The position numbers and the translations under genes are program-made. A model generated the notes under the pieces. It saw nothing but the letters and a program-made list of their open reading frames with translations. It was not told the origin of the DNA and did not search any database. Below, piece by piece: positions 1 through 64,000 of a DNA stretch of 64,000 nt. Each line of letters starts with the position of its first letter. Within the stretch, counting starts at the first letter, position 1. Where the stretch lies: assembly GCA_963924565.1 (NCBI GenBank), contig OZ004613.1, positions 20,956,001-21,020,000 of the forward strand. Direction: 5' to 3'. Source of the stretch: Ascidiella aspersa (lineage: Eukaryota).

Positions 1-1131
1 AGCCGATTTGAATGCGCCAGTAAGCAAACACACTCGATTTCGGCAGGCATGCAAAGTCGCGCCAAACAATAATCCCCTTAAATTTGTTCCGATGTGCGAT
101 CGTTATCGGATCAGGAATGCGCTGCTTTTTATGTAAGGGCAACTTGCATCCAAATGCCGAAGCGTCGTGCGTTAAACATTGATTTCACTCCTTTTGTGCC
201 ATTAGAGCATTTAAACGTATATATAGTCTTGCATTTTCTGTAAAAAGTCGGTGGATACCTTAATGAACAGTTGTAAAATATCTGACAACCTTGCCAACTT
301 ATTCGCAAGATAAACATGACCAAGGTAACATGTCTATTGAGGTTTTATTGCGAACTTCATATAAACAGCAATAATACACTTCTGTGTCGGGAATTCAGGT
401 AAAAAAACAAAATCAAATAAACATTGGCCTCAAAAGGAGCAAATAATGACGTTTAGTTGAAAGGCAAATATGTGATCAACTAGAACGTCTAGTTTAATTT
501 ACTAAACACTATTTTTGATTTATTTGTCCAAGCGTTTCGTTTAAATGCACACCCGCTATATTTGTAACAGTTGCCTAGTTCGTGATATTCTCTATTGCAC
601 CGTTTTGCAGAAAATATTCAAAACTAAAAATAGGGTCCCTTTTGTCGCGTGCACTTCAAAAACCGCAAAACGTCGAGTTAAAATTCCATGTTAAACGATT
701 AAACTTTCACGCCTAATGAGATCAACGATCAGTGGTGTTATTAGGTCACACATCGCTATTCTCCAGGGTCCCAGGCCTAATTCGGTGAAAACTACAGTTG
801 GGCCGCTTTCTCGAAGCAACAAGTTGGACGCGCGTCTGATTTAATCCAATTCCGGCTTGCAACGAGATGAGTTCTTCCGATTCCAAGAGGCGCTTGACCG
901 CTTCGAATCGCCATCGCCAACTGACTCGAGATTTAATATCACTGTGGGAACAGACAAGCGGTAAAGTTATTTCTGAATTCCAATATGAAATTCACACTAT
1001 TTCCGGGGATATCGCAAATTTTATAACAAAATCGCTTTAATAACACATTAGGCTTAATCATTTTAAACAAAGATTGAACTTAGTACAGAACTTAGTAAAC
1101 CAAAAATCGGTTTGTTTAGATGTTATAATAT

Positions 1132-1170
1132 GATAAATATATTTCGCTATTAAAAGCATCATCAGTATCT
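1132..1170 (-). ncRNA. Minimal type I hammerhead ribozyme motif with intact core
   Basis: Minus strand reads AGATA CTGATGA T GCT-tttaat-AGC GAAA TATA TT TATC. Stem I GAUA/UAUC, core CUGAUGA and GAAA, 3-bp stem II, palindromic AUAUAU stem III, AUU triplet. Confidence 0.6.
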
Positions 1171-2648
1171 AAAAACCGTTTGTTTTAGCCATTCGGGCAG
1201 ATTATGTTATTCGAAAAAAAATTCTGATCATTTTGAACAACTTAGACAAATTTAATGGCCTGTCCGTTGAACACAACACCGTTCTCGCGTATTTTTATAG
1301 CACAGCATTTGAGGTTTAAATCTGATCACGGCCAGCGACTCAACTTGGCCATAACAGCTTGTCAAGGGTGAAGATCGTGGCGGAACGTCACTGGCCTGTT
1401 GATGGGAACGGACGTTTTATGGCACTTCATTGCCCAATCACCGGTGCTCGATTTGTCGTTTGCGATTACGGCGCATCGCAACCGTGCACTTCGCTGCCGA
1501 GCAAAATCAAAATGACAGATGATTATCCGACAATCCGTCATAATGCCCGTATATGAATGGCGGTGTCGGCCCAATGTGCCGCATTATCAAATCAAGTGTT
1601 CCCTGTCGGATGACACGTTGGGCCTAATGCTCACATATTGGAAGAACGTCGCATAATCCCTCAGCTACGTTGGTCGTCCTGCAATAACCTCAACACTGGA
1701 GGGTAAGAAACTTTGTCAGTAGAAAAAAAAACAATTACTAACTGAAAGATTTAACTAAATAACTAAAAAAAAATATATCAAATAAACTCAACTTTGTCAA
1801 AACATTTCGTTGGCCGCTTAACTAATAAATTCGTTTGATTCTGACTTTATTCTTCTTTAATATTTTTTTAAATAGATTTGTTATTGTTTAAAACTTACTT
1901 ATAAGCTGGAAAATATAACTTTTTTTTTAATTTTTAACCTTAAAATATTATTTTTAGAATCCCCGTACCACATTTGGAAATTAAATTTCCTTATCTTCCG
2001 CATTTTTATTTTACAGGATAATCAAGTAGGACAAAGCACGATCGCCTTGGCTATGAGTGACCTTGGTGTATGCGGGCAAGGCCGTCGCATATGGCGACCA
2101 ATGTGGACCTGTTGGAATGGCCAATTTAACTAAGATTTAAGTACACCTACATCGATTTGCGCGGTGGCGGCGTTCAAAAATTGCCTCAGCTCGCTATAAT
2201 CACCCGTTGAGCGGCGTCGCGTTGTGCCGGCGAGAAGTTGCTACAGTGGAAATCAACTATACACGCCGCTGCGCCGAAGCGTCGCGAATAAGTGGCGGAT
2301 TAGGGAACGCGAAAAGCCGCTTTTCAAAAGGCGATTGGTCGATGCTAATTTTCCCTGATGCAGAGAATGGGTTGTGCCAAGTCCAAGCCAGAAAAAGGCC
2401 CTGCACGCGCCGAAACCCTTATTTATACCCGAAAGCAAGTATTTCGCGGTCACTTCTCCAAGATCAACCGCAGTGGTCCAGCATTTTGCAAACTGCATCC
2501 AGAGAGCCCAGATCAAAGCGAGGAGGAACCTGACAGTTTTACTTGAGCTTAAATACGCGTGTGAGAAAGTTTCAAAGCTAAAATAGGAGTTCACCTCAGA
2601 AGAAGAAATAAAATCAACAGATATAGGAGGAGTGAGAAAATTGCCGAA

Positions 2649-5600
2649 ATGGGAGATGCGATGATCAAATATGACGAGCGCTTCTGCAACAATAGTGATT
2701 GGAAGGACTTCGCAAGGGAAGATGTTAAAAAAATGCCTGTCAAAAGTGTTACAGGAAAAAAAAGTAAGCACGTTAAATGCGAAGTACACCAAACAAAATA
2801 TACTGGTCACAGTGATCTCAAAAAAACTTAATATTTAAAGGTTTTATCATGCCAAGTTACTTATATATTTTTTAAAACCGTTTTGTCAAATTTTAGATCG
2901 AATTCTCGACATCTTGTGTTGTGTGTGCGGAGACCGAAGTTCTGGAAAGCATTACGGGGTTTTTGCTTGCGACGGATGTAGCGGCTTCTTCAAACGGAGC
3001 ATTAGAAAAAGCCGAAAATACTTATGCAAGGTAAAAATCAGTTTGCTGGTTCCTTTTCGCATTAATATAAAATTTGTGAGACAAAGGTATTTTTGGAGTA
3101 AATGGTTGGAGGTTGTAGTACGACGTCATAATAATATCTAAGCCCATACAGAAGTAGGTATCATTTTGAACGTTTCGAATAACTCTTTATTCATTTTCAA
3201 CAAAGAGTTACTCGAAACTTTTAACAAGATACCTATACCTCTGTATGGGCTTTGAGATTCTTATGAAGGTATTTTGAATGTTTAAATAACGACAAAGGTA
3301 TTTTTAATGGTGGAACAATGACAAACACATTTTTAATGGTGGAATAACATGATTAAAAGGCAAAACCAAAAAACTAAAGAGGGCATGTTGCACTATTTTA
3401 TTAAACTCTTTTTTTATTTATTAAACAACGTTTATTACCAAGTCCACCAACAGTCTGAATATGTTTTCTCATTTCAATAAACAACTCGCTGTTTTCAGGG
3501 TAACGTTGATGGCCAGTGCAAGGTGGACAAAATACATCGAAACCAATGTCGAGCCTGTAGGCTGCAACGATGTCTAGCAGTTAATATGAATAAAGAAGCG
3601 GTTCAGGTAATTAAAAATAACAGCAATACAGTAATTCTTCCCACATATTTCAATAAACTATATTTTTTTAAATATTAGTCTTTTTAAAATCAGTTTACTC
3701 TTCACTAAACTACATATATGAAATTATGTTTATTATAAATAATTATAAAGGGCTGTTTCTTTATAAACCCGAAAGCTTTAGCAACAGAGCTTTGATTTTC
3801 GATCTTTTCTGCGACGTGTGTTTCAATGAACCAGGGACGCATTTTATTTTAACAGTAAAATACGTTCAGGGCTAATGTCTGAACCTCTATTTTAATCGGA
3901 TTTTCTAATATCAGTAAAACCAACGCCGTCCATAGTTCTACAAATATCCTTCATATTTAGTAAATGCAACAAAACATATTATAACATAGGTAAGTTTGGT
4001 TTACAAAAGTAACATTTTCGCCGCCATTTTATATACGTGCAGCATGAGCGCGGACCTCGAAACACCAGTGGCTTCCACGCCGACGTTAGCTCGCCCAATT
4101 TCGATCAACGGCGCCACTCTGCTGCAGATCGCAATACACGGTCCATGGAAACACTCGGCATGAATCTCAGCATTGGAGGTACGTTTTGGCTGAACGCAAT
4201 GCTCGTATTATCCTACAGTGTTCCGAAAATTTGGTTTGTAAAAAGAAACAAATTTTAAGCTAAATCAAAACTTCGGCAGTGTAGTGTCGAGTGGGTTGGT
4301 AGTATTATACGTTTTTTTAGGCATGTTTATGTTTAAAAGTGATACCTATTTCATTTTAATAATATAAATCACCTTGACCCTTGCAAGATAAATGTCGACC
4401 TTAATTCCTGATCAGTAACAGCAAAAAATACAGCAAAGCTAGCAATTCAGGTCAGACACAATAAACAGATCTTGAAAGATAAATATATATATTTTTTTTA
4501 GAATTTTATTTGAATAAGATATACTGACGGTGCCTTGATTGGAGAAATATATATATATATATATCTTTTAAGATCTGTTTATTGTGTCTGACCTGAATTA
4601 CTAGGTTTGCTAGAGTATTTTTCTGCTGTTACATTTTATTACTGAATAGGATTGTTGGGCAATTTACGAAGGTTTTATTAAAAGCAATAAGCAGTTCAAC
4701 ATTTATATGCAATATTTGCAGATTTATACATATCATTTTTCATGAATGGCAAAGAGCAGATTGACACAGCGCATCCTAATCTAATATTATACGATTAAAA
4801 ATTGTTCTTAATATTACGCTTAAATATTTTCAGTTTTCCATTATAGTGCTCTGTTTGCTAAGCTCGTGCAGAATTTCCAAATTAAATCAAGTTAAAATAC
4901 ATAGGGGTTATTTTCTATCACGTGATACATCATTGAAAAATACGCAAATAGCCGAAAAACTTACAAGATCAAATTACGCAGGAATAAACCATCGATCATC
5001 ACCACGATCCTCTGTAAGTGGAACACAATCTCCTGACACAACTACTCAACATAATTATCAAAACATCTCGCCATCCAAGCACAAGCATTTCTTTCAACCG
5101 CACAATGACGCTACAACGCCGCTTTTCGGTGGCTCTCCTCTTTCGGAATATATAAGATGCCTTGCTTCCTTCAACAATCTGGCAAACGGTAAAGTTTAAA
5201 CCCATATACTAAATTAGTGTAGTGGCGTACGAACGTAAAACCATTCACTATCAAATATAACAATTGCTAACAGTAATATAATGAGGATCAATATAATAGA
5301 ACAAGGTATAATCTGTACTACCAACTTGTAAAACTAGATTAAGGTAACACAAACAATGCTATAATTTTATTGGATTTTAACTGTTGTGCTTTTATTAGGA
5401 CAACAGCATCCAGTGGATCTATGTTTTGCCCAACAGCAGCTGTTGTCGTCTTTGGAAGGTTCTAATATAGCAAAGAGAACAAAACAAGACTTAGCGCCAA
5501 TCGTTTCGCCGTCAGCACACACTTTTGTTGACTTGTTTCAAAGGCATTTTGCTCATTTAGTTGCCCAACAACAGCAAACGCTTGCACCGGTTGGTGCTCC

Positions 5601-8600
5601 GTGGAGTGCAAATACCTCGGAAACCGCTAACATTCCAAGTTGGCCTATTCCAAGGTAATTTTAGCTCTTGTTGAATTTTCAATTTTAGTAATGATTATAA
5701 GGATACACTTGCCTCAACATATAAAAGGTTTGATAAACGTTCAAACTCAAATGTTTGATTGTTAGTTACTGCACCTAAACTACTTTGTTGATGAGAGTTT
5801 TTTTTTAGCTACATGAGCTATCAGAATAAAATACAAAATAGAAGACAAGAATATATTAAGCTACAATAATAAATATGAGCTGACACAATAATAATAAGAA
5901 CTGAAATAACATTAATTTCTATTACATCATATATAACTTATTCACTGAGTATATCGTTTTGAAATTTGATGTAACAAAATAGAAATTTTATCAAATCATT
6001 CCCTTTGCAGAACCGCAACAAGATTTCAAACCGAACATAAGGATTTCAGTCAATCGACAAACAATTGGTTTCAAAGTGCGAATAACAATCATATCCGTTC
6101 ACGGATAACTTCACCAGAAACAAATTCTAAACTTTTGACCAAATTAATTAACAGCAATAAGTTGAGCACGACCGCCTTGCGGGCCCTGTATAATGCTGTA
6201 AATTGGTGTTGTCAAACATTGCCTTTTGCAGCGATGCCCGCATCTGAACAGGTAAATGGTGCTTAGAAATGAAATAGCATATTGGTATCGAAATAAACTG
6301 TCAAGTATCGAACATCCCTAGCCAAAACCTTAGGTAGACTATAGTTTTATGGAGTATATTCAAACGGCACCCAACCTTTTACTAAAACAGTATTTTCAAA
6401 CACCGAAAATTCTCGCATTTCCCACTATTCCAGTCTTGCGATCAGCCGAACGAATTTGACTTTCAAAGTCTATATTGACCAAAAGCGTTCCTTTGAGATA
6501 AAAGTGCTTTCTGTCGGATTAGATCACTATATATATTTTGAACTGACAAAATTAGGAAGGCAAATTTAAAGTAAACTAGCTAACAATCAACCTAAAAACT
6601 GCTCCCCATTCAATGCGGTTTAGAAGCTTCTATTTTGTTTCAGCTTTCTCTTCTGCGCTCTAACTGGCCATCGCTAGTTGTTGTCGACATGGGTCATTCT
6701 GGAACTGCATCAGAATTTTTGAACTTACTACAGACCATTTCTTTTGCGGTTTGTCACCCAGGTAAGACACTTCTTTGTACATTTAATTTCGAAATCCTGG
6801 AGCCCAAAACAAATATAAGTTTACGCAAAGAGTCGATGACGCGTGAGATATACCAATATTATGAATTGGATTTATTCTGAAAGATCTCAAATCGATCATC
6901 CTTTGGGATTCAGACAGTTTCTAAGATTTTAATATGAGGAAACCTCCTGTTTTGGTAATTGAGTAATCTAGTCAAATACGTTTTGCCAACTTGGATGAAT
7001 AACACACCACAGACTTGTTTTTTGCACCCGAAAAAGAAAAGCATAGCCTAATGCATCCTGATCGTATAATGTCTTCCTAAACTCTCCCAGTATGCTATTA
7101 ATATAGTTGGCAGACTCCAGCAATAAAATGGAAATTATAACAATATTACAGTCGGAAAACAATACAGTTTGAAAAAAATAGAGCTAAAACCCAAAAGTCG
7201 GAATAACGTCTAAATCGGAAGTAGACATAAACCCATCGAAATTAGGCCTACTTGGCCAGAACAAAATCTAAACCCCAATCCCATCCCTAACTTTATCACT
7301 AACTCTCCTAATAATAGCCGTAAGTCAAATTCAAACCGCACCAATAACTTCAAGTAGGGGCAAGCATAACGGTGCTAAAACAGCGACACAACAAAGAAGT
7401 GTTCAAGTTCCGTTTTAATATAGGATGAATCTTGAACATGTTACAGGTACACTTTTAGTATAATATAATGTACTTACAGTTTGACTGAGATTTATTTAAA
7501 CGTCTTCTAAACCTTAATGCTGATAACATTTTAAAGCTGAAACGTTAAAAAATATTATCAATGTTTGCTATTGGACTTTTGACTATAATCTATACTGATC
7601 TGCAACAACTATATTAAAATCTAGAGGCGCCATCTCTTGAAAGGATAAACGTTCGACTCCACGGCGCCAATCAGCGACTACAAAAGTCACTAATTGCAGT
7701 GAGAAGTGTAGAGATGAAATTAACAGAACGTGACGTAGTCTTCGGTGTTTGCCTCCTGGGTAAGTCAACAATAGTATGTTACGCAAATTTATTGACAGTT
7801 CAGAGGCTATGTGCAGCATCCATAAATATGGGAGATCTCTATTTTATACCTTTTTTCTGCAGTTTTGTATTACATAAGATTTTGTGTTTGACGCCAGTTT
7901 TCTAACTGATTGCGAATTCCACGAGCCTAAGGTATTTTATTCTATAAGAGAATCTTAGGTACTTTTACAAAATAAATGTTGATAACAAGTCAAAACGTGA
8001 TATTTTTTGTTGGTTCTAATAAAATCATAGCATATTTCCCATAACGTTATACCAGGGGTCGGCAACCTTTTTCTATAGTCGCGGGCCAAAACCAAATTCA
8101 CAAAGGTCTCTGCGGGCCGCACAAAATGATCACTAAGAATTGTGTTATTAGCATTTTAGAACAACTGTGCATCAGGCGGGCCCCGGATCGTTTTTGCACT
8201 TAAAACGTGTTTATTTAAATTTGAGGAGACTGTAAAGTGTTGGCGCAAAGCGCGAAAAAAGGCGTTTGTTTGGTTCAAAATTCGAGTTCACACGTTGTCA
8301 TCCATACAACTAATGAAAAGTGTAATAACACTACTTTGGGGAACGCGATAACATTTAAGGTTAAGCTAGGTCAGCGTTTGTAAACGTTTGTAAGTGAAGG
8401 CAGAACTAGCGAGCGAAGCGAGCGCGATTTTTTTTGGTATACCGGTATTTCTTTTAATTTCTCGCAAGTTTTTATTACATTGCCGAAAATAAAAAATAAA
8501 AAAATTTAAAAAAAGATATGTCCAATATTGTGAAATACGTTTTCCGTTTTTCCGTGACGCACTTTGGCAGCTGTCCACCGCGCAACGGTAAAGAAGTGCT

Positions 8601-9587
8601 GATCTAGTAGAAACAAACAGCATCAAAACGTAAACAAACCGGACGTAGAAAGATCATTCGCGCGAAGTGCGAAAATTCTTCGCACTTATATAGTTAAAAT
8701 AGTCAAAAAGTAAGTGAAATAGGGTCTAATTTGTTAAAGAAGCGGCGGGCCGGATGAATTACATCGGCGGGCGGCCCGCGGACCTTAGGTTGCCGACCCC
8801 TGCGTCATACCATTGCCTTGTATGGTTTCACGCTTTTCATACTCTAAAGTCTAAATGTCTCAACATATTCAAATCCCATCCTGATATAAATTGTTTATTC
8901 TGTAGAATAACAACAAAAACGTGATTAAACTTTGCAACATGTGATGAGTAACAAAGCGTTTTTTAATAAGCATTTATGGCGGGAAATAAAACAGTTTGTA
9001 ATTCACTGTTCTAAATTTAAAATTCACTTACCAGGGCAATAAAGTGTAGGTCAAAAACCAAAAATACCTAAATTGACCCAAAATGATTTTTAGGACCGGG
9101 AACGAGCTACACCAAAGAAAGATCAAGTATTTGGAATAGGTTTCACTCCTCTCTAAAGGTTGCAGTCAGCGATCCGAGCGAGTTAATGGCAAGGTAGGAC
9201 GCTCGATTTTAATTTCAAACGAACATAAAACGAATAGAAAAGCATAAAATGTATTGTTCAAGTAACGAAAACCTGAAACTGGAAAGTTTCTTGAATAAAC
9301 CTTAAATATTTCAACCACTACTATACGAATATTTGAACTAAGCCAATAAAGTAATAATAAGTGGTAAAATGCATTGTCGCGTAATGTTAAAAGCGAAATG
9401 TATTCCAGTGTTTTAAGACCTTTGCTCGTTGCTTTGCAGGGAAACACAAATTAACTCGTTGATTGACAGCTTGCGACATTTGCGACAAGTAGATGTGGAG
9501 CAACTGTTCGGCGACCACTCAGCAAACCCGGGATTCGCCAAGAGTTTTGTGGAAAGCGTTCATTCGAATTTGCAACGCGATTTGTAA
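2649..9587 (+). CDS. NR2E1: Tailless/TLX-type orphan nuclear receptor (NR2E1-like), 11 coding exons, ~565 aa
   Basis: Exons 2649-2763, 2897-3030, 3499-3606, 4043-4178, 4982-5188, 5399-5654, 6011-6251, 6644-6761, 7625-7759, 9094-9193, 9440-9587. All introns are GT-AG, phases are consistent, total 1698 nt ending in TAA. The DBD reads [36 protein letters not shown]...[44 protein letters not shown], with the TLX-type P-box CDGCSG, 7-residue D-box and QHERGPR T-box. A diverged LBD is recognisable ([27 protein letters not shown]...[17 protein letters not shown]). AATAAA follows near 9677. Hinge and LBD exons are less certain than the DBD exons. Confidence 0.9.
3100..3265. repeat. Short interspersed palindromic repeat (MITE-like), 3 copies in the window
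   Basis: Internal inverted repeat aagcccatacagaagtaggtatc / gatacctatacctctgtatgggctt; homologous copies at ~26832-26970 (+) and ~53913-54004 (-). Confidence 0.7.
4389..4632. mobile_element. Fold-back element (probable non-autonomous Penelope-like remnant) with a degenerate hammerhead motif, in TLX intron 4
   Basis: Inverted arms ~4415-4491 and ~4556-4632, with an extra ~25-bp tail on the left arm. 4516-4567 reads AAGATATA CTGACGG T GCC-ttgatt-GGA GAAA (TA)n TATATCTT. A related copy lies at 34037-34212. Confidence 0.55.
8053..8802. mobile_element. hAT-type MITE (family A)
   Basis: TIRs caggggtcggcaacct / aggttgccgacccctg; 8-bp TSD cgttatac / cgtcatac; internal sequence homologous to 20890-21449 in the opposite orientation. 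Confidence 0.9.
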
Positions 9588-10316
9588 ATTGTTTCCGAAT
9601 GGCGCCTATAGGCTTTTCGGAATTCGCGTGTTAGAACGGCGCTGTGGTTGAGATAGCACCAGAGTTTTATTTTGCTAATAAAATGATGTTATACAATATG
9701 TCGATGGAAATTAGTCGTGCTGTACTTAAGCTATTATCATGTTATCTGAGAGTGAAAGTATAGTAGCTGAAATATTTCTACTCCGATTACTAAAATTGTT
9801 GCTAAAAACAAAATAAATACACCGTAAAATAGTTTCAAATTTTTTGAATGTTTTTATTTCAATGTTTATATTTGTAAGGGATATGTCTCAAATATAGCTC
9901 TTTTAACAAAGGGGTTATTACTAAACAAAAACCTTGTGGTCAGCCTGTGTATGCGACGATCTGTTCGTTTTAAGGCATTTCTAGTCAAGTCAACCTGCCC
10001 TTAAATCGTCCAGGAAGCAATATGTTTTACAATTGCAACGTTTTCTGTATTGCAATAACGTGGAAGGCTAGAAAGTCAAGAAAGAAAATGAATACATTTT
10101 CTAATAATACAGACGTGTTACTGAAAATTATGCTACTTCATTAGAGTGTAAACAGAAAAATAATGCTGCTATTTTGTATGTTTTCTGAAACAGCTCTGAG
10201 ATTTCAATATGGAATAACCGAGGATTTTGTTTTACAATTGAAATTTGTCAAATTAACAGAATTTAGGCAAAGGTATTTTTTTAAATAAAAAGGGAAACCA
10301 CTGTCGGAAATTTAAA

Positions 10317-13300
10317 ATGAATTGTTTTCGTGTTGTAGTTTTTGTTCTTGCTGTTGCAGTAGTACAGACACAAGGTACGTAATAGTGTAAAAACGAAAAA
10401 CGAAGTAATACCAGTCCAACGTGTGTTTGGTTTAGGAACATGATAACACAATACTTGTTACCTTTTCTTTTCTTTTTTTTATATTTTGTTATCATCCAAA
10501 AGTTCCCCAGGAACTGTGGTAAAATAAACATTATAGTTTCAGCCCTGGCAAGTTAGAAACTTATAATTAGGTTTTATAATTGTACTATACTCTTAGTGAA
10601 CAGCGTTGAAAATAATTGGATTTTTCCAAGTATGATGCATTCTTATGTAGAGCATAGACTTTCCTTCTCATTGAGTTGTATGTGTTCATCATGTGGTAAA
10701 TGTTTGCATCACCTAACAAGACAACCGTAGTATATAAAAACATATCGTTTTAGATAAATTCTACATTTTGGGTAACCTATAATCAAAATAGGATTATATA
10801 GAAAGAGATTCGAGACAAAACTTTCTATTTTCGGTAGGCCTATAAACGGAGAAATTTGTCAATGAAATCTATATGAGTATAGTTAAACAACGCTCGGTTA
10901 TTCATAGCTCTAAAATGTTGGAAATGTCAGTCGGCAAGTATCACGCAATGCAAGTCTGAAGGGTCGTGGGAGCTTTGTGCACGAAACGAGGTTTGTAATT
11001 TACATGTTGAAACAATTGATCGTTTGACAGTATGACTGGTAGCCTTTAATATAGGGTTACCAACTATTTTGGCTTAAAATCAGGACGTTTCCAATCAGTC
11101 ACCAAATCCATCATTTTTGTGGTTGTTTAAGTATGACGTTAGCAAATACGTCATAGCGTGTTTAGAGCAAACAATATCTGGACCAATTACTCGCTAAAGT
11201 GACGTTATACATACGTTCATGTTTAACGCAAGGAATAAAACGCAAATCAGGTATCGCTTTTCAACAAGTTAAGACAGACCAAATACAACAAACCTATATT
11301 GGTGTAACGTATTGAAAATGTTGTCTTACTAAAAACCCGACATTTTGGTTGAATATGGACGGAAAAAAGTCCTCAAAATCGGGACTGTAAAATCGAGACG
11401 TATATGGTAAGTCAACTGTAATATGAACATTTTTATTTGTGTGCAAACACGGAATATGGCAAGCCCGACGAACGATTTTTTTTTATATCTGTCAGGTTTA
11501 AACGATGAACAAAACTTCAAGTAACAATATAAAGTTGGATTGTAATTAGTAGTGAAAGTATTTTTGTGTGTTTTGTTATGTACGTGAGTTATCATATTGT
11601 GTAATTTGAGCATCTTAACATTGAACAATGAACTTACTTAATTAAATCGCGTGTATTTTAATTAATTATTTATCGAAATTTAACAAAACAAACTCGCATT
11701 ATTTACTCGAATACATACAATCATGTGCGTTAGTTGTTACCAAGGAAACGAATGTTGTATAAAGCTAATTTATTTAATGCGAGTGGAATGCCTGTGGCAT
11801 CAATCATTATGCTCTTAAATTAAGAAACTTTAAACTTAAAAGGTTTGCTATTTTGCAGCAAAGCTGTCATACTGAGGTGCGCACCCGACGGTCGAGATTG
11901 GAAAGTATTTCAACGGGATGTAAACAAACCCAAGCCTGTGTTAACGATGCATCACAGGTTCGTAGATTATAGTTAGGAAATACATCACTTTTCTGTCATA
12001 AAAAACATCAACGTGCTGCTGCGCAAGCGCACGTCAAACTCGGCACTTGATTAGACGAGTATTCTTACTAAAGCACATAATCTGACTCAAATAGAACAAA
12101 GTTGTCAGCAACATGAATTAACCAGTCTAAAAAGGTATATAGTTTGCATCACCGAAAGTTCGAATATTGTTTTATGTATGACCCGAAGTTCTTATTATTA
12201 CATTTGCAAACCGATTAAAATGCCCACGCTCACTCCCTATTGCTTTATATTACTTAGACAGGCATGTTTTTCATGAGACACAAAACAACAAAATCGCATT
12301 TTCGAGCGACATAAAAGTTTTGTGCAATTTTAGAAAACATTAAGGTAAAATAATAATAAACTTGTATCTCACAACCAAACGAAGTTTTAACTACAAAATA
12401 TAACTTTTGGATGATGTTCCTTGATATCATTATGCCTATTTCTTTCTCTTCGTTTTCAGCCTGGATGCATCCCTGGTGGGCAGACTTCAGTTTGCAGGTG
12501 TTGCTGTTCAAGAGACCGTTGTAACCAGCAGCTAAAACCAGTTTGCAAAGGAACGACGCCACGACATAATCCCATGCCAAGTATAATATAAATCCAGCCT
12601 CTGCATTTGATAGTTACGGCTAACGTACCATTATAGTCTAAATGCATAAAAGTGCCTGGTTCGTTAAACCGGCTTTCTTTTGATATAGCGTATTATAAAA
12701 ATGTAATGTTTGTATTTAAGTACATTTTATTTCCAGCGCGGAGGCTGTGTCATCGTCACAGCCCAAGGTGCTGGAATTATGTTCATCTTATACGAAGGCC
12801 GCTCATTTTTGAATGTTTTAGCAACGGCCAGCCTGTGTCGAATCGTGAAATGAACAGATGTGACACTTCGTGCCATTTTAGCTGTGATGAAGGTATGCTA
12901 ATACGGTTTTTAACTTCAGTTATGACATTTTACATTTTCTAACAACGTTTTAAGTTTTTACATTTTGTACTTTTAAAACTTTCTACGAATGGTGTGACGC
13001 AAATAGGCATTGCTATTTTATTATCATGAAATACAAATTTTTCGTTATTTTTAAACGTAAGACTAAAAAGTACTTGCTAGAATAAAAAGTAAACTTTATT
13101 CAGGTCACTTTTCCTGTTTATAGACCCATTTTTAATTGTTTAATTTACATTTTATTATAAAAATATATAGGTTACAAACTTGTTGGGTATGACGAACTCA
13201 GATGTCGATTTAGCGAACGATCAAACAAGTTCAGATGGTCTCACAGCATTCCAAGATGTGAACGTGAGTATAGTGTACCACTGTGCGCATTATCCGTTAT

Positions 13301-16300
13301 TTAATAAAACAATGACGGTTTCAGTAAACGCTTGATGTTTTCATTTACAAAGCTTTTGGGATAATTTTTATCATCCATTACAATGTGAAATATGGTCCTG
13401 CCAGTATGGTTCTCAACCGCGGCTCTGAGAGTGGCTTTTAATGATCTTTATGGCGGCTTAAAGTTAAATTCGACATATCAACCATTACCTTTGGTAAAAT
13501 ACTTGATTATCTGCTATGCTTAAATCAATAATCTATTTCCCTTAAAAATTAACTTAAAAGCTTGTTGGTAAAAAGTCAACAATTCTGTTACACATTTTGA
13601 GTTCGCATGACGTAGTTAATAAAACGCTCCAATAAATATAACATAAAACCATGACATCACAACACATCTATAAACGGCAATGCTTTCGTGTTTGATCGAA
13701 ATGAACTAAGGAGCACATACCAAGGGGCTGATCCAGGGGGACACCAGGCCAAGCCCGCTAAACTATATATATTTTTTAATTTCGTAGCGCTTTGCGCCAA
13801 TTGTTTTCTGTCGTTAATGTTTTTGTCGGTTTTAGGGACTTCTATTTAATTCAGCCCAAACCGCCATGCAAGGTAAACATGTCCTGCAGGGCGCAGGCTG
13901 CAGTAATAATTCACAAACTCTACTAAGTGCAGTTTTTGTTTAACTATATTACTCAATAAATGCCATTATATCCCTCAAAATGCGAGTCTCTTTTATGTGG
14001 CTCATGCATCACGTATCCTTTATATTGAAAGTTTTGCTAATGTTTTGCGCACGAGTTTATTTGAGAATAGCAAGTGTTTTTAGGACTAATTGTTTAATAA
14101 TGTTATTATGTAACTGACGTCGTCCCTTAAAAGTTGCATGACCATCTCCAAACGAAATCCTTGTTCCAACCCTGCATATAACACATGTCACGATGTCAAA
14201 ATACCTTTTGAAGAATGGTCGCCTACTTCAGGAAGAAAATAGTACGTTTCAGAGTAAATGGCAAGGGAAAGTTTTTAAAATTGAAAAGAACAAATAACCC
14301 ATCGCCTTATTTGTGTTAAATTTCGATCACGATATTTCTCTGCACTCTTTTAAAAAAGGTCTGCTTAAATTTTTTGCTCGGAACGCTGACAAAGGTTGAG
14401 AACCACTGGCCCGACCAGGAGCGGCCTCCACCCACTTCAAACGCCCCCCCCCCCAAACCAGTAAAGCGTTTTTTTGTGACGTCATTTATGAAAAAAAACA
14501 TATGTCCCATAACAAAAATCTTAGGTTCGCGCCTGGTCCTGACTGACATGCTTTACATTCATTGTTCTTACTGTTGAACTTGTGGATAATAGATGATCTT
14601 TTTGTCAATAGATGACCTTTTTTACGTTTTGCGTATTTCATGTCCTTCTTCGGTATGCAACACCGCTTCAAAAGGCATAATGTTTATGATAAATCACATA
14701 CCTTGAAAAAAAGAGTAAAATAGTTCGATCCCCAATATGTCTATCTTTACAGCGAACACTTGCGACCCGTCGATGATACATGTTCATCCACCACTTGAAT
14801 GCACAGATTCCAATCTTGTTGGCAGCGAATGTCTAAAATTGTGTCCTAGCGGATATCATCCTAATCACGGCAATCCAATTCGATGTGGTAAGGGTAAACT
14901 GGTTTTGATATGAGAAAGATGTTCACAAGACAAATGTATTTAAATCACAAAACAACAAAAATATTTTAACGGTTTGTTTTTATATTCGGTATAGAATTAC
15001 GATGCGTTGATATGGATTAGATTCTAATATTCTAATCATTGGAAGATCTTATACCGTTTGCGAGAAGCTGTATTTTTCTTTAGAATTGTCAGTTTAGTTT
15101 AGTAGTCAAGCCTATTCTTATTTTGGTATCACCACACTGCCTTTAACTGTACGATTTTAATTTCTCATAATTTGTGCTTTAACACAAAATATATTTAGAA
15201 TAATGGCATACAAACGTACACCCAACAACATAAATACTATTCTAACATAAATTTACATAAACTCTCACCTGAACATGTCAATAGAATACCTAAGAACAAA
15301 GGAAAGTAGGGGGGGGCGCAAAACTTTCAAAATGTGCTTTATAGGCGCTGGAGGGCATTGGATTGGTGAGGTTCCACAATGTGTTGCGAATGATTGTCCG
15401 CCTCAAACTCAACCGGAACACGGTGATGTTTCTTGCAGCGACGCCAACAACGAACACAGCAACTGCACGTAAGTCGAAATTCAACTGTATAGTGCAATGC
15501 CAAAATAATTTACAGAACTTTTCAGTCTATTCTAGTTTACTAAATATTATCACCAAAATATATTGGTTTTAAAGCAGATCAGGTCATCTATAATTACGTC
15601 AGTTGTGAAGGTAAGCCAAAACGGTCTGTCTATAATTGCCATGGGTTCCAGTAAAAACATTTTTCGTCGTTCCTGTAAGAAAATTATTCTACTTTCAACC
15701 CTGAATTTCGCTTTAGGTTTTCTTGCGATCACGGGTACCAATTGGTTGGTTCCAAATATCTGCGATGCTTACGACAACAAGGCCAAGGACCCGAAGCTTT
15801 TCCGCGAAACGACAAGATAACCATCGTTGAACCCCGTGTCACAACTCCAAGATGGATTCCATCTACTCCACCAGTGTGCAAAAGTATTACCTTCATGCAA
15901 TTAAAATAACACAGTACCTGTGGTTGAGACAATGCGAAAAAATACATGTTTTTTAAAGCTATTTAAATCTCAAGCACACAAATGAGCACAAAATTCAGGA
16001 TTATAATGCTACAATGCAGTTACAAACAAGTAGGGCTGCGTAGTCGGTTAAAATAAACCGAGTTCAAATCCGCCATAAAAAGTAAAGTCGAGTCCGACTC
16101 CCGAGTCCCGGGTCCGATTCCGGCCAAATGTGCGATCTTGTCGAGTCCGACTCTACATCCTGTATTGTACCCATTAACGTAACGTAGTTAAGGTACAGCC
16201 ATTTACTTATAGGGGTGTCATATAATTTATCCACCCACAATACAGGGTTAAAAAATATTCTATTCCACCTTTACAATTTATATGTTGCGGCAATATCAGT

Positions 16301-19300
16301 TTCAAAAATGCGTACTGCGCTTGCGCACGTCGCGTAGTTATACTCGAGTCCCGAGTCCGACTCCAGCAAAACAAACCGACTCCGTAGAAGCCCAAATGCG
16401 ACTTCGGCTCCGCAGCCCTGGTTAGAAGTGCTGACCGCGATAAGCTTATATAGGTATCGTAAGAAATATGGTATATAAGCTCTTGCAAAATTTTAAAGAT
16501 TCCCATATGTATTGACAAACAATATAAAACAAATTAACGTTTCGTTTTTCTTTATGTTTCCAAAGGCGATTGTTGTTCATAACCAGCTTAAAATTGATTC
16601 TTGTTTCTTAATAGAAATATATTTGGCCAAGGCGGGAGATGGCTTTACCAGTACTTTGATCTTAAACAATTGTGTTGCTCATATAGTTATCGAATGGGCC
16701 TCATGGGGTCCATGGTCTCCCGGATGCTCTGTGACGTGCGGTAAAGGCGAAAGTACAAGAAAGAGATTGTGCGTCGTGGGTCAGAAAGGCGCTAGTGGTT
16801 GCAAAGGATCCGATACAGAGAGGAGAGCGTGCGATCGTGGACTTTGCATAGGTAAGTTGAATTTTTGGCTTGGCTTGGCCAAATTTCGGCTTACTCTGCG
16901 ATATCTTAGATTCCCATGGAAAACCTTTTATGTTAATCAAATGCACCGCAAACTCTGTCTATCTCTTGGGTTTGAGCAAAAACTTTACCTATTGATATAA
17001 CTAGTGAATTTTTTTATTTTATTTTCATTTAGTCGTGTTTATATAAACTGTTCCTATACCTGATTTCAGGCGGGACAGTCCCGTTTAAAATAGGTCTTTG
17101 TCCCGTCGTCCCGATTATAGTAACTAAAATGTCCCGCGTTTTGAACAGCCAACATTTTACGGATATAAGTTTATTGTGATAGGTCCGTTTTGCCAACAAT
17201 ATAAATATAATTGTTACGTCACTATAGCGTGCAATTGGTCCAGTGCCTGGGTTGATTGCTTGTGCATTAAGTATAGTACAGTATTAATATGCTAGTATAG
17301 GAGGTGTTGTGTCCCGACCATAAGAATCCCACATAATATTATACTACCTGTGAAATAATAGATAATTGTACTGTACATATTGTTTCTTTATACATCTTAT
17401 TTTGTGTTTTCAAAGTAGTTTAATACTAGGAGTGTAAATTGTACGACAAATTAAGAAGTCAAAACAAAATAGCGAGAAAATTTAGCCCTATTTATTTTAT
17501 TTTTTCAGTGTAAATTTACCAAGATAATCGAGACACAGGTTGTCTGTATGAACAACGTGCCGAAACAATATAATAATGAATGCAAAATTTCACGCGCGAA
17601 TTGTTTGACTTCTCAATTCGCCGTAATCAATCGATGTAGGCCTACTTTTAATCTTGTTTTTAATTGCACATTCGCACTGAATTTGACAGGCAACAAAATG
17701 CCCTCTTTAAGTTGCATTGTGACGTCACGCTAGACGTATTTCCGTTACGTAAAACTTACAAGACCATAAAAAATTCTATATCTAGTGACTGTTTGGAAGC
17801 CCATTTTAAGGCCAAAAATTTAGTATCCCTTCCCACTTCTCGTACAATATGCACTACAAAGATGTGTTTGATTCAGCCATGCATATCAAAATAATCGGTG
17901 ATTGGAATAAAACAATGCCACAAAAACTGCTAATCGTTTACTTTAAGTATTTGATATTTTTACGCTTTATAAACGGGGTCGCAGTGATACATTCAGCACA
18001 GTACCAGACCTACAGTATAGTGTACAAAGAAATCAGATCATACTTCTCTTAACTTAAAAATCTACATAGTATTTCTAACATATATTACAAGTAGATAAAT
18101 AAGGTATACTATGTGACGCATAAATTTAGAATGGACGCCTTGGAGTAAGTGGAGCTCTTGCTCAGCGTCATGTGCTGGGGGAACCCAATTCAGAAATAGA
18201 GAGTGTTTAAATGGCAATCCTGGTGACAGCGGATGCCCATTACCCGATGAAGAAAATGAAAGATGCAATTCGGACGTTTGTCCAGGTAAACTAGTCATGC
18301 TGTAGGTGAGATATTACCAGTGCTGTAGTCACTGAAATTAGTAGTATCGATAAACTTAAGGATAAGTCTTGTGCACAAATGACTGATTTAAGATGATTGA
18401 TTACCAGTGCTGTAGTGCTGTAAATGACTTGACCTAATTTATAGTAAATATCCTCATCTTTTTGTTGAATTATGATAATATAATCTCCAATTTCTGTACA
18501 ATACATGTTAAATAAAAAGCCTATAACCCATATTTAATGAAGTTTTGTGTGGTGACTTACAAATCAATTGGATCTATGTCTGTTAAAAAGATTTGTTAAT
18601 AACACTGTTATTAATTCATGCTTTTTTGCCAAGATGCCATGCTAGAATATACTAATTTAAAAAATTAAAACGATTAGTTTACTTCTGATTAAATACCTCC
18701 TGTTAAACCCGTATAGTGTGCAAGGAACTTCCACCAATAGCAAACGGTCGATACGCGTGCACCGACGGTCAACACGTTGGAAGCGAATGCTCTTTCGGTT
18801 GCAATTTGGGCTACTCTCTGAACCGGGGTCAGCCAAACAGCACAGTTTGCGAAGTACGCGATGGGATGGCGAATTGGAACAACAAACTCCCGACATGCGT
18901 CGCTGGTATGAGATATAGGCTACACATAAGGTTTACTCGTTTTTTCAGTACTCCTATATACATGTTGGAGAAACCACGTTTTAAACAACGAATGGAGATG
19001 AGTTTTAAGGGCAAATTTATAACAATTTTATAATTGGCTTATGTCGCAAGATTCTGTAATTGGTATGATGTTTTTGTCTCTTTATTCAGGTAATACCACA
19101 CTTACATTTTGTGCTTATATTAGCTCTTGAATATATTAAAATTTTTAATTGGTACTATAGATTTTGAAACACATTGTAGCGTATTATAATTATGCTTTCT
19201 CATAGCATAACAAAAGGCGTCTTATACAAACTTTTTAAACGTACTAAATTTTATCCAATTAAATCCAACAGAGATTGCGCCATGCAAGCCGGAAGTATTG

Positions 19301-22300
19301 TCGGACGTTGTTTTCGTTCTGGACTCATCGGCATCAGTCAACCTCGAAAGTCAGTTCAAAGCAGTTTCAAATTGGGAGAGGATTCTTGACTTTGTCAACA
19401 ACGTTATCGGGTTTCTATGAAAAGCTTATACTAGCGCTTTCCCATCCCCAACTTAATTAGTTATACGGACAAATCAACATAATTGTCGCTGCCATTGCTC
19501 GAATAAGCCAAAAATAAAACTATTTTGTCTTTTTTTGCTTCTTTTTTTATTCTTTTGCTTTAAAGTGTTTATGACAAAAGCCTAAATAGTTGCTTATTAT
19601 TATACGTTTAAGAAAATATGTAAACTTTTTCCCAGTTTTTTAATAAAATTATTGGTCTAATAAATTTCCTAAATCGGTCCCTTGAAGTTTAACTGCATTT
19701 GAAATTAAAAAGCAGCAAAAAAATACTAAAAAAAATGGTATCGTAATATGTCATAAAATCGCAGCGCATTTAAAATGCGAAACGACGCTACTCGAATAGC
19801 GGTGATCACATTTGGCGACAGCAACCCGGCATTGAGCGGACAACACATTTTCTTCACTCAATACGCCAACGACAAGTCGGCATTACAGGCGGCAGTTCTT
19901 CGACTTCGATACCTCGACACAGACTGTAAGATATTCCACGATAACTACATGGCAGCTATCAGTGCATTTATAGCAGATATACTAAAACTTTCAGGCTTAG
20001 CGGTCTGTGATAGTAGGGGAGTATTATTAAAGTGTATGTTCCTGTGATGACAAGATATATTTTTATCTTACAGAGAAGAATTTAGAGTCGTGTTGTCAAT
20101 TAACTAGCGAGAATTGTTTTTGACGTATATAATTTTATTCGTTAGAAGATTCGAAGATCTTCTGTAAATATGCAAATAAACATACCCTGATCAAAGTATG
20201 TGTTTAAGTTTAGGTCATGTAGTTTACGAACTATAAAAAATTTTTAAAAATGTGTAACAGAATCATTTTTCATATGACTATTATACGGACACCGACAGTG
20301 CGCATGTGATTCACTTAGCAAAGAGAAATAGTAGTAATGAATTTTGCATTTTTAAAACGTAGGCCTATTAGCTTTTACCAATCTAGTTTAAAGTCTCCTC
20401 CGTGAATAGTTAATTTGAAACATATAGGAATAACATAGCCATTCTTCAAGGGCTTCAAGACTGATTACCGCGTTTGCGTACAATGTGGAAATCGACGGCA
20501 AAACATACAATATAATAAAAGTTTATTTTAGCTACAAATACAGGAGCAGCATTGCAATATGCCGATAATGTACTATTATCTGCTGCTAATGGAGACAGGC
20601 CTGACGTGCCCAACAGTTTGGTTGTGATTACGGACGGTAATTCGACGGACGATGTACTTCAACCTAGCAATGCTTTGAGGAGCAGAGGTGTAAAGGTATG
20701 TGTCGAAATTTGTTACTTTTATCATTTTTATTCCTTTCGTCCGGCCCGCGATGGGATTTTGAGTGGCCCTTTGTAAAATATCAAGCATAGAACGAGACTC
20801 CCAAATGCTAAACTTTGTAAGCGTTTGAGGATATCAGTAAGCGACAGAAAGCCCCAATTCGATGCTATTGTAAGACCTGAAGTCTAAAACAGAGGTCGGC
20901 AACCCACGGCCCGCGGGCCGGATGCGCCCCGCTTCGCGCGAATGATCTTACTGCGTCCAAATTGTTCACGTTTTGATTTTGCTGGAAGAGCAACTCTCCG
21001 TTATATATATATTTTTTAATTTTTTATTTTCGGTAATGTAATAAAACTTGCAACAAATTTAAAAGAAATGCCGGTATACGTAAAAATCGCGTTCGCTTCG
21101 CTCGCCACGTGCGCACTGACTTAAAAAGGTTAACAAACACTAAACAAGGTTAACTATTAAAGTTATCGCGTTTCTTTAAAGTAGTTTTATTACACTTTTA
21201 ATTGGGAGTATGAATGACGACGTTTGTGCTCGAATTTTAAACCAAACAAACGCCCTTTTTCGCGCTTTACGCCAACGCTTTACTGCCTCCTTAAATGTAA
21301 TTAAACACGCTTTACGTGAAAAAAAAAAGATCCGAGGTCCGCCTGATTAAAAGTTGTTCTAACATTTTAATAACACAATTCTCAGTTAAATTTTTGTGCT
21401 TTCTGAGTTTGGTGTTGGCCCACGACTAGAAAAAGGTTGCCGACCCCTGGTCTAAACCAACTCATCCTTTTTCTCACTGAAATCTTGGTGCTGTAGCACA
21501 CTTCACTTTTGACTCTTCCAAAGTTATCAATATGTAGTAGGGTACATTTACATAAATAAAGCACCATAAAATTAAAGCGTGTCTAATATGTTTACTATTC
21601 GCATTTGGTGGATCATCATGTTGTTAGGTATGACTGTGGTGGATCATGGCAGAAATCATTTGAACACCCCTGATATAGACTATGGCAGTCCAATTAATAT
21701 ATCGATCAGGAATCCGGCCCGCCTAGTACTTCATTTCCCATATCAGGCCCGCCGACTGGAGAAGTTGCCCGCCCCTGGATGCAACCATACCACAGTAATG
21801 CGCTATTTGCCATTTGTTTTTGAATTTGCCGGTTTATTTCTGCGTTGCATATAGCTTATAATATTTTCACACATAGAAAATATTGTTTGACATGAACCTG
21901 GCTTGTTGTTACAGATTCTAGGTGTTGGCGTTGGGGCAAATGTTGTCAAACAGCAAATGATCGACATTGCTCGGCCAACTGAACCGGTTTTACTTTCGGA
22001 CGGATTTGCGGCGCTCGACCGTCTACTTGCGGCCGAAGTTGTGCGAGACTTATGTTCAACAAGTAAGGTTTATCTTCCATTTCAGGTATTTCTAGTTTGG
22101 AAATAGCTAAAATGTATTTTGGGGTAGGTATACAATTTCGAAATCTTTCAAACTATAGTATATCAGGGGTTCTTAACCTTTTTTGTATGTTTTACCCTTT
22201 TAACAAAAATGAATGTCAGATTTACCCTCAACATATCATATTTAAATAGTGCTCATTTATTAAAAATTTCATCAGTTATATTTAATGCGGCGGCTTTCCT

Positions 22301-23426
22301 TACTTTGGCAACGAGTTGTTTTATGCCTTAATTGTAAAGTAGTAGATAATACAAAACGAATATCAGATTCAACATGCTTTAGATTTGACAGTAAGCAATG
22401 CAGAGATTCGTATCAATTCGCATAGAAAAACGGAACCAGAATATTTAAACTAAACTTAATACACGCTGCTCGCAGATACGTTACCTAAATCTATGCCGTG
22501 AATGCCGAAAAGCTGATTATTTCAAGCAGCAAATGACGTAACAATGATGTAACTAAGAGATATAAGGATGTTACCAATAAACTAAAAAAATTATCAATTA
22601 GCGAAGCATAACGTTACCGATACTAGACAATAAAGAATCACTAGGCTACGACTACGGAGCTAGCTTTGAATTAGTAGTTAATTTGAACTAGGAAAGTAGG
22701 CTTCCTACCATACCTACAGCTGGCACAATTTTCTGTCCTGCCAACTGATGCGGATATTTTGATTGATAGCTCATTTACCTCCTTAAACGACGAAATTAAC
22801 CCCAGGTTAAGAAAGGCTGGTATAGATAGATACGTCCTACACTAAGTATTAAGGTGCGTCTAGATTTAAACAATTTCACCGACGGTTGTTGTTTGCTAAC
22901 GAATGACAGCACCGAAATCAGAAAGACGCTTCTTTCGATTTTTTTTTAGATGACATATATATATATATATATATAGGTTTATTGTATTTGAACATATTAC
23001 AGAGTTTGAAACAGTCGTCGGCACACCCACAAAATATACCTGAAACGACAACAGATGGGCTAATATACAAAGCCAAGGACCTTTTTTTATGAATAAAAAG
23101 TAACAAATAAACGTGTGACACTCCTTATCTTTTAGTAGTATTCTCCTGGCGTCGGTGTGTTGTTAACCTTACATTGTCTACTCCGCCCTTATTTTGCCTA
23201 TACTATGTTTATATGTTTCTCGTTTGCAGGCGTCACTTGCGAGACCCTGATTCCGTCCGACCACGGGACCATGACTTGTTCCAACGGGAACCTAGAAAAC
23301 AGCGTGTGCACATTCGACTGCCAGCCGGAATATAGGCGCATAAACGGCCCTTCGGTAACGTGCCGCAACCAACGCGAGCAGTACGGGGTCTGGAGCGGTC
23401 CCATTCCCATCTGTGTGTTGGTATGA
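10317..23426 (+). CDS. Secreted multidomain protein: signal peptide, Ly6/uPAR-like Cys-rich domain, 5 sushi/CCP, 2 TSP1, 1 vWA; 17 exons, ~784 aa
   Basis: Exons 10317-10374, 10908-10990, 11859-11957, 12460-12580, 12737-12892, 13171-13263, 14753-14887, 15345-15468, 15717-15883, 16687-16851, 18130-18285, 18717-18905, 19272-19410, 19765-19925, 20532-20695, 21915-22062, 23230-23426 (2355 nt, phase-consistent). Motifs: signal peptide MNCFRVVVFVLAVAVVQTQA; LKCWKC...CRCCCSRDRCN; sushi CxFxCxxGYxLxG...W...PxC; TSP1 WASWGPWSPGCSVTCG and WTPWSKWSSCSASCAGG; vWA with MIDAS DVVFVLDSSAS...TNTGAAL...VVITDG. The end at 23426 could instead be a phase-0 splice donor. Confidence 0.85.
16031..16420. mobile_element. 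Non-autonomous DNA transposon with CCGACTC/GAGTC subterminal repeats
   Basis: Ends tagggctgcgtagtcgg / tcggctccgcagccctg; multiple gagtccgactc motifs inside. Confidence 0.65.
20890..21449. mobile_element. hAT-type MITE (family A, inverted relative to 8053-8802)
   Basis: TIRs cagaggtcggcaacc / ggttgccgacccctg; TSD gtctaaaa / gtctaaac. Confidence 0.9.
22164..22819. mobile_element. hAT-type MITE
   Basis: TIRs caggggttcttaacct / aggttaagaaaggctg; subterminal tttacccc motifs; TSD is weak. Confidence 0.65.
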
Positions 23427-24851
23427 AGACTTAATTTCACAGGGCGTCTAATTACGCCATAAACGCGTCAAAAGTCGCAAGTTTGTTCACGTACTTAGCT
23501 TTTATCCACGACAAATAAAATTGCATTGCGTGTCACAACATTCTCATTGCATGTAGCATAATATATAACGGCCTTCAACATCGGTTTTCCTTATCATCTA
23601 TATCGTAGTAAATTGTAGTGAAATCACATCCTTATATATCGTTTTAGAAACTGATCGTTTTCCATTGGGTTTCGCACTTGATTACGATAATTATTGTCGT
23701 GCTTTGGTCGAGATTGTATTTTTTGGCCATTTGAAACAATGAAATGTCCCAAGCTAAAAGGTTGTTTTTTAATTTATTATTGCTTAACCCCAAGAAGTAA
23801 CGAAGTTTTGTCGTTGCAAGAATCTTATGCCATTGTATTGCAAACCAGGTGTATATCAGCTTAAAATGTCTGATAGTTAAGTTTTGTTCTTTAGAGTATA
23901 TTCGATTAAACTTTCGCCCTTTGAAAAGAGAAAATTCTGCATATAGCCTAAAACCGGTTTAAATTAAAATCGAATTTAGGACGACTGCCCAAAAGCAAAA
24001 GCGTTTTACCTTTCGGGCGCTGGCTTTTCAGTTTCAACTTTGGTTTAACAAAACAAAAATATATAATTATATATGTATGAGCTTACGGGTTTTTTAATGA
24101 AATAAAATAGTTAAGAGCATGCATTCTTTCGAAATAACGAATTTCGCTGGAGGTAAAAAACAAAATAAGAATTAAAAATAATTTTTAAAAATTTACTTAT
24201 TTTTCGAAAAGACAAAACATATTTACGAGGGATAAGTAAATAAGCAGGCCAGACGTGCTGAAAAAAGCATTCGAAAATTTGTAAAATACCGTAAATTATA
24301 TTGTTTCGGTCCATAATAGACCATATATTTAGCTCAACATCATCTCGTTCGTAAAGCTTTTTCTGCCTCTTTAAGTCACTAACTTCATCATGCTTGTCTC
24401 TGGGACATGTTTAAAAAGGTTTTCTTTACAACAATTTTTGAAAGTTTTAGGGTCTCATAAATTATATCTATCCTTAGATCATGTATTTAGTGCTGTTCTG
24501 GCAAACTTACACTGCATTCTGACACACGCAACCGAGTTTGTTCAAAAATAGTGTAATTGGCAAAAGTGAAAAGAACAAGTTTGAAAACACGTCAGCCGGT
24601 GGTAGGAAGGAGTCACAGCGAATAAAAAACTGCGATCTAAGCAAAAACGCGAAATAGCAAATAACACTGTCTAACAGTGCGGACGAAAAACGAAGAAATA
24701 CAGAATATAAATGGAGTAAAAACGTTGGAAAAATATTTTCATGCTACAGTGGAAAAGACAAAATTTACCAAAACTTCTATTAAAATCCCTGCAAACACTA
24801 TCAACTATAGAAAAACTTTTGTCTTCCAATTTTTGAGTGGTTTTATTAAAG

Positions 24852-25136
24852 CAGTGTTTCTAAAACTTACCCAAATACTAAGAAGCATAAAAGGCGTAGC
24901 TTTTCCAACCAAATTGTATTATTTGAACTTTTGTAAGAGAATATGCTGAAGACGTCAATACTTAGGATTGAGAATTTTACTTATATGAACCATGTCTTCC
25001 CATTTTAGTCACAGTTTTGTACAATTTTAAACCAATCCGACAAACCTATATCCATGTGAACTACTGCAGTTGGCGACCCAATCAAACCAAACGGCGACCC
25101 AAATTTTGGTCGCCATCCATATGTTGAGAAACACTG
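24852..25136. mobile_element. hAT-type MITE
   Basis: TIRs cagtgtttctaaaac / gttgagaaacactg; subterminal ggcgaccc repeats; no clear TSD. Confidence 0.55.
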
Positions 25137-25414
25137 CTTTAGTAAAATTTCGGATATACAAATACCAAAAGAAAAACGATTCGTTAAATAACATTACTTC
25201 ATTGGTCCGTATCAACATTTAGTAGTCAAAATACGTTCAGTACAACACTACAAAAACGCTATCACTACAAAACCGATCGGCATCGAAAGTTTGGAATAAA
25301 TACCTGTGCGGGAAAGAAAACCGTCCAGGTACATTTTTGTCACCCCTTCTCGCACTCACAACTACACTGGCTTTCTAAAAGTGGACGTATGATTGATGAC
25401 TCTCAGGAAAGTAA

Positions 25415-28400
25415 TCAGCAAGGCGTCGCCTGGCGCGAAAGGGTGCTTCGCATCAGGTTTTCGCTGGCAGGCGTCGAGCCGCTTTCCGGATATTCTGGCT
25501 TGCCGGCGCCGTACATGTCGGCCAGGCGCTGAAAGCGAGGTCCCCAGTCGCTCAGATGGTCGTAGTCCTGGGCGCTCTCCACCGAAGAAGTGCAAAGGCT
25601 GCTCAGGGAACCCGCTTCGGAGCCCGCTCCCTCGTAGGCGTAGATCTGCAAAGAGATTGGTTGAGTTTAGGATTTTAGAAGAGCGTTCTTTGTAAACTAA
25701 TTGCCGAGCGATAGACTTTTGCATTAATTCAGTGGTTCCCAACCAAGGGGTCCGTGTGCACTGAAAACTGATCAAACTTTTTAAATGTGTGCCAATAACT
25801 GCCGGACAATATTTCCTGTTGATGACAATTAAAATATGGTGGTATTTCATTTGAATGAAAAACAAATTTCTTCAAATTGAGATATTATTCCACAGTCCTA
25901 TTTTAAAGATTTAATTTGGTAGCTTAAGTATTTTAATTTGGGTGGCTTTAAAGTATGAATTAAAATTTATTTTCTAATTGACTTAAACCCTAATAAAATA
26001 TCCTCTTAGAGTAAGACAGTGTCGGTTCAACTTTTACGCATTGAATTTAATATAAAAGTTCAAAGACAGAAATCGCCAGGACAATTAACATGATATACGG
26101 CTTTATCGAAAACCTGACCACAGTTCTATGATTTGGTATGGTTATTTTTAAGTTGGTGTCCATAAGCTTGTTGTTTTTTTTTCAAAGTGGTCCGTGACTA
26201 AAAACGGTTTGGAACCACTGCAATAATAACTTAATGAACAATGCACTACAGTTACACCTATTTTCAAAATGCCTTATCTCAAAATTTGCTACTTTTTTAG
26301 ATTACCAACAATTGTTACAAAAATCATCCAAAATGTACAAATTAAAAAACGACAGGTTTGGCGATTTGAATTTCGGCGACAAACAAAGCTATATCCCCTC
26401 ATGATTACATCACCATATTAACCCCCAGTAGCTAGGTTCTGGAATTTACCTGGAGTGAGTCAAAGGCGAGTTTGGTGTCGTCATTGTCCTCCTCGGACTT
26501 ACGATCGTTGACGAACTCCCGGATGTCTTGACTAGGAACGGGGCGTCGTCGGGGCGTGGCTTGGTCGTAAGGTGGCAGAAGACTGACCTTGGTGGAAGGC
26601 GGGCTCGGGTGCCGGCTTTTCACTTGCGAGCTGAACAACGAAAAATGAAACATTAAGCTTTTTCGAAATTGGTGTGATTGCGTTTAAACCAGGGTTAAAT
26701 TATTGGAACATAATGGCCGGATGTTGTAGTTAGCGGTACAATGAACATAAAAGCCCTCACAGAAGAAGTAGGTAGAATATTTTAGAGGTTTCGAATAGAG
26801 AATTATATGAAAAATTATGGATTTGTAGCATAATGGTTGGAGGTTGTAGTAAGACGTAGGAGAATATCAAACCCAATACAGAAGTAGGTATCATTTTGGA
26901 CGTTTCGAATAACTCCTTATTTATTTTCAACGATGCTGTACATCGGTATGGGCTTTGATATTCTTATTACGAATTATGCCTTTGACACTCTGTTTTAAAC
27001 GGATTTGCTTAGATTTAAAATAAATAATAAAATAAAATTATTTTTCTGTGCGGTAGACAAAGAAGACGAAAGTATTTCAGCTAATTACAATAACAACTAT
27101 AAGGAGTTGATCACGACAGTCAGCACATACCCGGAAGAGCTGCTGCAGTAATCCCGCTGGAGGGCGCTGAGGTCGTAGGCGTTTGTGTCCTCCTCTCCCC
27201 CGCCCTCCTCGTCGTAGTGGATGATGTTCTCGCGGACTTCATCGTCGTCCAAAGAGCTCGCGCTTCCCTTGAGAAGAGCCTCGGCTCGGTGGCGCCTCCG
27301 GCGGCGAACGGCGAGCAGTGCGATAACTAGAACTGAAATAAAATGGCGGGCTATGAAAATAGGGTCAAGCGACACAAGGCTGATCTTAGGTATCAATATT
27401 TATTTTTGGGTATTAAAAATTTGGTGAATAAATAAAGGAATTAAACGATAGACAGCAACAATGTTTAAGGTAACAATATCTAAGGACAGAGGCAATATAA
27501 TCCGCCTAGTTTTCAATAAAGCTTTTTTAGGGAAAAACATGCCTTCAATTTTTTTTCTGTTATTTAAATAATTTAATAAATACATAACTCTCGTAAAGCA
27601 ACCTCACCTATACTGATATTTAAAGCTTCTTTTAAAACTACCAAACGCGGTATTATGTGTTTTTGAGATCCCGTTTTTGACACGGCTCGCCAAGACATTT
27701 TCTGTTTCTCATGCGGCCCGCTGTCAAAAATAATTTCCCACCCCTGCCCAAGGGTAACAAAATAAACGAGTCAATTTATCACTATTTCGGTGAGGGTTAA
27801 AGTACAATTTCTTTCATTTGTTTCACTATTATTTTTTTTCGTATGAATCACTGCACTGCGTAATTCTTGCAAGTAATACGTTTCATTATTTGGAAACAAC
27901 GAAGTGTAACGCAGGCGTTCACTTACCAAGCAAAATGAGGCAGGCCAAAAGCAGGAAAATCAAAACTTCAAGTTTGATGCCACCCACTGATGTCATGACG
28001 TTGCAAGCGGGTGTACCGTTGTCACCGCAGTGGCAAAAGCGCACTGTAAAATAACGTTCAAATTCAATAAAACACCAACTAAACGAGAAGACAAAAATGC
28101 ACGTGTTATACAATTGTATGACTTTTGAATAACAACTACGCTTGAGCAGTAGGTGCGCCAAACGTAATCTTTAAACATCGGAAAATCGAAAGAATTAAAC
28201 AGGCAGATAAAAATCGTATCTTTATTATAATTTATATGCTCATATTACCACAAAACATATTTACTATTTAACCGATCAAAATGAATCAAGTCGTACACAC
28301 TAGTGGTTGTCACAGAGTATGCTACTCAAATTACCTGTAATAATGTAACTGGCGTTCAGGCGAGGTTTTCCGCTGTCTTCAACCACAATAGGCAGCTGAT

Positions 28401-31400
28401 ACTTTTTGACGTTGTAGTACTTTCGCGTGGTAAACAGGGACCCACTGTCATCTTAAAACATTCAGATAACAAAAATAAAGATTTAAAATCCAGCGCCTCA
28501 TGAAAAAATGTATAATATGCTTGTTTGCGCATGCCATCGGGTATATGTGTCACCGTTTAAAAGGTAATTACCAAAATTACATTTTACCAGTTGCCCACAA
28601 ATAATTATTTCCACAAAATAATAGGAAATTTATGTATACGACTGTCTGATCACTGGCAGATCGAACAGGATAATTTGAGTTTCAAAAAAACCTTTTTACA
28701 TATTAAAATGTACAGATATTAAATTTCAACCTATACTTACCACCATTGCTGACGATTTTGAAATCGTTGTTTCTCTTTGGGAAATAAAACCGAAATGGAG
28801 CAGCGTTCTTTTCGGCATCAAGGTCAGTCATTCGCAGCTTAGGGTGTGCTTCCTGCAGTAATAAAAAGTTTACCGTGTTACTAATTTTATAATGCAATTA
28901 TAGAAAATAAAATTATTTTAATTTTATTTTTGAATATTGTAATTCGTGGATATGGCTAGATTTTTAGATTCGTTGTTTCAATTTTTTTAATATGTGAACT
29001 ACACTCTGTATCTTAATGCTTTTAAATCCTCACGTGACTGGTACTTCTTAATATGTTAAATGACCTGTTTGGTATTACTTAGTTTTACCAAAATACATTT
29101 TTCTAAATTTGACGTTTTTCTTGCCAATTTACCTGAACCGGGGAGTGGTGGTTGTCGCAAAAGTCGAAATTGAGTTCGTCGCCCTCTACCGGTTGCGGCG
29201 GATGGTCGTTAATATCCGCTAGGTGGATTACTACTTTGGCTTTGCTGATCGCAGCAATGCGGCCTGTAGTAGAGCAACAATATTGAGCAAAAATAAAACA
29301 TTTGGGGTATATAAAGCTGGGAAAAACAGAAGTCGAAAATAGGAATGTCTAAATTAGCGTATCGAAATTGATGTAAAGTAGAGAATTATTATCATTCGGT
29401 TTACATAGCGCAAAAAACAATCAGCGTTATTACACGCCCTTTTGCTTTACAGCCCAAAGTGGAAAATATGAAACGCGTAGAACACTCACCAGGCCTTCCG
29501 GCTTTAACCGTAACTTCGTACTTGGGAGAGGACTCACGATCGAGTGAAGCGGCAACTGATATCATTCCAGAGCTCGGCCCGATCACAAACTTGCCGCTGG
29601 GGTCTTCCATGTAGTATCTACGGAGCACAAAGTTTTTTTAAGAATAACCAGAGGAGGGGTTACTTTTGCCGAGCTTAAACTCATCACACTCACGGGTCAA
29701 AACGCACCATGAGAAGCGTCCGGCATTGTTTACCTTGCCGAAGATTTGTTGAAGTTTATGCTATTAAATAGACTGTTTTTTCACTTACGTAAAAGAGTCG
29801 CCTTCTGGATCAGCAGCCTTGACTGCTTCAATGGGAAAACCGACAATGGCGTTTTCTTTTACTGAGAAGAAAATAAAGGATTTAGATATAGCCACAACCT
29901 GCACTTAGCCACAATGTACTATATTTTTAACAACCATTTACTGATTAACCTTATTTGAAATAACTTTTATTCCCCCCAGAAAGTGCGACAAAATTGCACT
30001 TATTAACTTTAACTTATATCGCATAATACTTGGTTGTAAGTAACAATCACAATTGGTTGCCAATTTTAAATGCGGTTCACCACGTTAAAATAATGCTTGA
30101 CAACAAATTATATATTTAATCAGTTTATATCAGGGGTTGTTAAACTAGTAGTCATTTTTTTAACAAAAACAGTTGAATTAAAAATAACTCGGTTCTGCAC
30201 TGAATTTATAACCGAAATCAGCAGATTCATAAAGTTTATTTGTATTTATGACGTTTTTATGACGTTATGTTTGATATTTCTTATCTACTGTGGACTGTGG
30301 TCCACGCCTAACCAACCAAAAAAATTAGGGGTCCGCGGTAAAAAAAGTTCAAGAACCTCTGGTTTTATGCTAAACACCGCTTCTGTTAATGTTGCTTAAA
30401 CATCACATATCAACTCACCAGTGAACTCGTACAATTGTTTGTCGAACTCGGGCGGCTCGTCGACGTCCGTTACCCTGACAACGACCTTGGCCTCGTCCTC
30501 CATGGATCCGTGGTAGTTGGGATTTAAGTCGGTGTTGACTACCTTGACGCGGAAGTGGTAGTGGTGGTCGTTCGGCGCCGTCTCGTAATCCAAACGCTGG
30601 AAACATGGCCTAGTGTTACTTTGTAAACAATCTTAGCGCTCTTAAAGCCGCCCAGTTTAACGCACGTTTTTTATGTCTTTTTTTCGGGGGGGGGGGATTA
30701 ATTTCTTCTGTTGTGGTTGACATGCAATCAAGATATAAAGGCGGCGGTACAACAACCTAACATTACAAGTTGATGACAAACAGTGCTACGGCCGTGACGG
30801 GTTGGTTTGGAGTATTTTATTGAAACATATACCATACAAAAATATTGAAAATTGACTATTTTGCAGACTAAATGTGACATTTCCGCTAAAGTGATAAGTA
30901 TTCGTCGTCCTGTTTAATTCAATTCATAGAGAGGTGCAGTAATATGCATCATCCTGTTTAATGTGATTGTTGGGGAGAACCACAAATACGAAAACGGCCA
31001 GACGCCGGGATCAAACACCAAGTCTCGACCGAAGTTTGGTTCGTTTAAAATACAACAGGACAAATAAATTTAAGCGTTCATGCATGTCGTAAACCTTGAA
31101 CTGTGACTGACAATTAAATCACTGCTTAGCCCACCTTGTTGACTTTAATGACGCCTTTGTTGCCGACTGTGGCCACTCGGAATTTGTCCGAATCCTTTCC
31201 GTCCACGATCGAGTAAGTCGAACGTCGATTCAGTCCAAGGTCCGCGTCCTGAATTGATACGTCCATAACACGTGATCCGATATCTGCAAGGACATAAACG
31301 GCTTGCTCATTAAATGTTTAAAGGAAAATGTTTTAGTTGTTGAAAATGATACTTTTATACAAACGTCCTCAAGGGGCAACAATCTATTTGCTTTTGTATG

Positions 31401-34400
31401 GACTGCGTACTAATAGCTTTCTTTGCACTGAGTAGTGATGCTAATTTTAGGCCATTTAAACGGGTTTTTCATCATATGAATAAAGGAAAGGTTTTTGATT
31501 GTCGAAAATGATTCTTTAAGACATGACCTTGCAAGGGGCAACAATCCATTGGATTTTGTATGCACTTCGTATTAATAGCTTTGTATGCACTGAGTATTAA
31601 TTTTAACTTTAGGCCATTTTAAATTGAGTTGAATTATTCTACGATAAAGCGAGTTTAATTACTTGTTATGTCGATTTACTGTAACGTGAAGATATCTACA
31701 AGTACCACAAACGCATTTTAGTCATTATATTTTGTTTTGGCATTTTCTAAAAACTATGCGAACACAAAACACCCTTCAGATAATTTTGACTACTTTATAA
31801 AAAACGGTTTATTCTTACCAGCGTCTTCGCGCACTGATGCGGTGTAGGGCAAGTTGACAAACATGGGAGGGTTGTCATTAACGTCAATCACCGCCACCGT
31901 CAGCATCGTGGTATCGGAGAAGAAGAGACGGGCGTTGGGCGAATCCCGCACCTATGATGAAACAAAGCGGTACATTTGATAACATTACTTTTTAGGCGGC
32001 ATTTGTACAGTAAAGTTTCGTGCGTGTGATTCTTAAACTAGCGAACTTTTAAATATAATCAAGTGGGTCGCAGTATTTTTTTTTTTATTTTAGAAAACAA
32101 ATTTTCGTATTGCAAATTAACGCACAGGCAAGCTTGTCAGACTTGAATGCAAGTCTTTTGGACGTCTGATAGTATGATTGTATTTAACTTTAGCATTTCC
32201 GCGGGTAAGGTTAATTGTTAATATATGGGTGTGCTTGTAATGCCTTTTAAAAAAGTGTGGCGCGATTGGTTTTAAATTTTCTTAGTATGCCACAAGCATA
32301 AGAAGCTTACCAAACCCTGGTTAAAACATTTACAAATATTTGGTTTTGCGTTTTACATTGGTGCCTTTATATTTCGTGGAATTAAATGCAGACACAACCC
32401 AACCTGTCTAAAAATATCAACAAAAAAAAATGCCTGTTATCGCGTATGATTCTATCGGAGTTGTCTATTTTATAGTATACATTAGGGCAGTGGTTCTCAA
32501 CCGTGGTGGCGCCTTGGTGTGCCATTTGGCGATAGGTATTAAAGAATTTTTACGAATCTGATTTTTGCTCAAATGGTAAGCTTCTTGATACAACTATTTT
32601 TGTACGATTATAGACTATTATATATCAAATGACATTTTCTACATGTTTTAAGTTGATTGTGTTGTTCCAGTTCCCTTTAAAGTAACATTTCAGTGAAATT
32701 CTCAACGAAAATTTCAGTCGGGGCGCCGAAAATCAATTTACTATTTTTAAAGGATGCCGTAAGCCATAAAAAGTTGATAATCACTGCATTAGGGGTACAA
32801 AACATCAGCATTGGGCTCGCAATTTAAGCAAACAAATTTCCTTGACTTTTCGTGAGCGCAGAACTCTCCGACATACCTGGATGATGAGGGTATAGTTGTC
32901 GGCCTGCTCGCGGTCCAGGATGGCCGAGGTGCGAACTTGTCCAGTTTCCTGGTGGATGGCGAACTTGCCGCGTCCGGTTCCGTTGATGATCGAGTAACGC
33001 AGTTGACCGTAGGGTTGGGTCGGATCATCCAAGTCGTACGCCTTTATGTCCATCACCACGGTACCTGCAGAAAAAAATGGGACAGTTGAGGGTGATTGTC
33101 CAACACATTGCGAGATTTTTTTACAGCTACGACCGCTTTTTGTATAATTATATCTATTTGGCCTTCAAAGGCAGTTCCTGTGTAAGGCAGTTTCATGTGT
33201 AAGGCAGCTAATAACAACGTTTAAAATTAGAACCCAATTAAAAAAAGGTGGCAACGACGGCATATTAACTCCACCAACAGTGATCTTCCAACTCTATTTA
33301 CTTTACTCTGAATTTAAAGGAGTATATACAAAATCTCCAAAATATTCCAGGGCTTATGTCTAACAGTTTAAGTTAAGTAACATATGGTATTTCGATACTA
33401 ATTTGACAATTGTTGCGTATCTGGTAGTTTGGCATAATGCATTTATTAGTTTAACTGGCCGCCAATAAACCTCAATCAAGCTGAAACACTTTAGGAAGTA
33501 AGGCATCTCCCACAGACAATAAAGTGTAAAAGAAAGTTTCTTGTTTTCGCATCAGATGATCTTAAGACTGTTTATTAAAACGGAACTAAAACAAAAAATC
33601 CTTTCTTAAATTTTGTCAGAAACGAACCCCTTATAGAAATGATTTAAAATTTTATCTGCTTTTATAAACAGTCTCATCAAACTTCAATTAGGTAAGACAT
33701 TGCGCAGTCACTCACCAATGGGAGAGCGTTCATCGACAGTGGCGAATTTAACACCTGGCGGAAATTTTGGATCGTTGTCGTTGACATCCACAACGTTAAT
33801 GGTGATGTTGCTCGGGGGCTCCACCTCGCGGCCCTCCAAGTCCTTGGCCCTCACCTTCACAAAAGGAAGCACTTGCGTCAAATCGACTAATGGCACCACT
33901 AACGATGAAACAGACTGTTCTAGTTTTAACTTGGTTTACGAATTTAAAGTAACCTGAAACCTAACAAACATGGCCGGAGTTGTAAAAAAAGAAGGCGTAG
34001 CACTGAATATGTGATAGTGGAAATCTGCTTAACACCTAAATGTCGACCCTAATTCCTGATCAGTAATAGCAGAATAGTCTAACAAAGCTAATAATTTAGG
34101 GCAGAAACTGTTTATAGATGTGGCTGGCGATATATATATATTATATATCTTTTAGCATCAATGCAAAGTGTCCGACCTAAATTACTAACTTTGCTAGAGT
34201 ATTCTGCTATTAATAGAAGAAGAGGCTGGCATATATTATATAGACAACAATTACCTTACAGTGCTTTTTATAGATGATTCCTAATAATATACAACAGTAA
34301 GTATAACCTATTTAATTCTATTTATTAGCAAAAGCGTTTTGTATATAGCTCAGATTTCAACTAAGGCCCATATTAAAATATTAAAATTATCTTGGAACGC

Positions 34401-37400
34401 TGTCTGTTTATCTCGCCATTGAACAGATTAAAATGCAGAAAGCGAGGTACTTTGGTGTCGGGATTAGCTCGGCCAATAGGGTCGCGGGCGGGAAACGACC
34501 GCATTTTTGCAATTATTCGCGGATGATGGGCAGCGGAAAAGCAATAAGCCGGCTCGCTTTAATCAATACATTCTTAAGGGGTGAGAAGATTTGGCTCCCG
34601 TCAAGTCAAGTGGGCGTTTTAATGAAGAAAGGCGATAGGATTTGTGCGATCTGTTGGAATCCAATAACGATTCGGGCATCGGCGACTGGTGGTATAGGAA
34701 AGTTTTATAATTTGCAAGCGAAGGGAGGGGTTGTGAATTTTTTTTTACTTTGTTTGAGACTTAACAGCACTTAATCAGGATAAATCGAAACCGACGCAAG
34801 CAACTCCATTTTATGTAGCATAATGTAAGTTCCATTTTATATTTTCATTTTGAAAACGAACAAAAAACAGCGTCGTGATGAGCTACCAAATAATCGCGAA
34901 TAATAGAGATCTTGCCCAGTACAGACAAAATCTCGTTAATGTAGGTCAAAGAAAAGTTAGCTATGGAAATTCTACCGGGCCATTCCGTATTTACAGCAGG
35001 ACAGTGCGTTTGCGCTGACCCAAATGGCACTTGCTCGCTAGTAGGCCGGTTTCTCTGGCCACTTAAACGATGATCTGGTAAGTTTTTAAAGAGTTCCTCT
35101 TACCCTGTTTCGTGCTGACTGCTTTTAAAATATTTGACCCTGTTTGGTAGTTGCCCAAGTAAAGAGTTCATAATTGGAAAGTACAAAATATCATTTTCTT
35201 ATCCGTTTAGTGGGCCAGTCCCAGTCGTAAAATATTTAGCGGACACAAACAGATCGTGTTTGCAAATTTGTGCGTTCACGTATAAAGGCTAGCGGTGCTT
35301 TTCGAAAGTGCCATGTAAAGCGGTCAACGACGATGGATCAAAAGACTTTTGCCACTTGACCGCAATTCGCGTTTAACAAGTGCGGGTTGATGATCGAAGA
35401 ACGAGAATTGAAGACGCCATTATGACGGTTGGTTGGGCAAAAACGGCCCCGTTGTCTGACAGCTGTTAGCTAATACGGTGTAATACACACTAGAGCGATT
35501 TTTCGCAAAAGCGTGTTTTTTCGTTATTTTTGTATACACGTAATGGAAACTTCAGCTAAACATTTTTACTTAGATTGTAAAAGTCGGGAGACCCGGGGAT
35601 ATATAGAAAAAGTATAATTAAAATACATAATTATTTAAAATTCTCACGCTAAAATTTTTCACTTCAAGAATGTATATATTTTAAATAATATTTTACGTTG
35701 AAGCCCTCAATTTATATCACCACCGATATTGTAATTAACGTTAAAAAAATCAACGTTTTTACAGCTAGTTTTCTAGCATTGGCAATTTAAACGTAATATA
35801 CCGGTATCAAAAAAACAAGTTCAATGTGTTTTGGTAAATTGAAATTTCGCAGTTATATTAGGTTGGAGAGCGCTGTCGTTCACCGTTCATCAGCTGTCGT
35901 CAAACTAAATTAGTTCGGGCCTGCTTTTCGATTTTTCTTTCAAGAAAATCGTGTCCTTGGACGTAACATTGCATCGACCTGGGATAACCTTATGAATATT
36001 TACGGCGCTCGAAGGCTTGGGTCATTAAATACTAATAAGATGTGCTAGCCCGGGCGTAAGAAGTTGTAATTTCTTCGAATGAAATTGTTTTAAAAAATCT
36101 GCTCGCACAATCAAATGTGCACTGTGGTCTTTATTTGGCCTATACTGGGTTACCAACAGTACGAGGCGCTGTGTTTAGACCAGCGGTTTCCAAACTTTTC
36201 AAAATGATTTGCTTGGTGGACCCTTTGCAATTATTTTGGTACTTCGGGGCCCTATAAAAAGTCAGTTGACCCATGTTTCTTGCAGTACACTAGTGCAGTC
36301 ATGATTCTTTTAATGTAAATCATTCTTACTAATGCGAACGATTCGCTGATAGGAGGTAGTACAGCATAACAGATGGGCTTTATGTCGCAAGAGACATAAT
36401 AAAACATGCTATATTAACAAATAATAAAGCATAACTAAAGACTAATAATAATGACAGATATTGTTTAGAACATAGACTAATATTAAAAATATTCGCTAAA
36501 GCCTAATGTTTAAAAACTTAAAGACTAATTCTCATTGCGGACCCTCTTAATATGCTGTACGGGCCACAGTTGGTCCGCGGATCCCAGATTGAGAACCGCT
36601 GGTTTAGCCGGATCAGCAGAAATAACACTCTCATAAAAAGTGACCAACGTACCATGAAGTGATAGGAACTTTTTGATTCCCTGTCGAGTTTGGTCTGGGC
36701 GTAGAGTCTCCCTGATATCGGCTCGATTGTAAACAGCGAGCCGGCTCCAGGTCCCGTGATGGAGTACATGACGCTGTTTGTGTAGTTGTCAAATGACGAA
36801 TGGAGCTATAACGCAAGAGAAAAAATATTTATATTAGATTATTTATCTAGTAAACAATTTTGGATCGGTGGTTAGCCTACTTGCAGTTGCAACTATCTAT
36901 ATATATCGTCGGATATCGAAAAAAATGTTCAAGGGCAACTTTACACAATTGTATTTAGTTTCAAAAATCTGGTGTAGCTAAACAATATTTCTTGTGTGCA
37001 TTGTTATATCACTCAGTTGTCCATAACCTTGTAATGTAAAATATATACACTATACAGCAAGCAATAAATTACAGCGACAAGCCATTTAGATCAGCGGCAA
37101 GACATTTACGTAAAAAGTGCTTATCAAGCTTCAACATTTTGTCTTATTCAAATCCAAAGAAAAACTTTTTTTGTCTCTTTACACATTCTATCACAATAAA
37201 AATTACTAGTCCTAAATGAAAATAAGTTGATCGATATGAAGCCATTTAAGTTTGGTTGATTTTACATTCGCAAACATTGGTAAAAATTACCGTTGAAACA
37301 TATGTAGGTGGATTGCTTTGCTCCTCTGTGACCGTATATGTTCTAAAGTCCCATCGTTTTCTGCGACTCAAGATCTTGCCTGGCGTAAGGCTGAGCTTTC

Positions 37401-37572
37401 CTTCCACGGACACAGCCTTCGGACCTTGTTTCTTCGATAGGAGTTTGTCGTGGATGACGTTTCTTGTAAGTCGATGAATTAATTCGCCTTGTTCGCTTGC
37501 TGTCGAACTGAGCGCAGATTGTAGATACGTGACAAACACTATTAGGCCTACTGCCTTTGCTAGATGCAACAT
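25415..37572 (-). CDS. Classical cadherin (type II-like; 5 EC repeats, TM, catenin-binding cytoplasmic domain), 16 exons, ~837 aa
   Basis: Minus-strand exons 37572-37291, 36805-36653, 33854-33716, 33064-32877, 31951-31819, 31283-31135, 30596-30419, 29861-29789, 29617-29490, 29263-29133, 28852-28741, 28451-28335, 28043-27927, 27332-27131, 26630-26450, 25645-25415 (2514 nt). Motifs: signal peptide, short prodomain ending [21 protein letters not shown] and DVNDNPPMF Ca-binding linkers, [26 protein letters not shown], p120 site [17 protein letters not shown], beta-catenin site [21 protein letters not shown]...[16 protein letters not shown]. Confidence 0.95.
25730..26220. mobile_element. hAT-type MITE
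   Basis: TIRs cagtggttcccaacc / ggtttggaaccactg; degenerate TSD cattaatt / caataata. Confidence 0.75.
30131..30361. mobile_element. hAT-type MITE
   Basis: TIRs caggggttgttaaact / agttcaagaacctctg; degenerate TSD gtttatat / gttttatg. Confidence 0.65.
31370..31619 (+). repeat. Degenerate tandem duplication (~162-bp period) in a cadherin intron
   Basis: caaggggcaacaatc...tgcactgagta...ttttaggccattt occurs at ~31370-31457 and ~31532-31619. Confidence 0.7.
32488..32786. mobile_element. hAT-type MITE
   Basis: TIRs cagtggttctcaac / gttgataatcactg; perfect TSD cattaggg on both sides. Confidence 0.85.
34037..34212. mobile_element. Second, more decayed copy of the 4389-4632 fold-back element, in cadherin intron 2
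   Basis: Same start (taaatgtcgacc-taattcctgatcagtaa), same inverted arm (gacctaaattactaactttgctagagtattctgctatta) and a central ggcga(TA)n remnant. Confidence 0.6.
36181..36601. mobile_element. hAT-type MITE
   Basis: TIRs cagcggtttccaa / ttgagaaccgctg; TSD gtttagac / gtttagcc. Confidence 0.8.
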
Positions 37573-39350
37573 TACTTTTGTTTTTGGCTGAAAAAGCTGA
37601 AAAAACAAGTACAAGATTCGTTTATCGTGGGAACAGAGCGCTGGGGAAACTTTGGAATTCAATCCTTTTGTAAGTTGGAAACTGTCAACATCAGCGGTGT
37701 CTCGGAACGCGGGCAATTTACGTATTGCCAAAATCCAACGCGCTTTTCTAAAAGCGCTTCTGTTACGCAAGTCTCGTTTTAAGTGTCGCGAATTTGGCGC
37801 CGAGTGCCGGAAACTTAATCGACAGTTTGTTTGGTAGAAAATAAATAAAGCAAAAACAACAACTGCTATTAAAGTAGAATAAAGCGGCATTGTCAAACAT
37901 CAAGATAAAACAAGGTAGGCTAGTACGGCAAAGCAGCATTAATACATTATCTCACGAACCCTAAAACAGTTAGTTTACTTTAGCATCGTGGGTTACAGGA
38001 ACGTTTTCAAAACACATGCCCTTGTGCTTCCCAAGGTGTAACTTTCTATGGGAACTTAGCTCTAGCCGGCGGCTAAGCGTCTAAGTTGGCGCTGAACCAA
38101 AACCCCAGTTGCGTAATGACTACCCGGCGTTAAATTCTAACTAAATACTACAGAATGATCTGCAACATGGTAAGAAGTCTTTTTAAAACGTAAAATACCA
38201 CAGAATTACCTGCAACCAAAAGGTTTGCTTAACTCGAAAATTAGCGGTATATTTCATCCCTTACCACTCAGTTGTCTGTTAATCAGTGAGATGCTCAACA
38301 GCCACTGCTTCCTAAGATCACATTTAACGTTGCACAACGCTGACCCATAAATCAGTCTAAAAAATAAAATCCCCCTACTTCCTCTGTACAGTACGCTTAA
38401 ATCGTCAAGTGAATTATTCACAACTAAGTGCAAACTGGCAATAAAGCGCCACTAAGCTGTCCTCATCCGACCCGAAGGCTGGCAATGAGAGTCTGTGCCA
38501 CCAGAACAAGTTCGTCGCGTCACTGCACTGGTGACGTCATGCTGTGCTGACCTCACGCCCTGACCCAGTTACGCGACGTAAGATGGCGACCAAACAACCG
38601 CAATTGTAGCGACTGTATTTGTGGTGGACTTCCAGCCGCGCGTGCTGCACCAATCAACTACGTGTTTATTTGCTTGTCAAACAACGACAAAGCCGCAATC
38701 TGGTCGCGCGACTAATTTTCCGCATTAAGGTCGCATAGTTTTTTTACTAAAAGTTTTACAGTTGATATATCCCGTTTTGGCAAAAAACGAATAGCGCTTA
38801 ATGAAAGCAGCGAAAATAAAACAATCTTCACAATTTTTGTAAAAATACCTCAGGCATTGAATCGTAACATAAGTTTCAAATAGAAAAGCATATTTCGCAA
38901 GAGGTTCATATAATGCCATTTTCTTTTACCAGGTCTTGCGACTTTTACAACGAGCATGTGGTACATTTAAAGCATTCGCTGGTGGACGTGTGCCAGGATT
39001 AATATATTTAACGTTTTAAAATAAGACAATGCAAGGTTTTCCGACCAATACAGACTCGCATCCTGTTTCTTGACAACTGCACATGGCATGTTGACCGCGT
39101 CTGGCCAGAGAATTTGCCGTTATTGTAGCTTAGTGGCGACTCAACAATGGTTATACAATGTATCAAGTACAAATGCAAAACATCACACGCCGACCGAACA
39201 ACAGCCTAAAATTTGGGAAAAAATCATTCATTCAAAAACAACTATTGCTATCCCCCTATTTTTAAGGTAACGTAATCAACACAAAAACACTATCACCTGC
39301 GACTGTCACGCACCTATCCTGCAACCAAGCACAAAACACCCCTTTCTAAC

Positions 39351-39800
39351 CTTTGCGACAAACTTTAACTTGTCAAATGCCCGAGCCGGAACCGCGGACT
39401 TGGACGATCAAGAAAGCCGATCCGAGATAGGGGAAGCTTCACGAGCTTCACGTGCACTACTACGCTCCATTCCCACGGCTGGTGTGCTACTCGCCGCTCG
39501 GGCGCGAATCTTCACACCTACCGGTCCCTTTTTCGCTTGGCGATGGGCGGGAAAGCGCGCGGGTGCCTGCGAGCGTGAAACGGCGCCCGGCGAGGAAATC
39601 GAAACTGCGGGGTGGCGGCTGAAATGGATACTCTCAACTTCACTACTGCAGCCGATTCGCGCACCCAAGTTTAAAAGGCAACAACATCACGGCTCTTGTA
39701 GCCACGATATGCAGCTGGATACGGCTGGAACTTTTCGCTCAGCGGGGTGAGGCTGCAGTAACAGTATCGACTTTAAAGTGCGGGATATAACGACCGCCAA
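39351..39800 (-). promoter_or_regulatory. Candidate promoter / non-coding first exon of the cadherin gene
   Basis: GC- and CpG-rich island ending on the minus strand in a donor-like aag|gttaga at 39351/39350. Polypyrimidine-cag acceptors lie just upstream of the cadherin ATG (~37588-37600). This is inference only, with no transcript evidence. Confidence 0.4.
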
Positions 39801-42800
39801 CAGGCAACAAACGTAGCAGGAAACTCCAACCGACACCGCCCTTATGGATCGGTGCATTGAAACCCCTTTCCAGTAACGGACATTACATAATTTTCATTTG
39901 AAGCGAAGGACATATGTACTGTAAAATTATCCCATGAGAGTTACAATGGACCTGAGCAAATTTTAAACTTTTGTAACTAGACCTTTGCTAAAGATAGTTG
40001 AGTAGCCCTGTTCTACACCCTACGACCAGACCTACTCATTTATCAATACGTCGTTTAGTGTCAGTAAATTGCAAATTGCCTAAATCAATTCTGCCGCAAT
40101 TTAAAGAATTGTTTGTCGTAAGTATTATATAATAACGTGTCGAGGTAACACCAATACGCTAATTTCGAACATAAAAAATTAAAATCTTTCTGTGAACGGA
40201 CTACATACATTAAAACGGATGTAACTTTTTGTATTAAAAAGCAGGTAGTTTTTTTTCCTACAGGCTTAAGTTTTACAAAAACAGTTTAGTATAAGTATAA
40301 CGTATTCTTGTTTAGCGAGGTATACCATGAGTTATACAAATCATATGTGACCCTAAAATCATAGGAGCTTTGCGTTTTTATATGAACAGTTAAAAGTATC
40401 CAGCATGTTTATAAGTAATTTTCAGAAAGGCGCAGCCAGATAACAAAACACTTTCTGTAGTCTCTCTGCCTTTTTAGCCGATTGTTTCTCTTACTATTTG
40501 GCTTGTACCAGCGCAAATATATATAAATTTTAACCTAAAATGGGCAAATATATTAACCTGAAATGCCCGAGCTTGGTCGTACGCCATGAAAATATCTTCA
40601 ACTGCATACTGCGGCTTCTTCGACTAGTAAAGGACAACCAACCGACTCGTGGTTTTGCCGAATGGACTTGATGCCGCCGCCCGAGACCGCAAACGGGTGC
40701 AAATCCGGGAACAAAGCGTTGCGCCTTCTCGCCTTACCGTAACTCTAGCGGGGCGCGGGGCAGGCCCGCGACTTCTAATTGATAATCTGTAAACTGTTTC
40801 GGAATCTTAGTTGCCAGAAAGGCACGTTTTTCGTTCGATAACCCTTGGTAGGTTCGAACGCAACGGAACTTGGAAATAAAAGAGAAACCTCTGCGAATCG
40901 GAACGGGTGATCAAGATAAATAATTTATTTCACCGAACGGAATAAATGATTTCCACTTACGTATCTTCACAACACAATTTTCAAGAGCTTTCTAAATTTT
41001 CAATCACGCCAATTACTAGTTCCGTAGCTACATTGCTCAACTTTTATTTTTTGTTTCACAAAAGAAACGAGGCCTAACTTTTAGCAGAAATATGCCACCT
41101 TTTTCTAAAAGTAAAAAACGCCCCATTTTTAACATTCCGTTAAACCCAGTGGTTTAATCTACTTCAAAAGCGCAGATCAGAAACCACTTACCCGGCAGAG
41201 ATAGACGTAACCTCTGATGTGCAGTGATACACTTCAAATGTTGTTTTTTGAGCGCCGCCTCACAATCCGAATGGAACAGATTACCGCGAGACCTCGCTTT
41301 ACTTCGTTGCCAGTACAAAGTACAAAGGCGGACAGATAAAAAGGCCTGTTTAGCAAAAAACTTGCCTCAAACCCCAAAGTCTAAAGGTCTTGGTTGTTCT
41401 TACACACATAATCATCTCGAATGCCATTGACGGATACACTTCGAAAGAAAAATAAATCACACAATTACCAACCCAACAAGTAGACAATCATCACACTGGT
41501 ATACAGGGGCGCTTGCCTGTTAAAACGTTTTTTATTACTCTATTTATTTATAATGAAACTACTATTCTTAAAATGCTCAAAACAACAAGGTTAGAATATT
41601 TTGGCAAGGTTTTATGAAAAAATAGACAAGTCCTAATAATACACATTACCAAAGCTAAACAGTTGTTGTTGAAAAAAAATCACATAAACTTTTAAACAAT
41701 GGCAGCGTCAATTTATATTAATCGAACAATACTTATTATAATAATTGTGCTCACAGCACAAAAAACTAATTATCACTCTTAATTAACAATTAAAGTCGCT
41801 TAAGTCGAAACTTACTTGTTATAATACACAACGGTTACGACCCCGACATTCGACTGCAATAAATGTTTATGATACGAAAATGCAACGTCGCAAGATGCAA
41901 CAAGCAAACGAAATAAGCTGACGTGTGTCGATTAGACGTATTAATTGCATACACTGCAGAACTATTTCAAAGCACTGTACATACAAAGTGACATAAAATC
42001 ATGAGATTCAATTAATATTAAATACCTTTAGAATGTAATGTCGCTGTTTTACTACAACTGCAACAAATATCGATCTTTAATAGATATCTTGTTCAATGCA
42101 ACCTTAGCCTGCGTAAGTGTTAACTGGTATATCGAAACAATCAAAACAAGCAAACATTACTGCGGCGTCAAATTAAGTAATTTATTTGCTCAACTGAGTT
42201 TACCCAAACAGAAAAAATGTCACAACCTGTCGCCCGAAAATACCGCACTAAATTGTTCGCTGCGCTTTTCCCCAACGTTTAGGCCGCGACAAGTCACGTG
42301 ACGCGCTGATGACGTAATGAAGTGTGTGTGACGGCCGAGTGAATCAGAATCGCGCGGGCCCAGTCAAGTAGCGACAGGGATTAAGGGATTTAGACACGAT
42401 TTCCGTTCGTCTCGGGTTCGAATCGCGCCAGGGTTGATTTCAACATTGCGCCTTGAATGTGATGCTTTGGGTTAGAATCCGATGGTAAATATTTACTTTT
42501 GGCATACTTTAAATAATATGGAGTTTCGGTGAAGAATCTTGCGCACAGCCTCTGATCTGTTTATAATTTCGACTAGCGGTTGAAATAAAATATTTATTGA
42601 AAGTTCTAACTGTTTCCTAAACTTCGATCCTTTTTGTCAGCGAAAATTAATATGATAGATATAAAAGAGATATTTTTGATTAGTTTTACTGGTTATTTCC
42701 ACTTGAAAACGTCATCAAATGCGACATTTTACGTTTGTTTGACACAAAATAACATTTTAAGAGTTACACATGGCGTTTTAAGATCACGGCTGTGCCGTGT

Positions 42801-45800
42801 ACAGCTGTTAGAAAACAAGTATTTGCGGCCAAAATAGGTTTCACCAATGAATACTTTGTATTAATTATATTATGAAGTAATGGCAGAAAACACAAGTTTG
42901 AGTTTAACTTGCTAATATTTAAAACAACATCTGTTCATGGCCCCCAGAAGGACAAAGGACATGGTTACATGTTGAGAAACCTTGTTGTTTCAACTGTGTT
43001 GTGAGTTTGGGACACTGTATGCGCCGTTGTGTAAACGGCAAAAAACTATAAAAGCGCGTTTTAAGAACCTGTGGATGTTTATCACTACTTTCAGAGCCTT
43101 TGGGGGCAAACTGGGACAAAAATCTGTCCCTTTTAGTAACAACCGATCAATTCCGAAAGCGAACTCGCTTGCCTCGCGATAATTACGCACTGCCCCTTTG
43201 CAATTTCTGGCGAATTTCGGTGTTTTGCGACAGATAAAAGCTCGAGACATCAGCAGCGATCGATTGTGGCGCGGGCGAGCGTTCCTAATCAATCACGGCC
43301 TGCTGTCAGGCTGCAAGAGGGCTCCCACAGAACAGCACGGCGGGAAACTGACCAACTGGGGCGCTTCGCTCGCTACTTAATGCGATCCAAGAAAAGCACG
43401 TCCTTCTATCATCTAATTTGCGTCGAGAATCAGACTGACCATCTCGGCGCGGGCAGAAATTGGAAATAAGGCGGTTTTATCCCGCCTGGCCTGACCAATG
43501 GCCGACACATTGCCGTTTCCCTGTGTCTTGTTACCCGTGTCCCGTGTGACAGGCGAAATTCGGTTAAGATCGAAGACGGTCTGTGTTCCGGACAGTCGGA
43601 GAAAGCGCTTGATGTAAACGCGCCTCCGTTTAGCCCTGTTCATTAGAGACAATCTGTGTAAAATGGCGGCATTGATTGTACCTAATACACCAGGAAGAAA
43701 GCCTAATGCGAAACCCCCTACCTTCTAAATAACGCGGCAAAAACAGAAGTGTCCCAATTTCGGCACAGAAACCAACAGGCTTGAATAACTAAAGAAATAT
43801 CAAACACGAAAATTTATCTGTATACAACTATAAATATATAAAAGTTATTACATCCTGGCTAAATGATGTACAAAATTATATCCCTTTGACTTGTATAGGT
43901 CGTCAAAACGTTGGAGAACAAAAATATTTACCATGAAACTATTTTTGATTAATACAAAGTACTAGTAATAATCGAAATACTAACTCAAGTATCACAGCAT
44001 AACCGACATGAAAATGATGTCAGCAATATTGGGAAAACCATTTTGAGACTGGGGGTTTAATGTTTTCTAGACATTACGGAAATTAAAGGAGCGGCACTAT
44101 AAAAAAAGCTATTCCACATCAATCGCCACTACGGTCCTAAGAAGAAAGTTCGTTTTCGAAGCAGCAGCGCGGGGGTGGGCAGTGAGATAACGCATGTTTA
44201 CAACCATGGTTTAACATTTGCCAGGCCTTGTTCTGGAGTGCGTGTACACTCCACAGACTATCCGCCGCTCTTGTGTATAGTGCGTAGGAGCATATATGGG
44301 TCTTTCTCCGATGAGTCAACACGCACTTGCATCAACACTGGAATTAGGCAAAGAATAGCCAGAGAACTCAAACTAATCCAGGCCCCAATCATCAAGCGCC
44401 GCACTGCGACGACGTACCCCTTTACCCAGGCCTGACTAAGCGACCGTGTTGATATTGTTAATCCCCGTAGCCGCACGAGTCTCGTTTCGACCCGGTTTCG
44501 CCACTCTGGGCCCCACTCGGCACGTTTTTATATTTAACCCAGACTGTTTTCTCCCGCGGCCCGTATAAGCATTTACTGGCACTATTTCCAGTGATGGTGA
44601 ATTCCGTTGACCGTTGTGGCCACAGTGCTACTACAAAAAACATTTCTCACGCACATTCTTAACTGGTGAAAGAGAAATAACCTTATATGGGAATTCGGTT
44701 AACGCTTGTATGTTGATTATTTACCAAAAACACATACATTGCTTACATTAAATAACAGATTGCCGAAAATATATTTGTAAAACACAAAAAAATATGAGCG
44801 TTGATTATATTTATACCTGGGCAACAATGGAAAACAGGTCATTGTTTGTTTTTAAATTAAACGAAAAGATATTGTTGATTGTCCTTTTAACATAATGAGA
44901 GACTGTTGTAGTAAGAATACCTAGGAGGTTTATCACAAAAAACTATCATGACATAAGAAACACGTTATTTGTCCGGAGTTCTAACCAAAAAGTAGCACAA
45001 TATTTAGCGTTACAAATGACACAATACATCGCCTTTGGATCCCAACAGAATATTTTGGTGAGCTACAGATATCAGTAAGCTTAAATAAACATAAAATATA
45101 ACCAGAGTCAACATATTTATTCTTGTCCCTGCAGTGCACGCTGACAAATCTTAGCCGACTAATTGCCACCACAATGCAACATAATTAATTTATCAAGAAA
45201 GCAATTAATTATGCATGAGGCACCCACGAATAAACACGCAGACAAGCGCTAATGACCGCTGGAAATTTACGACCAACAGCGAACAAGAAGAGAGTGCCAC
45301 TTCAACGCAAAATCAACAGAGTGCAATGATATAAACTCGAGCACTAAACCCTGGTCTATAAGCTAGTATATTAGTTGGCTTTGCAACTGCGACGGGCGCC
45401 AAGTTGATTAATCCAGTACTCCTGTGTTCGTAAACAAACCTTTTTACAATAGACTGCTTGATAAACAAATAGCAATGTTTTGATAAATAACTGTACTTCC
45501 AATGCCGACATCGAAAGTTGAATAAATCGACAAACGACGAAAATACTTTTATTTGAAATAAATCTTACCAAACTAGAAACTGCAGCCTACATTGATTTTA
45601 ACGAAAAAATGTCGTGACCTACATTATTTACATTGAACAAAAATCCAAGGGAAATCTCTAGAGTTTAACTACGTATCCAACCGCCTGTCTACCTATGTGT
45701 CATGCTGGACATCACGGTGGCAGCAGATTTCTAAGATAAGGTATCCCGCCGGCGTCGCAGCGTCCATTTGACCCTAATCTAGCCGGCTCTTCTGTAAGCC

Positions 45801-48800
45801 CATCTCCCCAAAGACTACACGCACGGTGGGCCTATTGCGGCTCTGTGCAGCGTAATTGATGAGCACTGGTCTTGAAAATGGGATTTGCCATGGCTTTCCG
45901 GGGCAATGATGAAGAATGAGGATGAAGGATCATTATGCATTCCTATTTTGGAGTTCAATTGTGTGGTTTCACCAAAGTAGTGACCGCATATCAGCACTTT
46001 ATTTCAACTACACAACAGTTTTATCATATTTAAACTTACAAACAATTTCTGAGTTAAATTAAAAAAAACTAGGTATAAAACCAACTTATCAAGCCTTTAA
46101 TTCGATTAATCAGTAAATTGACATTAGGGAAAATATTTGTTCACTTTCTTTAACATCCAAGCAAAAGTAATGATTTATTGTAAAAAGTAGAACAAAGCAC
46201 AATTGTTTGAATAATTATTACATACTGGATACTATTTTAAAGCCGGTATAACTCGTACAGAACAGACCAATTACAAAAAAACATAGCCTATTGAAGTCGG
46301 TTCACTTTTTTTCGTTGCCAATGAAATACAGCCTCATACGGCAGACACTGCCAAACAAGAAATTACTCTAAAACACTTGACCAAAAATGGCTTGGGTTAC
46401 ACGGGCAAAATTTCACCACCCATTAAATACGGTGTCGCGTGGCGCAAATTGTTTCGCGGTTTACCGGTTGCGTAAAACGACGTCGCAAAATGTCGGCAGC
46501 GATTTGTCGAAACACGAGTGCACCGATAATTTGTTTTTGAGAACACTACACCCGATTGTCTGCGTCGGCTTCCAAGGGGAAGGAAAAATCTCAGACAATT
46601 TGAACTCAGAAATTTTCGAAGGCTAGACGGATGGATTTGTTCTCCAACAACTTTAAGATGTTTCATACTTACAAGGCATAAATACGACGTAAAAATGTGT
46701 TAAAACCATAACTGTAGATTATTTCAAAGACAACAATCTTTTGATTTTTTAACGCAAAATTGCCGAAGAACAAAGTTTATAAAGTAAAACGAAAATTTGG
46801 TTGGGTAAAGAACTAACTCCTTACTTAATATAAATGATATCCGAACCGTACCTTTTTTAGGGTTCAACCTGTACCTCAACTAAATAAAAGACTGTACAGC
46901 ACCTTAGAAAGAACATGTGTAGGTAATGAAAAGACTGAACAAAAACACCTAAATTATAAAATGTACAAAACTCAGATATTAAATTGGAGTTTATCAACAC
47001 AAGCTGTGCTACATAATTTTAGTCGTAGTTTTATAAAAAGAAAAGTTATTGTAAAATGACACGAAATTTTCTTGACTATTTCGATTTTCTGCACTTTTTA
47101 TAACTTTAGATGGACGTTATCGTGCTTCGCAAAAAACTGGCAGGTTGCGCGGGCGCCACAGTTTACCAAACAACTTCGTCTCATTTCAAATTCTAAAAAT
47201 GTATCGCCTTAAAAAAACGCAAGCCAATTATTAGTAAAGCCAATCTACTAGCTCTTCTGTACAGTAACGCAAACAGCGCTACATAATTATTATTTACGGT
47301 AAAATATATTGTCGTTACATTACAAACAATATCAATTGTTATTTTTTATTTTTGTTAATTATTTGTTTTAAACGTTTTTTCTGATTAATAAGTCCCAAAT
47401 AATGCACAGACACGGGTAAATCTATAAAAAATTATTATTAAACAACTTCGAAAAATGTGTTTTATTATTCAAGTTTTAATTAATCAAACATAGAAATAAC
47501 TTAACAACTAACAGATATATACCGAGTTACCAAAATTATACACTTACGTTTTCAAAGAAATTTTTACCGACTTAAAGAAATATTCCTGCAGGCTAAAGAT
47601 TACCCTGTACCTTTCAATACTGCCTCTAAGATGTTTGTGTGATTTCACCACTTTCATAAAGGCTTTTTAGAAAACCTAAACCCTGTTCAAAACATTTGTG
47701 GTTACAGGCTAATATTCACTCAAATTTCAGCCCTGCTGGATATTATGAGAAAATGAGCGGAGGCGAAAGGCCCGCCCAGCAGTATTCGGACCGCAAATAA
47801 ATCGCCGAATCCAAAATGAGGAGCATCATTGAGCGGGCAATCAGCGGAGGCGATATGGCAAATGGGAAACCCGACCGCAAAGCGACATATTTAGGGCCCC
47901 GTCGTACATCGGCGCATCGCAATAATAGAGCAACCCCGCTGTGCAAATAGCGGGGGGTGCGCGGAGTGGCGTCTTGCGAAGTCACAAGCCTTTCGTCGCG
48001 CGCTGGAGAAAGTCGTTTGTTGTGGCGTCGCTCGCCAACGATGCGATGATGAATATGATGGAACTTCATACCGGGACGCTTTCGTTTATGGCGACGGCAA
48101 GTCGAGCTGAGTCAAAAACTCCCCCAGTAGCTGGGCACTGTCGAGTCCTTTTGATAACGTCGCGGCATCGGCTCTTCTATTTAGAAATTCGGCAAGTTTT
48201 TATTCTTGTCTGGCTTTCGTCACGCCGCAAACGCACAAGACTCCTTAGACGACTGCATGAGACCGGCCAACCGGCGGGGTTTCTGAACCGTTTTCTTACT
48301 TATTTACGATATACAGTGAGACCTGACCGGGTCATATACTGTATGACGTGGCTGACGGATACCGCCTGAAAAAACATTCATACGTGCCGTCGGGTTCAAC
48401 GTACGTACTATCAGCGGTTACGCACGTTTCAAAAAGTTCGGAACTGAAATTTGAGATAAAATGCCAACATAAACGTTGCCGAAGCTGAAACAGCTGTTAA
48501 ATATACTTGACTCATCCAGCCCAGCTGTTTTCAGTTATTAAAATATCGTAAAACCCTAGCAAAAATTAAATCGAAACCTATTCCTCATTCAACTCCTTTA
48601 CCAAATCATAATGTCGCCGCAAAGCTAATCCGAATCTGTTGAACAGAGTGGTTGACGTAAGTCAAATTAAAAACTATTAGCACTAATTCGATCCCGACGT
48701 ATTCAACAAGCCTGCAAGTTATTGTTTCAAATAAGCCAACATCTGTGTTATCTGCAGACTACTAATGCACATTAACGCGCTGGACAACTTCCTGTGCTCC

Positions 48801-49240
48801 AAGCCTGACACCCACACACAACAATGGCGATTCAAAACTAATTTACCCTTTGAAGTTCGATAATGGCGGCCTGTCACTCAAACAACGCTCCAGTACGGTT
48901 GTTTATAACCTCTGGGAGTTGAGAAAACTCAGGGCAAAGAAAGTTGTCGTTCAAACGCTTCGCAGCCTATAGGGATACACATTCATATATATATGCTGTA
49001 GGTTAGTTTGAATTCAATATGACCATTCCCTGCCGCAAAGTTTGAATTTGCTAGCCTCTCACGTTAATCGAATTGGCATCGTCAGATTTGGCGCGCACCA
49101 AAATTCCTCTGTTATCACCTTGCTTGCGTTATGTTATCTCGGCCTGTCTACTATATTTTCTCTGTGATCCTAACCACGACCCAAGAAAATAAATCAAACG
49201 ACATGCACTACGAAATAAGTAGCAGTAAATAAGGCACGGT

Positions 49241-49450
49241 GCTGGTCCATAATCCTACCCCAGTGTTGAAATAAAACAGGTATGAAATCAAAGCATAATA
49301 TTTGGGTTAGGGTGTAGGTTAGGTTAGTTTTTTGGTTACGAAGTATTATTCTATTTATTATTTAGTAATAATACTTGATCTACCCCAACTCAAACTCTAA
49401 CCCGCAAACTAACCCAAATGATGTGCTTAGTGGTAGGATTCTAGACCAGC
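49241..49450. mobile_element. MITE-like element with telomere-like (gggtta/taaccc) inner repeats
   Basis: 19-bp inverted ends gctggtccataatcctacc / ggtaggattctagaccagc; inner gggttagggtgtaggttaggttag facing ctctaacccgcaaactaaccc. Confidence 0.6.
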
Positions 49451-50146
49451 GCACAAGACACTTAAAATATAGATACATTTTTTTAAAGACTATCCTAATA
49501 CACTATATTGGCATGTGTTCTGTCACACCAGCTACATTGTTAATATATATACAAGAAGGATTTTAAATTTATTCATAAGCGCTATCTGAAGAATATTTCT
49601 AAAACAGTTTTACAAATGTTAAGCTAGAATTTTAGAAATACTTTGGCGGTCGAAGCTTTTAAACCACACAATCATATTTTGACTGAGTCGCATAACACAC
49701 GGTATTCCCAAACAAGTTTTAGGGCATTGTGACGTAATAGAAACGGTTAGGCAAACAACTTGTGTGCTTGCCGCATAATGTTTTACATAAAAGTTGCAAA
49801 ATCCTTTGTAAGACTCCAGCAAAAACACACATTTGAACATCACTATTTATTAAAGCCTGACTAGTAATTGACCGCAAAAAAACGGAAGGTATTTTAACAG
49901 TCTCTGTTCTTAACTGAAAGTTTTTATAAATATCCAACAGCGTTCAACGGCTACCAGTTGAAACGGCTGAAGGTTGAACATTACGAACAATCGATTTCTC
50001 GACCTACAATCGATGACAGGTCTCTCATGGGTCGAAGGAACACTCTTGACTCATCAGACAAGAAGCCAATTTTTACTCAATTACAAGAAGTCCGCAACAA
50101 TCTGGCAATATAATCAACTGGCATAAGGTATTTCATTGTTTTATAA

Positions 50147-52521
50147 CAGGGTAGTCCAAACCCTGGCACGCGGGCCGCATGCGGCCCGCGGACACATTTC
50201 GTGCGGCCCGCAGAATAATTTTAGTTTACATAAAAAATTTTCAGTTTTGTTCATTAATTGCCGAACGATCGCCATGTTTTCTAGAGATACGATTCGTTAC
50301 ATCATGATAATGTAGTACTGTAAACAGCTGTTTTTTGGTATTTATGACGTAACAGTGGTATAAAATTAGTTTTCATTAGAAGTTGGGTAAGGTAGTGTAC
50401 TTGAACACAGTTAGCTACAAGCACGTGTGACAGCCGTAATCGCAACTTAGGCAGGATTTGTTGTTGTTTGACGATAGTAATAGGCCTACTTACGCTGAAA
50501 GTTATAAAATTAGCCCAGTACAAAACTTCCTAATAAAATGAGTCTTAAAAGAAAGGTGACAGAGGAAAACAGAGTGTTTAATTCTAACTGGGAGGAAAAG
50601 TATTTATTTGGCGACAACAATGGTAAACCACAGTGTTTGGTGTGCTTTCAGTATTATCTGTTCCGAAAGAGTTTAATTTGAAACGACATTACAACACCAA
50701 ACATAAGGAAAAATACGGAAACTACCACGGGACTTCTCGGGAAGCAATTTTAAAAGAACTGAAGGGTAACTTCTATAAACAAAAAAATATGATTTCCAAT
50801 TTTGCCAAAAATGATTCAACCGCAAACATGAAAGCATCATAGGAAGTTGCATTAACGCTCGCTAAGCACGGTAAGGCTATTCGTGGCGGGGAAATCATAA
50901 AAGAATGTGCAATTAGGATGGCTCCTGCATTTGGAGATAAAAAAATTGCCAAAAAAATTGAAAATGTGTCTTTATCCCATCAAACCGTTGCGAGAAGAGT
51001 GGTCGATTTAAGCGACAATGTTACTTCACAATTGAAAGAAGTTGTTCAGCAGTGCAAGTTCTTCTCTCTGGCCTTAGATGAAAGTACTGATATCAGTGAC
51101 ATTATTAGTCAACTCCTAATTTTCATCCGCACTATTGATGAAAACTTTGTTGTTTGCGAAGAACTGCTCAAGACAGTTCCACTTCATGGGACTACAAAAG
51201 GCTTGGACATTTATAACAGCCTCGCCTCTGTCGTTGATGCATATGGAGGTTTTGAGAAATGTTCATGTGTTGCAACAGATGGTGCCAGGGCAATGACAGG
51301 AAGGAGAAATGGCCTGGTTGGCATACTTAAAAGTCATGGTGTGGATTGCCTAACATTTCATTGCATCCTTCACCAAGAAGCACTATGTGCCAAAGTTTTG
51401 AACATGAGTGAAATTATGCATAGTGTTTCAAATATAGTAAACATCATCAAAGGGGGAATAAGGCTCTTCGACATAGAAAGTTCACCCAATTCCTTAAAGA
51501 CGGGGATGCGGAATATGAAGATATTCCACTATTCTCTCACATCCGATGGTTAAGTGCAGGCAAAACACTGAAATGCTTTTTTTCTTTGAGAAAAGAAATT
51601 TTGACTTTTATCCAGAATGAAATAGGAGGGTTTCCTGAATACGTGATTCAATTGAATGATGATAAGTTTATAGGTTCACTGGCATTCTTGACTGATATTA
51701 CTAATCACTTAAACACCTTAAACATGAAGTTGCAAGGTAAGAAACAAAACACATCTCAATTGGTGGGATACGTTGAAGGTTTTCGCAAGAAACTTCTATT
51801 ATTCAAGACTTCTTTGCAAAGAAATGATGCTACTCATTTTCCTTTCATGCTGTGAATTACTTTTTAAAAATATTGCATTCGTCACATTTTCCGAGAAAAT
51901 AGGTGACATTATTGACGAGTTTAGCAGCAGATTCGCTGACTTTGATTCACTGAAAGCAGAATTGGAGCTTTTCAATAATCCACTGGAAGTAGATACTGAG
52001 TCTCAACCGTCTTATGTCCAACAAGAATTATGTGAACTGCAATCAGATCCTTTTCTTTTGTCAAGAAAAATGAGCGTTACGACACCTTTTGGAAACTTGT
52101 AAGCTACGAGCAGTTTCCACGCTTAAGAGAACTTGCACTGTAGATGTGTTCCATGTTTGGTAGTACCTTCATTTGCGAAAGCACTTTTTCAATTATGAAG
52201 CGAATAAAAAGTGATGTACGAAACAGAATAGCTGATGAAACGCTGATGCCTGCTTACGATTGTCGACAACCGAAATCAATGCTGACATTGAAAATCAAAA
52301 GCAAGAAACAATGAATTGTTTTGTTATTTTGTTTGTGCTTCATCTATATTTCCCTAATGTAAAAAAACACCACTCTTGGCTAATTAGTTCGGTAAACTCG
52401 CTTATTTAATAGAGTAAAACTTGCAGTTTATTGATTACTTTGGAGTTTCCCCGACTGCGGCCCGCAAGGCTTTCTCAAATTTTTTTGCGGCCCTTCATTC
52501 GGTCAACTTTGGACCACCCTG
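50147..52521 (+). mobile_element. hAT DNA transposon, SPIN/Buster (GTF2IRD2-like transposase) type, full length but non-functional
   Basis: TIRs cagggtagtccaaa (50147) and tttggaccaccctg (ends 52521). Perfect 8-bp TSD ttttataa (50139-50146, 52522-52529). Subterminal gcggcccgc motifs at both ends. Internal transposase remnants. Confidence 0.95.
50538..52317 (+). pseudogene. Disrupted hAT transposase
   Basis: Starts MSLKRKVTEENRVFNSNWEEKYLF...KPQCLVC (zinc-finger start). Fragments carry FSLALDESTD, ATDGARAM, FHCILHQEALC, RWLS and SMFGSTFICESTFSIM. It is split over several frames with in-frame stops (for example TAG near 50840 and 52141). End coordinate is approximate. Confidence 0.9.
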
Positions 52522-53713
52522 TTTTATAAAAAAACGCAATCTGCACTATGGCCATTTTGTCGAAATTTATGTACACAGATTTGCGTTGTAAAAATTCTCT
52601 TAGGCATAGTGTAAAAAAAGCATCAACAAGATTTAGCAAAGCATGAGCTAAATATAATATAAATCATTTTACTGTGCAGCAAAAAATGCTCGTGTTTTCT
52701 GGGGAATTATCACGAGGGTTTAAAAATCTCACTTAATGTTTATAAACTTTGCTCCGGTTTTATATGTTAATAATTTAAACAAAAAGGATATGCTGGAGCA
52801 TTTTAAAATCACCTGAAAAATAAATTGTTTCTTCATGGTTGAAATGAATGCAAATAAAAGTGTTATCATAAATTAGGGCTGTTTATATTTTAAGTGTGTG
52901 TTTTGTGCAAGCAAGAGCTACTGCTGACTGCCTAATGAAAAATGTTTCTAACTATAAGGTACAATGCATAAAGGAACGTGTTTTTTGCAAGGACAAATCA
53001 TATCTTGTATAGGAGAAAGGAATACAAAGATACACACAAAAAAATTGTTTATACATTTTTGCAAAGAACATAGGAACTAGGTTATACTGATAGTCGAGCT
53101 TTAAGGTTGACATCGCGAACAGCGTTCTTTTTCAGTATACCTTACTAACCGATGCAAAACCAATACTATTATTGAAATAAAATTACTCGTAACTATATTG
53201 TTCAAATAAATAACTCACAAAACACGCGTGACCATTTATTCTTGTATCGGTACGATTCGGACGAGTGAGTTAACTTACGGACAAACAACAACAATACTTG
53301 GTTTTAGGTTTCAGGTAATGGGATAGATGTGCATACTGCTTCAAAGTTACTACAAACGCTATATTCAAGCAAAATTATTTTATCGAAACAACAAGCCATT
53401 TTTTAAAAGGTAAAATCCGCTTAAAGGTAGTTTAACGAATGCAATATAACTGCTGGGTAAAGTGCACGCGAAAAAAAAGCAGGAGTTTTAACAAAATGAA
53501 AACACGTTTTTGCATTTGTCACAAAGTTGGGTTTAGGTTTAAATTTTTAATTTTTATCCTACAAAAGATATCTAAAATTAAAAAATACCTAATTTTAAGA
53601 TTGGGCCTTTGGGTGCTGACAAGTGGAATTTACGACAAATCACAGAGTAAAAACATTAACGTTTGAATTTTTTCAAAAAAAAATATGTGTGCTGGACTGC
53701 TGGTGTTTCGAAT

Positions 53714-56700
53714 TTACTTCTTGGCTAACAGCTGCTTCATGTCAGCGATGGCTTCCAGTAGCTTCTCGCCAAACATCTTCGAGCTGGTGCTTTCGCAGCT
53801 ACGGTAGCTGGTGATGTGAATTGTGCCTGCAAAAAACACATTCTATATATTTTATGCATGTATTCCAACTGGATCTTCGATTGCGTTATTCCAAAGCTCA
53901 TTTGGCAGAAGGCCATAACGAAATATCTGCTAACAAGGGTTGACGAATGAATAAAGAGATATTCGAAACGTTAAAAATGCTACCTACTTCTATATGGGCT
54001 TGAGTTCAACGCGATGATAGTAAAAAAACAGGAATATATAACGTTTCTTCACCGTCGATTAAACATACTGTAAGATGGGGTGATCCAACCATAGGTAGTT
54101 TATCCATGCACCGAGCCACATTGTTTTTAATTATATATTAGCGTACACAATGCAGAGGAGATGATACCACGTATATACCCATAAACTAAAAAATAAACTT
54201 TGAAACCTTAAAAAGTTTGATAAGTAAACAAATATAAGAACCGCAATAATATTGTGGGTCTAAAAATGTTCACAATCGTGGATAACCCTGTGGTAGAAAA
54301 TGTTAAAACGTTATGAATTTGAGTTCCTTAGCTGACCACTTTCTCATATTAAATTAGTAAATACAATTGGACTGCATTTTCCTTTAAAAGAAGCAGTACG
54401 CTTGTGCACCATGACTGTTGTTCACCCGGCCCAAATAAAACGTCCAGATAGATGAAAACGTCCAGACAAGGATGGGCATTTCAGAGAACTGTGACCAGGT
54501 AATGCCCACAATCAGCATTCACCAAGACGCAAGCAAGAGTTTTTACTTACAAAAGTTTTCACCAAGGAACAGGTAGAACACCCCGTAGCCGTCTTCACAC
54601 TGCGGGGAGAAGGCGCCACCTGCTGGATAGCAGGTCATCTTTTCGGAGAGCTTCCGATCGAAAGTGAATGGTGCTTGCGAGGTTGAAAGCTGGTCCAAGT
54701 CGGTGAAGATCTGGAAAAGGATTTCTTACTAGTATATTTCCAGCGTACGACAAAGCTTGCAACCCTTTTTTCGCGGTGGCCCAAAAACGAACGCGTAAGT
54801 ACTATACAACAGCGAAGTTTGGCGACCCAATTATCTTCACTGAACTTTATGTAAGCGAACAAAACCCTAAGAAACTAATCAGTGCGAATTTAATTATTAT
54901 CAGCAAAGTCTTGATCGTATTGCCTCCAAAATATTTTCACGTTTGGAGATTATTTTTTGGAATCAATCTCAATATATCTAACAATGTGAACTATTGCTAT
55001 TGGCGACACAAAATAACGGCGACCAAACATTTTTTTAAGAAACAGAAGGCATTTACGCATCTAAAAGAATCATTTGTGACCTCAGAGTAAAAAATTAAAA
55101 AGTATTTTGTGATTACACAGTGGAGTATGGACAATAAGCAATAATGCAAAAATTATATTTTTGGAATACTGTAAAACCTACAGTATGACCATCTAAAAAA
55201 GTCAGTAATTGTCCACTTGACCTTATTCTAGAATTCTAGATAATAGTGAATAGGAGAACATTGATCGTCTCCAACTAATCTGACAGGTCAAAGTATGAGA
55301 CAAATTTAGAAACCCTCCAACTTAGACATACCTTCCTTTCGAACAGTTTGGGCTTTATTCCGAGGAACTTTGAGGCGACTTGTAGACCGAACATGTGACG
55401 GTCGGCTCCTAGACCATTCATGGCGTCCAATTTGTAATTGTGGTGGTATGCCATCGCGTCCTTTAGGTGTTTCATACATTCAGAACGCGGCACGCTGGGG
55501 TCGTCCATCGCCTAAACAGTAATTAAAAGTAAATATTAACGTCAGTAGAAAGAGAGTGGCCCAAATAATAGATAAAAGATTCATTCTTTTATTAGCAAAC
55601 GTTTCGGCAATTTCTTTTGCCATCATCAGTGCAGTAAGTGAGACTAAGATAAAAACGAGTCACTATATATACGCTCGGACGTTTTAGAACGTTATATAAA
55701 CGGAAAAAGAAAGTCGCAAAGTAATGGAGATGAGAACTGCAACGAAAAATTACATCCGTAAGGCGAAAGTAGGGCAAAGATAAGACAATGAGGTCAATGG
55801 GAAGCAACAGATACACGTAAGAGGGAATTAGTAATAAATTAAAAATAAAATATGAACACGACGATGGAATTGCGCGAATATACCATTTAAGTATTAAACA
55901 AATACAGGGGGACTGAGACCGTGTCAACATTGAGAGCGGGATTGTGCTGCTGTATAAGCAGCGACTCCAACATTTTTCGTTGCAGTTCTTATCTCCGTTA
56001 CTTTGCGACTTTCTTTTTCTGTTTATATAACGTTCTAAAACGTCCGAGCGTATATATAGTGACTCGTTTTTATCTTAGTCTCACTTACTGCACTGATGAT
56101 GGCAAAAGAAATTGCCGAAACGTTTGCTAATAAAAGAATGAATCTTTTATCTATTATTTGGGCCACTCTCTTTCTACTGAAGATAATCAACAGATCCGTG
56201 TTTAGTGTTCCTAAATATTAACGTTTTTGGATGCTTATACAACGTATATTTTTTTTTTTAATTCAACGTATTTTTTCTATACATTGCTCACTAAATTTGG
56301 CAATATAGATCAATTTTATTTTTCCAAAGAATGCCATCACAGGTAAATATGTTCGATAACAATATTTATGATTTGTCCTCCATCACAGGTAAATGGAAGT
56401 AATTAACTTTAACAACATCTACTGTACTTTTGAGATTACGACCTAAATGACTTCTCCAATTCTTATTTCTGAGAAGAAGGAATTGTTTTGGATCAAAGAT
56501 TATACACATCCATTTGGGCAAATCAAGGCTTTTAAATACACTGCTTTTAAAGACAGGAATAGATGACCGAATAAATAAAGATGGAAAAAGGGTGTAGTGT
56601 ACATTGGTTAGTACTTTACTAAGATGGCGCTAATGCAATCAGTAAATCTTGTCAAATTTATCAAACAAAGCTTTTTTACCACTGGCGTGCGTGCGTGCGT

Positions 56701-59700
56701 GCGTGGTACCAATAAATCACAAAGTCAATAAAAAAGCGATTGCGTATAGCGTTTTAATCAAATGTATATCATGAACGTTATCGTCGGGATTTTGATTCGC
56801 ACGGTCGACCATTCGCATGTACTGGCGCCAATGCGTGACATTGATTTTCAATTTAGTTTTCTTCAATATAAATCGGTCAAGCGACAGGTGTTAAAAAGTA
56901 ATAAAATGCTTCTAATTGCGTCAAACCAGGTCATCTTTAGTTAAATATACTCAAAAAATTCGCTTCAGTAGGATATATTTAAAAAATAAATATACTTTAA
57001 CCAGACACCTAAGCAATGCCCTCGTTGTTCAAAGCCAAACAAAACACCAATATAATGATTTATTTAGGATTGCCAATATTTTTTCTTTTGCGAAACATTG
57101 AGAGGTTTTTTACAGTGTTAGTGTATCACATATGGCAATAATATTATAACTATGTTTAGTTAACAGCTGATTATTTAAGGCAAAAGCATACCGTGTTTGG
57201 TCCTCGGAATATTTTCTGAGATGCTGGTAATTTAGGACCAAACTGATCTAGTTAATCAGACAAAAAAATATTTACAAACCTTTGTGAAGACAAGTGAGTG
57301 GACAGATGCAGTACGAATCGTCTCGGTTCGGCCGTATTTGAAAAATCTGCAAAAAAATTAGGCGACATATAAAACCAAAAAATCCAGGTTTTGTCGATAT
57401 AAAATTTGACAATAAATTATAATCAGTTAGACTAATTAAAAAACGATGTGAGTTAACTAGCCATTCAATTCCATGTAAATGATTATTCATAAAGAGTGTG
57501 CTACTGCGGGACTCATTTCCCATAGTCGCAGGTAGAAAATCAGATTTTAAAAATAATAATAGAAATATAAACTGGACTTGATGGCACCAAAGAGTAAACA
57601 GGCCGATTAGTATCCGCAAAATTTCAAAAAAATAAATAAAAGCAAACATCGCAAAGATGTTGTATAATGCAGTGCTTTTCAACCGGGTGTATTATACACC
57701 CCACAGGGTATACCAAAATTGTTAAAGGGTGTTCTACATTGATGGGGTGTACTAGGGTGTAAAAGATACCACATTACAATCGGACTATGATTAGGAATTA
57801 TGATATATAAACAGGTTTATTACCAGACTGACTGGAGAACCGGTTCTCAACCAGTGGGCCATGGTGGCCCATGAAAACTTTTAGGTTGGCCAAAGACGAA
57901 TTTAAAAAGCTAGATTTATTGATGAATTTATTTTCATTTATATCACTATCCTAATTTTACAGGAATAATGGTTTGGGAAGGAATCGAGAAGGAATGTAAA
58001 CTTATTGTTCAGAAGCAAGTACCTACCTCATTACTGTACGGTTGAATAAATAATCTGTTTCGATATATGTTCTGTTATTTTTTGTTCTAAACCTTTTTTA
58101 TAGTTTGTTCTTTCCTAAACAAATATTGGGTCGCAGAATTTTTGTGCAAAGAAAACGGACCACGAAAGAAAAAAGTTGAGAACCACTGGACTGGAGTGTA
58201 CAATATACATGGCACAACATTATTTAAGCGATACGTAGTTTGTGATACTATATTCTATTTGTGACATCATAACTAAATATTTCTCTTGCAATTGTTACTA
58301 TGAGGTACTTACTAGTTCTTCATAACAGTTAATAGTTTTTTTTACAGCACAACAGGGTTCAGTGCATTGCGTGGACTGGGGTGTACAAGTTCTTCAGTAA
58401 AGGTAAAAGTGTGTACTGTCCCCAAAATGGTTGACAAGCACTGGTTTGATGTACGTTAACAACTAACATATAGCAGCGATCAGTAAAACGTCGCAATAAA
58501 AGCTTCAGTTATGACTCTGGTCGTGTGATATCAGTTTTGCAACGACCAGAATACGCAACAAACTATTTGCAAACAGCGACGTCCGCATTACGGCATTATA
58601 CGCTTGCCGCAAAACGTTGAACAGCTCAGCTGAACATTAAAGGGAAACGTTTTGCATAATCAAAACACGGTCTCATCTTCCCTACTTAGTAAAAACAGAG
58701 GAAAAGACCACGTAAGACAACGTAAAACGGGAGGGCCTACTTTTTTTTTAAATGTATCTATGCTGATAACGGAAAACGTGCACACTTCGTAGCAGTTTTA
58801 CGACCATAAAAAAATTACATTAATGTTTGCTACCTATACATGTTTAACTTGCTTCACTATTTCCATACCTTATGAGTTAAGACTCAACAAAAGGGCTATA
58901 GAAAGGAGACGTCAAACCTGTACCGAGCAGTATGTCATCGAATAGTCGAACTGCTGGTCGTACCTGGTCATTGCCGTTTCGTATGTCTTGGGAGTTTTCT
59001 TGTACAGACGGTAGAAAGTAAGCTGGAGAGCCATTTGCATGAAACTGTCCGGGCTAACCCGAAGCTTCTTGACGGAGCTCTTGCCCTGGCCCAACTTCAG
59101 CACGCAAACATCGAGGTTCGCTGCCTGCAAAACGTTGTACAGGACGGTCAACGATCGATAGGTTGAACTTGTAGAGGGAAATTCTTGCCGTCGTTTGGCT
59201 AAGCACGTTTGAAAAATTGCAAAGCCAAAAAGGTTAAGTAGATCGACAGCATTGTAATTAAGATATATCGATAAGAACTTGTATCATCGTGAGTTAATGT
59301 GACTGACAAGCAAATCAAAGCATCACTTTTAAAAGGTGGGACGCAATTGTTATCATCTGAGTTTTTATAGTTGGAGAAAAACTCCGATGATAACAATTTT
59401 GGCTTTGCAATTTATCATCAAGCTACATTACAGATCCGTGCATAGTATACCCAAGTTTAAACAAGTTAGCCAAATTACTGCATCCAGAAGGGGCAACTAT
59501 AGCTATAAGTATAGTGTCAAAAATGTGGACCCGCGTTCGACTTCTTACCAATGACGACATTAGTTTAGGACAAGCCGCTTTAGGTTATGTCAAGTTGAAA
59601 AGTATAATTATGTTTACGTAATTTTATTATCTTCAAGAGTTTTTTTTATGAAAAAAATTAAATGACTAAAATTGGTTTGCTCGACATTTTCTGAATATAA

Positions 59701-62700
59701 TTCGAAAACAAGACAGCATAAAATATTTTGTAATTGCTTTTTTAACGGCACTTTCTTACAAATTAATTGAAAGACTAACTAAAATATTTTCAATACGTGA
59801 AGTAATCCAAAGACTTCGTAAATTTTTTTTTAAAGGTCGTGTTTGTCTAATGCTATAACGGGTAATCAGGTGGAACTATATAGGTAAAGACAAATTGTAT
59901 TGCATTTTCGACAAGCTTTCGCTAAAAGAAAGCTTTTTTTCGCTTTCCCTAAACAACCTCGCTAAAGTTTTGTGGCAACCATGTATCTTGGCTTCGAATT
60001 TAGATTTCGCGTCTAAAAAAATAAACAATTTTAAGTGATAAGTTTTGACATAATAGCGTGTCGTGCTAAACGTAGGTTAGGTCACAAGTTGTTCGTTGAC
60101 ACTAGTGCACACGTTTAAATTGTATTTGGTCTACAAACAAAGTCCGCCAGACTTTACTGGGATCTATTTAAAAGGTGGATAACAATGCGCTTTGGCTGTA
60201 ACCAAGGTTTGTGCTTTACTTACAATCTGCTGAAAAGCCAGTTCGCATTTCGGGATAATATTGTTAAACGACGACAGGTCCCATTCTATCCGGGTCGGCA
60301 CAGGAATCTCTGGGTGCTCCGTACTGCCTTTGGCCACCGGGTAGCCGTTATCGTCATAGGCTGAGTTGCACGTGATGTACTCCAAAGCACGACCGAATAA
60401 CTGTAAAGGTTTGGGTTTGTCCAAGTAATATATCTCTGTCGGGTTTATCGAAACTTTATTGATTTGATTATATATTGATTACTACTTAATGAGCGACTGA
60501 AACTGAACGACTGAACCTAAAAAATATTATAAAAAATGTTAAAAAACCTTTTTAATTTGTTGTTTAGGTTAAAATTTTACCTTAAGTTATTTTATATTCG
60601 CACCAGACGAACATTTCTGTTTATAACTGTGTTTTAGCTTCAGGAGCATGTCTCGCAGTTTGTCGCCGGTTAAAAGAATTAACCGGTTTACTAAAGAAAA
60701 TAAATAAGAATTAGGTGCATGCTTTTCTAATGAAATGACCAATAAACGATTGAACTATACTCAGAGTTGTGCCACGTGTAAGTACAACCACCAGCACTAG
60801 CAATTTGCATCTATTGTTACGTAAATAAAACAAAGTGGCCGTAACAATGACCGAGTTTGAACAATTTTGCGATACTAGCATGTTTTGGTTTGCACCAGAA
60901 CCAATGTGTGATTCATTTAATGCGAAAATCATCAAGTCATGCTTGAGCGGAATAAAAACACTGCATCGCAGCCGGGCGATTATCTAATTCATACAAAAAA
61001 AACAAAAAAACAAAAAAACAATATTTCTGCAAAGCATAGCTACAAATCTGCTTTAAATAAATTGATGTAAACTGTTCGTAGAATCACTCTGTGGATGACA
61101 GAAGAGTATGACAGTTAAATACCTACAATCATTTTATGACCCATCAGTATTTGCAATGCCAATTCAGGCTCTGACGTTATTCATTCGATAGACGCTTTCT
61201 TTTTAGTGGCTTGCTGTTTTATAAGCACGGCAGGTAAAACTAAATCATGTAATGTGCACAACATACGAAGGGAGCACAAGTTATGTAAGCCACACACAAC
61301 AACTCAATGTGTAAAATGAATGGCAAAATAAAACTTTCAACAGAACCTAAAATATCAACCCTGCATTGAGGCATTATTTACGTTTTTTCTAAAACTTATA
61401 AACAAATGAATGATACTAGAACCGTTCTTATCGCTATGCAAGTGTTAAACCAACTTTACTTTGCAGCGAAACAAATGTCATAAACCAGTATTGAAGAAAA
61501 TCTACAGCAATGTTCGGTGCCCTTAATGTTTATAACAAAATAGATCTTGCAGGACGCTTTGCTTTATTGTGTCGTGCATTGGCATATTCGAATCCACATG
61601 AGATTGATAACAGACTTTTTAGCCGGGGTCGCACCAGTGATGCAGTGCACGGACGAAGAATCAGTTTTACAAGGCTCGCACGGAGAAAGTTCGTCGTACA
61701 AGGCTTCAATCTGCCGGCACTTCCGGTCGAATTAACTGTATCAATAACACGCTTTACGTACCGTGCCGTCCGCTGTTGAGTGTTCCGCGTTGCCGCCGGA
61801 GACCCCATTCTCGTAGATTATGCAAGTGAGCGACTTGTCTAACCACCTGCTATGGCCGTTTCCGAACAGATTGGCGTGGCATTCTTCGGTCAAATTCTGA
61901 CGAAAGGGTGACGGGTTAATTTGAAGGTTGGGCTATCGAAGAAAATGATCCGCGTTCTATTTGAATTTGGAGTAACTAAATACCAACAAGACACTAATTT
62001 CCGAATATTGTTAAATCATGTCCAAGTAATTCAGCGGAAACTACTGAACACCCAATAGACAACAAACACAATAGATTTTTTCATTTTTTATGGGTAAGGC
62101 TATTATTAAAGGAGGGGTGAAAAACAATTTTGGGTGTTAATTTTAGAAAGCATGCAAAAATGTGTAAAAAAGATTCTACGTTATTATATATAGTAAGGCA
62201 AGCTATTCCCCGTATTGGCATTGTGTTCCGTTTAGGAGGGAGGAAATGAAATTTCGGTCTGGTCTGGTATGACAGTGCAGGACGTGATGTAAATATATTT
62301 ACCACCCATTAACAAATATTACGGAAATCTACTGATATGGGAAAACTGTAAAACAACTAGAGGTACAGTTGTACATTCAATACAAGAAATAATATATATA
62401 TATATATATATATCCGTTTTAAAAACAAAGTACATAAAAGGCTTCACCACAGTAGTCTTAGTAATGTAAGCGTAACTAAACACTTGGAAAGTCATGTCGG
62501 AAAAAGTTACGTCCACAACATGGCGGGATACACCAAAATGATTTGGTTGAAAATATACAACTGTCGAACGAAAGATCTTAAGAATTGATTGGCCTACTTT
62601 GGGGCTGCAGTCTTCCAGCACGAGATGAAACAGGGCACTTTCAACCTCTTCTAAGTAAACGCTGTTTCGTGGGTGGGCCATCAACTTTTTCCTTTCCTAA

Positions 62701-63504
62701 AAGGGCAGCTGGAGTATTTGACAAGACAAACAATATACACAGTCATATAAATGCGTTTCATCAATTTTGTTTTAATTTAAATATTACAACGATTTATATA
62801 AAAAGACAACCAATCACAAGAAACTCAACTAAAGTTGAATCAAGAGAAATTAGGATTATTTCTCCAAGACTCCTATAAGTTATATTCAGTCACAAATTTT
62901 TTTTGCCGATTCATTTTATTCACCTGCGCCCAAACAGTTCTATTTTGTGTTGTAAAGACTGACGGATTCCATTGGGTAGTTTTCACGTCCTCAGTTTCTT
63001 TGAGTATTGCTTCCAGAACTTTCTGGATTTCCATGGGAGAAAGCACTGTGTGTTCGCCGAACTGGTCAGTAGTGTGAACCTCCATTCGAAACATGATGCC
63101 TTTTCTGAATAAAAATAAAAAAGCATACTACATAATAAAGGTTAGTAAAATTGTGTGACACAGACACAATCACAATTTTAGTACATAATACGAACATTTA
63201 TAACCAAAGGTCTTGAATTAGTTTAAACATACAATGTGTAAAATACAAGTTGTACCAATATGGAACTGTTTTTTCGGCTGAAATGTTAGTGTTGTAGAAG
63301 ACAGCTCAATTTATTAGACTTTTATTTGTGGTTAAATTAAAAAAAAAATTAATTGAAAATTTACCTGAAAACAATTATGTGATTGGAATTATCATAACGT
63401 TTCAATTCATCCATAGCATGTCCAGGTAATCGGTTGGCAGCATACAAGTAGCGGTAACGATCGCAACATATTGGTACCACGTCTTGGACAAGCAGAGGTG
63501 GCAA
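53714..63504 (-). CDS. CPT1: Carnitine O-palmitoyltransferase 1-like (choline/carnitine acyltransferase family), 3' part; the 5' exons lie beyond the window
   Basis: Minus-strand exons 63504-63365, 63104-62924, 62696-62598, 61896-61762, 60400-60224, 59124-58964, 57346-57280, 55511-55332, 54710-54551, 53826-53714 (stop TAA), phase-consistent. Motifs: RWLDKS...NAEHSTADG (catalytic His), SPDSFMQMALQL, YETAMTRFFKYGRTETIR, GADRHMFGL, LSTSQ, DGYGVFY. PTRIEWDL and HITSYRSCESTSSKMFGEKLLEAIADM resemble CPT1. Family assignment is firm; the CPT1 subfamily call is less so. Confidence 0.85.
55592..55637 (-). ncRNA. Minimal type I hammerhead ribozyme, inverted twin of 56085-56130
   Basis: Exact reverse complement of the 56085-56130 motif. 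It lies in the sense orientation of the CPT1-like pre-mRNA. Confidence 0.8.
56085..56130 (+). ncRNA. Minimal type I hammerhead ribozyme (Penelope pLTR type)
   Basis: tta-ct-GCA CTGATGA T GGCAA-aagaaa-TTGCC GAAA CG TT TGC-taa. Core CUGAUGA and GAAA, 5-bp stem II, palindromic loop-less stem III (ACGU), GUU cleavage triplet, stem I GCA/UGC extendable by UUA/UAA. Confidence 0.8.
57670..58443. mobile_element. hAT-type MITE carrying a nested MITE
   Basis: TIRs cagtgcttttcaacc / ggttgacaagcactg; TSD gtataatg / gtttgatg; internal gggtgta repeats. Confidence 0.75.
57838..58188. mobile_element. hAT-type MITE nested in 57670-58443
   Basis: TIRs (aacc)ggttctcaac / gttgagaaccactg; perfect TSD gactggag at 57830-57837 and 58189-58196. 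Confidence 0.8.
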
Positions 63505-64000
63505 CTAAAATGAAATACGGTTATGAAATCACTTGACTTTCAATAATACTGTTTTTAAGTTTTATAGGTAAAGCTAAATTAACAGTAGGTTAAAAACCCG
63601 ACATTATCTGCTTAAACAATGATATTCAAAGAGAAACATAAATATGTAAAATAAAAAACATAAATATGTAAATATTTGACATGACATCAAATAGATTAAA
63701 AGGTTATGTCAACAACAGGGTGTTCAGTATAGCACGTAGCCTACACAAATTGTTTTGCTCCCAAACCTTTTTGATCCCCCTTTTAGGACATAGGCGTAGC
63801 CAGGGGGGGGGGGGTCTAAGGGGCCATGCCCCCCAAAAAAATTATAAATATTTTACTCTTTATAATTTGTTTTCTAGCATTTATGAGCAGTACCACAACA
63901 TTTGATCACAGGCATGCCACACCTTCCATTGTCTGGCACTGTTACGTGAAAAACGATGTAGTTAATATAACATTGACTATACATTAATGTACTTTTACCA

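What the first reader, a model, noticed from the sequence alone, without database searches (positions are those of the whole stretch)
2649..9587. An intact Tailless/TLX (NR2E1) gene in what appears to be a tunicate genome
Seen: a complete 11-exon ORF whose DBD has the TLX diagnostics (RILDI lead-in after a phase-1 intron, P-box CDGCSG rather than the CNGCSG of PNR, 7-aa D-box, QHERGPR). Inferred: the host is a tunicate. From recollection, to be verified: nuclear-receptor surveys of Ciona reported no NR2E member, and the group has been treated as lost in urochordates. A retained TLX would make that loss lineage-restricted and supply a candidate regulator of anterior brain, photoreceptor or neural-progenitor development in this lineage.
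Basis: partly seen in the sequence, partly recalled or inferred. Interest (0 to 1): 0.85.

Follow-up and report, generated by a model that had tools for sequence, protein, structure and literature searches.

The report
Sea-squirt tailless/TLX-like nuclear receptor gene
This is a real, intact sea-squirt gene for a tailless/TLX-type DNA-binding receptor; reviews say tunicates lost this gene, but matching genes already sit in the public protein sets of Ciona, Styela and Clavelina, so the published loss looks like an oversight, not something special to this species.

Summary
An 11-exon, all GT-AG, 575-codon open reading frame lies at 2649-9587 (+). Its DNA-binding domain has the CDGCSG P-box, a 7-residue D-box and QHERGPR.

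The host is an ascidian. An intronless HSP70 from the same genome is closest to Phallusia (84%) and Ciona (81%), against 72-75% for other animals.

Reviews do state that tailless/TLX was lost in Ciona and in tunicates (PMC4122922, PMC7827873). But the closest relatives of this gene are existing database proteins:
- Ciona intestinalis XP_078485933.1, named 'NR2E1-like'
- Styela clava XP_039269258, named 'NR2E1-like'
- Clavelina lepadiformis CAK8682698.1

So the gene is kept across ascidians including Ciona.

Orthology to TLX rather than to its sister dissatisfaction (dsf) is favoured but not proven. The DBD profile scores 9-16 bits higher for TLX, dsf-specific states are absent, and the ML tree gives 86/72 support. 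AU tests do not reject dsf.

The ligand-binding domain is very divergent but colinear with TLX. No RNA reads covered the exons.

The assembly holds a second intact copy 166 kb upstream at 98.7% identity. It is either a young duplicate or an uncollapsed haplotype.

Another first-stage note in this scan (s1-791368) covers this same stretch.

The parts
2649..2763 (+). Exon 1: start codon and N-terminal 38 codons plus 1 base (phase 1)
   Evidence: First ATG after an in-frame stop. Its S-x-W and KK-N/S motifs align with the N-termini of the Clavelina and Ciona proteins.
2897..3030 (+). Exon 2: first zinc finger, P-box CDGCSG, start of the D-box
   Evidence: Pfam zf-C4, E 4.1e-16. 91% identical to Clavelina P0007, 86% to Ciona P0016 and Styela P0030.
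3499..3606 (+). Exon 3: rest of the 7-residue D-box and the second zinc finger, ending ...EAVQ
   Evidence: Pfam zf-C4, E 4.1e-9. tblastn hits from the tunicate orthologues.
4043..4178 (+). Exon 4: HERGPR (T/A-box) and the start of the hinge
   Evidence: Direct reading; alignment.
4952..5188 (+). Exon 5: hinge, carrying the tunicate-shared SPDTTT motif
   Evidence: tblastn and alignment to Ciona and Clavelina. The acceptor has a weak pyrimidine tract, so this is the least certain boundary.
5399..5654 (+). Exon 6: Q-rich, low-complexity hinge
   Evidence: Open frame with consistent phases. No homology support beyond colinearity.
6011..6251 (+). Exon 7: end of the hinge and the LBD helix 3-4 region ([18 protein letters not shown]...)
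   Evidence: hhalign against the family alignment A2, profile columns 203-235, E 1.1e-4. tblastn from Clavelina, E 7.6e-6.
6644..6761 (+). Exon 8: LBD helix 5 region ([17 protein letters not shown]...)
   Evidence: hhalign columns 236-269, E 1.3e-4, abutting exon 7's match exactly.
7625..7759 (+). Exon 9: middle helices of the LBD
   Evidence: Weak hhalign match, columns 284-314, E 0.028, in the right order. Colinear in the alignment.
9094..9193 (+). Exon 10: LBD helix 9-10 region
   Evidence: Supported only by splice sites, phase and colinearity.
9440..9587 (+). Exon 11: LBD C-terminus and stop codon
   Evidence: hhalign columns 360-379, E 0.0049. AATAAA at 9677-9682.
8047..8803 (.). High-copy repeat, about 755 bp, inside intron 9; not part of the gene's function
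   Evidence: More than 40 genomic copies at 80-92% identity. Very high depth in the DNA runs, and RNA reads on both strands.
1..18403 (+). Block that occurs a second time in the assembly at C7:20789552-20807945 (98.7% identical), carrying a second intact copy of the gene
   Evidence: blastn. Copy 2's ORF is intact with 16 aa differences, none in the DBD.

Best explanation
This is the ascidian orthologue of tailless/TLX (NR2E1).

Anatomy:
- an N-terminal TLX-type DNA-binding domain
- a long, disordered, fast-evolving hinge
- a very divergent but colinear nuclear-receptor ligand-binding domain

Inferred mechanism, taken from what is known of Drosophila Tailless and vertebrate TLX:
- It binds extended AAGTCA-type half-sites as a monomer, through the CDGCSG P-box and the HERGPR T/A-box.
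- It acts as a ligand-independent transcriptional repressor through its LBD, most likely in neural tissue.

The gene is not peculiar to this species. Orthologues exist in Ciona, Clavelina and Styela, so the published 'loss of tailless/TLX in tunicates' is most likely an artefact of early gene surveys that missed a fast-evolving gene.

Shown here: the gene structure, the DBD family, the tunicate orthologues, the ascidian host and the colinearity of the LBD.

Inferred only: DNA target, repression, site of expression, and TLX rather than dsf orthology.
For: - Pfam zf-C4 on two exons.
- The 11-exon ORF is intact.
- The best single-DBD hits among 1.84 billion protein representatives are Clavelina, Ciona and Styela proteins. 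Two of these RefSeq names 'NR2E1-like'.
- A profile of those tunicate proteins next finds tailless/NR2E1 proteins.
- All five tunicate DBDs score 9-16 bits higher on a TLX profile than on a dsf profile.
- They share RIL, SIR(R/K), a non-T residue in Y-x-CK, a 7-residue D-box (5 in Clavelina) and C-L after the second finger with TLX. They lack the dsf states RLL, SIH, 9-residue D-box, C-F and GPRK.
- The careful ML tree places a tunicate clade (91/96) with the TLX clade (86/72), outside a dsf clade supported at 100/99. The DBD-only tree agrees.
- LBD exons 7, 8, 9 and 11 match successive parts of the family LBD profile in order.
- An AlphaFold model of the Ciona orthologue has a confident LBD (pLDDT 80-93). 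The first LBD-only PDB match listed is human TLX, 4xaj.
- The host is an ascidian by its HSP70.
- No PNR-type DBD and no other CDGCSG locus turned up in this genome.
Against: - AU tests do not reject tunicates + dsf (p 0.34, 0.25 and 0.22).
- The tunicate branches are very long: 2.3 changes per site for the window gene and 4 for Styela.
- LBD profile scores do not discriminate: 30.0 bits for TLX against 27.0 for dsf on the window gene, and the order is reversed for Ciona.
- Intron positions in the DBD differ from those inferred for vertebrate TLX and protostome tll/dsf (inference from read-through gene models).
- No RNA read covers any exon in the one RNA run tried, of which about 6% was read.
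- Differences between the two assembly copies show relaxed constraint outside the DBD: 16 aa changes from 28 nt changes.
- That Ciona KY.Chr6.665 is the same gene as XP_018671289.1 is assumed, not shown.
Confidence: 0.75

Rival explanations
1. The tunicate gene is the orthologue of dissatisfaction (dsf, NR2E4) and not of TLX. Ambulacrarians keep both genes. On this reading tunicates lost TLX, as the literature says, and kept a fast-evolving dsf, which vertebrates lost.
For: - AU tests do not reject tunicates + dsf.
- dsf shares the CDGCSG P-box and HERGPR.
- The LBDs of Ciona A, Ciona B and Clavelina score 1.4-5.9 bits higher on the dsf profile.
- Deuterostome dsf-type genes exist in Saccoglossus, Glandiceps and Lytechinus.
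Against: - None of the dsf-specific DBD states is present: 9-residue D-box, SIH, RLL, C-F, GPRK.
- The DBD profile favours TLX by 9-16 bits in all five tunicates.
- The dsf clade excludes them at 100/99 in both careful trees.
Confidence: 0.15
2. The locus is a decaying or non-functional copy. The DBD is still intact, but the hinge and LBD are drifting, so the '11-exon ORF' partly reflects chance open frames.
For: - No RNA reads on the exons.
- The exon p-distance between the two copies (1.6%) is not lower than the intron p-distance (1.05%), and 16 of the changes alter residues.
- Pfam does not recognise the LBD exon by exon.
- Exons 6 and 10 have no homology support of their own.
Against: - Both copies keep a 575-codon frame across 11 exons, with every splice site intact and no change in the DBD.
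- The LBD exons match the family LBD in colinear order.
- Orthologues with the same architecture persist in three other ascidian lineages, and Pfam PF00104 is recognised in Ciona and Clavelina.
- The post-DBD part scores 30 bits, E 8e-11, on a TLX LBD profile.
Confidence: 0.07
3. It belongs to a tunicate-specific NR2E lineage that cannot be assigned to any bilaterian subgroup, either because it split off before TLX and dsf diverged or because it is too diverged to place.
For: In the 45-row quick tree rooted on PNR, the tunicates sit in an unresolved basal polytomy with TLX, dsf and cnidarian NR2E1.
Against: - That placement is what long-branch attraction to the 6.5-change PNR outgroup would give.
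- With the outgroup and other long rows removed, the tunicates join TLX.
- Chordates descend from an ancestor that had both TLX and dsf, so a pre-split lineage is unparsimonious.
Confidence: 0.03

Closest known systems
Vertebrate TLX (NR2E1) and Drosophila Tailless (NR2E2)
   Same: - zf-C4 DBD with the D-G-x-S/A-G P-box.
- 7-residue D-box.
- RILDI lead-in and QHERGPR T/A-box.
- DBD-hinge-LBD order; about 80% identity in the DBD.
- The LBD is colinear, and its helix 3-5 motifs can be aligned.
   Different: - The hinge is about 170-200 residues longer and low in complexity.
- LBD identity is only about 20-30%, and the C-terminal AF2-like helix is poorly conserved.
- The residue before the first Cys is L, not P (ILDILC), a state shared by all tunicate sequences.
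- Intron positions in the DBD differ from those inferred for vertebrates.
- DNA binding and repression were not tested.
Ciona intestinalis XP_078485933.1 / XP_018671289.1, Clavelina lepadiformis CAK8682698.1, Styela clava XP_039269258
   Same: - Same architecture.
- Same tunicate-specific DBD states.
- Shared hinge motif SPDTTT (Ciona and Clavelina).
- Same divergent LBD motifs.
- One clade with the window gene, 91/96.
   Different: - Only 36% identity overall to the nearest of them.
- The window protein is longer: 575 aa against 405-516.
- Clavelina has a 5-residue D-box.
- The host's own protein is not in the protein collections searched.
Dissatisfaction (dsf, NR2E4)
   Same: CDGCSG P-box, HERGPR, and membership of the TLX/dsf supergroup.
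   Different: dsf has a 9-residue D-box, SIH in place of SIR, RLL in place of RIL, C-F after the second finger, and GPRK. The window gene has none of these.
PNR (NR2E3) / FAX-1
   Same: NR2E group, with a similar DBD length.
   Different: Their P-box is CNGCSG and their T/A-box is NERQPR. No such DBD was found in this genome.

Membership tests
Nuclear receptor superfamily | C4-type double zinc-finger DBD (Pfam PF00105) | tested here: met
   E2 at E 4.1e-16 and E3 at E 4.1e-9, together covering profile positions 2-70.
Nuclear receptor superfamily | C-terminal helical LBD (Pfam PF00104 fold) | tested here: inconclusive
   - No Pfam hit exon by exon.
- Exons 7, 8, 9 and 11 match the family LBD profile in order (E 1e-4, 1e-4, 0.03, 0.005).
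- The in-script TLX LBD profile gives 30 bits.
- PF00104 is on record for the Ciona and Clavelina orthologues.
- The AF2 model of the Ciona LBD has pLDDT 80-93.
- The window's own joined LBD was not folded.
NR2E1/2 (TLX/Tailless) | P-box C-D-G-C-S/A-G | tested here: met
   CDGCSG in E2. This state is shared with dsf.
NR2E1/2 (TLX/Tailless) | 7-residue D-box | tested here: met
   C-KGNVDGQ-C. TLX and tll have 7 residues (8 in Strongylocentrotus), dsf 9, cnidarian NR2E1 8, and PNR 6.
NR2E1/2 (TLX/Tailless) | Groups inside the TLX/Tll clade in a phylogeny | tested here: inconclusive
   The careful ML tree supports tunicates+TLX at 86/72. AU tests reject neither TLX (p 0.42) nor dsf (p 0.22-0.34). 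The DBD profile favours TLX by 14.4 bits.
NR2E1/2 (TLX/Tailless) | Monomeric binding to AAGTCA half-sites; transcriptional repression through Atrophin-type corepressors | not testable with these tools
   Inferred from DBD conservation only.
NR2E1/2 (TLX/Tailless) | Expression in anterior neural tissue or eye | tested here: inconclusive
   No reads on the exons in RNA run X6, of which about 6% was read. Ciona KY.Chr6.665, whose best mouse hit is Nr2e1, is neural-complex-specific (PMC8462739); its identity with the orthologue is assumed.
NR2E4 (dissatisfaction) | 9-residue D-box, SIH motif, and C-F after the second finger | tested here: not met
   The window gene has a 7-residue D-box, SIRK and C-L. 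The dsf clade, supported at 100/99, excludes it.
NR2E3 (PNR) | P-box CNGCSG and NERQPR | tested here: not met
   The window gene has CDGCSG and HERGPR.

The most novel reading that the evidence does not exclude
Tailless/TLX was never lost in tunicates. A fast-evolving orthologue with an extremely diverged ligand-binding domain persists in ascidians of all three traditional orders (Ciona and this host, Clavelina, Styela). That overturns a loss claim repeated since the 2002 Ciona genome paper. In this species the gene may also have been duplicated very recently, giving two intact copies.
Probability: 0.7. Interest if true: 0.45.

Novelty: new member of a known kind. Interest (0 to 1): 0.35.

Why it matters
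Reviews of nuclear-receptor and tunicate genome evolution list tailless/TLX among the genes lost in Ciona or in tunicates (PMC4122922, PMC7827873). They use that loss in reconstructions of chordate gene content.

This window, together with existing but unremarked database entries from three other ascidians, shows the gene is present, though it has diverged a great deal outside the DBD. That corrects the presence/absence tables. It also gives ascidian developmental biologists a candidate regulator of anterior neural or photoreceptor development.

The correction is modest. RefSeq already names the Ciona and Styela genes 'NR2E1-like', so the main value is in joining the database record to the literature. 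A second point of value is the warning that P-box and T/A-box 'diagnostics' do not separate TLX from dsf.

Tried and rejected
- **RNA support for the splice model.** Only about 6% of the run was read, and only intronic repeats were covered. This is no evidence either way.
- **More tunicate orthologues through the LBD.** Searching with the Clavelina LBD found only itself. The profile of four tunicate proteins found no tunicate cluster beyond Ciona, Clavelina and Styela in the length range 255-810 aa. Phallusia, Halocynthia, Botryllus, Molgula and Oikopleura remain untested.
- **PDB sequence search with the tunicate profile.** DBD entries dominated the result, and it said nothing about the LBD.
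- **TLX versus dsf by AU tests.** Three data sets were tried; neither hypothesis was rejected.
- **Real duplication or haplotig.** Logan contigs cannot decide. The differences between the two copies reappear as variants in individuals X1 and X2, which fits alleles but does not exclude a young duplicate.
- **Rfam scan of 1-12000.** Nothing reached gathering score.
- **Joined spliced protein.** It was never sent to any search or folding tool; searches were made exon by exon, by reference. The joined model was assembled only inside sandbox scripts from window.fa, for alignment, profile scoring and trees.
- **Species name.** Organism names were coded, so the species could not be named.
Full report
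**What is in the sequence**

Direct reading and a script check confirm an 11-exon gene on the + strand from the ATG at 2649 to the stop at 9585-9587.

| Exon | Coordinates | Exon | Coordinates |
|---|---|---|---|
| E1 | 2649-2763 | E7 | 6011-6251 |
| E2 | 2897-3030 | E8 | 6644-6761 |
| E3 | 3499-3606 | E9 | 7625-7759 |
| E4 | 4043-4178 | E10 | 9094-9193 |
| E5 | 4952-5188 | E11 | 9440-9587 |
| E6 | 5399-5654 | | |

- All ten introns are GT-AG and the phases are consistent.
- The CDS is 1728 nt, giving 575 aa with a single terminal stop.
- An in-frame stop precedes the ATG, and an AATAAA lies at 9677-9682.
- E2 and E3 hit Pfam zf-C4 at E 4.1e-16 and 4.1e-9 and together cover the whole domain.

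**The host**

- The window is C7:20956001-21020000 of a 308.6-Mb, 75-contig assembly.
- An intronless HSP70 from the same genome (L034:1492-3384) is closest to Phallusia mammillata Hsp70 (84%), Ciona intestinalis (81%) and Ciona savignyi (79%).
- Among single-length Hsp70 hits, amphioxus, molluscs and arthropods come next at 70-75%.
- The nearest relatives of the receptor gene are also ascidian proteins.
- Earlier follow-ups on other pieces of this genome likewise called it a sea squirt.
- The host is therefore an ascidian. It is not Ciona, Clavelina or Styela clava. Organism names were coded, so I cannot name the species.

**Relatives**

- A phmmer search with exon 2 against 1.84 billion protein representatives gave these as its best single-DBD full-length hits:
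  - P0007, 91% identity
  - P0016, 86%
  - P0030, 86%
- The cluster look-up identifies them:
  - P0007 is Clavelina lepadiformis CAK8682698.1, uncharacterised.
  - P0016 is Ciona intestinalis XP_018671289.1, named 'NR5A2-like'. The newer XP_078485933.1 in the same cluster is named 'NR2E1-like'.
  - P0030 is Styela clava XP_039269258, named 'NR2E1-like'.
- These proteins share tunicate-specific states with the window gene:
  - ILDILC, where other animals have ILDIPC
  - the hinge motif SPDTTT
  - LBD motifs such as W-x(5)-LPF and NWP-x-L
- A profile of the four tunicate proteins found no further tunicate cluster. It then hit tailless and NR2E1 proteins from across animals.
- No protein identical to the window's product is in those collections.

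**What the literature says**

- Berná and Alvarez-Valin 2014 (PMC4122922) list 'the nuclear receptor tailless' among genes absent from Ciona, citing the 2002 genome paper.
But the loss is contradicted by Ciona's own RefSeq entries.
- It is also contradicted by a 2021 transcriptome study. Its supplement lists Ciona KY.Chr6.665 as a neural-complex-specific gene whose best mouse and zebrafish hit is Nr2e1 (PMC8462739).
- I did not find a paper that states the correction explicitly.
- That KY.Chr6.665 equals XP_018671289.1 is my assumption.

**TLX or dsf?**

Ambulacrarians carry both a TLX and a dsf-type gene, and RefSeq often names both 'NR2E1-like'. So dsf is a real rival.

Evidence for TLX:
- The tunicate DBDs share RIL, SIR(R/K), a non-T residue in Y-x-CK, a 7-residue D-box (5 in Clavelina) and C-L after the second finger with TLX.
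- They lack every dsf state: RLL, SIH, 9-residue D-box, C-F, GPRK.
- All five tunicate DBDs score 9-16 bits higher on a TLX profile than on a dsf profile. For the window gene the scores are 166.4 against 152.0.
- A careful IQ-TREE run (LG+C20+F+G4, 35 rows x 375 columns, cnidarian outgroup) gives three results:
  - a tunicate clade at 91/96
  - that clade joined to TLX at 86/72
  - a dsf clade at 100/99 that excludes the tunicates
- A DBD-only tree agrees.

Evidence that leaves it open:
- AU tests reject neither tunicates+TLX (p 0.42) nor tunicates+dsf (p 0.34, 0.25 and 0.22).
- LBD profile scores do not discriminate.
- The tunicate branches are very long.

I put TLX orthology at about 0.75-0.8 and dsf at about 0.15.

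The genome scan for zf-C4 found about 20 receptor loci. It found no PNR-type (CNGCSG) DBD and no other CDGCSG locus apart from the second copy described below.

**The ligand-binding domain**

- Pfam does not recognise it exon by exon.
- hhalign of single exons against a 45-sequence family alignment places them on successive profile columns:

| Exon | Profile columns | E-value |
|---|---|---|
| E7 | 203-235 | 1.1e-4 |
| E8 | 236-269 | 1.3e-4 |
| E9 | 284-314 | 0.028 |
| E11 | 360-379 | 0.0049 |

- The matches are in the right order, and E7 and E8 abut exactly.
- In a script, the post-DBD part scores 30 bits on a TLX LBD profile.
- An AlphaFold2 model of the Ciona orthologue has a confident DBD and LBD (pLDDT about 80-93) and a disordered hinge.
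- Foldseek matches that model to full-length receptor structures. The first LBD-only match in the listed hits is human TLX, 4xaj. This is partly circular, because TLX sequences were in the alignment used for the model.
- Overall the LBD is strongly diverged but is probably still a receptor LBD.
- The joined window protein was not sent to any search or folding tool. Searches were made exon by exon, by reference, and the joined model existed only inside scripts.

**Expression**

About 6% of the run was read, and only intronic repeats were covered. This neither supports nor refutes the splice model.

**Two copies**

- Window 1-18403 recurs at C7:20789552-20807945, 166 kb upstream on the same strand, at 98.7% identity including introns.
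- Copy 2 keeps all splice sites and the full frame.
- It differs at 28 exon positions, giving 16 residue changes. None is in the DBD; all are in the hinge or LBD.
- The exon p-distance is 1.6% and the intron p-distance 1.05%.
- The same differences appear as variants in DNA runs of two other individuals. X1 carries the copy-2 state at the listed sites, mostly on a single contig, and X2 carries a mosaic.
- This fits uncollapsed haplotypes, but a young duplicate with gene conversion is not excluded.
- A third, older partial copy of window 9832-23768 (86-98% identical), without the receptor gene, lies at C7:20902555-20923803. That shows real segmental duplication in the neighbourhood.

**Verdict**

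The gene does contradict the published loss, but it is not a lineage-restricted survivor. It is present in Ciona itself and in two other ascidian lineages, and it is already labelled NR2E1-like in RefSeq.

The result is therefore a new member of a known, already annotated gene family, with modest value as a correction to the literature.

Noticed in passing
window 8047-8803: Element of about 755 bp in intron 9 with short terminal inverted repeats. It has more than 40 copies at 80-92% identity on all large contigs. Its depth in the DNA runs is roughly a thousand times that of the flanks, and RNA reads lie on both strands.
   Followed up: partly
window 4195-4640: A second high-copy repeat, in intron 4, with a 76-nt hairpin (arms 4423-4498 and 4545-4620, 87% complementary). 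Its depth in the DNA runs is also very high.
   Followed up: partly
window 1066-1176: Element of about 108 bp with more than 50 genomic copies at 88-94%, often as close inverted pairs. No Rfam family reaches gathering score in window 1-12000.
   Followed up: partly
window 1-23768; G000:C7:20789552-20813228 and C7:20902555-20923803: Nested segmental duplications. One copy, near-identical over window 1-18403 (98.7%) and 94-97% identical beyond that to about 23.8 kb, carries the receptor gene. An older partial copy (86-98%) covers only the downstream part. Whether the near-identical copy is a haplotig is unresolved.
   Followed up: partly
proteins P0263, P0235, P0250 versus P0234, P0238, P0222: Hemichordates and echinoderms carry both a TLX gene and a dsf-type gene (9-residue D-box). 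RefSeq names both 'NR2E1-like', so dsf is not protostome-only and the automatic names hide it.
   Followed up: partly
whole genome G000: The zf-C4 scan finds about 20 receptor loci, among them DBDs that read like COUP-TF, GCNF, TR2/4, HNF4, RXR and NR4A (named from the sequence by eye). No PNR-type (CNGCSG) DBD was found.
   Followed up: partly
window 50918-51553: A 211-aa ORF that, by eye only, looks like part of a hAT/ZBED-type transposase, in the same window.
   Followed up: no
window 16512-17000: An ORF holding what reads, by eye only, as a thrombospondin type-1 repeat (WSPWS-like motif followed by CSVTCG). It probably belongs to a neighbouring multi-exon gene.
   Followed up: no
run X3 (organism B) on window 3869-9167: A run labelled as a different organism holds short pieces of this locus at 91-100% identity (most 96% or more) and 2-11x depth. 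That sample contains DNA of the same or a very close species.
   Followed up: no
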